Assembly (NCBI GenBank): GCA_011364965.1
Contig: RDOB01000001.1
Span: forward strand, 129,368-161,367
DNA: 32,000 nucleotides
Direction: 5' to 3'
Source: Candidatus Heimdallarchaeota archaeon
GTDB lineage: Archaea; Asgardarchaeota; Heimdallarchaeia; Hodarchaeales; Hodarchaeaceae
The notes under the pieces are model-generated. The model was not told the origin of the DNA. It saw only the letters and a list, made by a program, of their open reading frames with translations, and did not search any database. The position numbers were made by a program, and so were the translations under genes. Below are positions 1 to 32,000 of the stretch, piece after piece (positions within the stretch are counted from its first letter, which is position 1; every line of letters begins with the position of its first letter).

Positions 1-641
1 GAGTTCAAGATTTCAAATCAATTAAAGAATATCTCGATACTCTCATTAAAGAAAAAGAAGCTGTTGATGCCCAAATAACTGAAAAGGAAGCTAAAATTGC
101 TACGCATCAGAATGAAATTAATTCTCAAGCAAATTTGAAGGAAGAACTGTTAAATAGACATACACAATTGAAAGAGGAATTACAAGCAAAAGAATCAAGA
201 TTAGAAGATCTCAATAATGAAAAAGCTCAAACTAGTGATAAAATTAATGTATTGAATGATGAGATCGCTGCTATGAAGACGTCCATTTCACAAAGAAAGG
301 AACAAATCTCAGCGTTAACACGAAATATAGCTGATTTAGAAGCTAAATTTGCAGCAGAGATAGAATCCACAACAAATAAAACTGCTGAAATATCACAAAC
401 TATCGAGAAGCTACAAAATGAAAACTCAATCATATCATTTTTGCTCGAGGAATCAGCAGAAGATATTCCAGAAGTAGATATTCTTGCAGCAGTCATGCAA
501 CTTGGAAAAATATCTAAAGAGGAATTAAAAACAACTTTAAAAGATCAAATTTCCCCAGTTCTAATAACCCGAACACTTGGACGAATGGCAGAGAAAGGCC
601 TTTTAAAATATGATGAGTCAAATGATATTATCTCAATATGA
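1..641 (+). CDS. coiled-coil protein with C-terminal winged-helix-like tail (5' end outside window)
   Basis: Frame 3 is open from base 3 with no stop, so the tracked TTG at 135 is probably internal. The sequence is heptad-like and E/K/L/Q-rich, followed by a wHTH-like tail (LITRTLGRMAEKGLLKY). Stop TGA 639-641 directly abuts the next ATG at 642. Confidence 0.55.
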   Translation, partial: VQDFKSIKEYLDTLIKEKEAVDAQITEKEAKIATHQNEINSQANLKEELLNRHTQLKEELQAKESRLEDLNNEKAQTSDKINVLNDEIAAMKTSISQRKEQISALTRNIADLEAKFAAEIESTTNKTAEISQTIEKLQNENSIISFLLEESAEDIPEVDILAAVMQLGKISKEELKTTLKDQISPVLITRTLGRMAEKGLLKYDESNDIISI

Positions 642-1691
642 ATGACTGGAGTAATAGGTCTCTTGACCGAGATTAAAAATCAGATTTCTGATTGGAACTT
701 CTTCAAAGCTCTACAAACAGGAAAAATACAATGCCTAGCTTGTCCTAGACATTGTCAACTAGTTGAGGATGAAATTGGATGGTGTGGAGCTCGTTTGAAC
801 AAGGGAGGAAAGATAATTCCTCGTACATATGGCCTAGTTTCTTCGATCGCTGTTGATCCAATAGAAAAGAAACCCCTTTATCATTTTCTCCCCGGATCAG
901 ACATTCTATCAATTGGGTCTCATGGGTGTAATCTGGGGTGTCTAAATTGCCAAAATTATTCTATTTCAATGAATCGTTCTATTACTTCTTTAAGGAAAAT
1001 GCCCCCCGAGGAGTTAATTCAGATTGCTTTAGCAAAAAAGTTACCCTCAATTGCTTCTACTTATAATGAACCAATGATAGCCTTTGAGTATGTTCGCGAT
1101 ATAGCAAATTTGGCACACAATGAAAATTTAAAGATGGTGGTCGTGGATAATGGGTATATTTCTAGAAGACTTGCAGAAAAACTTGCTCCACTGATTGACG
1201 CAGCAAATATTGACATAAAAGGTTTCTCAAAGGAATTTTATAAAGAAATTTGCAGTGCACCCTCTTGGAAACCGATTCTAAAGACATGTGAGATATTTCA
1301 TGAAAATGAGGTTCATCTTGAGATCACAAATCTTGTGATCCCTACTAAAAATGATTCCTCAGAAATGATCAATGAGATGTGTAAATGGATATACCAAACA
1401 CTGGGTGAGGACACTCCCGTGCATTTTTCTCGCTTTCATCCTGATTATAAGCTACATAATATACCTAGTACCCCTATTGGCACGCTAGAGAAAGCTTACC
1501 ATATTGCAAAAGAAGTGGGGTTGAATTATGTCTATATTGGCAATGTTAGATCCAGTAAGGGAAATAATAGTTTTTGTCCCAAGTGTGATAACTTACTAAT
1601 TGAAAGAATGGGATTCTATACATCTATTGTCGGTTTAAAGAATGGAAAATGTACTAATTGCCATCAATCTCTTGCATTTATACTTTCTTAA
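642..1691 (+). CDS. amrS: AmmeMemoRadiSam-system-type radical SAM enzyme (PFL-activase-like)
   Basis: N-terminal Cys cluster CLACPRHC...WCGAR and radical SAM CX3CX2C motif (GCNLGCLNCQN). C-terminal Zn-ribbon-like CPKC...CTNC. Length and layout are typical of the family. Confidence 0.8.
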   Translation: MTGVIGLLTEIKNQISDWNFFKALQTGKIQCLACPRHCQLVEDEIGWCGARLNKGGKIIPRTYGLVSSIAVDPIEKKPLYHFLPGSDILSIGSHGCNLGCLNCQNYSISMNRSITSLRKMPPEELIQIALAKKLPSIASTYNEPMIAFEYVRDIANLAHNENLKMVVVDNGYISRRLAEKLAPLIDAANIDIKGFSKEFYKEICSAPSWKPILKTCEIFHENEVHLEITNLVIPTKNDSSEMINEMCKWIYQTLGEDTPVHFSRFHPDYKLHNIPSTPIGTLEKAYHIAKEVGLNYVYIGNVRSSKGNNSFCPKCDNLLIERMGFYTSIVGLKNGKCTNCHQSLAFILS

Positions 1692-2134
1692 CCATCTAGT
1701 GAATCTGGGAAATTTGTAGCAAATGGAATTTCATATAATTGTTTTTCATACAGAGTATAAATTTGAATTTTTGAGGGATCTTTATTCTTTCCAATAACCC
1801 ACACATACGGAAAAGGCCAATTCTTCATAAATAGTAAATCTCTCTTTGATGGCTTTGTGTTACTAAAACTAGGATGGGAATGAAAGATTCCAATTAATGA
1901 ATGTCCTTTTTTCTCAAAAAAATGGATTTCTTTAACCATTATCTCATAATCCAGAGAGAAACTGGTTGAAGATTGATCGAGATTTTCCATGATAGTTAAA
2001 TTGTTAATATTAACAGAAGACTCATTAAAATGGCCGAAAAGTAAAACGATCTTCTCAATTTCTGAATAATCTCTTAGTAATTCTTTTAACTTGCCAAGAA
2101 CATCCTTTTCCATAATAACGCGTTTATATATCAA
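1688..2134 (-). CDS. JAB/MPN (JAMM) domain metalloprotease
   Basis: JAMM-like motif GIFHSHPSFSNTKPSKRD with an upstream acidic residue (EIEKIVLLFGH). About 148 aa, like stand-alone archaeal JAMM proteins. Its 3' end overlaps the 3' end of the radical SAM gene by 4 nt (convergent). Confidence 0.7.
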   Translation of the reverse strand: MIYKRVIMEKDVLGKLKELLRDYSEIEKIVLLFGHFNESSVNINNLTIMENLDQSSTSFSLDYEIMVKEIHFFEKKGHSLIGIFHSHPSFSNTKPSKRDLLFMKNWPFPYVWVIGKNKDPSKIQIYTLYEKQLYEIPFATNFPDSLDG

Positions 2135-2170
2135 TTTTCAGACCCATATCACTATTTAAAGATAGTCTCA

Positions 2171-3550
2171 TCATGGATATTCAGGAAGATACTCCCTGGT
2201 AACTAAAATTGATGTTTCATATCCATTGTCCATCGCTGACTCCGAGAAGGTTTGTTGCGCACTTGGTTCCCCATGCAGTGCAATAATTTTCTTAGGATGT
2301 GTATAACGCACCATTTCTAGCAAACCTTCGAGTGAAGCGTGTCCAGAGAATTCGAATTGTTTAATTTCCAGATTAAGCTGGACTTCAAATACATCTCCAA
2401 AGCCATCATCCAAAACTAAATCCGTATCACCTGATACAATTTGATGCCCAACAGTTCCTTCTACCTGATAACCCACAACATAAAGACCATTCAATTTGCT
2501 TCCAGCGTGATATCGTAAATAATCGTATACTGGTCCACCTTCAAGCATCCCAGAGGTGGTTAATGCAATGTGACTTTTTTGATTATGGCTTAGCATCTCT
2601 CGTTTCTTAATTCTTTTTCCATGTGGCGATATTTCGTCGATTGAATGGATTCCGTCGTGATCAAAAGGTGAAGTAAGTCCCTTATCCTTTAGTTCTAAAA
2701 GTATCCGTTGAGAAACCCAATCTCTAGTTAGATATTTTCGATAAATCTCATTCATTTCAAGAATCATGCCATCAACATAAAGGGGAAACTTATGAAGGAA
2801 AGAGTCAAAATCATTCATTAAATAAGCTTGAATTTCTTGAGAACGCCCCAAAGCAAATGATGGAATGATCGCTTTTCCCCCACGAGCATAACATTTCAAC
2901 AAGCTTTTTGTTAAATCTGATGTAACAACTTTTCGACTTGCGATCTGCCTATCTGCATTCGTCGTCTCAATTAATAATATATCAATCGGATTATCTGGAT
3001 CAGGGTAAACCATTGGGTCATGAAAGGGTGTTTTTGCGTTATTAAAATCCCCAGAATAAAAGATTCTGGTGCCCTCCCAATCGATTAAAATCGATGAACT
3101 TCCAAGAATGTGACTTGCATTATAAAATTCCGCGGTGATACCATCCGCTATCTTAAACTTTTTATTGTATTTGTGAATAGATATTTTGCTTTGTGCCTTA
3201 TGCATGTCAGAAACGCCATAATGGTGAGGACCTTCTATTTTTAGGTGATCTTTCCAAAGAATTTGAAGAATATCTCTTGTAGGAGTTGTCATATAGGTAA
3301 GTCCTTTGTATCCAGCCCTATATAAGGCGGGAATATAAGCAGAATGATCTATATGTGCATGAGAAAGGAGAAGAGCGGTCAATTCAGGTGCAAAAACATC
3401 TACACCTTCAGGGGGTGTAGATAGCATCCTAGTTTTACGGGGATGTAGCTGAATTCCTGCATCGATGATCACATGGTGATCCTTATCTGAAATCATCAAG
3501 CAGGATTTACCTACTGAATCTGATGCTCCAAAAACCGTAATTTCTAACAT
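2171..3550 (-). CDS. beta-CASP family metallo-beta-lactamase ribonuclease (aCPSF2 / aRNase J-like, no KH domains)
   Basis: MBL motif LLLSHAHIDHSAY, downstream conserved D/H positions (YSGDFN, ALHGEP). About 460 aa with no N-terminal KH domains. Confidence 0.8.
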   Translation of the reverse strand: MLEITVFGASDSVGKSCLMISDKDHHVIIDAGIQLHPRKTRMLSTPPEGVDVFAPELTALLLSHAHIDHSAYIPALYRAGYKGLTYMTTPTRDILQILWKDHLKIEGPHHYGVSDMHKAQSKISIHKYNKKFKIADGITAEFYNASHILGSSSILIDWEGTRIFYSGDFNNAKTPFHDPMVYPDPDNPIDILLIETTNADRQIASRKVVTSDLTKSLLKCYARGGKAIIPSFALGRSQEIQAYLMNDFDSFLHKFPLYVDGMILEMNEIYRKYLTRDWVSQRILLELKDKGLTSPFDHDGIHSIDEISPHGKRIKKREMLSHNQKSHIALTTSGMLEGGPVYDYLRYHAGSKLNGLYVVGYQVEGTVGHQIVSGDTDLVLDDGFGDVFEVQLNLEIKQFEFSGHASLEGLLEMVRYTHPKKIIALHGEPSAQQTFSESAMDNGYETSILVTREYLPEYP

Positions 3551-3707
3551 TATTTGAAACTCACGACCACCTAAGTATGAATAGGGGTCAATTGAAATTT
3601 GACTTAGAAGTAAATTAGAGTTTTTTCCTTTGAAGGTTCAAAATGCTATTGTTCTTTAATGAAAAAGTCTAAATAGCTCATTTAGACTAATCAGTATTTG
3701 ATCGATA

Positions 3708-4418
3708 ATGTCAACAGATCTCCAACAGATATCAATTTCAGGAATCCCTATAGGGTTAATAATAATATTTCTTGGATCTTTATTGAATTTTCCCCTTCTT
3801 TATAATTTAGGAATCATAATTTTCTCTTTTTCCATACTAATTTTGCTAGTACAATGGGTAGCGACTGGCGGATTTGCAGAATTTCTAAATTGGATTCCGA
3901 TGCTGATTATTATTTCAATAATTTTCACTTTGGGAAGTGATTTTGTCTCTCAATCAGATCAAACACAGTTATTCACATGGCCTTTTATTCTAATTGTCCT
4001 TATAATCGTCTTAACTTTTTTTAGCTCACAAGGAGGAGATTTTAGCATTATAATACCTTTTATTCCTGTTCTAATTGGTCTAGGCCTCTTAGGGATTGTC
4101 GGAGGTGAATTATTATGGCAAGATCCACTAAGAGGGATAGCTTATGCTTTAGGGTTTTTAGGAATAACTATCATGTTAATATGGATGAAAATAAGAACCG
4201 TTCAGAAAAAGGAACCGGTAACAGGCGATAAATTATCAATAATAAACAAATCGGGAACTGCAATTTCAGATATAAGTCCAGGAAAAGAAGGGAGAGTAAG
4301 AATTGGAGGAGCAATTTGGAAAGCAATCTCAGATCATGTGATCTATGAGAATATGGAAATTATTGTCCAAGATCTATCCGAAACTCAATTAACCGTGAAA
4401 GTTGTACCAGCAAAATAA
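3708..4418 (+). CDS. NfeD-family membrane protein (multi-TM N-terminus plus C-terminal OB-fold)
   Basis: About five or six hydrophobic helices followed by an NfeD-like soluble tail GKEGRVRIGGAIWKAISD...IVQDLSETQLTVKV. Confidence 0.65.
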   Translation: MSTDLQQISISGIPIGLIIIFLGSLLNFPLLYNLGIIIFSFSILILLVQWVATGGFAEFLNWIPMLIIISIIFTLGSDFVSQSDQTQLFTWPFILIVLIIVLTFFSSQGGDFSIIIPFIPVLIGLGLLGIVGGELLWQDPLRGIAYALGFLGITIMLIWMKIRTVQKKEPVTGDKLSIINKSGTAISDISPGKEGRVRIGGAIWKAISDHVIYENMEIIVQDLSETQLTVKVVPAK

Positions 4419-4495
4419 GGGCTTCTATCTCACAAAATGACTTAAATTATTAATTAGTCTAGTTTATTTGCGTTCATTGGTAAAATCCCGGTAAG

Positions 4496-4569
4496 GGGCC
4501 GGTGGTCTAGCTCGGTATGACGCCTCCCTCACACGGAGGAAATCGATGGTTCAAATCCGTCCCGGCCCA
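4496..4569 (+). tRNA. tRNA-Val: tRNA-Val (anticodon CAC), no encoded CCA, no intron
   Basis: Cloverleaf folded by hand. Acceptor stem GGGCCGG/CCGGCCC has 7 bp. Anticodon stem is CCUCC/GGAGG with loop CUCACAC (CAC at 4530-4532). T arm is GAUGG-UUCAAAU-CCGUC. Discriminator is A4569. Confidence 0.9.
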
Positions 4570-4585
4570 TTTTGATTCTCGTACT

Positions 4586-6793
4586 TTAACCGTTGAAAGC
4601 ATCTAAAATATAAGAGTAGATATCTTTTTCTTTCCCTTCTGAGATATGCTTTAATCTTCTGACAATTAATTCAGGAGTAGATTTTGCATACTTATAATAA
4701 ACAGGTGTACGATTAACTAGTAATTCCAACTCTTCGGAAAGTCCTTTTGCTTCAATTCCATCAATTCTAATTGGTTCTTTACTATATTCTGCTATTAGTT
4801 GTGCAAGATGAGTGACGAATATTCCCAAAGAGTTAGGATCACGACTTAATAAATCAAGAAACGCAGCTATGACTCGAGCAGATGCTCCAGGTTCTGAAAT
4901 ACTTTCCATTTCATCTGCTAGGACAAGTCGAGATTCAGGACTTAAAATCATTTTTGATAATGTTCGTAAAGTACTTTCAAAAGCCCCTGCGTTCATTTGT
5001 CCGGATGATTTTCTGTAATAATGAAACTCCATAAATCCTCCAATTGAAGTTTTTTTTGCAGGAACTGGAAGACCCATTTGAGCTAGAATGACTATGATTG
5101 CCAAAGTTACCAATAAAGTTGTTTTACCACCGCTGTTTGCTCCTGATAATAGAATAATCCGCTCTCCTTTCACAAGTCCTTCAATTTTACCAAATTCCCC
5201 TGCTGCGTAGGAAACAGGTTCGAGGTTCATTTTCCCCAATAACGCCTGATTTGCTAAAAACAGATTTTTCCCTTCATCAACAATAATTCCAGTTCCTGAA
5301 CCAAAAATAAATTGAGGTATTACCATTTGGTAATCATTAGCAAATTTTCCAAGCATGAGAAGATAGTCGATTTCAAACATATTTTGCAAAGCATCTTTTA
5401 CCAATTCAATAAATGGATAAAACGATCGAGCTAGACTCACTTTTAGCTCGAAGGCAGTAATTGCCCTTTTTTGTCTCAATAAATCTTTTATTCGATCAAC
5501 AGATTCATCAATTGAGTCTATTGGATAACGAAGCTCACGAGGAAAAATTCCAGAGGCATAATCCAACTCTTCGTATTTTAAATTCAATTCTTTAACAAGT
5601 TGACTTTCTGCTTGGGTTATTAATTCTTCTACAGCCATAAATAATTCTTCATCCAAATAATCACGTAATTCAGAATTTCTTGAGCTGCTTGAATAACCTA
5701 TTTCTTCATCTGCCATTCCCTTAAGTAAAGCTATGATTTTCTCTCCACCTAGTTCTACTGTTGTATCCTTCAACATTTTTTCAAGCTGTTCATTCAATGT
5801 GAGTAGCACTTCAGATAATTTTTCATCAAACTTCACTTCTGCATTTAATAATCTAGAAAATTCTACACTAACTGATTCTGCAGGTTCACCTGAGTCAGTA
5901 ATTTTGTTGAGCATATCACCCATTTCCTTGATCTGATTGAGATCTAATTCCCCAATAAACATAGGAAGATCAAGCGGAGGAAGTGTTTGAAGTAAATGGG
6001 CAAGATTGGCAATAGATTTTAAACAAATTTTATTTCTAGCAAAAAAAATTAATGTTTTTTCAGGTAACAGTTGTATTATATCTTTTCTTTGACTCTCTGG
6101 AATCATGTATACATTGGGTAAGGATTCATCAAGCAGAATGTCAGAACCAATCCAGAGGATTTCATCATACTCTTTCATTGAGGAGATATCTTCGGGATCT
6201 TCTAAAAATATCATTTCACAATTATCAGCGATATCTGTTTGACTCAATTCTTTGTAAATCTGTTTATCAGTAGTTATAATGATTCGAGAAGCTGTATCGA
6301 GTGAAATTATTCTGTCCTTTAATGGTGATAAATTCTTTAATTGACTATCATAATCTTCTATGTGTTGTTTTGATTTTTCAATTAGGGAAATCAATTGCTT
6401 TCCTAATTGGGCTTGTTTTTGACGTTGTTTTATCTTCTCGATGAATGATATAGGTAATGGAAAGTATAGATATAATTTTGAGCGAGAATATAAAGTATTC
6501 GCGTATTTGGAAATCAAATCGGTAATTCGATTGTAAATTAATATCGCATCCTCCGTTTTTAGGAAATTTTCCAATTTCTCACCCGTTTCTTGGAAATGTA
6601 GATTTCTACATAGAGTTAACGCGAATCTCTCCCCGATTCCTTCAATTGAGGATAATTCTGCTATCCTAGAATTTCTCAGGAGATTTAGAACAGTTTCCTC
6701 GGTTCCAAAAGCATTAATAAGCTTTTCTTCAACCGAGGGGCCGATTCCGCGAATTTCTCTTAGTCTTTTTACGTCATTCATCTCTTTAATCAC
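4586..6793 (-). CDS. MutS-family ATPase (archaeal MutS2/MutS5-like) with N-terminal helix-hairpin-helix
   Basis: MutS domain V Walker A LLSGANSGGKTTLL and Walker B-like LVLADEMES, then FVTHL. N-terminal HhH (RGIGPSVEEKLINAFGT ... IEGIGERFA). Long coiled-coil middle region. Confidence 0.75.
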   Translation of the reverse strand: MIKEMNDVKRLREIRGIGPSVEEKLINAFGTEETVLNLLRNSRIAELSSIEGIGERFALTLCRNLHFQETGEKLENFLKTEDAILIYNRITDLISKYANTLYSRSKLYLYFPLPISFIEKIKQRQKQAQLGKQLISLIEKSKQHIEDYDSQLKNLSPLKDRIISLDTASRIIITTDKQIYKELSQTDIADNCEMIFLEDPEDISSMKEYDEILWIGSDILLDESLPNVYMIPESQRKDIIQLLPEKTLIFFARNKICLKSIANLAHLLQTLPPLDLPMFIGELDLNQIKEMGDMLNKITDSGEPAESVSVEFSRLLNAEVKFDEKLSEVLLTLNEQLEKMLKDTTVELGGEKIIALLKGMADEEIGYSSSSRNSELRDYLDEELFMAVEELITQAESQLVKELNLKYEELDYASGIFPRELRYPIDSIDESVDRIKDLLRQKRAITAFELKVSLARSFYPFIELVKDALQNMFEIDYLLMLGKFANDYQMVIPQFIFGSGTGIIVDEGKNLFLANQALLGKMNLEPVSYAAGEFGKIEGLVKGERIILLSGANSGGKTTLLVTLAIIVILAQMGLPVPAKKTSIGGFMEFHYYRKSSGQMNAGAFESTLRTLSKMILSPESRLVLADEMESISEPGASARVIAAFLDLLSRDPNSLGIFVTHLAQLIAEYSKEPIRIDGIEAKGLSEELELLVNRTPVYYKYAKSTPELIVRRLKHISEGKEKDIYSYILDAFNG

Positions 6794-6857
6794 TCAATGA
6801 ATCTTGGATACCAGTTTTCTATGTGAATTTTTGTATATTATTTAGGTTACAGTCGAG

Positions 6858-7769
6858 CTAGAGATAGTTAATTCTTTTTGCTCTAGCAAGATTAATAAAT
6901 TCTTGAATCTCTGAATATGAACAGTGATCGGAATAAGGGAAGAAATGGACGTTAAAAGCTTTTTTACGTAATTTTAAACTCCATCCTGTTGGAGAAATGC
7001 GAAGAGCTTCAATTAATTTAATCTTGTTGTCCTCAGAAATCCCATGTAAATTCTCTACAACTCGTCGGGAATCAACATAAACTCCAGTTCCTCCTTCAGA
7101 AGTAAAAATGTCCCACTCCCCTCCAATTTCTTTATATATCCTTTCTTTCAATTCCGAGGCAGTAATTTTGACTTTAAGCGCCTGACTCACTGTTCTAAGA
7201 AGAAGTTCCTTTCCTATTTGATATGAAGCAATCCAAATATCTCTTTCAGGAAAATTCCCCGATGATAAAATCAATGTGACTATCTGAGAAATCATTTCTT
7301 CTCTAGAAGGAAAATCAAATCTTGAATCAGCTCCATAGGTATTATCGAGCCAGAGTTGATCAGCTCCTTGCAATAAATCTCTTTCTTTGCGCATAGAATC
7401 CCCCATTCGAAAATCACCTGTATAAATTTCCTTTAATCCAGTTTTTGATTCGATTACATACATCAAACTACCAACACAATGATTTGCATCAATTGCATGT
7501 ACTATGAAGTCATCGAAATCCAAAGACTGATTAGGATTTACTATCAAGCACTTTTCTTTGGGAATATTGCATAGAAAACGGATTACTGATGATGTCTCAT
7601 CAGAACATACAATTATTACATCAGGATCTGAAAGACTATATTTGATACCAGAAAGATGATCCGAATGAGCATGAGATAGAAAAAAGTATTGAGAAGATTT
7701 TCTACGACTATCTTTTCGTCGAAAGGGAAATTCATCAAAATAGCTCTCTGCAATATGTGAAAAAACCAT
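6858..7769 (-). CDS. SNM1/PSO2/Artemis-type (DRMBL) beta-CASP DNA nuclease
   Basis: The motif series closely resembles my recollection of eukaryotic DCLRE1/SNM1 proteins: FLSHAHSDHLSG, IDANHCVGSLMYV, YTGDFRMG, LWLDNTYG, FPSREE, SYQIGKE, SPTGWS, FPYSDHCSYSEIQEFI. Confidence 0.8.
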   Translation of the reverse strand: MVFSHIAESYFDEFPFRRKDSRRKSSQYFFLSHAHSDHLSGIKYSLSDPDVIIVCSDETSSVIRFLCNIPKEKCLIVNPNQSLDFDDFIVHAIDANHCVGSLMYVIESKTGLKEIYTGDFRMGDSMRKERDLLQGADQLWLDNTYGADSRFDFPSREEMISQIVTLILSSGNFPERDIWIASYQIGKELLLRTVSQALKVKITASELKERIYKEIGGEWDIFTSEGGTGVYVDSRRVVENLHGISEDNKIKLIEALRISPTGWSLKLRKKAFNVHFFPYSDHCSYSEIQEFINLARAKRINYL

Positions 7770-7974
7770 TCTTTCAAACCCTTGTAATCAAATTACCCAA
7801 TAGCAAAGGAGACTTCTTAATATCTACAAAATGCAAAGCATATATTTTTTTGTTGGTATTATAAACAATTCTATTATTTTATTATTTCTATACCCGTAAA
7901 TTCATTTTCTAGACATATAAGCTTACCAATAGAGGATAAGAGCGAAATAATTTCAAAGGATGTGAAAAAGAAGG

Positions 7975-7983
7975 AAAAAAAAA
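7975..7983 (-). terminator. oligo-T (T9) archaeal-type terminator downstream of the 5S locus
   Basis: The minus strand reads ...GCGUAAC AUUAUUA UUUUUUUUU CC immediately after the trailer strand of the 5S precursor helix. Confidence 0.45.
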
Positions 7984-8017
7984 TAATAATGTTACGCTTA
8001 TGCCAAGGAGAGTTCTG

Positions 8018-8143
8018 TTTCCGGGTTCGGAACGAGACCGGGTGTTCCTCAGGCCCTTTGGCCGGGCAAGTACCCAGCTTTCCGATGTTCCCGTAGGCGC
8101 TAGCACAACAGTACAGATCGGAACGGAGCCTAACTTAACTTTC
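8018..8143 (-). rRNA. 5S rRNA, circularly permuted gene order (5S-homologous core; leader extends to about 8199 and trailer to 7991)
   Basis: Minus strand 8143->8080 reads GAAAGUUAAG-UUAGGCUC-CG-UUCCGAU-CUGUACUG...CGGGAAC-AUCGGAA, covering the helix III 3' strand, helix II 3' strand, helix V, loop E and helix IV. Minus strand 8078->8061 reads GCUGGG-UACUUG-CCCGGC, which is helix I capped by a loop. Minus strand 8060->8019 reads CAAA-GGGCCUGA-GGAACA-CCCGGUCUCGUUCCGAACCCGGAA, covering loop A, the helix II 5' strand, helix III and loop C. These match canonical archaeal 5S strings recalled from memory (CCCGGUCUCAUUUCGAACCCGGAAGUUAAG, CUGUACUG, CGGGAA). Helices I, II, IV and V all pair, and their G.U pairs are valid only on the minus strand. 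Confidence 0.75.
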
Positions 8144-8218
8144 GGCAGAATCTCGCAAAACTCGGCGTAACGCGTTGATTGGTGAGATTACACACCAATA
8201 CGGGCACAATCAAGAATC

Positions 8219-8226
8219 TTTATAAA
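8219..8226 (-). promoter_or_regulatory. TATA box (TTTATAAA) with purine-rich BRE-like upstream bases, promoter of the 5S locus
   Basis: The minus strand reads AGACAAGTAAATTTATAAAGATTCTTGATTGTGCCCGTATTGG. The TATA box sits about 20-30 nt upstream of where the G+C-rich structured RNA begins. Confidence 0.45.
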
Positions 8227-8291
8227 TTTACTTGTCTCTAGTTTATTTACATTAATTTGCTTTAGATATAATATTTCAAGAGATCACCCCA

Positions 8292-9119
8292 ATGGAATGG
8301 AGCGACTGGAAAAATAGATATTTGGATATACTTGAACGCTTAAAAATTAAACAAAAAGATGATGAAGCATCTGCAAAGTTATTAGAACAGCATTTGGAAA
8401 GTTTTATGATAATTTCGAGGAGTAGAATTCACCAAGAACTAGTAAAAATATTTAAAAGGCCAATAATCGTTGCAGGAGCTGGCCCATCTTTAGAATCTGA
8501 TTTAATTCAAATTAAAAAGCTGGAAATGCAAAAATTCGCTCATATAATAACAGCTGATGGTGCTACAACTGCTTTTCGACTAAATAACATTATACCGAAA
8601 GTAGTTGTTACAGATCTCGATGGAGAATTAAAATCAATTTTTTGGGCTTTAAGAAAAAGAGCTCTTATTCTCATACACGCTCACGGAGATAACCCCCATC
8701 TGATTTCGATGTTTTTTAGAAAGTATGGCTCAAAGTTATATAACGCAATGCTCTGGGGAACCAGTCAAAGTGATCCTGGAAAAACACTTTTTAATTTTGG
8801 GGGATTTACTGACGGAGATCGTGCTATATTCCTTGGATTCCATTTTCAAGCACCTCTAATAGGTCTTATTGGCTTTGATTTTGGAACAAAGATTGGAAAA
8901 TTTAGTACCTATAAAACTGAATTATTAAATAAAGATTTGAATCAAAAAATTACGAAACTGAATATTGCAATAGACCTCCTGACGGAATTTTATCCAAAAC
9001 ATAATGGTTTGCGATATAATTTAACTTCATCAGGTTTCTCAGTTCCAGGATTCCCAAATATCAGTTTTAAAGACTTTCATCAAAAGGTTTTTGAATACAA
9101 AATGTCACATGATATATAG
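8292..9119 (+). CDS. mptE: MptE-like 6-hydroxymethyl-7,8-dihydropterin pyrophosphokinase (DUF115 family)
   Basis: Motifs VAGAGPSLESD, ITADGAT, VVTDLDG and HAHGDN. Size about 275 aa. Confidence 0.7.
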   Translation: MEWSDWKNRYLDILERLKIKQKDDEASAKLLEQHLESFMIISRSRIHQELVKIFKRPIIVAGAGPSLESDLIQIKKLEMQKFAHIITADGATTAFRLNNIIPKVVVTDLDGELKSIFWALRKRALILIHAHGDNPHLISMFFRKYGSKLYNAMLWGTSQSDPGKTLFNFGGFTDGDRAIFLGFHFQAPLIGLIGFDFGTKIGKFSTYKTELLNKDLNQKITKLNIAIDLLTEFYPKHNGLRYNLTSSGFSVPGFPNISFKDFHQKVFEYKMSHDI

Positions 9120-9585
9120 CAGTCTCCCAGAGGATAATTTTAATCTTTTCAATATATTTAGCAAATTTTTTCTTTTTGATGGCTTTCACTAGATCCAAAG
9201 CGATGGTTTTTGCGAGGATTTCAGCGGTAATGTTTTTGCACTTCATAAACCTAATATCACTTTTTGGGAAGGAATAGTACCGCTCGCCATATAATACCCC
9301 AATATTCGTTTCAGATTCCTTGAATTCTAATTTTGAATTATTAAGGGGAATTAATGTGTAATGATCCCATTCTAAGACTATTTTTTCTAATAAATCCTCA
9401 AGAGAGAGAAAATCAACTATCATATCTTCATTATCGATCAGACCGAATATCTCCACTCCGATCCTGTAATTGTGACCATGAAATCCTTCTTCAAATGCCT
9501 CACTAACAATTGCATGAGAAGCACTAAAACTAGAACAAGCGCTATCTAGTATAATTGAGCTTTCGATATTCAATCTTTCTCTCAA
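9067..9585 (-). CDS. 6-pyruvoyl-tetrahydropterin synthase / QueD-family enzyme
   Basis: FSASHAI...HGHNYRIGVEI and a C-terminal WET motif typical of the PTPS/QueD fold. It directly abuts trxB (9586). Its 3' end overlaps the mptE 3' end by 53 nt. Confidence 0.75.
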   Translation of the reverse strand: MRERLNIESSIILDSACSSFSASHAIVSEAFEEGFHGHNYRIGVEIFGLIDNEDMIVDFLSLEDLLEKIVLEWDHYTLIPLNNSKLEFKESETNIGVLYGERYYSFPKSDIRFMKCKNITAEILAKTIALDLVKAIKKKKFAKYIEKIKIILWETAIYHVTFCIQKPFDESL

Positions 9586-10542
9586 CTACTGGTAAGACAA
9601 ACCATACCAATCTCCACCTTTCATATCAAGAAAAGCAGAGATTGCTGCTGTTGTTCCTTCTCCAACTGCAACAGATATTTGTCCCTGACCTGGTGTTATA
9701 TCCCCACATGCATATACCCTTTGCACATTTGTACGCTGCTTATTATCCACTTTAATTAACCCCTCGGGGGTTAATTCGACACCAATTTTCTTAGCCAGTT
9801 CATTATTTGGAAGAATACCAATTGCAATGAAAATTGCTTTGACTCTAAGAGTTTCTTCTGCACCAGTTTTAACGTTTTGGACTAGTATTTTTTTAATCCC
9901 AGTATCTTCAGAGCCCTGTATCTCTTTTACAATCGAATCCCAAATCATATCTACTGCTGAATTTTCAAGAATTTGTTTTTGTAGGGATTCTTCTGCACGA
10001 AGACGATCACGACGATGTATCAAATAAGTTTTAAGAACAACATTGTCTAAATATAATGCTTCAGTTACTGCAGAATTTCCTCCTCCAACCACAGCTACTT
10101 TTTTACCTCTATAAAGCGGGCCATCGCATGTTGCACAGTATGATACTCCCTTGCCTTCAAATTCAGTCTCACCAGGGATATCAAGATGTCGATGATTAGT
10201 TCCTGTTGCTAAAATCACCACTTTAGTCTGAAAAATCCCTGTTGAAGAGACCACTTCCATTGGAACTTTATCTGTTTTTATATCTACTACTTCAACAAGC
10301 TCTCTAATCTCTGCTCCAAATTTCTCAGCTTGTGCCTTTAAACGTTGAGCAAACTCCATTCCAGAGATTTCAGAAAATCCGGGATAGTTTTCGATAATAG
10401 GAGTGGTCGCTGCTAATCCTCCTACCGCCTCTTTGTCTAGTACTAATACTTTCCAGCCCATTCTTGATCCATATATGGCTGCAGCCATACCTGCGGGTCC
10501 AGCTCCAACCACAATCATGTCATATTTGGATTCTGTGCTCAT
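9586..10542 (-). CDS. trxB: thioredoxin-disulfide reductase
   Basis: FAD motif VVGAGPAGMAAAIY, redox-active CATCDG, NADPH motif VVGGGNSAVTEALYL, and C-terminal GDITPG. Confidence 0.9.
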   Translation of the reverse strand: MSTESKYDMIVVGAGPAGMAAAIYGSRMGWKVLVLDKEAVGGLAATTPIIENYPGFSEISGMEFAQRLKAQAEKFGAEIRELVEVVDIKTDKVPMEVVSSTGIFQTKVVILATGTNHRHLDIPGETEFEGKGVSYCATCDGPLYRGKKVAVVGGGNSAVTEALYLDNVVLKTYLIHRRDRLRAEESLQKQILENSAVDMIWDSIVKEIQGSEDTGIKKILVQNVKTGAEETLRVKAIFIAIGILPNNELAKKIGVELTPEGLIKVDNKQRTNVQRVYACGDITPGQGQISVAVGEGTTAAISAFLDMKGGDWYGLSYQ

Positions 10543-10566
10543 CCAATTTCATCTCGGGAAGGGTGA

Positions 10567-10585
10567 CTTAAAGGTGACCTTTAAG
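10567..10585. promoter_or_regulatory. perfect palindrome CTTAAAGG-TGA-CCTTTAAG in the trxB promoter region
   Basis: 8-bp arms with a 3-nt spacer, 25-43 nt upstream of the trxB ATG (10542, minus strand). It contains TTTAA(G) TATA-like cores. Confidence 0.3.
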
Positions 10586-11007
10586 ATATGTTGCATTTTG
10601 CTAAATATTAACCTTTTGTGAAGCAAAAATAAAGAGAGATTATACTTGAATAATCGATTGCAATGAATTATAGTACATCTAAGAAAACAGGAGTGCTACT
10701 AAGACAAGCTGGAGGATTCTTTGGTTCATTTGATCCATTTATTCAGCAATCTGATAATTTAATAATATTAACATATTAGATATTTATATTCTATTCTGAA
10801 ATACACTTCATTCCATTTTTTTTGCTTATAGTAATCTTTATTTCATTAAAGAAAGGATTATTTAGTTATACCATTTGAATATATATTTAATATAAATTAC
10901 ACCAAATGCAAGCGTCATTCAGCTAGCTATGAACTCTTATATATTCCTTAATAAATAGTTCAATTAAATTAGTGCACTTTTCTTAGTTAAAATGGTCGTT
11001 TCTACAA

Positions 11008-13626
11008 ATGGAAATACTTGAAGCTTCCACTTCTGAAATATCTTTTCAAATACAGAGAGGAGACGCAATTTTTCATGAACAGGATTTCATTTTGGTGACA
11101 GAAGGAGAAACAGATAAAGAGAAGCAATTTATAGCTCAAATTTCAAAATTAGTGCAGACAGAACCAGACAAAATACGTGGAAACGCAATAATACTTGGTG
11201 AAATAGATTTCAATAGCTATAATCTACAAGCTTGTCGATTTCCGATCTCCATTCATGCAAAACTCACTCATCCGCCTCCGGGACTGATTTCAAAGGTGTT
11301 ATCATACCGTGGGGAGGATGGAATCTATTTAGGGGATGTTGTTACTTATGAAAATAAATCTGATTCATTTTTAATATCACCAGAATTCATGGAACGGCAT
11401 GTCCTTTGCGTTGCAAGTACAGGTGCAGGAAAATCCTACACTATAGGAGTAATTTTAGAAGAACTCTTGCTTAAAACTCAAGGAGTAGCGATAGTCCTTT
11501 TCGATATCCATAATGAGTATTGGGGATTAATCGAGCCTAATGAAGGGCCAGAGACAAAAAACCTCACCTTTGATTCATATAAACCTAGAGGATTTCCCGA
11601 AAATATTATGATTTTTGATAAAGAAGTTCTTTCGCTAGGTAAACTTGTTGATTTACCAAGATTACGTAGAATTCTTGATCTGACTCCTGCACAGGAAAAC
11701 TCCCTGGTCAATATTATTAAAAATCCAATCCCATTAGAAGACTTGATATCACTTATTGAATCGTCCAATATTCATTCTTCCACACGAGAGAATTTAATTT
11801 TAAAAATAAATTCGCTAATCGCACTTAATCTTTTCCAAAATGGATTGGATATTAAATCTTTGGGAAAAGCAGGACAAATATCAATTATTCGTCTTGATGA
11901 GTTTATAGATGAACGAAAGCGGGATTTAGTTGTCAATGAAATATTGAATCACATATTTGAGAAGAAAATTCATGGGGATTTACCTAGAGAAAGTGATATC
12001 GTTATTGTTGTAGAAGAGGCTCATCGTTATGCTAAATCAAGCGAAATTCTTGCCAGAATAGCCCGCGAGGGACGCAAATTCGGTATTTATGAAATATTGA
12101 TTTCTCAAAGACCAGGTGATCTCCCTGATAATATTATTGCCAATATGAATACCCTTATCGCCCTAAGAATTCGATCTGATAAAGATATCAGCAAAATTAG
12201 AATGATGGAAGGAATCAGCTCTGATACTGTATCTATCCTTCCACATTTAGATAAAGGAGAAGCCCTTTTAGTGGGTCATCACGGTGCTACAAGTCGTCCA
12301 TTGAAAATAAATATTCGTCCACGATTAACAAAGCATGTGGACCCCCAAAAGGACATTATGCCGTTCTATACTCCGTTTTTTAAGAATAAAGGCAAATCTG
12401 ACGAATTTAGTGTTGATGAAATCCCATTACAACCTACAGAAGTTGAAGACCTAATTATAAATGACGATGAGTTATTTTCGTCAAAATTAGAGGCATTTAC
12501 TTACATGGATCTAACAAACCTGTTATCTTGTCAACACATTTTAATTCAACATAAAAATACTGGAATTTGTCTCTTTGATTTAGGAACTACAATGTTAAAA
12601 ATTGATGCTCAGTTAGTATCGGGTTTCTTGAGTGCTATATCTGGATTATTTAGTGAATTGAAGAATAAGACACCAGTTAAAGATCGGACAATTGTTCGTA
12701 TGTTCACTGAAGAGATTGGAGACAGAGCATTTGAAATATTAACTGTAGAAGGTTCATATTCGATTTTAGCTATTATCTTGAATCGTAAACCAAAATATTT
12801 GGGTCATTTCAAACGAAAAGTAAGAAATTTTATTTATGCGTTTGAAAAAAGATACAAAACCACACTCAAAGACTTTGTTGGTGTTCTTGATGATTTTCAG
12901 AGTACTTATGAATTGCTTGATCAGTTTCTGGGTTTATCCCTCCAAACACCCTTAGTTTTGAACTCAGAATTCAAGGATGTTCAATCTTATCCTATAGTAT
13001 TGAATATTATTACGAATTTAAGCGAACAGCTAGCTCAATCAGAAGGGATTTTTCTTGAAGAAATAGTCAATCAATGCCTTCTAGATTCAGAATATAATTA
13101 TCGTGAGATAGCGGAAATACTAATCTCTTTACTTGAAGAGAAAGCTCTTATACTTGCTGATAGTTCTCGGAAGGTTCCTCCTGTCAGTACTAGAGAAGAT
13201 TTAATGTTTATAGGTACATCCGAAACGGAAGAAATAAAAGTAGAGCTCAATAATGATGTGGTAGATGCTCAAAACCTAGATGAAATTGATACTCATGAAC
13301 AAGAACTACGGATTAAGGATATATTTTCCGAGTGTCAGGTTCATTCATTATCTGCTGGACTGAAACGAGATATTTTAACCCGTGATTTTATTTTTGAATC
13401 AAAAGTTCAAGTTAAAACTGAAACTACAAAAACTGAAGTCCTTAGTAAAACAGATTTGTTAAAATGGATTAAAAAAATACTAGAAAAAGGTTTTGTACTT
13501 CATGAAGTCTTGGAAAACCCTTTGAAAGGAAAAAAACTCCTTTTTCGATCAGAATATGGAGCGGCAGCTCTTTCCATCGCATTAATCTCAGATGATGAGT
13601 TTATAATTATATTCGGTGAGTTTTAG
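11008..13626 (+). CDS. HerA/FtsK-superfamily (DUF87-type) ATPase fused to a C-terminal Roadblock/longin-like module and wH-like region
   Basis: N-terminal barrel-like region. Walker A is HVLCVASTGAGKSYT and Walker B is IVIVVEEAHRY. The family signature REGRKFGIYEILISQRPGDLPDNIIANMNTLIALRI is present. The C-terminal half carries a beta-alpha-beta module with GFLSAISGLFSEL (about 12500-12940). Confidence 0.8.
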   Translation: MEILEASTSEISFQIQRGDAIFHEQDFILVTEGETDKEKQFIAQISKLVQTEPDKIRGNAIILGEIDFNSYNLQACRFPISIHAKLTHPPPGLISKVLSYRGEDGIYLGDVVTYENKSDSFLISPEFMERHVLCVASTGAGKSYTIGVILEELLLKTQGVAIVLFDIHNEYWGLIEPNEGPETKNLTFDSYKPRGFPENIMIFDKEVLSLGKLVDLPRLRRILDLTPAQENSLVNIIKNPIPLEDLISLIESSNIHSSTRENLILKINSLIALNLFQNGLDIKSLGKAGQISIIRLDEFIDERKRDLVVNEILNHIFEKKIHGDLPRESDIVIVVEEAHRYAKSSEILARIAREGRKFGIYEILISQRPGDLPDNIIANMNTLIALRIRSDKDISKIRMMEGISSDTVSILPHLDKGEALLVGHHGATSRPLKINIRPRLTKHVDPQKDIMPFYTPFFKNKGKSDEFSVDEIPLQPTEVEDLIINDDELFSSKLEAFTYMDLTNLLSCQHILIQHKNTGICLFDLGTTMLKIDAQLVSGFLSAISGLFSELKNKTPVKDRTIVRMFTEEIGDRAFEILTVEGSYSILAIILNRKPKYLGHFKRKVRNFIYAFEKRYKTTLKDFVGVLDDFQSTYELLDQFLGLSLQTPLVLNSEFKDVQSYPIVLNIITNLSEQLAQSEGIFLEEIVNQCLLDSEYNYREIAEILISLLEEKALILADSSRKVPPVSTREDLMFIGTSETEEIKVELNNDVVDAQNLDEIDTHEQELRIKDIFSECQVHSLSAGLKRDILTRDFIFESKVQVKTETTKTEVLSKTDLLKWIKKILEKGFVLHEVLENPLKGKKLLFRSEYGAAALSIALISDDEFIIIFGEF

Positions 13627-13632
13627 AGAAAT

Positions 13633-16194
13633 TTATGCTCCACTAGAAAACATCTCATCAATTACTTCTGTTTCAGGTTTGAAAACATCTAGGTCTCCAA
13701 GCCAAACTGGTAGTACTTTAAGGTACTTAAGTTCGAATTGTTTTAAATAATCACTTAGCTTTCTACGGAGCTCTGTGGATGTACTATCTGCAAATATTGC
13801 AGCAAAAACCCATTTTGCATACTCAATCGTAAGTACGACATCTCCATGATCGATTGTTTTTAATAATTGCTCGCTTCTTACAGCTTCCTTAGCAAAAGAT
13901 GTTATTGCAGAGAAAAGTCCAGCCACCAAAGCAGGTTCTACTTGAGATTCTGCTGCAAAATTATGTGCCAAAACTGCTCGTCCATCTAACATCATAATAT
14001 GTAGTGAATCGATAGTTACTTCCTCATAACAATATGAAAATTCACGATGTTTCAAGGTGACTAAGTATTTTATTGGGATATTCAAATCAAATGTCAAATG
14101 ATCCAAAATTTGGTGGATTTTCCTTAAGTCGAATCCTGTTGTCTTTGATAAGTCATAAAAAGTCATTAAACCATCTTTAAGTGCTTCTTTTATCTGAGGT
14201 GCGTTTTCAACTTTTAACCACGCATTTTCTACTGCATTTAAAATATCAGGATTATTTAGAGAACTCAAACTAATGAGAATTATATCAGATTTTTTCTTAA
14301 GTTCATTTAAGCTTGGGAGTCGCGAAATATCACAGAATATCGATTTGTAAAACAATTTTTCCTCCCCTTCTTCAAAACCTTTTTGCGTACTAACGGTGAA
14401 TTTTCGTTTAAATAGGAAAATCAAGGATCCATAAGTCATAATGATTGCAAAAGGATGAAAGAGATTGTAAGGAATTGAAAGGATACCTAGAAATGCACCT
14501 CCAGTTCCTCTCCAAACCACTGGAATCTGATATAGTTCTGGAACTATAAACGCTATACCTTCATAATAGCCAATTTTCCACACGGAGGTTAGCCACTTCA
14601 AATTAACTGCGGTAACTGTAATGAAAGGAGATATTAACGGAGTTCCCCCATAATTTGGAAACACCGAGTTAGCAGGGAAACCTAAAAGCTGATATAATTG
14701 TAATCCATACCATTCATTAATTAATAGGCTAACTGAGAAGATAGAAAGGTAAGTTAAAACTGCAGTTCCAATAATACTCCAATTCCACCTCCTTATGAAT
14801 AAAATTAACATAGCACTGATTAAAAAGGTAGCATAATTTTGAGTAAACCAGAAAAATGTATCATATTGAACAGTGTTAATATTTATAAAAATTCCAGAAA
14901 TAAAAACTCTATAAGTAAGAAATCCAATAGCAAGAAAGAAGCCTACCACAACACCTGTTCCAAAGGACTTCAGAGTGTTGGCTAAACTTATTCTTCGAAG
15001 AGTTTTTCTAAATTGTTTAAAGGATTCAATTAATTTTATCAAAAGATAGATAGAAAAGGGTTCAAAAATATCAAGGAAGAGTACGAAGAAAATTGATACC
15101 ATAATAAAATATACTACAAAAAATGAAATAACAAAAATCTGATTTATATATTGCACTAGAAATAAAATCACTGCTAATCCAGACATAAATGCTCCAACGG
15201 TTGAAAGACTTTGCACCATCGTTACATATAACTGATTACCAAGAAATTTCCCCTTTCTTGAAAGATGACTTGCTTTAATTAAATAAACACTAAATACAAG
15301 GGTAGCAATGTATGCAAAGTAAATCTCAAGAAACCAACCCATGGAAGTTCCTTGAAGCAAGCTAGGATTTTCATATTCGCCCAATAATTGTAAGATTGTC
15401 ATCAATAGAAACAAAGTTATAGGTAATATTGCGATTAGAACTTTTAATAATTCCCTTTCATTACTCCAATCCTTCTGTTTTACTCTTTTCGTGATTTCTT
15501 GGAATGGGGAAGTTTCCATTTCGAATTGCACTTCTTGAAGTCGCTGGACAACATTGCGAATTTGGGAGAGCTGCCCATTTAACTCTGTATTTTCTTTTAT
15601 TAATTCATTTATCTGGTATTCAATATTTTGTTGATCATTACTTGTTTTCAGCTGTTTTTGAAGTTCTTTTATCTGTTCAGCATTTTCTTTTATCAGCCTT
15701 TTAATAGGCTTTCTTTCAGCTCTCTGTTCGCCCCAAGTTTGATATAAAATGATAAAGAGTGAAAAAATTGGTGATATTCCAAACACAAAAGCTAAAATCA
15801 CAATTGGATATGTTAAATATATCACAATCGAGTTGAGAAAGTGTTGAAACAAATATTTTATTAATAGTGGAACAGGGATATAAATAGTACCGAATCGTAC
15901 AATTGCAGCTGAATCCCAAATAGTACTATAGCTATTAGTACCTGGAACTGGATAAAATTCTTGATCTAAATATCCTGTGGGATTGGGTACAAATGAGTTA
16001 AGTATGCTAGGGAAAATAAAGTAACAGATATAAAATACGATGAATCCTAAATATGCACGATTGAAAATAGTTGCAGCTAAGTTCTCATCCTTCCGACGGG
16101 TAAAGAGATATGGAAAGAAGGGGATAATTATTGGTGTTAAAGTTAATACGATTGAAGCAACTAAATTTAATGAATCTGCTTGAACTACTGACAT
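13633..16194 (-). CDS. large polytopic membrane protein with internal coiled coil and cytoplasmic C-terminal wH plus Roadblock/longin-like module
   Basis: A dozen or more hydrophobic helices by eye. A coiled-coil insert follows the first helix bundle (KENAEQIKELQKQLK...QLSQIRNVVQRLQEVQ). The C-terminal soluble module carries GLFSAITSFAKEA (about 13640-14020). No recognisable enzyme motif. Confidence 0.65.
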   Translation of the reverse strand: MSVVQADSLNLVASIVLTLTPIIIPFFPYLFTRRKDENLAATIFNRAYLGFIVFYICYFIFPSILNSFVPNPTGYLDQEFYPVPGTNSYSTIWDSAAIVRFGTIYIPVPLLIKYLFQHFLNSIVIYLTYPIVILAFVFGISPIFSLFIILYQTWGEQRAERKPIKRLIKENAEQIKELQKQLKTSNDQQNIEYQINELIKENTELNGQLSQIRNVVQRLQEVQFEMETSPFQEITKRVKQKDWSNERELLKVLIAILPITLFLLMTILQLLGEYENPSLLQGTSMGWFLEIYFAYIATLVFSVYLIKASHLSRKGKFLGNQLYVTMVQSLSTVGAFMSGLAVILFLVQYINQIFVISFFVVYFIMVSIFFVLFLDIFEPFSIYLLIKLIESFKQFRKTLRRISLANTLKSFGTGVVVGFFLAIGFLTYRVFISGIFININTVQYDTFFWFTQNYATFLISAMLILFIRRWNWSIIGTAVLTYLSIFSVSLLINEWYGLQLYQLLGFPANSVFPNYGGTPLISPFITVTAVNLKWLTSVWKIGYYEGIAFIVPELYQIPVVWRGTGGAFLGILSIPYNLFHPFAIIMTYGSLIFLFKRKFTVSTQKGFEEGEEKLFYKSIFCDISRLPSLNELKKKSDIILISLSSLNNPDILNAVENAWLKVENAPQIKEALKDGLMTFYDLSKTTGFDLRKIHQILDHLTFDLNIPIKYLVTLKHREFSYCYEEVTIDSLHIMMLDGRAVLAHNFAAESQVEPALVAGLFSAITSFAKEAVRSEQLLKTIDHGDVVLTIEYAKWVFAAIFADSTSTELRRKLSDYLKQFELKYLKVLPVWLGDLDVFKPETEVIDEMFSSGA

Positions 16195-16434
16195 CTTAAA
16201 ACCAATCCTTGGATAAAAATGTACTCAAGTTTAATGTGTACCTCTTCGTCATTTATACCATTAATAAGCCTTCTTTTTCTCAGTGTCAATCGTTGGCTGA
16301 TACCAATCTTAGGATTTACAAGTAGGAATTATTAGCTTAAAATTGACCAAATCTGATTATAAAACTATTTTTAAAAGAATTAGCAGAAAAAAAGAAATTA
16401 TATAGAAAAGAAAAAAAAAGGGGAGAGAAGAAGC

Positions 16435-18180
16435 TTATCTTCTTCTTTTACGATAAATTGCATATAATGGAGGTAGAGCTAAAAAGGTTGAGATTAATTC
16501 AAATCCAGGGATTGCTCCAAATCCATTTCCAGGTGGTGTACCAGTATCCGAAGTGTCATCAACAGCTAAAGCAGCAACAGCAGAGTAGGCTGGATCATGA
16601 TAAATTTCACCACCATACCACTCGGAGAATTCAGTGAAAGTGAAATAGAGGATAGAAGACACATAAACATCAGCTGTTCCGGCCATTGAGAAAGTATCAC
16701 TTAATTCGTAAGCTAAGAATTTAGTGAAACCATAAGCATAGGCAAATTCAACAGCAAAATATTCTCGGGCAACATTAGTAATAACCCAAGTATCCGAGGG
16801 AGTGAATGGGATAATATAAACCGGACGATCCGCATTAGGGTCAATTCCCCAAAGATCAAAGAGGCCTTTAAGTTTGTAGGTATTTTTATTAGTAAATTCT
16901 GTGAAGAAGAAGGTATTGCCACCTGTTACTAAATCAATGGTCCGGCTAGTCTCATTTTCTAGCTGATTATTAACTGAAGGATCTTCCGCTAATGAAATTC
17001 CGAATGTGGTGGTAGCTGTAGCTACAGTTAATCCAAATCCGTTAGCCATTCGCATACGAGCCTTAGCATCATCATCCAAATAGAAAGCCATTTCATTTAA
17101 GGTTACAGTGACTGCGCTAGGGAGTGGTGCTGGAAGACCAGTTGAGAAACCAGCAAGATCATCAGGAACATCGAATGTATAAGAAGGAGCAGCTACAAAT
17201 GGGGTATGATTCCAATCTGCAGTAGGTAACGTATTTTCATTTATTACTAGAAAATTGGTTTCCCCGATATTATAATGAGTTGTCACTGTACCCAGTACGT
17301 ATTTATTAGCACCTATCATTTCTTGAGTTTTAAATTCATAGTCAAAACTAATATAATCAAGAACACTAGCTGCAACAATATCCCTGCCATATATGATTCC
17401 ACGAGTATCATCTTGGATATATTGACTACCTGCGCCAAAGATATCGACACCAGTCGGTGCTACACCTATTTCTTGCCATAAAACAAACATATTCTCGTAT
17501 CTGATCCCGAATTTGTAGACATCACCCACTTTTTCAAAAGAGGAAGAATAATCAAAGTGTCCAATTCGATAATCATGCATATTATCTTCTAAAACTCCAT
17601 TAACAGCATCAACTAATTCTTGGATGCTAAATGTATAACCTAAGTAAAGCTTGTCTTCGGAATCCATTATTCGATCATTTGGGTCAGATGAATAAGCAAT
17701 TAGTGCCATGAAGTTGTTTGTTACAAATACATCTTGATCTTCAGGAGTTTTGAAGTGTTGTACTAGCTGTTGAAATGGTGCAGTTGCATTGACATGAAAA
17801 ATTGTTGTATCCAAAGGACCTGGATAATAGGGATGCAAGATATCATATACTGCATCGTCAAGCAATTCTCCAAAGGTTATGTCGTGCTCCATCTTTTCTA
17901 GTGCAGAAAAAGCAGTTTCTATTCCACTATCGTTCATATATGCCATGTAGAACTGATGATCTTCAAATTCATCAGTATCTCCAGTTGCTGCGCCAGGATT
18001 AATTAGATCCTTAATTAAGTCAGGATTTGATGGATCAGGGACAGCGAGATCTACTTCTATAGCAAAATATTCTTCGCTAAAAGTATGACCTCCAAACTCT
18101 GTGGCTTGAACTGAAGTGGTAAAAGTAAGGAGAAACAGTAAGGTTATTACTGAAATTCCTATCAAAATTTTCCTTTTCAT
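16435..18180 (-). CDS. secreted surface protein with PGF-CTERM-like sorting signal
   Basis: Signal peptide MKRKILIGISVITLLFLLTFTTSVQA. C-terminus is DDTSDTGTPPGNGFGAIPGFELISTFLALPPLYAIYRKRRR (Thr/Pro linker, PGF, TM helix, basic tail). Paralogous to the upstream gene. Confidence 0.7.
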   Translation of the reverse strand: MKRKILIGISVITLLFLLTFTTSVQATEFGGHTFSEEYFAIEVDLAVPDPSNPDLIKDLINPGAATGDTDEFEDHQFYMAYMNDSGIETAFSALEKMEHDITFGELLDDAVYDILHPYYPGPLDTTIFHVNATAPFQQLVQHFKTPEDQDVFVTNNFMALIAYSSDPNDRIMDSEDKLYLGYTFSIQELVDAVNGVLEDNMHDYRIGHFDYSSSFEKVGDVYKFGIRYENMFVLWQEIGVAPTGVDIFGAGSQYIQDDTRGIIYGRDIVAASVLDYISFDYEFKTQEMIGANKYVLGTVTTHYNIGETNFLVINENTLPTADWNHTPFVAAPSYTFDVPDDLAGFSTGLPAPLPSAVTVTLNEMAFYLDDDAKARMRMANGFGLTVATATTTFGISLAEDPSVNNQLENETSRTIDLVTGGNTFFFTEFTNKNTYKLKGLFDLWGIDPNADRPVYIIPFTPSDTWVITNVAREYFAVEFAYAYGFTKFLAYELSDTFSMAGTADVYVSSILYFTFTEFSEWYGGEIYHDPAYSAVAALAVDDTSDTGTPPGNGFGAIPGFELISTFLALPPLYAIYRKRRR

Positions 18181-18305
18181 TATTATATCACCATTAATGT
18201 AACACTAACTAGAAAATCTATCCGAGAATCACCTAATGGATAGTTCGAGTGTTATGTCTAAGATTAATGCATCTATTCCCCCTTTTAAAAATGTATGAAA
18301 TGAAC

Positions 18306-18335
18306 TTCAGCATTTCTTTACCAATTCATGCTGAA
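18306..18335 (-). terminator. hairpin (8-bp arms TTCAGCAT/ATGCTGAA, 14-nt loop) between the two surface-protein genes
   Basis: A perfect inverted repeat lies between the stop of 18454..20082 and the start of 16435..18180. A T5 run follows on the minus strand (about 18287-18291). Confidence 0.3.
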
Positions 18336-18453
18336 ATCTTCTAATTAATTTTTTTTTCAGCTAGATTTGACACAAGTCGTTAAGTGATAACCTGATATAT
18401 TTCTAATGAAACAAGAGACAACAGTTATTATTTATTCTATCGAAGTTTCATTA

Positions 18454-20082
18454 TCAAAGTTTTCGCCTTTTTCTTATTTTAAGGCTGATCAGCAGTAAGA
18501 CTAAAAATGAGGGAAAGAAAGAAATGGAAGTAATTTGGGAGTGTTCACCGTTGAAGAAGGATTCAGAAGTTGTTGCATGGAGAACATCAAGTAGTTGGAA
18601 TGAAATTGGGTTTCCAGTCCAATTTATAACCCCAGAGTCGCGAAAATACTTTGCAGATTGTAAATATAGTCCTGTAATATCATAAAGCTGATCAGGAGTT
18701 AAATCCTTTATCTGGTTGTTTTCAGAATAGTGTTGAATACATTCAGTAACAATATCTCGAACTATAGAAGTTTCTTGTCTGAATAATAAATTACCCGCGA
18801 ACCCTGTTTGCTGATTCAACGCTATAGAAAATGAGTTCATCGGAAGTAAAGTTGGATTGTTAGCAGGATTCTCAATTGCAAATTCCCGACCATTTATGTA
18901 AGAGGTGAATAAAGGGGCTTCATTAAATAGGAGAGAGACTTCCTCCGTTATTAAAAAATTTTGAGCTCCCAATTCTGCTTTGCTTGTATTTCTTGCGTCT
19001 ATATACACCTCAATTCCTTCTAGAGTTTTCGTTCCATTCAATAAGCCTAAACTTTGACTTGTTATTAAAGAGAAGGTTAAACTGTCAAATAATGTGAGAC
19101 GGTGGGAAATATCACTACCTGTATAGTAAGAAAAAGTATCGTTTATTTCAAGTAAGCCAAATAGATTCTCCTCAACGCGAAAATCAAAAGCATTTATCCA
19201 GGTACCCTCTGGTAAATCTTCATTAATAATGAGAGTTAGAATTTTTCCCACGTTTACTTTAACTCTTGATTCTACGCCATTTTCTTTATTTAAGATGTAT
19301 TTTGAGACAGAAAAGGTGAAAGCTAGGGTTTCGAACTGAAGAAAGAGAAGATTGGAACCAATTTCAAATTCAAAAAAACCAATTCCTTCTGTTTGAAAGA
19401 GAAATGTTACATTTGAATAAATAACATCAACCTGAAAACTATCCTTTTTCTCCTGAATATTAATTGATGGATTATAGGGGAACTCAGTAAATATATTACC
19501 AACATTCATCGCAGTATTAACTGTTTGTATGTCAGTACCATATCCTATTATTAAGTTTATAAGATCCATTGGTAAATTAGCATACCCTAGCTGATATGTT
19601 GCTGGGTTATAATTCTCTTCATCAATTTTAAGTGCAATTCCTAATATATCCAGACTTGAAACAACATCAAATCCTTGGGGAAGAGTATAATGATTAACAA
19701 GTTTCATAAATGGTAGTGGGGTTTGGTATTTGATGGGAGTATCAAAACCAAATATTTCCTGTGTGCGTCCTACCTTCTCAATGGCCATTATCGCTGTACT
19801 TATCCCATGGTACTTCTGGCTTATTAGAGAAAGAATATTATCTTCTTGAAGGTCACTATCATTGGTAGAAAATTGTTCAGAAGAGATTAAATCAGTTAAT
19901 AAATCGAGATTACGATTAAAAGAATTATAATCAAACCGTAATCCAAATAAATCTTCGTTGTAATAATCTGATAAATTGTCAAACTGATAACTTGGAGATC
20001 CATTTGAGACCACTACATTAGTTGAATATAAGAGGATTAACATAAGTATAGGCCAATATCGATATCGCGAGAGTGATTTCAT
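18454..20082 (-). CDS. secreted, sequon-rich surface protein with C-terminal TM anchor and basic tail (paralog of 16435..18180)
   Basis: The preferred start is the ATG at 20082 (MKSLSRYRYWPILMLILL..., signal-peptide-like). It overlaps the upstream stop as TAATG. The ORF track starts 10 codons earlier at 20112. Many N-x-S/T sequons are present. The C-terminus is FFPSFLVLLLISLKIRKRRKL. Blocks are shared with the downstream paralog (GISTAIMAIEKV vs GIETAFSALEKM; PFMKLVNHY vs PFQQLVQHF). Confidence 0.65.
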   Translation of the reverse strand: MKSLSRYRYWPILMLILLYSTNVVVSNGSPSYQFDNLSDYYNEDLFGLRFDYNSFNRNLDLLTDLISSEQFSTNDSDLQEDNILSLISQKYHGISTAIMAIEKVGRTQEIFGFDTPIKYQTPLPFMKLVNHYTLPQGFDVVSSLDILGIALKIDEENYNPATYQLGYANLPMDLINLIIGYGTDIQTVNTAMNVGNIFTEFPYNPSINIQEKKDSFQVDVIYSNVTFLFQTEGIGFFEFEIGSNLLFLQFETLAFTFSVSKYILNKENGVESRVKVNVGKILTLIINEDLPEGTWINAFDFRVEENLFGLLEINDTFSYYTGSDISHRLTLFDSLTFSLITSQSLGLLNGTKTLEGIEVYIDARNTSKAELGAQNFLITEEVSLLFNEAPLFTSYINGREFAIENPANNPTLLPMNSFSIALNQQTGFAGNLLFRQETSIVRDIVTECIQHYSENNQIKDLTPDQLYDITGLYLQSAKYFRDSGVINWTGNPISFQLLDVLHATTSESFFNGEHSQITSISFFPSFLVLLLISLKIRKRRKL

Positions 20083-21551
20083 TAAGCAGCCTCCAAATAG
20101 TTTCTTAGCCAATTCAAGTGCTTCGGGCCAACCATGTATTCGTATCTTTTTCTGTCTTTCACTGTAATTATTATTCCAAGTTCTCCCAATTTTTTTATAT
20201 GATGCTGTACGCTAGAATGATGAACATCAATTTCTTGGGATATCTTTGAGAGGGATAATGGTTTCGGTTCTCTGAGTAATAATCGACATAATTCTTTGGC
20301 TACATCGCTTTTCAACGCTAAAGCCAACTCTGTAATTGTTGTCGACTTTTCCCCTGTTAAGTAAAAAATATGGTATTTACCAAGTTTTGCATGAGTAACC
20401 AGATTAAAGTCATCTAAAGCCTGAAGGTGCCACAAGAGCGAAGAAATCCCACATCCAACTTCTCGTTGGATCTCTCTTAAATGTGCTCCTTCTTCCCCTT
20501 TATGTTGCAAATATTCCATAATCTGCTCTCGTAATTCATTCTCTAGTAACTCATCTTCACTGATACGCCTTTTCTGAGGGGAATATGCAATATGAGCAAT
20601 TAGAAAAAACCCACTCATCAATATTCCAACAATAAAATCTTTTAGTTTGGTAAGTAAACCAAATTTTATGGCTGAAACTAGAAGAAAAATGCTGGTAATA
20701 GATATTATTCCGACTGTAACTATATCACCTAATCCAATCATTTGAAGAAAGGCATTATTATTTCCAGAAAGCGTACCAATCGTGATTTCGGCTACTTGAG
20801 CTAGCAAATCAACTATGGCTATTGATTGAAGAGAAGCTCCATAGCCTATGGGCTCTATTTCATAATTTATAGAGAAAGAAGCTACAATTTCTCTACTGTC
20901 AGCGCGCCATATGCCAGAAGTTAAATTATTTAATTCTGGAATCAAAAAAGGAGGAGAAATTTCAGCTAAAACCTGACATTGGTCAGAAAGGTCGACCCAT
21001 GCTGCACTACCAGAGAAGAGTGTAGTTAATTCGGTTTCATTTAATTCTGTAAAGAATTTAGGATTCAGAATTAGTTTTTGTTCACTAAAAGATCCATTAA
21101 TTGGAACAACAAGTGGTGCATAACTTCTGATGCCAAATTGGTTTAGAATCTCAATAGGAGTATGTTCAAAATATCTGTTCAGTAGGAATATACCCCTATT
21201 TGTTTCTTTCCAATTAGCTAAGCTTGCTAAAAAACCCAAATCGATTGGTAGAGGTAGCTCATTTATCCACCAAATACTAACAAAACTGTCGTTGTTAAAT
21301 ACAAATGACGAATCTGAAAGCACTTCTGTAATGTTATAAAATACTGCAGTTTTCTCAATATGCGTAATTAGATCCTCGCTTAATTTTCTATCATTCTCAG
21401 AACCAAAAAATACTGCAATGGTACCTTCGGTCTCATAGAATTTTGCAGCTGCTCTCTGTGTAATAAAAAGACAGTTTACCAAAATAATACAGAAGAAGAT
21501 GAATCCGCTGTTTGAAAATATTCTCTTCTTTGTATTCTTTGGATACTCCAT
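20082..21551 (-). CDS. membrane-anchored transcription regulator: extracytoplasmic domain, two TM helices, two C-terminal ArsR-like wHTH domains
   Basis: N-terminal signal/anchor (FIFFCIILVNCLFI). About 250-aa outside domain with N-x-S/T sequons. TM pair (IVTVGIISITSIFLLVSAI / IVGILMSGFFLIAHIAY). Then IMEYLQHKGEEGAHLREIQREVGCGISSLLWHLQAL and LSLSKISQEIDVHHSSVQHHIKKLGELGII. Confidence 0.65.
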   Translation of the reverse strand: MEYPKNTKKRIFSNSGFIFFCIILVNCLFITQRAAAKFYETEGTIAVFFGSENDRKLSEDLITHIEKTAVFYNITEVLSDSSFVFNNDSFVSIWWINELPLPIDLGFLASLANWKETNRGIFLLNRYFEHTPIEILNQFGIRSYAPLVVPINGSFSEQKLILNPKFFTELNETELTTLFSGSAAWVDLSDQCQVLAEISPPFLIPELNNLTSGIWRADSREIVASFSINYEIEPIGYGASLQSIAIVDLLAQVAEITIGTLSGNNNAFLQMIGLGDIVTVGIISITSIFLLVSAIKFGLLTKLKDFIVGILMSGFFLIAHIAYSPQKRRISEDELLENELREQIMEYLQHKGEEGAHLREIQREVGCGISSLLWHLQALDDFNLVTHAKLGKYHIFYLTGEKSTTITELALALKSDVAKELCRLLLREPKPLSLSKISQEIDVHHSSVQHHIKKLGELGIIITVKDRKRYEYMVGPKHLNWLRNYLEAA

Positions 21552-21689
21552 ATTTTTTATGCACCTATATTTTAATAACTGAAACTAACTAAAAAAAGTC
21601 TTCCGAATCAATATTCCGCAAACAACTTTAAATTAAAAAAATTAGTTGTTCCAAAAGGAAATTTGTCTTGCATTAACAAGGAAACCTAA

Positions 21690-22211
21690 ATGATGACCAA
21701 ACCTATTTTCAGCTCATATCTTACTGCTCCTTGGAAAAGGAAGTATGTCGAAGAGAAAAAAGATCCCCACCAATGCGTTTTCTGCTCAATAACCAACAGG
21801 ATTGCTAATCTAGATCGATGGGAGATCTTTCGTGATGATAGAGTTGCTATTACTTTGAATAAATTCCCCTATAACCCGGGTCATATCCTAGTTTTCCCTT
21901 TAGCTCACTATGAAGAGATTGAGAACTTACCTGAAGATCTAGTTTTTCATCTTTCTCTCCTGATTCAACGTTCTATCAAAGTATTAAAGATAAGTCATCA
22001 ACCCTTGGGGTTTAATATTGGATTGAATATAGGTAGTTTTAGCGGAGCAAGCGTTTCCCATATTCATTGGCATATTGTCCCCCGTTATATGGGAGATTTG
22101 AATTTTATGGAAATTCTGGAAACCCGAGTGTTAGTGGAAACTCTTGAAGACACATTCAACAAACTGATTCAATACAACGACATGTTTCAGGTTAAAAGGT
22201 CGATTTTATGA
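21690..22211 (+). CDS. HIT-family nucleotide hydrolase/phosphorylase (Ap4A phosphorylase-like)
   Basis: Histidine triad VSHIHWHIVPRY, and an N-terminal APWKRKYV...CVFC typical of this HIT branch. Confidence 0.8.
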   Translation: MMTKPIFSSYLTAPWKRKYVEEKKDPHQCVFCSITNRIANLDRWEIFRDDRVAITLNKFPYNPGHILVFPLAHYEEIENLPEDLVFHLSLLIQRSIKVLKISHQPLGFNIGLNIGSFSGASVSHIHWHIVPRYMGDLNFMEILETRVLVETLEDTFNKLIQYNDMFQVKRSIL

Positions 22212-22374
22212 AACAGAAAACTGATCTGATATTAATTAACATTTGAATTGGTCTATAATCTTTCTAGAATAACTCAATACATCTGATCTTTCAATTTGAA
22301 ATGAAATGCTTAAATAACTCGACTTTTAATATCCAAATAAGTATAAAATATTTTTATACTATGAAAGAAATTTC

Positions 22375-22851
22375 ATGTTGAACAAAATCATAGAGACGAT
22401 TGAAATGATATTCCAAAAACTATTACGAAAAAAAAGGGCAGTAAGTCCAATCCTTGCTGCGATTCTCTTAATTGGGTTGGCAATTGCAGCAGGTGCAATT
22501 TTGTTTGTAGTTGTAATTCCATTGATTCAAAATCCGGGCGGAACACTGGTTTTTGATGAAACAGCGACTGAATTTACAGGAAATACAACAGCTAAACTTG
22601 CATTGAAAAATGAAGGATCTGAAAAAGTTACTATAACTGCAATCACTATTGAATATAATGATGGAACTGGTTACGCAAGTGCATCCTTCAATTTCGTTAC
22701 TTTTACCATAAATACTGGTGCAGGGCAAGTAAAAACTTATACTTTAACAGGAACTCCTGACGCGGCGACTATTACTAAGTGGCGAGTAACTGTTGAATTT
22801 GAAATTGATGGAGAAGCTCAAACGGATTTAATTGTTGAATTTAATCCTTAA
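22375..22851 (+). CDS. archaeal type IV pilin-like protein with class III signal peptide (DUF1628-like N-terminus)
   Basis: KKRAVSPILAAILLIGLAIAAGAILFVVV matches the prepilin peptidase-type signal ([KR][AG]-VSP plus a hydrophobic helix). The true start is more likely the ATG at 22405 (MIFQKLLRKKRAVSP). Confidence 0.7.
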   Translation: MLNKIIETIEMIFQKLLRKKRAVSPILAAILLIGLAIAAGAILFVVVIPLIQNPGGTLVFDETATEFTGNTTAKLALKNEGSEKVTITAITIEYNDGTGYASASFNFVTFTINTGAGQVKTYTLTGTPDAATITKWRVTVEFEIDGEAQTDLIVEFNP

Positions 22852-22917
22852 TCTCATTTATTTTTTCTCTTTTCCTTTTTATTAAATTTCATTAGATAGA
22901 TCCTCAGATTTAGGATT

Positions 22918-23376
22918 TCATTTCAGCCGACATGAATCCGCCCGACTTCGTATAAATTTATTAATAACAAGTTTTCCGTCTGTTTGGAATTTTCGCATTT
23001 TAACTGCGAAATCTTCCCAGTAAGTGAGAAGTGCCTCTCTTTGCTCTCGCTTAGTAACCATTTCAGTATTGAGAAAGAAAGAGATATCATAACCTTTCTC
23101 AGGTTCGCGAATAACCTTGATTTTAGATCCAGGATCCCGCCATAGCTCATTTCGGATTCTATCAAAGATGAATTCTTCAACTGGGTCATTAAAAGCAAGT
23201 TTTAGGGATACAATAGCAGAATTGCCCTGCTTGATTAATTGCCCATTTTCAAAACTAAGTTCCTCACGTCTGATTTTCTCACAGCATGGGTGATCAGGAT
23301 CAAGAATGCATATAGGTTCCATCCCTGTTTGGCATGGGACGACCTGTAAAACTAGATCTGATTCCTTTAATGGCAT
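22918..23376 (-). CDS. hypothetical protein with N-terminal Cys cluster
   Basis: Clean 152-aa ORF with coding-like composition. Contains CQTGMEPICILDPDHPCC. No family recognised. Confidence 0.45.
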   Translation of the reverse strand: MPLKESDLVLQVVPCQTGMEPICILDPDHPCCEKIRREELSFENGQLIKQGNSAIVSLKLAFNDPVEEFIFDRIRNELWRDPGSKIKVIREPEKGYDISFFLNTEMVTKREQREALLTYWEDFAVKMRKFQTDGKLVINKFIRSRADSCRLK

Positions 23377-23521
23377 TAAACCTCACCAGAAGTCAATCAA
23401 TAATGATGAATTATATTCCGCTTTCCTATTTAACTGATAGGTTTATTGGTAAAACATAGTTCCTTCCTTCTTTTCTAAGGTTTTACCTTAGCAAAGATTC
23501 GTCATTAATAGAATACTAATC

Positions 23522-23953
23522 CTAAAATTCCCGAATTTTAAGGAGTTTATTTTTTGTTGAAGTAACAAGATAATGCATTAGTCCTAATTTAACATCTGGT
23601 GAAGTAATTATAACAAGTATTGTTGAATTCACTTTTGAAATTAGTCCTAGTCCTAATGGAGTCTGCACATGAATAAAATCGATAGTATTTCCTAAATCAA
23701 GCTGAACACAAGCACTAGAAAACGTACTAACTATACCAGCTACCATAGCTGAAACTAGGATTTCCACTTCATCTGTGATGGGAGCAGTTTGAGCACTCAT
23801 TATTGGAAATCCCTCCTCACTTACTAATAAGGCTTTTTCCACTCCTTTTACTAATCCAAGTCCATCCAGTATCTTCTGGATCTGTTCGGTTGAACTAATC
23901 CCTTCATTTTTTTCAGTAGTCATATTTCCAAAGGTTGCCATGTAATCATCCAC
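23522..23953 (-). CDS. Roadblock/LC7 (MglB-like) domain protein
   Basis: The size and pattern are typical of Roadblock/LC7: ILDGLGLVKGVEKALLVSEEGFPI ... ILVSAMVAGIVSTFSSACVQLDLG ... FIHVQTPLGLGLISKV ... ILVIITS. Confidence 0.65.
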   Translation of the reverse strand: MDDYMATFGNMTTEKNEGISSTEQIQKILDGLGLVKGVEKALLVSEEGFPIMSAQTAPITDEVEILVSAMVAGIVSTFSSACVQLDLGNTIDFIHVQTPLGLGLISKVNSTILVIITSPDVKLGLMHYLVTSTKNKLLKIREF

Positions 23954-24250
23954 TTTGTTTTGTCATTCCAAACTTAATACTCCAAGAAGTTTATAAGAAC
24001 CAAAAATTTTGAATTGATGTATTCATCCTTCTCTCGTGACTCTAAAGAAATCCTGATTCTACACGATTCTATCAAAATAAATGATAATTTTCTCGTTTAT
24101 ACAAAATAAAAGAGTTTGTGAGATATATTTCGATAAAAGTAATATCTCTTCCTATTCATTAGTCTTCTTTTGCTGGTTTTCCTTAGTAAGTAAGAGAAGA
24201 GTTTATTATCATTTAACCGTGCGAGGTAATTAGACTGTGAGGTTACCGGA

Positions 24251-24433
24251 ATGAGCGAGAACATACGAATGCAGAGATGTAATCCCTGTCAAGTTGCAGT
24301 AATGCCAAGTGAACATGGAACAACTCAATTTGATTGCCCCGATTGTGGAATGATTCGAATAATTCGTTGTGAACGTTGTCGAAAACTAGGAAATAGGTAT
24401 GTTTGTCCCAATTGTGGTTTTTCGGGGCCTTAG
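24251..24433 (+). CDS. small four-CxxC zinc-ribbon protein (DUF1610 / HVO_2753-like)
   Basis: CNPC, CPDC, CERC and CPNC within 60 aa. It sits immediately upstream of aEF-1beta, a linkage I recall as conserved in archaea. Confidence 0.7.
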   Translation: MSENIRMQRCNPCQVAVMPSEHGTTQFDCPDCGMIRIIRCERCRKLGNRYVCPNCGFSGP

Positions 24434-24492
24434 GTCAATATATTTTATTAATCATTTCCATTTTCTTTCTTCTCAATACCTGAGGAATAATC

Positions 24493-24780
24493 ATGTCAAA
24501 TGTGCTATCAATTTTGAAAGTAATCCCATCTTCTCCAGAAGTTGATCGAGAGGATATTGTGGCTCGTGCAAAGAACGAGTTAAGTAAAGGTTTAAATCTA
24601 GAGATTCTAAAAAAGGAAGAAGAACCATTATTCTTCGGTTTGTATGCTATCAAGCTTTTTGTAAAAACTCCAGACTCAGATGAAGGAACGGAAACTCTTC
24701 AAACTTTTGAAAACCGTTTAGTAAGTCTAGATGAAGTTGATAATTGTGAAGTTGAGTTACAGACAATCATTGATTATTAA
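24493..24780 (+). CDS. ef1b: translation elongation factor aEF-1 beta
   Basis: About 90 aa. LKVIPSSPEVD...EEEPLFFGLYAIKLFV...DEGTE matches the aEF-1beta pattern (KVMPESPDVD...EEPIAFGL...). Confidence 0.85.
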   Translation: MSNVLSILKVIPSSPEVDREDIVARAKNELSKGLNLEILKKEEEPLFFGLYAIKLFVKTPDSDEGTETLQTFENRLVSLDEVDNCEVELQTIIDY

Positions 24781-24933
24781 ATATACTCTAATCGTGTTTT
24801 TCAGCTTTTTAAATCTCTAAGAAGAAAAGGGATTTAGACTTATCTTCTAACTGGAAAACTGATATTTTTAATTGGAATCAATTTTAAATGAAGAACGTGT
24901 CAATTAAGCCGGAATTACCAGAGACATCCTAGG

Positions 24934-27129
24934 TTGAGAAATTTGGCAAAAGAAGTCGTTTTAAAAGTAGCGGAGGCAAGACAACGAGATGTCGGTCGAG
25001 GAAAAATCAGAATGGACGACATCAACATGCGAGAAATCGGTATCACGACTGGAGACGTTGTTGAAATTCGAGGAAGACAAAAAACTGGAGCTATAGCTTG
25101 GCCTGCTTATATTGAGGATCAAGGGGCTGGAATCGTGCGTATGGATGGAGTTATCAGACGAAATGCCAAAGTTTCCTTGGAGGAAAATGTTAGGATTAGA
25201 AAAGCTCAAATTAAAGTTGCAAAAACAGTCAATATAGCTCCCACTAGACAAATTTCTCTGGATTATGGATTTGAAGCATTTGTAAAGAGAAAATTATTGG
25301 GATATCCTGTCTCCAAGAATGATACTGTTTTAATTCCTATTTTGGGAAGATCGATTCCATTCGTAGTAAATTCTGTTACACCTGCAGATATTGTACTAAT
25401 TACTGATACAACAAAATTAAATGTCTCAGAAAAGCCTGTAGCGGAAACTGAGACAGGTATGCCTGGAGTGTCTTATGAGGACATTGGTGGACTGACTGAA
25501 GCTATTCAGCGAATAAGAGAAATGGTAGAATTACCATTAAAACATCCAGAACTCTTTAAAAAATTGGGAATAGACCCCCCCAAAGGAGTACTCCTACATG
25601 GCCCACCTGGCACAGGAAAAACTCTAATTGCTAAAGCAGTAGCCAATGAGTCAGAAGCTCATTTTATTCCAATCCAAGGCCCTGAAATCATGTCGAAGTT
25701 CTATGGAGAAAGCGAAGCAAGATTACGAGAGATTTTCAAAGAAGCTGAAGATAATGCCCCTAGTATTATTTTCATAGATGAAATTGACGCTATAGCTCCC
25801 AAACGAGAAGATGTAACAGGGGAAGTTGAAAGACGAGTTGTCGCGCAAATTCTAGCACTGATGGATGGACTTGAAAGTCGTGGAGAGACTATTGTTATAG
25901 GAGCAACAAATCGACCGAATGCAGTGGATCCTGCGCTCCGCCGGCCGGGCCGATTTGACCGAGAAATTGAGATTGGAGTTCCTGATAAGAACGAAAGACT
26001 CGAAATATTACAGATTCATACTCGTCGAATGCCAGGAATAGAGGATGTAGATATTGAAAAATTAGCTGTAATCACTCATGGTTTCGTTGGAGCAGATTTA
26101 GCAGCTCTAGGGAGAGAAGCAGCAATGAAAAAACTGCGTGAGATCTTACCGGAAATAAATCTAAGTGAAGACACCATCCCACCCTCAGTTTTAGATAATT
26201 TAAAAGTAGAAGATCGTCATTTTGAAGACGCGTTAAAAGAAATACACCCTTCTGCAATTCGAGAGGTATTCATTGAAGTCCCAAATGTAAAATGGGAAGA
26301 TATTGGGGGCATGGAGTTAATAAAACAAGAGCTTATTGAAATTGTGGAATGGCCTCTCAATAAAAAGGACGATTTTCGACGATTAGGTATTCACCCTCCG
26401 AGAGCTGTTCTATTGTTTGGAGCACCTGGAACAGGAAAGACATTATTGGCAAAAGCATTAGCAACGGAGAGTAAAGTGAACTTTATAAGTGTAAAAGGGC
26501 CTGAACTTTTATCTAAGTGGGTAGGAGAAAGTGAAAAAGCTGTTCGTGAGGTTTTTAGAAAAGCCCGAACAGCATCACCAGCTCTTGTCTTCTTCGATGA
26601 AATCGACGCAGTCGCAACAAGAAGGGGCTCTGGTGACTCCTCTGGAGTAAACGAGAGGGTTATAAGTCAATTGTTAACAGAACTCGCTGGTATTGAACCT
26701 TTACGAGATGTCGTAGTTCTAGCAGCTACAAACCGACCTGATATGATAGATCCGGCCCTTCTCAGACCTGGAAGATTTGATAGAGTTATTTATATACCTC
26801 CACCAGATGAGGAAAGCCGAAAATTAATATTAAAAATCCATACACATGATATGCCTTTAGCAAAGGACTTTGACCTTAACCGTTTAGCAAAAGAAACAGA
26901 ATATTATGTTGGCGCTGACCTTGAAGCTGTATGCAGAGAAGCTGGCATGATTGCTTTACGAGAAAATCTAGATGCTAAATTTGTGGAATGGAGACATTTT
27001 GAAACTGCATTATCAAGAGTTCATTCCTCTTGCACTCAAGAAATGATGAAATGGTATGAAACTCAAGAATCTCAATTTCGTAGAAGAATCGGAATTGATA
27101 CACAAAGAACTGTACCTTTATTTGGATAA
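24934..27129 (+). CDS. cdc48: CDC48/VCP/p97-type double AAA+ ATPase
   Basis: N-domain [20 protein letters not shown]1 Walker A is [15 protein letters not shown] and Walker B is [10 protein letters not shown]2 Walker A is [15 protein letters not shown] and Walker B is LVFFDEIDA. No in-frame ATG is available upstream, so the start is TTG at 24934 or TTG at 24943. Confidence 0.95.
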
Positions 27130-27326
27130 ATCAATGCTTTCTCGCAATCAAAAGATACCTAAATCCCTAAATCCTATATATGTAAAAGCATTAACGAAAA
27201 ACTCTTTAAAATATTGAAATTTCCTCCTAGTAAAGCAAAATGATCTAAATTTATTTCTTTTTAAATTTCTAAATAGAATTCTGATCCGAGTGACCAAATG
27301 AAGTATATACAGAATACAAAATAGTT

Positions 27327-27608
27327 GTGATCAACATGGCGACACAAAAATACCCATATTGGAGACCATTTCCCCTTATTTTTTCAGTTATGAATATTGT
27401 TGAAAGAAGAGAAGGTGTTCTTCTTGAAGATGATCTTATTCGATTACTAGAAAATGATATTGGTGAAGTTTCTGAAAGAGAGTTAAATCAGGCATTAATG
27501 AAACTGGAAATCAAGGGATTGATCCATGTTCAAATGATTAAAAAAAATCAACGTGTAATTAAACGAATAGGTGAAAATCAGAAATTCCTTGCTGTTGGGG
27601 AGGATTGA
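27327..27608 (+). CDS. small hypothetical protein, winged-helix-like
   Basis: 93-aa ORF with a GTG start at 27327 or ATG at 27336. wH-like segment SERELNQALMKLEIKGLIHV. No family recognised. Confidence 0.4.
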   Translation: MINMATQKYPYWRPFPLIFSVMNIVERREGVLLEDDLIRLLENDIGEVSERELNQALMKLEIKGLIHVQMIKKNQRVIKRIGENQKFLAVGED

Positions 27609-27621
27609 GTCCCGTAGGAGC

Positions 27622-28551
27622 TCATGTTAAATCTAATTTTTTCATTAGTTGACAAACTGGGCAGACTTCATGGGTCGAGATTTCCCCGCAATTTAGGCAA
27701 TAATGGGGAGGGTTTAATCGATTAGACTGTGGAAAATATTTGGAAATAGAATCGTGAGCATTAATAATGTTAATTAATGTACTTGGGCGCTTCAGTTCCA
27801 TTAACGATAAAAAATCTCTAATATCATTTCGCATTGCAGATTCTGCATAAGGACAGGGATAGGAATGATACTTTAGCTCCTCTGCTCGTGCATATAGCAC
27901 AATTTCGGGTTCAGATACACGGACAAAAGGTCTAACACGTGGAGGCATACCCTTGTATTTCTCAATCGGAGCTCGTGTTAATCTGATAAACTTTAAAGTG
28001 TCACCCCTCAATAAATTCATTATTATTGTCTGTGCTTCATCATCTAAATTATGAGCAGTGGCTATCTTTGTTACTCCAAGTTGTCGAGCTCGGATATTTA
28101 ACGCGCGTCTACGCAAAATCCCACAAATGGCGCATGGAGAGAAACTTCGATCTTTTATTATGCTTTTTTTCACGATTTGATCCAAATTCTCACCAAATGT
28201 TTCATTGAAAGAAATAATTTCATGAGGAATATCATATTTCATTGTTATATGTTTGGCTAAGGCAATTGAGTCTTCACGATATCCTTTTATTCCTTCGTCA
28301 ACGGAGATTGCTGTTATTTTACTTTTAGGAAATTGGATTAAGAGCTTATGAAGAATATGAATCAAAACCATACTATCCTTTCCCCCGGAAAGTCCCAGGC
28401 CAATATGATCGTTCGGGGAGAACATTTTATATTGAGTAATTGTTTTTCTTACCCGTTTTTCAAATAATTCCACGAAATGTGTTTTACAATATCTTTTTCT
28501 TGACCGTGAATCAAGTGTGTATGGTGGATTTTCGCAACATCTGGTTCTCAT
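27622..28551 (-). CDS. PP-loop ATPase of the Ncs6/Ctu1/TtuA tRNA 2-thiolation family
   Basis: PP-loop LGLSGGKDSMVL, CGILRRRAL, HNLDDEAQT, and N- and C-terminal Zn-finger Cys pairs (CLNCG...CPVC). Confidence 0.85.
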   Translation of the reverse strand: MRTRCCENPPYTLDSRSRKRYCKTHFVELFEKRVRKTITQYKMFSPNDHIGLGLSGGKDSMVLIHILHKLLIQFPKSKITAISVDEGIKGYREDSIALAKHITMKYDIPHEIISFNETFGENLDQIVKKSIIKDRSFSPCAICGILRRRALNIRARQLGVTKIATAHNLDDEAQTIIMNLLRGDTLKFIRLTRAPIEKYKGMPPRVRPFVRVSEPEIVLYARAEELKYHSYPCPYAESAMRNDIRDFLSLMELKRPSTLINIINAHDSISKYFPQSNRLNPPHYCLNCGEISTHEVCPVCQLMKKLDLT

Positions 28552-28558
28552 TTTTCTC

Positions 28559-28849
28559 TCATTTACTCAATGGTTTTTTCTCTATATTTACTAGAATCTT
28601 TGGGAGTAATTCATCGGTAATTTTTGTAGCATGAGCGATCGCTTCCTCTGCAACCTTTTGAACTTCTAAACCAGAAAGTGCAGAGAGTTCTACATATAAT
28701 TCAACTTCAATAATGATTTCGTTTTCATCAGTTAGCTCCAAATTTATATCTATTAAATCGTGATCCAATTTTTTACCTAATTTCTTTTGCAGGAAACTGT
28801 GTACTTCTAGATAAACCTGATCAATTATTCTATCCAATTCATTACTCAT
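28559..28849 (-). CDS. small acidic conserved hypothetical protein (possibly DUF3194-like)
   Basis: 96-aa ORF tightly packed between the thiolase and prefoldin genes. The family assignment is from memory of the gene neighbourhood only. Confidence 0.45.
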   Translation of the reverse strand: MSNELDRIIDQVYLEVHSFLQKKLGKKLDHDLIDINLELTDENEIIIEVELYVELSALSGLEVQKVAEEAIAHATKITDELLPKILVNIEKKPLSK

Positions 28850-28898
28850 AAAAGAATCCCACTCTCCAACAATGATCGTGAAATAGAATCAAAAAGCA

Positions 28899-29267
28899 TT
28901 AGTTGGAATCCAGAGAAGGAGAATCACCTAGTTCTTGAGTGAGACGAGTTTGTAATTCCTCAAATCGCTTTACATTTTGGGACTCCTGAGAAGAAAAACT
29001 TTTCTGTTTAAGTTCTAACAACTCAGCTCTTTCAGTAAGCTCTTTAAGAACCTCACCTGCTTTTTTTGGGAACATTACTGAGCCAATGGTCTGCCAAACT
29101 TCTTTCTCTGGCTCGAGCTTTTGGAGTTCTTTTTTTGTCATCTGTATCTCAGAAAGTGCGCGATTAATTTCCCCTAATTGGATACGAATATTTTGAATGG
29201 TTTGTTCTAATTGTTGTAAACGCAAGACTTTTTCTTGTTGTGCTGGAGATAATTCACGATATGCCAT
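28899..29267 (-). CDS. pfdB: prefoldin subunit beta
   Basis: About 120 aa with two coiled-coil arms flanking a beta-hairpin region (VWQTIGSVMFPK). Position in the exosome superoperon fits. Confidence 0.75.
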   Translation of the reverse strand: MAYRELSPAQQEKVLRLQQLEQTIQNIRIQLGEINRALSEIQMTKKELQKLEPEKEVWQTIGSVMFPKKAGEVLKELTERAELLELKQKSFSSQESQNVKRFEELQTRLTQELGDSPSLDSN

Positions 29268-29285
29268 CTAAATTTCCTCTATTTT

Positions 29286-29594
29286 TTAATTTCCTCTATT
29301 TTTGCTCGATTTTTCAGAGTGGTTAAAAGTATGTTTTGATATAATTGCAACTGCTGTAGATACGGTTGATAACCATCTTAGCATAGAATTTGTACTCGCC
29401 TTAGCTGCAGTAAGGTCTTGAGCTCGAATCTGAATGATTAGCTTGTTGGATCGTAATTTCAATTGAACATTCGATCTATCAAAAGAGTGTTGTTGAATTT
29501 CTGGATAAAGAGCTTCAAATACAATACGTGATTCATCAGGGGTCTCAAAATGCACAGCTATTGTCATGTTAAATTTATCATTCATCTTAATCAC
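29286..29594 (-). CDS. pcc1: KEOPS complex subunit Pcc1
   Basis: About 100 aa. DLTAAKASTNSMLRWLSTV resembles the Pcc1 signature (...LRA..NS.LRW...). Its start overlaps the Brix stop by 8 nt. Confidence 0.65.
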   Translation of the reverse strand: MIKMNDKFNMTIAVHFETPDESRIVFEALYPEIQQHSFDRSNVQLKLRSNKLIIQIRAQDLTAAKASTNSMLRWLSTVSTAVAIISKHTFNHSEKSSKNRGN

Positions 29595-30144
29595 ATATGA
29601 TTCTAAACTGTAAGATGGGGTATGAAACCGTTTGATTGCTTTGGATCATCATTCCTTCAATTATATCTTTATTGTCTCTTTGAAAATAGAACATATTATG
29701 GAATTTTTCATTTTTATTAACTCTTGGTTCTATAATTGGTTCAAAGAGAAAAATGATTTTCTCTTTTATATTATTATTTATCTCTTGAGAGAACTTTAGA
29801 CGAATAGGAGCAGAAGTTAAGCGTATTTTTGAATCATGTGCTTTTAGAGTAATTATATTTGAGATCAATATTGTTGAGGTTATTTTTAACGTGTCTCGTG
29901 TAATAAAATAAGGGTTTACCTTGATTGTACCGTTTTCTTGAGTTTGATGTAAGATCAATAATACTTTGATTTCGTTGTTAAATGAATAATTTAACACCTG
30001 GTTTATATTAAGGGAACCACGGCTAATCATCACTGTATTCGGTAAACAAAGCTTTAATATTTTTGCAGTTCTACGTAAAAAATGAGTTGGATTACGGGAG
30101 GTAGTAATTAAGATATCAGTATTTACTTTCCTCTCTAGATCCAT
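29587..30144 (-). CDS. Brix-domain (Imp4-like) ribosome biogenesis protein
   Basis: ILITTSRNPTHFLRRTAKILKLCLPN is the typical Brix N-terminus. Size and operon position are conserved in archaea. Confidence 0.75.
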   Translation of the reverse strand: MDLERKVNTDILITTSRNPTHFLRRTAKILKLCLPNTVMISRGSLNINQVLNYSFNNEIKVLLILHQTQENGTIKVNPYFITRDTLKITSTILISNIITLKAHDSKIRLTSAPIRLKFSQEINNNIKEKIIFLFEPIIEPRVNKNEKFHNMFYFQRDNKDIIEGMMIQSNQTVSYPILQFRIICD

Positions 30145-30183
30145 GTGAAGTCATGCATTGAATGAAAATAGAATTAAAAAAGG

Positions 30184-30459
30184 TTAAGTTTCGGATTGAG
30201 AATCTAACCTTTTTGCTGTTCGTTGAGCGATTTTCCCTCCAGAAGTCTCGGGAGCCCATGAACCACCTGTAAAACGGTACCCACAGAATTTACACTGCCA
30301 GATTCCGATAGAAACACGGTTCACTTTGATTGAATTACAGGATGGGCAGGTGTGTTTCATTTTTAACGTTGCTTCTATCTTCCTTACTCTTTTACGAATA
30401 GTTGCTCCGTAACGTGTTCCAAAACGCCCAGTAGTTCCCACTTTCTTAGTACGTCCCAT
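30184..30459 (-). CDS. rpl37ae: 50S ribosomal protein eL43 (L37Ae)
   Basis: MGRTKKVGTTGRFGTRYGATIRKRV... with Zn ribbon CPSC...CKFCG. Confidence 0.9.
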   Translation of the reverse strand: MGRTKKVGTTGRFGTRYGATIRKRVRKIEATLKMKHTCPSCNSIKVNRVSIGIWQCKFCGYRFTGGSWAPETSGGKIAQRTAKRLDSQSET

Positions 30460-30509
30460 TTTATCTTCACTTAACCTTTATTTGAAACCTGTTAAATAAA
30501 AATCGATCT

Positions 30510-31361
30510 TCAGAAATCGAACTGAAACATTTCACCTTCATTAAGAAATGAGGATTCATCAATTATTTTGTTTAGTTCTTTAGCTCGGCTTGTTGCTTTT
30601 TCCAAGATCGTTATTATTTCTTCTTCAGAAAAAACTCCAGATTCACCTTTCTGCATCGAACAAATCATTCCATCATCAGCAATTCCTACGGAAAATCTTG
30701 CTATTTTTGCACGATCTTCCGCCAAACTTGGATCATAAAGAATGAAATCATCTATCTTGACATAAGTTAAACTCACGACACTTCCTTCTCTTGGAAGCGG
30801 ATCCATCTCTTCTAAAAGAATCGGTTCTTCGGTTTCTTCATTAATTTTAACTTTATTTATGCGAGTATTAGCAAGAGCGGCCATAGCAGCTAAAGCGGAA
30901 GCATCAATTAAGTTTCCTCCATCATCAAGAATATAGATATCTACAAATAAAATCCAGACTAATTTTCCAGGAATAATGCACATCTGTGGATGCATCATTG
31001 GGATGACATGACTTTCTCTGATTCCACGATCAACTACTCTTGCCATCTCTATAGCATCTGGGCCAGGGGGACCACTCTCGAAAGTAGGGGAGGAAATCGG
31101 GGATAATTCAAGATTCACTGTTATTACTCCTTGATTAGGAGTGTCTGGAAAAGGAGGTCCAACTGATGTTTTTACTCCTGCAACGACAACTGTATTTCCC
31201 CATTTTACCATTGCAGATCCTTCAGCTTTATGTATCACGTTCGGTATTATTTGAATAGAACGCCCCTCAAAGAACCCTCTATTATCTATCCTCTTACCTT
31301 TCTGTAATAAATCTGTCAGGTATCGCCTTTCAAGACTACCAACAATTTCTTCTGATCTCAT
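30510..31361 (-). CDS. rrp42: exosome complex component Rrp42 (RNase PH-like, inactive subunit)
   Basis: RNase PH-fold sequence (R.DGR...R...I..G....A.GSA-type pattern: RIDNRGFFEGRSIQIIPNVIHKAEGSAMV). Lies directly downstream of rrp41. Confidence 0.85.
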   Translation of the reverse strand: MRSEEIVGSLERRYLTDLLQKGKRIDNRGFFEGRSIQIIPNVIHKAEGSAMVKWGNTVVVAGVKTSVGPPFPDTPNQGVITVNLELSPISSPTFESGPPGPDAIEMARVVDRGIRESHVIPMMHPQMCIIPGKLVWILFVDIYILDDGGNLIDASALAAMAALANTRINKVKINEETEEPILLEEMDPLPREGSVVSLTYVKIDDFILYDPSLAEDRAKIARFSVGIADDGMICSMQKGESGVFSEEEIITILEKATSRAKELNKIIDESSFLNEGEMFQFDF

Positions 31362-31372
31362 TTTTATTCCAC

Positions 31373-32000
31373 CTATTCCTCTTCCTCATCTTCATCATAA
31401 GACTCAGCTATTTGCGAATATTTAGCTAAGAGGGCTCTTCTTTGCATTTGATATATCTTCCCGATCGCTTCTTTAGCCAGTTTTAGTCCTTCAGTTATTT
31501 CTTCAGCAGTAAATTTACCATCACACTGTAGCAGAGTAATTTCTCCTGTATTATAAACCATTGCGACGGGCATATCACCTTGTCCATCTTTATCTTCAAC
31601 ATCAGAAAGGTCTACAACTATTTTATCCTCAACTTTTCCCACTGCACAACCTGTAACCAAACCTTTCATTGGTATCCCAGCATCCGCAAGTCCTAATGAT
31701 GCAGCTGTTAAAGCAGCACATCGAGTACCTCCATCTGCGTCTAAAACAGTAATAAACACGTCAATTGTTCCGTTTGGGAACTTTTCAAGAAATAATATGT
31801 GATTAAGTGATTCTGTAATGATTTTACTCAATTCATATTCTCGTCTACGAGGAGCAGGACTCTTTCTTTCATTTACAGAAAAAGTAGCTAACCGATACTC
31901 TACACGTACGATAGCACGATCAGGCTGAGCTAAATGCTTAGGATGTAACTCTCTTGGTCCATATACTGCACAGAGAATTTTATTATTTCCCCATTTCAAA
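31373..32000 (-). CDS. rrp41: exosome complex exonuclease Rrp41 (N-terminus outside window)
   Basis: KWGNNKILCAVYGPRE..., DADGGTRCAALTAASLGLADAGIPM and an acidic C-terminal tail. The ORF is open to the window edge. Confidence 0.9.
   Translation of the reverse strand, partial: LKWGNNKILCAVYGPRELHPKHLAQPDRAIVRVEYRLATFSVNERKSPAPRRREYELSKIITESLNHILFLEKFPNGTIDVFITVLDADGGTRCAALTAASLGLADAGIPMKGLVTGCAVGKVEDKIVVDLSDVEDKDGQGDMPVAMVYNTGEITLLQCDGKFTAEEITEGLKLAKEAIGKIYQMQRRALLAKYSQIAESYDEDEEEE

What the first reader, a model, noticed from the sequence alone, without database searches (positions are those of the whole stretch)
7991..8199. Circularly permuted 5S rRNA gene: 3' two-thirds, then a capped helix I, then the 5' third
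This is the only G+C-rich non-coding island in the window, and on the minus strand it carries every 5S hallmark in the wrong linear order. Canonical order is I5'-II5'-III-II3'-V-IV-V'-I3'. Here the order is as follows. First comes [GUU-AAG lower helix III strand 8139->8134]. Next [II3' UUAGGCUC 8133->8126]. Next [V UUCCGAU 8123->8117]. Next [loop E CUGUACUG plus the helix IV hairpin]. Next [CGGGAAC, then V' AUCGGAA 8086->8080]. Next [I3' GCUGGG 8078->8073]. Next [hexaloop UACUUG]. Next [I5' CCCGGC 8066->8061]. Next [loop A CAAA]. Next [II5' GGGCCUGA 8056->8049]. Last comes [GGAACA-CCCGGUCUCGUUCCGAACCCGG-AA 8048->8019, helix III plus loop C]. Helix II closes as 8 bp between the two halves, including G8055.U8127 and G8050.U8132. 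Helix I has U8076.G8063 and helix IV has a U.G pair. These wobble pairs would be C.A mismatches on the plus strand, which fixes the strand. The normal 5'/3' ends are covalently closed, and the new ends fall at the conserved AA bulge of helix III. A TATA box (8219-8226) and a T9 run (7975-7983) bracket the unit, so it looks like an expressed gene rather than a fragment. I know of permuted 5S rRNAs in some organelles and a permuted SRP RNA in Thermoproteus. I do not recall a permuted chromosomal archaeal 5S being described.
Basis: partly seen in the sequence, partly recalled or inferred. Interest (0 to 1): 0.9.

Follow-up and report, generated by a model that had tools for sequence, protein, structure and literature searches.

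The report
Permuted, probably circular, Asgard 5S rRNA
This is a real 5S ribosomal RNA gene whose two halves are encoded in swapped order. It is conserved across Asgard archaea, is invisible to standard annotation, and carries flanking signals predicting that the transcript is cut and rejoined into a circle that restores the normal 5S sequence.

Summary
On the minus strand, 8139→8019 encodes a complete 5S rRNA in the order II3'–V–E/IV–V'–I3'–cap–I5'–A–II5'–III/C.

Rfam RF00001 sees only two sub-threshold fragments, in swapped order. A permuted covariance model built only from other Asgard lineages hits the window full-length (102 bits).

The same architecture occurs in about 60 independent Asgard contigs. 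These carry Heimdall-, Hod-, Njord-, Odin-, Jord-/Frey- and Hel-archaeota labels, and three are chromosome-level records. Covariation in all five helices is strong. No canonical-junction version of the Heimdall-type sequence exists in the metagenome collection.

New here: every lineage has a covarying leader–trailer stem. It is followed by a 3–4-bp helix and a 3-nt bulge, which is a relaxed bulge-helix-bulge site. Cutting by the standard splicing-endonuclease rule and ligating gives CNGG-AA-GUYAAG, the canonical 5S sequence, in every lineage.

I therefore predict a 121-nt circular 5S rRNA. This step is inferred and has no RNA data behind it.

I found no prior report. Closed Heimdallarchaeum genomes were published with "5S could not be predicted".

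Verdict: a new variant of a known kind, of high interest.

The parts
8219..8226 (-). Archaeal TATA box TTTATAAA. The predicted transcription start is near G8196 (inferred from spacing, not mapped).
   Evidence: Sequence. A TATA-like element followed by GAYUCUUGA sits at the same position in L005, L006, L007, L008 and L009.
8181..8196 (-). 5' leader hairpin GGUG-UGUAAUCU-CACC at the predicted 5' end of the primary transcript.
   Evidence: Folds. A hairpin of different sequence sits at the same place in L007, L008, L024 and L028. Function unknown.
8146..8175 (-). Leader strand of the leader-trailer (LT) helix. Outer segments are 8175-8161. The inner stem GAGAUUCUG is 8154-8146 and plays the role of helix 'h' of the BHB-like site.
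   Evidence: RNAduplex gives -23.3 kcal/mol. All 7 inner LT pairs show compensatory changes across 49 sequences. The outer stem changes from GUUACGC/GCGUAAC to GUUACGU/ACGUAAC in L005.
8142..8145 (-). Leader tetranucleotide CCGA. It pairs with C8022-G8021... (CGG) of the helix III 3' strand to form the central helix 'H' (3 bp plus an A.C mismatch here; 4 bp in 28 of 50 relatives).
   Evidence: H covaries between lineages: CCGG/CCGG, CGUG/CACG, GYCG/CGGC, CUGG/CCAG, CCGU/GCGG.
8139..8141 (-). Single-stranded AAG following H (the position of bulge 1). The predicted 5' cut lies between A8140 and G8139.
   Evidence: This segment is always exactly 3 nt (AAG, AAA, AAU or ACG). The cut position follows the established endonuclease rule and is inferred.
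8019..8139 (-). Predicted mature 5S rRNA, 121 nt, encoded in permuted order and predicted to be ligated G8139-to-A8019 into a circle.
   Evidence: Permuted model R1, trained without this clade, hits 8146-8019 full-length at 102.3 bits, E 2e-22. The circular MFE fold gives the 5S Y-shape.
8126..8133 (-). Helix II 3' strand UUAGGCUC. It pairs with 8056-8049.
   Evidence: 8 bp. 7 of 8 pairs show compensatory change.
8080..8123 (-). Gamma domain: helix V (8123-8117 with 8086-8080), loop E (GUACUG...GGGAAC) and the helix IV hairpin.
   Evidence: RF00001 partial alignment. Helix V has 7 of 7 compensatory pairs and helix IV has 4 of 8.
8061..8078 (-). Helix I closed by the cap loop: GCUGGG-UACUUG-CCCGGC.
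   Evidence: Compensatory G-C to A-U change in L007 and L008. 6 of 8 pairs are compensatory in the held-out alignment. Caps in other lineages include UUCG tetraloops.
8049..8060 (-). Loop A CAAA plus the helix II 5' strand GGGCCUGA.
8021..8041 (-). Helix III and loop C: CCGGUC-UCGUUCC-GA-AC-CCGG.
   Evidence: RF00001 positions 27-51, 19.6 bits. G-C to U-A change at one pair in 17 sequences.
8018..8020 (-). 3-nt bulge AAA (bulge 2). The predicted 3' cut lies between A8019 and A8018.
   Evidence: A bulge of exactly 3 nt (AAA, GAA, AGA, AAU or GAU) is present in all the sequences in which the scripts placed the site (39 of 40; 47 of 50).
7994..8017 (-). Trailer strand of the LT helix: CAGAA-C-UCUC, CUUGGC, UAAGCGU.
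7975..7983 (-). T9 run, a likely archaeal terminator.
   Evidence: Sequence. T-rich runs follow the trailer in relatives.

Best explanation
This is the organism's 5S rRNA gene, a stand-alone transcription unit with a circularly permuted order. The RNA starts with the 3' two-thirds of a normal 5S. It runs through a helix I that is closed by a short loop and ends with the 5' third.

In the precursor, leader and trailer pair into a long stem. The next 4 leader bases pair with the 3' strand of helix III. This leaves a 3-nt bulge on the 3' side and a 3-nt single-stranded stretch on the 5' side. Together these make a relaxed bulge-helix-bulge (BHB) site.

I propose that the tRNA-splicing endonuclease EndA cuts after the second nucleotide of each 3-nt element (8140|8139 and 8019|8018). 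The ligase RtcB then joins the ends. The product would be a 121-nt covalently circular 5S rRNA whose junction, CCCGGAA-GUUAAG, recreates the canonical sequence.

**Shown:**
- the permuted gene and its conservation
- covariation of all helices and of the leader-trailer stem
- the invariant geometry of the site
- in-silico restoration of the canonical junction

**Inferred:**
- which enzymes act
- that ligation happens
- that the circle is the ribosomal form

My sub-confidences are about 0.95 for a functional permuted 5S gene, about 0.7 for processing at the BHB-like site, and about 0.55-0.6 for a circular final product.
For: **Gene identity and order**
- establish the 5S elements and their permuted order.
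- An out-of-sample permuted covariance model scores 102.3 bits full-length. RF00001 gives 19.6 and 12.7 bits, and a bacterial canonical 5S scores only 36.6 bits with the permuted model.

**Covariation**
-. In the held-out alignment 95.9% of cells are paired and 21 of 37 pairs are compensatory.

**Independent assemblies and synteny**
-.

**Breadth**
- 33 of 37 genome-collection loci and 27 of 29 metagenome loci show the same architecture.

**Blindness of standard annotation**
- None of 17 Asgard loci is detected at Rfam gathering score, while the control scores 97.5 bits.
- Wu et al. 2022 could not predict a 5S gene in closed Heimdallarchaeum genomes (PMC8813620).

**No canonical junction**
- The canonical-junction pattern has 0 hits in the collection that holds many permuted copies.

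**The BHB-like site**
- A leader-trailer duplex of -14 to -35 kcal/mol sits in fixed register in the lineages with full flanks.
- The extension helix and an exact 3-nt bulge are present in 39 of 40 sequences.
- The predicted junction equals CNGG-AA-GUYAA in 47 of 50 sequences by script and in the other 3 by eye.
- Only the known cut rule, after the second bulge nucleotide, gives the canonical sequence in L080 (leader ACG), in the Hel type (AAU/AGA) and in the register-shifted Jord/Odin type (AAA/GAA).

**Precedent and machinery**
- The permuted Thermoproteus SRP RNA is circularised at a BHB by EndA (PMC4731332).
- Asgard archaea encode EndA and RtcB and make circular 16S and 23S rRNA (PMC12918454).
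- A tetraloop-closed helix I is tolerated in E. coli ribosomes (PMC7283268).
- UUCG-type caps on helix I argue that the cap is permanent.
Against: - No RNA data exist. No junction reads, ends or abundance have been measured.
- The site is a relaxed BHB. There is no second flanking helix (h').
- In the window the central helix has only 3 pairs plus an A.C mismatch, as in 22 of 50 sequences.
- In the nearest-neighbour model the BHB-like conformer is 4 kcal/mol less stable than the conformer with helix III closed.
- The type of EndA in these organisms was not examined.
- BHB polarity and cut position rest on my knowledge of the tRNA anticodon-intron pair rule. I found no intron-containing tRNA in the fetched loci to use as an internal control.
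- I could not scan whole genomes for a collinear 5S gene.
- Some Asgard MAG descriptions list a 5S gene as present, with the method unstated.
Confidence: 0.6

Rival explanations
1. The mature RNA is a linear permuted 5S rRNA. The leader-trailer stem guides cleavage or trimming, but the ends at the helix III/loop B AA are never joined. The ribosome would carry a nicked beta domain and a capped helix I, as in brown-algal mitochondria where the product itself is permuted.
For: - The permuted order and capped helix I are established.
- The brown-algal permuted mitochondrial 5S is permuted in the final product (PMC4267664).
- The BHB is only relaxed and there is no h' helix.
Against: - A plain nick would not need the AA duplicated at both ends.
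- Nor would it need a covarying 4-nt leader element complementary to helix III, or bulges of exactly 3 nt.
- The standard cut rule regenerates the canonical sequence in every lineage, including the register-shifted ones.
- EndA products are normal RtcB substrates (PMC4731332).
Confidence: 0.2
2. The circle is only an intermediate. After ligation it is reopened in the helix I cap loop, giving an ordinary linear 5S rRNA. This would mirror Pyrococcus 23S rRNA, which is circularised and then opened elsewhere.
For: - Precedent for circularising and then reopening at a distant site exists (PMC7758197, listed; cited).
- The result would be a canonical 5S, removing the conflict with the canonical 5S of eukaryotes.
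Against: - Caps are tight 3-6-nt loops with no conserved sequence. Several are UUCG-type tetraloops.
- No second BHB-like element flanks the cap.
- Helix I is short in the window clade (6 bp).
Confidence: 0.12
3. A normal collinear 5S gene exists elsewhere in these genomes and serves the ribosome. The permuted locus would then be a conserved paralogue with another role.
For: - I could not scan whole genomes.
- Some MAG descriptions state that a 5S gene is present in Jord-, Borr- and Kariarchaeum.
Against: - Wu et al. could not predict any 5S gene in two closed Heimdallarchaeum genomes 'using various approaches'.
- The canonical-junction form of the Heimdall-type sequence has zero hits in the metagenome collection, against many permuted copies.
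- All ribosome-contact motifs (loop C, loop E, AAGUUAAG) are conserved as in true 5S.
- Reported '5S present' calls could be partial HMM hits to this gene (my inference, untested).
Confidence: 0.05
4. The locus is an assembly chimera or a decaying pseudogene made of two 5S fragments.
For: - RF00001 gives only two fragment hits.
- A truncated extra copy does exist next to the intact gene in L037.
Against: - Independent assemblies give identical sequence.
- About 60 loci across Asgard classes share the same junctions.
- Compensatory changes, a promoter and a terminator are all present.
Confidence: 0.01

Closest known systems
Permuted, circularised SRP RNA of Thermoproteus (Plagens et al. 2015, eLife, PMC4731332)
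   Same: - An essential universal ncRNA gene with swapped halves that standard searches could not find.
- Leader and trailer fold into a BHB at the new termini.
- Cutting and ligation restore the conserved sequence.
- The old termini are replaced by continuous sequence.
- A TATA promoter and a short leader are present.
   Different: - The RNA here is 5S rRNA, not SRP RNA.
- The distribution spans many Asgard classes rather than one crenarchaeal genus.
- The BHB here lacks h' and its central helix borrows the 3' strand of a mature helix (helix III).
- Circularisation here is only predicted. In Thermoproteus it was shown by RNA-seq, northern blotting and in-vitro EndA cleavage.
Permuted mitochondrial 5S rRNA of brown algae and other stramenopiles (Valach et al. 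2014, PMC4267664; Rfam mtPerm-5S)
   Same: - A 5S rRNA in which helix I is replaced by a closed hairpin.
- The termini lie elsewhere, and the standard 5S model misses it.
   Different: - It is organellar.
- The new ends lie at the alpha/gamma junction (loop A), and beta still precedes gamma.
- The product is stated to be a linear permuted RNA.
- No leader-trailer BHB is described.
- Here the break is inside the beta domain and the gamma domain comes first.
Circular and permuted large rRNAs of archaea (P. furiosus 23S, PMC7758197; circular 23S in ribosomes, PMC12918454)
   Same: - BHB in a leader-trailer processing stem.
- EndA/RtcB circularisation of a ribosomal RNA.
- Circular rRNA can be the form inside ribosomes.
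- Asgard archaea are reported to make circular 16S and 23S rRNA.
   Different: - Those genes are collinear, and circularisation joins the natural ends.
- The same paper states that 5S rRNAs are not known to be processed this way.
- Here the gene itself is permuted and ligation is needed to rebuild an internal strand.
Permuted and split tRNA genes (Cyanidioschyzon merolae; Nanoarchaeum split tRNAs), as cited in PMC4267664 and PMC4731332
   Same: Gene halves are in inverted order or separate, and are rejoined at relaxed BHB or BHL motifs by the splicing machinery.
   Different: - In C. merolae the circle is an intermediate that is reopened to give normal tRNA ends.
- The RNA class differs.
- No capped terminal helix is involved.
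Engineered circularly permuted 5S (cp5S) in E. coli (Huang et al. 2020, PMC7283268)
   Same: The native 5S ends are closed with a tetraloop. Ribosomes carrying it assemble and support growth.
   Different: - It is artificial.
- It is opened in loop C or D and fused into 23S rRNA.
- It is bacterial.

Membership tests
5S rRNA (Rfam RF00001) | Three-way junction of helices I, II-III and IV-V supported by covariation | tested here: met
   RNAalifold recovers all helices. 30 of 42 and 21 of 37 pairs are compensatory, and controls are far lower.
5S rRNA (Rfam RF00001) | Conserved loop motifs: loop C CCGAAC, AAGUUAAG, loop E GUACUG...GGGAA, loop A | tested here: met
   RF00001 partial alignments. Invariant columns in 49- and 23-sequence alignments.
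5S rRNA (Rfam RF00001) | Collinear order I5'-II5'-III-II3'-V-IV-V'-I3', scoring at or above the gathering threshold (38 bits) | tested here: not met
   The window scores 19.6 and 12.7 bits as two fragments in swapped order. None of 17 Asgard loci is detected, while a bacterial control scores 97.5 bits. The failure is one of gene order, not of structure.
5S rRNA (Rfam RF00001) | Component of the large ribosomal subunit (binds uL18 and uL5) | not testable with these tools
   Needs ribosome purification or cryo-EM.
BHB substrates of the archaeal splicing endonuclease | Central 4-bp helix | tested here: inconclusive
   The helix has 4 pairs in 28 of 50 distinct sequences. In 22 of 50, including the window (CCGA/CCGG), it has 3 pairs plus a terminal mismatch. 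The helix covaries between lineages.
BHB substrates of the archaeal splicing endonuclease | At least one 3-nt bulge adjoining the central helix, backed by an outer helix (definition as in PMC4731332) | tested here: met
   An exact 3-nt bulge lies between H and the leader-trailer stem in 39 of 40 sequences and 47 of 50. Definition.
BHB substrates of the archaeal splicing endonuclease | Second 3-nt bulge closed by a further helix h' (strict hBHBh') | tested here: not met
   On the 5' strand, H is followed by exactly 3 nt and then UYAAG. No helix forms with the bases 5' of H on the other strand (inspection). The motif is therefore relaxed (hBH/BHL-like).
BHB substrates of the archaeal splicing endonuclease | Cleavage by EndA after the second bulge nucleotide, and ligation by RtcB | not testable with these tools
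   Only indirect evidence. That cut rule alone regenerates the canonical 5S sequence in all lineages.
Permuted ncRNA genes repaired by circularisation (Thermoproteus SRP RNA type) | Permuted gene order, with a leader-trailer processing motif at the new termini and a junction that restores conserved sequence | tested here: met
   (in silico).
Permuted ncRNA genes repaired by circularisation (Thermoproteus SRP RNA type) | Junction-spanning transcripts or circular RNA detected | not testable with these tools
mtPerm-5S (Rfam, brown-algal mitochondrial permuted 5S) | Helix I replaced by a 5' hairpin with termini at the alpha/gamma junction, and beta before gamma | tested here: not met
   The break lies between helix III 3' and loop B, and gamma precedes alpha and most of beta. 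Description in PMC4267664. No such family was listed in the E<=10 scan, although overlapping clan hits are suppressed there.

The most novel reading that the evidence does not exclude
Asgard archaea as a whole, the closest known relatives of eukaryotes, encode their only 5S rRNA as a permuted gene. They would build their ribosomes with a covalently circular 5S rRNA made by the tRNA-splicing machinery. That would be the first circular 5S rRNA and the first permuted 5S gene in a cellular chromosome. It is also a rare genomic change, absent from eukaryotes, that could help polarise the Asgard-eukaryote branching order.
Probability: 0.45. Interest if true: 0.95.

Novelty: new variant of a known kind. 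Interest (0 to 1): 0.9.

Why it matters
**Annotation.** It explains a practical puzzle. 5S rRNA genes "could not be predicted" in closed Heimdallarchaeum genomes (PMC8813620). Rfam-based annotation misses every Asgard copy tested here. Asgard MAGs may therefore fail the 5S criterion for high-quality genomes for a biological reason. A permuted covariance model fixes this at once.

**Biology.** 5S rRNA is among the most conservative RNAs known. A permuted gene across a whole archaeal kingdom, probably yielding a circular 5S, would extend circular rRNA biology to the third rRNA. The current literature says this processing route does not apply to 5S.

**Evolution.** Eukaryotes have a collinear 5S gene. 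If their Heimdall/Hod-like ancestor carried the permuted gene, the order must have been reversed on the eukaryotic stem, or eukaryotes branched before the permutation arose. This rare, nearly homoplasy-free character makes that question directly testable.

**Method.** It provides a natural experiment on which parts of 5S topology the ribosome actually needs.

Tried and rejected
1. **Wrong BHB polarity.** My first scripted BHB search placed the bulge 5' of the central helix and found nothing consistent. That negative result is invalid and I withdrew it. With the polarity that follows from the anticodon-intron pair rule, the site is found in register in 47 of 50 sequences.
2. **Strict hBHBh' motif.** Rejected, because no h' helix exists.
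3. **Rfam.** The gathering scan found no 5S hit. Only the E-value mode showed the two fragments.
4. **Doubled-copy test.** I replaced it with the converse test: a permuted model trained on other lineages and searched against the native window.
5. **Internal control for BHB polarity.** I looked for an intron-containing tRNA in 60 loci as a control. None was found.
6. **Whole-genome search for a collinear 5S.** Not possible. Its substitutes were the canonical-junction pattern (0 hits) and the literature.
7. **Literature.** Ten searches found no report of a permuted or circular archaeal 5S. The library lacks most subscription journals, so absence is not proof.
8. **EndA subunit type in Asgard.** Not examined, because no query protein is encoded in the window.
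9. **Precursor folding.** Unconstrained MFE folding gives a mixed structure. It is not informative about the processing conformer.
Full report
**1. What is in the window**

On the minus strand between a TATA box (TTTATAAA, 8226-8219) and a T9 run (7983-7975) lies a 53% G+C island in a roughly 33% G+C genome.

- AAGUUAAG (8141-8134)
- helix II 3' strand (8133-8126)
- helix V (8123-8117 with 8086-8080)
- loop E and the helix IV hairpin
- helix I (8078-8073 with 8066-8061), closed by UACUUG
- loop A CAAA
- helix II 5' strand (8056-8049)
- helix III/loop C, ending in CCCGGAA at 8019

Rfam at gathering threshold finds only tRNA-Val in the window. In E-value mode RF00001 gives two fragments. Model positions 27-51 match at 8043-8019 (19.6 bits). 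These lie downstream of the loop E/IV/V part at 8165-8072 (12.7 bits). Two short ORFs overlap the island and are best read as artefacts.

**2. It is not an assembly artefact and it is conserved**

The neighbouring MptE-like protein occurs with identical flanking DNA in an NCBI MAG (GCA_016839295.1) and in three independent Logan assemblies. One of these differs by two trailer bases.

Orthologous loci keep the synteny MutS - metallo-beta-lactamase - [RNA] - MptE - PTPS and carry the same permuted RNA. They include the chromosome-level records CP070695.1 and CP070760.1. In one clade the RNA lies on the other strand of the same spacer.

I then scanned with a DNA pattern that demands the permuted order: loop E, then GGGAA, then helix III/loop C.

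- **Species-representative genomes:** 37 loci. 33 are permuted 5S genes from MAGs labelled Heimdall-, Hod-, Hermod-, Njord-, Odin-, Jord-, Frey- and Hel-archaeota or unclassified Promethearchaeota. The other four are chance matches.
- **Metagenome contigs:** 29 loci. 27 are of the same kind.
- **Missed by the pattern:** synteny turned up a more divergent copy, L080. The true spread is therefore wider than the pattern shows.

**3. Structure and covariation**

- RNAalifold on a plain MAFFT alignment of 49 distinct sequences predicts helices II, V, IV, I and III in the permuted connectivity. 21 of 31 pairs are compensatory.
- With my explicit structure, 84.9% of cells pair and 30 of 42 pairs show double changes. 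The covariation score is 0.468, against 0.182 for shuffles (0 of 500 reach it) and at most 0.21 for slid partners.
- A covariance model built only from Odin, Jord, Njord, Hel and other non-Heimdall sequences hits the window at 8146-8019 over all 129 positions, at 102.3 bits, E 2e-22.
- The same model finds all 25 other held-out Heimdall/Hod-type loci at 82-116 bits. A bacterial collinear 5S gets only 36.6 bits.
- In the held-out alignment 95.9% of cells pair and 21 of 37 pairs are compensatory.
- RF00001 at gathering threshold detects none of 17 Asgard loci. It scores the bacterial control at 97.5 bits.

This is therefore a genuine 5S rRNA in structure and motifs, and it fails the family model only through gene order.

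**4. Is there also a normal 5S gene?**

I could not scan whole genomes. Three lines of evidence argue against one.

- The canonical junction of the Heimdall-type sequence (TCCGAACCCGGAAGTTAAGTYAGG) has zero matches in the metagenome collection, which holds many permuted copies.
[quoted passage not shown] Those are not the genomes I sampled; their sizes differ.
- The permuted gene keeps every conserved 5S motif under evident selection.

Against this, descriptions of Jord-, Borr- and Kariarchaeum MAGs list a 5S gene as present without giving the method. These could be partial HMM hits to this gene or real collinear copies. The point stays open.

**5. The flanks: a relaxed bulge-helix-bulge site**

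Every lineage with full flanks has a leader-trailer duplex (-14 to -35 kcal/mol). Its sequence is unrelated between lineages but its register is fixed. It ends 4 nt (5 in Jord/Odin) before AAGUYAAG and resumes 3 nt after the helix III 3' strand. All 7 inner pairs covary.

The 3-5 leader bases that follow the stem are complementary to the 3' strand of helix III:

| Lineage type | Leader / helix III 3' strand |
|---|---|
| Heimdall and others | CCGG/CCGG |
| Jord, Odin | CGUG/CACG |
| Hel | GYCG/CGGC |
| L080 | CUGG/CCAG |
| L065 | CCGU/GCGG |

This leaves a bulge of exactly 3 nt on the 3' strand in 39 of 40 sequences.

My first BHB script used the wrong polarity, and its negative result is void. 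The correct polarity rests on established knowledge. In pre-tRNA, nucleotide 32 pairs with the intron base at -3, the bulge is -2, -1 and 38, and cleavage follows the second bulge nucleotide.

With that polarity the arrangement reads as follows:

- leader strand: h - H(4) - 3 nt - ...
- 3' strand: ... - H(4) - 3-nt bulge - h

Plagens et al. define a BHB as a central 4-bp helix flanked by at least one 3-nt bulge. This arrangement fits that definition. The second flanking helix h' is absent, so the motif is relaxed.

Applying the standard cut rule gives these products:

| Lineage type | 3' end + 5' end | Ligated junction |
|---|---|---|
| Window and most others | ...CCCGGAA + GUUAAG... | CCCGGAAGUUAAG |
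| Jord/Odin | CACGGA + AGUCAA | CACGGAAGUCAA |
| Hel type | CGGCAG + UCAAG | CGGCAGUCAAG |
| L080 | CCAGAA + GUUAAG | CCAGAAGUUAAG |

The window cuts fall at 8140|8139 and 8019|8018. Each junction has the length and sequence of the canonical CNGG-AA-GUYAAG (Rfam consensus). For L080 and the Hel type no other symmetric cut position does this. In Jord/Odin, cutting after the first or the second bulge nucleotide both work.

I regard this as the strongest indication that the two ends are cut by the splicing endonuclease and joined. Because helix I is already closed, the product would be a 121-nt circle. Folded as a circle, it adopts the 5S Y-shape.

Asgard archaea encode EndA and RtcB and produce circular 16S and 23S rRNAs (PMC12918454). 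The same paper notes that 5S rRNAs are not known to use this route.

**6. Weak points**

- No transcript data were available.
- In the window the central helix is 3 bp plus an A.C mismatch.
- The processing conformer is 4 kcal/mol above the helix III-closed conformer in the nearest-neighbour model.
- The EndA type in these organisms is unknown.
- A linear nicked product cannot be excluded.
- Reopening in the helix I cap also cannot be excluded. The caps, however, are tight loops of unconserved sequence, and several are UUCG-type tetraloops. That argues the cap is permanent.
- Closing helix I with a tetraloop is compatible with ribosome function in E. coli (PMC7283268).

**7. Comparison with what is known**

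- **Closest analogue:** the permuted SRP RNA of Thermoproteus, which is circularised at a leader-trailer BHB by EndA (PMC4731332).
- **Only described permuted 5S rRNAs:** those of stramenopile mitochondria. Their new ends lie at the alpha/gamma junction and the linear product is itself permuted (PMC4267664). That is a different breakpoint and a different mechanism.
- **Prior reports:** ten full-text searches found no report of a permuted or circular 5S in any archaeon or other cellular genome. The caveat is that much of the subscription literature is not searchable here.

**8. Verdict**

The finding widens in two ways. It changes from one odd gene to a trait seen in many classes of Asgard archaea. 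It also gains a specific, testable maturation mechanism.

I class it as a new variant of known kinds: 5S rRNA, and permuted ncRNA genes repaired by the splicing machinery. Interest is high.

Noticed in passing
L011 2654-2809 (+); also L012, L039, L042: In one clade the permuted 5S lies on the opposite strand of the same MBL-MptE spacer. It carries a roughly 28-nt insertion in loop C (CGAA-AGAUAUGAAGGAAUUUCUUCAUUCCGGG-AACCCGG), with a hairpin AUGAAG/CUUCAU and a repeat of CAUUCCG. The clade comprises MAGs TM1M.79 and TM2S.58 and a Logan assembly. The permuted model still scores 99 bits. This could be an expansion segment or a mini-intron.
   Followed up: partly
L009 about 2631-2700 (minus strand), compared with L010: One Hodarchaeales contig has a 37-nt tandem duplication of the helix III 3' half plus the start of the trailer (CCGGUCUCAUUCCGAACCCGGAAACAAUAUCCCCUGG, twice). 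A near-identical contig from a sister sample lacks it. This is either a real polymorphism or an assembly slip.
   Followed up: no
L037 3150-3275 (+): A truncated second copy lies 340 nt upstream of the intact gene. It has the leader hairpin, the leader stem and the first ~75 nt of the permuted 5S (with GUAUUG instead of GUACUG), and then diverges. It is probably a decaying duplicate and scores 24 bits with R1.
   Followed up: partly
window 8181-8196 (-); the same position in L005, L007, L008, L024, L028: A hairpin sits right at the predicted transcription start (GGUG-UGUAAUCU-CACC in the window). It is conserved as a structure with varying sequence. The loop UAAUCUC recurs in Hod-type loci. 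Its role is unknown.
   Followed up: no
window 7909-8106 (-) and 8000-8170 (+); L009 2662-2904 (+): Mechanical or pipeline ORFs of 56-80 aa overlap the RNA gene. JGI annotates an 80-aa hypothetical protein on top of it. Public proteomes of Asgard MAGs therefore probably contain spurious proteins derived from this locus.
   Followed up: no
L014 (DATKTP010000169.1, labelled Deferrimicrobium) and L044 (JAPDJY010000015.1, labelled Thermoproteota): Two contigs filed under non-Asgard names carry Hel-type and Jord-type permuted 5S genes. These are nearly identical to copies in Asgard MAGs and metagenome contigs (L054, L073, L035). The contigs are probably mis-binned or mislabelled. The permuted 5S could serve as a marker for Asgard contigs.
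   Followed up: no
L023 and L046 (Hodarchaeota MAG YT1_021): Two different contigs of one MAG each carry a permuted 5S gene with slightly different flanks. This means either two gene copies or two strains in the bin.
   Followed up: no
window 4496-4569 (+): tRNA-Val(CAC) scores 62 bits and has G+C 0.62. It is a second G+C-rich non-coding island. It lies beside the MutS-like gene, and a tRNA-Val(CAC) was also found in L005, L017, L023, L028, L040 and L047.
   Followed up: partly
literature: PMC9723677 and bioRxiv 10.1101/2020.10.19.343400: Descriptions of the Jordarchaeum, Borrarchaeum and Kariarchaeum type MAGs state that a 5S rRNA gene is present. This sits oddly with permuted genes in Jordarchaeia that Rfam cannot detect. 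Whether those calls are partial hits to the permuted gene is unresolved.
   Followed up: no

Follow-up and report, generated by a model that had tools for sequence, protein, structure and literature searches.

A soluble FtsK/HerA-superfamily (DUF87) ATPase (ORF A) and a polytopic membrane protein (ORF B), encoded by convergent neighboring genes of a Hodarchaeales archaeon, carry homologous modules that are predicted to adopt the longin/Roadblock-superfamily fold. We tentatively propose that the two proteins are functionally linked and that the module recruits the ATPase to the membrane protein. In the window (the whole 32-kb stretch of DNA analyzed), both genes lie where a sequence-only reading had placed them and, as claimed, 6 nt separate their stop codons (TAG at 13624-13626 for ORF A; TAA at 13633-13635 on the minus strand for ORF B; Table 1). 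Elsewhere this spacing is 7 nt (L034), 70 nt (L031), or about 45-130 nt (most orthologous loci). At 100% identity, ORF A matches P0001 (named "ATP-binding protein" by NCBI; source, a Heimdallarchaeota MAG) and ORF B matches P0121 (hypothetical protein EAX86_00775).

Table 1. Features of the convergent gene pair and its surroundings (positions are those of the window; residues are those of the encoded protein)
Feature	Position	Strand	Remarks
ORF A: FtsK/HerA-superfamily (DUF87) ATPase, soluble, with long C-terminal extension	11008..13626	+	872 aa
Motor domain of A, residues ~106-440	11323..12327	+	PF01935 and PDB HerA matches
Walker A of A, residues 136-145	11413-11442	+	
Walker B of A, residues 334-341	12007-12030	+	
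REGRK...QRP of A motor	residues 353-369 (REGRK 353-357, QRP 367-369)	+	
Longin-like module of A, residues ~498-645	12499..12942	+	alpha0-beta-beta-alpha-beta-beta-beta-alpha-alpha in model
Helical (winged-helix-like) unit of A, residues ~646-729	12943..13194	+	three helices and a short strand (DSSP of model)
Acidic disordered linker of A, residues ~730-760	13195..13287	+	pLDDT <50, mean identity 0.17
C-terminal alpha/beta domain of A, residues ~761-872	13288..13626	+	alpha-alpha-beta-alpha-beta-beta-beta-beta in model
Spacer AGAAAT between the convergent stop codons	13627..13632	.	6 nt
ORF B: polytopic membrane protein, Asgard-specific, without family assignment	13633..16194	-	853 aa
Longin-like module of B, residues ~725-853	13636..14022	-	beta-beta-alpha-beta-beta-beta-alpha-alpha
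Cytoplasmic pre-module region of B, residues ~598-724	14023..14403	-	mixed alpha/beta plus helices
Membrane domain of B, residues 1-597	14404..16194	-	11 TM helices, N-terminus outside, C-terminus inside (model)
Cytoplasmic helical (coiled-coil) hairpin of B after TM3, residues ~151-243	15466..15744	-	model helices 110-184 and 188-210
S581: secreted surface protein with Heimdall-CTERM sorting signal	16435..18180	-	NF045529, 32.3 bits vs cutoff 24; signal peptide
S552: weak S581 paralogue, signal peptide, C-terminal anchor	18454..20112	-	BLASTP 22% identity, E 9e-7
HTH489: membrane-anchored regulator (TM helix, ectodomain, two TM helices, tandem wHTH)	20082..21551	-	
Canonical Roadblock/LC7 gene	23522-23953		

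Sequence comparisons place the similarity between the two modules above chance. Residues 498-645 of ORF A and 725-853 of ORF B are homologous by BLASTP (26% identity over 109 aa, E 7e-5), and reciprocal phmmer searches with each module retrieve the family of the other. Profile-profile alignment with hhalign agrees, both for the A and B family profiles (95.4%, E 1.8e-8) and for profiles restricted to the modules (97.9%, E 4e-13). The peptides by which the module was originally recognized sit at residues 510, 536, 576, and 624 of ORF A and 731, 756, 786, and 832 of ORF B. Both proteins had been said to end in this module, which holds for ORF B; ORF A continues for about 230 residues beyond its module, which occupies an internal position (~498-645). 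The "wH-like" segments described beside the modules are mutually unrelated (hhalign probability 0.3%) and give no Pfam HTH match. Module conservation is high in both families. In ORF A its mean identity (0.66) is like that of the motor (mean pairwise identity 0.68), and in ORF B it is the most conserved part of the protein (0.83 vs 0.75 for the TM core) and holds 26/36 invariant columns of the alignment.

Structural models of both modules point to the longin/Roadblock superfamily, as had been suggested from the letters. In AlphaFold models, both show the order beta-beta-alpha-beta-beta-beta-alpha(-alpha) by DSSP, with a five-stranded antiparallel sheet sandwiched by helices, which is the alpha/beta sandwich and element order of that superfamily. 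Foldseek searches with the B module returned longin/Roadblock structures for all top 50 matches (probability 1.00, TMt 0.4-0.68), including AP sigma (8d9w_X), zeta-COP, TRAPP (3cue_C, TMt 0.63), Mon1-Ccz1, and Sec22b; TRAPP Bet5/Trs23 are among the best single-domain matches of the module. For the A module (model m703addb4f932), single-domain matches were the Roadblock2 protein of MK-D1 (9jq8), MglB, LAMTOR, and AP5 sigma. Conversely, the A/B module family differs from the rest of the superfamily in having no curated sequence-model match and in being typically juxtamembrane: Pfam Robl_LC7, Longin, Sybindin, Sedlin, and Clat_adaptor_s matched neither ORF A nor ORF B, nor any of 24 module sequences at E<=1, and sequence searches of the module against PDB chains found no match. 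Kinship with the Robl_LC7 protein encoded in the window was rejected at the sequence level (hhalign probability about 1%). Asgard Roadblock proteins dimerize according to crystallography (PMC10933270), longin/Roadblock sets are expanded in Asgards (Liu et al., Tran et al.), and domain shuffling of the superfamily is documented.

ORF A contains a complete HerA/DUF87-type motor, in agreement with the sequence-only reading. Pfam DUF87 (PF01935) matches residues 107-316 (E 4e-18), PDB HerA chains match the motor with E 3e-36 to 1e-20 (9x1l, E 3e-36; 4d2i, E 2e-30), and the Walker A (A136-Y144), Walker B (E336-R340), REGRK, and QRP residues are invariant across 37 homologues. Residues 1-105 are also conserved (identity 0.52), and the sequence has no convincing TM segment. 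The extension of ~430 residues consists of the longin-like module, a helical unit, and an alpha/beta domain. The helical unit (~646-729) has no Pfam match, HTH families included. A tail HMM finds the alpha/beta domain conserved in distant A-like proteins (E 8e-15 to 2e-50); the domain was rejected as a second module copy (hhalign probability 0.1%). Foldseek ranked the tri-longin RabGEF assemblies Fuzzy-Inturned, Mon1-Ccz1, and CPLANE highly for the C-terminal half of ORF A (E 2e-4 to 1e-3); we did not accept this architecture because TM-scores were 0.17-0.24 with an rmsd of about 20 Å.

ORF B was modeled at full length with pLDDT 81.9 and pTM 0.82. The structural model has 11 TM helices, fewer than the "dozen or more" first counted, and it bears out the expected internal coiled coil as a helical hairpin following TM3. 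This hairpin is a lineage-specific insertion, because distant B homologues skip the corresponding profile positions. A cytoplasmic C-terminus, also anticipated, is supported by the distribution of positive charge (K+R = 28 in cytoplasmic loops vs 2 in external loops). Within the membrane or close to it are three conserved acidic residues, E290, D375, and E378. Searches of Pfam, NCBIfam, and PADLOC gave no family match for ORF B, and the membrane domain has no match among the 50 Foldseek PDB matches listed. An HpsJ-family NCBIfam match to residues 122-251 (E 0.003) was treated as compositional because it overlaps the coiled-coil hairpin. The cytoplasmic domain of OST1/ribophorin I (8whn) gave a weak profile match to the pre-module region (E 0.0013) and is absent from the Foldseek top 50.

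The module extends far beyond this gene pair. Profile searches recovered at least 5,250 representative clusters, and all named clusters are Asgard; a further annotated homology search with the module profile returned B-family fragments only, with no new architectures or names. Of 70 non-B proteins in which a TM helix precedes the module, 69 have the module starting no more than 60 residues past the last TM helix, and only one has a predicted TM helix downstream of it. Family members are thus normally attached to the last TM helix of receptor-like or polytopic proteins; soluble HerA-type proteins such as ORF A are the exception to this juxtamembrane placement. Four proteins (P0231, P0238, P0239, and P0241) are single-chain fusions of a TM helix, the module, and a KaiC ATPase, in which the module begins 15-19 residues after the TM helix and ends about 10 residues before the P-loop ATPase. 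Their order of membrane, module, and ATPase is the one that ORF A plus ORF B would reproduce in two chains. The fusions differ from the pair in that their ATPase is KaiC/RecA-like (PF06745) rather than FtsK/HerA (DUF87), and in being single-pass and receptor-like, with Ig-like ectodomains; they are themselves uncharacterized. Stand-alone and tandem module proteins (two or three copies) also exist, which is compatible with dimerization without proving it. The ~279-aa tail past the module in receptor-like giants was considered as an NTPase and rejected, and it has no relation to either KaiC or the A motor.

Comparison with characterized machines shows general resemblance without a direct counterpart. 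ORF A shares with archaeal HerA of the HerA-NurA helicase a RecA-like P-loop motor with Walker A/B and REGRK/QRP over residues ~100-440, but it scores far below the HerA equivalogs NF040819 (106.2 bits vs cutoff 970) and NF040937 (81.8 vs 800), matching partial motor stretches only. The HerA-NurA system differs further in lacking the ~430-residue extension and in its partners: NurA, Mre11, and Rad50 gave no match among the scanned window ORFs and are not listed in L001-L004. The usual NurA partner is thus missing near ORF A, as had been noticed, and ORF A is not a canonical HerA. ORF A also falls short of the CedD model of the Ced DNA import system (NF053655, 70.7 bits vs cutoff 600) and of the T7SS EssC model (20 bits vs cutoff 778). 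It lacks the TM anchor of the Ced ATPase, ORF B lacks a family match, and no small pilin-like or substrate genes were identified at the locus. Likeness to Ced, to T4SS VirB4 and coupling proteins, and to T7SS EccC with the 11-TM EccD lies in a general logic, that of an FtsK/HerA-type ATPase at the cytoplasmic face of a polytopic partner bearing a small cytoplasmic interaction domain; for Ced it is an analogy only. The searchable literature holds no description that we found of a HerA-type ATPase or an 11-TM protein joined to this module.

These observations suggest a mechanism, which we favor with some reserve and at less than even confidence. ORF B presents a cytoplasmic tail ending in a longin-like domain, and ORF A, presumably a hexameric-type ATPase, carries the homologous domain just after its motor. 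By analogy with solved longin/Roadblock proteins, the module is probably a dimerization or adaptor platform. The A module may then pair with the B module, directly or within a small longin/Roadblock assembly, which would bring ORF A to the cytoplasmic face of ORF B, where ATP hydrolysis could drive a cell-envelope process. Module homology, fold, and conservation, the cytoplasmic B tail, the juxtamembrane rule, the KaiC fusions, the A-B pairs in the 21 orthologous species loci and in L031, L034, and L036, the absence of module and B neighbor from all but the true orthologue among 80 generic HerA-motor loci, and the crystallographic dimerization of Asgard Roadblock proteins are all consistent with such recruitment. 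It is just as plausible that the modules homodimerize inside the oligomer of each protein as that A pairs with B. Furthermore, a module found in at least 5,250 clusters and many architectures does not by its sharing alone imply that two carriers bind, and a shared promiscuous module is weak evidence of mutual A-B binding.

One alternative, which we consider unlikely though well short of negligible, is parallel regulation: the two modules would share a type of binding partner (a small GTPase, for instance, or a stand-alone Roadblock/longin protein), placing ORF A and ORF B under a common signal or on a common scaffold, with the modules not binding each other. Longin/Roadblock domains of eukaryotes and bacteria are typically GTPase platforms (MglB, Ragulator, TRAPP, and Mon1-Ccz1), and the Foldseek matches of the modules are of this kind. 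Many small GTPases and Roadblock/longin proteins are encoded by Asgard genomes, the known module proteins include the stand-alone and tandem forms, and the window itself holds a canonical Roadblock/LC7 gene. Genes for Arf-like GTPases lie near distant A-like genes in L003 and L004, which is suggestive only. Conversely, we found no small GTPase gene in the window and no GTPase fusion among the top 141 module proteins, and, as noted, the module lacks detectable sequence kinship to the Roadblock protein of the window.

A second alternative, to which we assign a similarly low probability, is that the two proteins have unrelated functions, that their adjacency is inherited synteny, and that the shared domain reflects how common the module is in Asgard proteomes. 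ORF A would then be a cytosolic nucleic-acid translocase or helicase with a regulatory longin domain, and ORF B would belong to a cluster of surface-protein and membrane-regulator genes. A and B are convergent neighbors in 21/21 orthologous species loci from Hodarchaeales-type genomes, and the same 21 species are collinear over the whole ~17-kb block, the MutS-like gene through HIT; the A-B adjacency within Hodarchaeales is therefore inseparable from general synteny. The convergent orientation means that the two genes are not co-transcribed. Upstream of ORF A are MutS-like, DRMBL, and beta-CASP genes, and A-like genes occur near TrxR in L003, L004, L031, and L034. On the other side of the pair, S581 homologues adjoin B at two distant loci, L006 and L032, and at L032 the B-like gene also has an HTH489 homologue beside it (41% identity across the C-terminal 220 aa). 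S581-like and HTH genes accompany B in L006 and L032 without A, and linkage of B to this surface-protein/HTH cluster is at least as consistent as its linkage to A. Within the cluster, S552 ends in a TM helix followed by a basic tail. A sigma-70 promoter and terminator scan showed no enrichment, with a model that is not appropriate for archaea.

The sequence-only reading made conserved co-occurrence of the two genes a test of its proposal; as convergent neighbors they are kept in the 21 species and in more divergent pairs, and not in other distant loci. The convergent pair is present in L034 and L036, and L031 keeps it at 24% (A) and 33% (B) identity, inverted as a unit relative to PTPS/TrxR and in a different neighborhood; survival of the pair through this inversion and change of neighborhood argues against unrelated functions. 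Distant A-like genes in L003 and L004 have no B neighbor, and distant B-like genes in L005, L030, L032, L033, and L035 have no A or other module-bearing neighbor. A further point against unrelated functions is that ORF A and ORF B are the only carriers of the module across the 32-kb window, and chance adjacency of two carriers would be expected at about a few percent (a rough estimate that takes perhaps tens of module genes per genome). Of the loci that a metagenome scan with divergent A-like proteins (A5) retrieved, 79 were ordinary HerA loci and one was an orthologue; because the scan was keyed on the generic motor motif REGRKFG, we use it as a negative control only. Among these 80 generic HerA-motor loci, a module or a B neighbor occurs only at the true orthologue, and the A-type extension is missing from 79/80.

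An anti-phage defense system, with ORF B as the membrane effector of a HerA ATPase by analogy with Sir2-HerA and DUF4297-HerA, is highly improbable: although PADLOC HerA models match the A motor (best E 2e-39), the match is to the generic motor only, ORF B and the neighboring genes have no PADLOC match, we found neither a cognate effector (Sir2, DUF4297) match nor a variable island context, and, unlike a defense island, the pair sits among housekeeping genes kept in at least 21 species, a stable core-genome synteny that argues against this reading.

Longin/Roadblock domains have a central place in the membrane trafficking and GTPase signaling of eukaryotes, their expansion in Asgards is a key argument in models of eukaryote origin, and Hodarchaeales are reported as the Asgard lineage closest to eukaryotes. 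Our analysis defines a large longin-like sub-family that current Pfam models miss, together with its positional rule (just beneath the membrane, following the last TM helix, and often before an output domain), and brings out two conserved neighboring genes whose products, one a soluble HerA-type motor and the other a polytopic membrane protein, both bear the module. If the modules do not pair, this still annotates two widespread "hypothetical" proteins of Hodarchaeales. If they do, their two ~130-residue domains would offer a small system for the study of machine-to-membrane recruitment in Asgards. A broader proposal, doubtful at present, is that longin-longin pairing in Hodarchaeales recruits a hexameric motor to a dedicated 11-TM partner as a new envelope or translocation machine, and that the several thousand juxtamembrane longin-like domains form an archaeal recruitment system for cytoplasmic machines, including HerA- and KaiC-type ATPases and other outputs. 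If true, this would provide a prokaryotic precedent for the membrane-recruitment role of longin domains in eukaryotic trafficking.

The convergent HerA-type ATPase (ORF A) and polytopic membrane protein (ORF B) carry homologous longin-like modules. BLASTP aligns A 531–639 with B 751–847 (26% identity, E = 7e-5), a search with either module recovers essentially all members of the other family, and profile–profile comparison links both the full-length families (95.4%, E = 1.8e-8) and the modules alone (97.9%, E = 4e-13). The sequence-only reading had placed similar modules at both C termini; the similarity holds, but the module of A is internal. A–B homology is confined to this module: profile–profile comparison ruled out the terminal domain of A as a second copy, and it found the "wH-like" segments earlier noted beside each module unrelated; that of A is winged-helix-like. 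As proposed earlier, a longin/Roadblock fold is supported, assigned from fold alone by Foldseek on AlphaFold models. All of the best 50 PDB matches of the B module are longin or Roadblock domains (including AP σ/μ, ζ-COP, TRAPP Bet5/Trs23, Mon1-Ccz1, Sec22b, LAMTOR and MK-D1 Roadblock2), and single-domain matches of the A module are Roadblock, MglB, LAMTOR and AP5 σ. The module's strand/helix order and additional C-terminal helix agree with the longin variant defined by Tran et al. (PMC10933270). Pfam longin, Roadblock, sybindin and adaptor-σ models gave no match at E ≤ 1 in 24 module sequences, no PDB chain was matched by sequence, and the window's own Robl_LC7 protein shows no detectable relation to the module. 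Both modules are strongly constrained, with mean pairwise identity of 0.66 in A (motor, 0.68) and 0.83 in B, the highest of all regions (TM core, 0.75); 26/36 invariant columns of B fall in the module.

Features of the A–B locus (window positions; subdivisions of A in residues)
Feature	Position	Strand	Remarks
ORF A, ATPase	11008–13626	+	872 aa; converges with ORF B
A disordered linker	ahead of ~498		AlphaFold; first element of 440–872 model
A module	about 498–645		AlphaFold; α0-β-β-α-β-β-β-α-α
A winged-helix-like unit	about 646–729		AlphaFold; three helices
A acidic disordered linker	730–760		AlphaFold
A terminal α/β domain	761–872		AlphaFold
ORF B, membrane protein	13633–16194	-	853 aa
HTH489-S552-S581 cluster	16435–21551	-	upstream of B, same strand
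ARPC4-like protein	22918–23376	-	PF05856, E 2e-7; adjoins Roadblock/LC7 gene
Canonical Roadblock/LC7 protein	23522–23953	-	PF03259, E 9e-10
Coiled-coil protein	135–641	+	sub-threshold ATG14/ATG16-like matches
Prokaryotic JAB deubiquitinase-like protein	1688–2134	-
MutS-domain-V protein	4586–7769	-	N-terminal HhH; adjoins DRMBL metallo-beta-lactamase

The HerA/DUF87 motor read in A is complete. Residues ~106–440 form an FtsK/HerA-superfamily motor (Pfam DUF87, E = 4e-18; solved HerA structures, E = 3e-36 to 1e-20), and its Walker A, Walker B and REGRK/QRP motifs are invariant in 37 homologues. A is neither a HerA orthologue (106 bits vs. a cutoff of 970) nor a Ced-type ATPase (70.7 bits vs. 600). 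It has no TM segment, and the scanned window ORFs include no NurA, as noted before, and no Mre11 or Rad50. The remainder was modeled as residues 440–872 (pLDDT 72.8). The stop codons of A and B are separated by the 6 nt first reported (AGAAAT). The window belongs to an Asgard archaeon of Heimdallarchaeia/Hodarchaeales type: both proteins are 100% identical to database entries of a "Candidatus Heimdallarchaeota archaeon" MAG, and neighboring window genes are typically archaeal. In the divergent locus L034, the A-like protein P0247 (7727–10339, - strand) keeps its module (E = 1e-29) and tail (E = 2e-50) well, and its motor is far diverged from the A-family profile (E = 3e-11, only fragments aligned); by sequence, the ATPase of this lineage may be degenerating or changing.

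B has no family in Pfam, NCBIfam or PADLOC. Its confident full-length model (pLDDT 81.9, pTM 0.82) shows 11 TM helices instead of the dozen or more first counted, and the coiled coil seen earlier is a long helical hairpin following TM3 (about 151–243), absent from distant homologues. An extracytoplasmic loop forms a β-hairpin, and residues 598–853 form a cytoplasmic tail ending in a β-β-α-β-β-β-α-α domain (725–853). Loop charges (28 K+R on the cytoplasmic side vs. 2 outside) are consistent with an N-out/C-in topology, placing the C-terminal domain as well as the hairpin on the cytoplasmic side, as the sequence-only reading anticipated for the C terminus. The membrane domain is matched by 0/50 Foldseek PDB matches listed. 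Over residues ~615–725 (window ~14020–14350), the profile of the B family has a weak match (E = 0.0013, 110 columns) to PDB 8whn, the cytoplasmic domain with which Lokiarchaeal OST1/ribophorin I binds ribosomes; 8whn is missing from the best 50 Foldseek matches of B. PF28006.1, listed in precomputed annotation of 3/68 B homologues (P0125, P0141 and P0147), may be a recent family over part of B. Weak NCBIfam matches of residues 122–251 (window ~15440–15830) to the exosortase-associated HpsJ family (E = 0.003, 17 bits vs. cutoffs of 60–140) overlap TM3 and the hairpin and are probably compositional; a CTERM-sorted surface protein gene neighbors B.

An exhaustive search of 1.84 billion representative proteins with a profile of both modules recovered 5,250 clusters at E ≤ 1e-3, of which 1,108 reach E ≤ 1e-10, and every named carrier is Asgard, with a Hod-, Heimdall-, Hel-, Loki- or Atabey-archaeal label. 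The best 141 representatives comprise B-like polytopic proteins, A-like HerA ATPases, unrelated 4–12-TM proteins with a C-terminal module, and TM-module-KaiC/RecA-ATPase fusions. They also include stand-alone proteins (100–160 aa), proteins with two or three tandem copies, and single-pass receptor-like giants, in which a signal peptide and an ectodomain of 1,000–1,400 aa precede the TM, the module and a helical tail. Among the 104 non-B-like proteins, 70 have an upstream TM helix, and in 69 of these 70 no more than 60 residues separate the last TM from the start of the module (median 27), indicating that it is normally tethered just beneath the membrane; only one has a predicted downstream TM. 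Soluble HerA-type proteins are the exception. In the fusions (P0231, P0238, P0239, P0241 and L029 6977–11020), the module lies 15–19 residues past the TM and a KaiC/RecA-like ATPase (PF06745 + DUF835) starts about 10 residues past the module; P0238, encoded on an Atabeyarchaeia chromosome, carries Ig-like ectodomains as well. Receptor-like giants (P0251, P0262, P0266, P0275, P0278, P0305, P0311 and others; 1,000–2,640 aa, two from Lokiarchaeum ossiferum) combine a signal peptide, a very large ectodomain and a single TM helix with the module, about 27 residues beyond that helix, and a conserved helical tail (~279 aa, or 476 aa when extended). The tail is matched by no Pfam family and is not an NTPase.

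In 21/21 orthologous loci among the species-representative genomes scanned, A and B converge with B on the downstream side of A, with a ~1.6-kb insertion between them in two (L011 8204–9834, L014 5399–7052) and detection of B by only its last ~110 residues in L015. This adjacency cannot count as independent support for a functional link, because the entire block (MutS-like, DRMBL, MptE, PTPS, TrxR, A, B, S581, S552, HTH, HIT) is collinear in all 21. More telling are the divergent loci, where co-occurrence is kept in part. The pair is kept in L034 (7-nt gap; B 50% identical) and, convergently, in L031 (70 nt apart; B 33% and A-like 24% identical; A-like module E = 2e-29, tail E = 8e-15), where the pair as a whole is flipped relative to PTPS/TrxR and its other neighbors are different. 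But the distant A-like genes of L003 and L004 lack a B neighbor. Of the distant B-like genes, those of L005, L030 and L033 lie without A and share a conserved HDAC|B|cyclase arrangement, and those of L032 and L035 lack A or any other module-bearing neighbor. In a control set of metagenome HerA-motor loci, 79/80 had no module, A-type tail or B neighbor. A TrxR-like gene (window 9586–10542) is also found one to three genes away from the A-like ATPase in the distant lineages L003, L004, L031 and L034, in varying orientation, with Arf-like small GTPase genes just past it in L003 and L004.

We tentatively suggest that A and B act together, the best-supported reading but one short of probable, in which their modules would recruit the soluble ATPase to the cytoplasmic face of B. 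This cooperation is supported by the position of the module next to the membrane throughout its family, by proteins that join TM, module and ATPase in one chain, by the strong constraint that both modules are under and by survival of the pair in L031, but weakened by the convergent gene orientation, adjacency confounded with general synteny, unpaired distant homologues and a promiscuous module domain. A common third partner serving both proteins (a GTPase or Roadblock protein, for example) seems unlikely, and we rate equally low the prospect that the two are functionally unrelated and their adjacency inherited. A defense system is highly improbable, given that B lacks a PADLOC family and the block is collinear in 21 loci. 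The earlier observation is confirmed with minor corrections, and putative docking of A on B is a reasonable hypothesis.

Longin/Roadblock shuffling in Asgards was already known, with these domains greatly expanded across about 130 asCOGs (10.1101/2020.10.19.343400); what is added here is an architecture and a gene pair that are new, together with a rule for the module's position. In agreement with the first reading, we found neither a HerA-longin fusion nor a B-type polytopic family described in the literature searched. The Roadblock/LC7 and ARPC4-like genes, Asgard "eukaryotic signature" genes, lie about 7–10 kb from the pair. B has a further link, to an envelope gene cluster: S581 is secreted with a Heimdall-CTERM surface-protein sorting signal, S552 is a secreted, weak S581 paralogue, HTH489 is a membrane-anchored tandem-wHTH regulator, and B-like genes of the distant loci L006 and L032 likewise occur together with S581-like and HTH genes. 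This surface-protein link suggests that the ATPase may power an envelope-related process.
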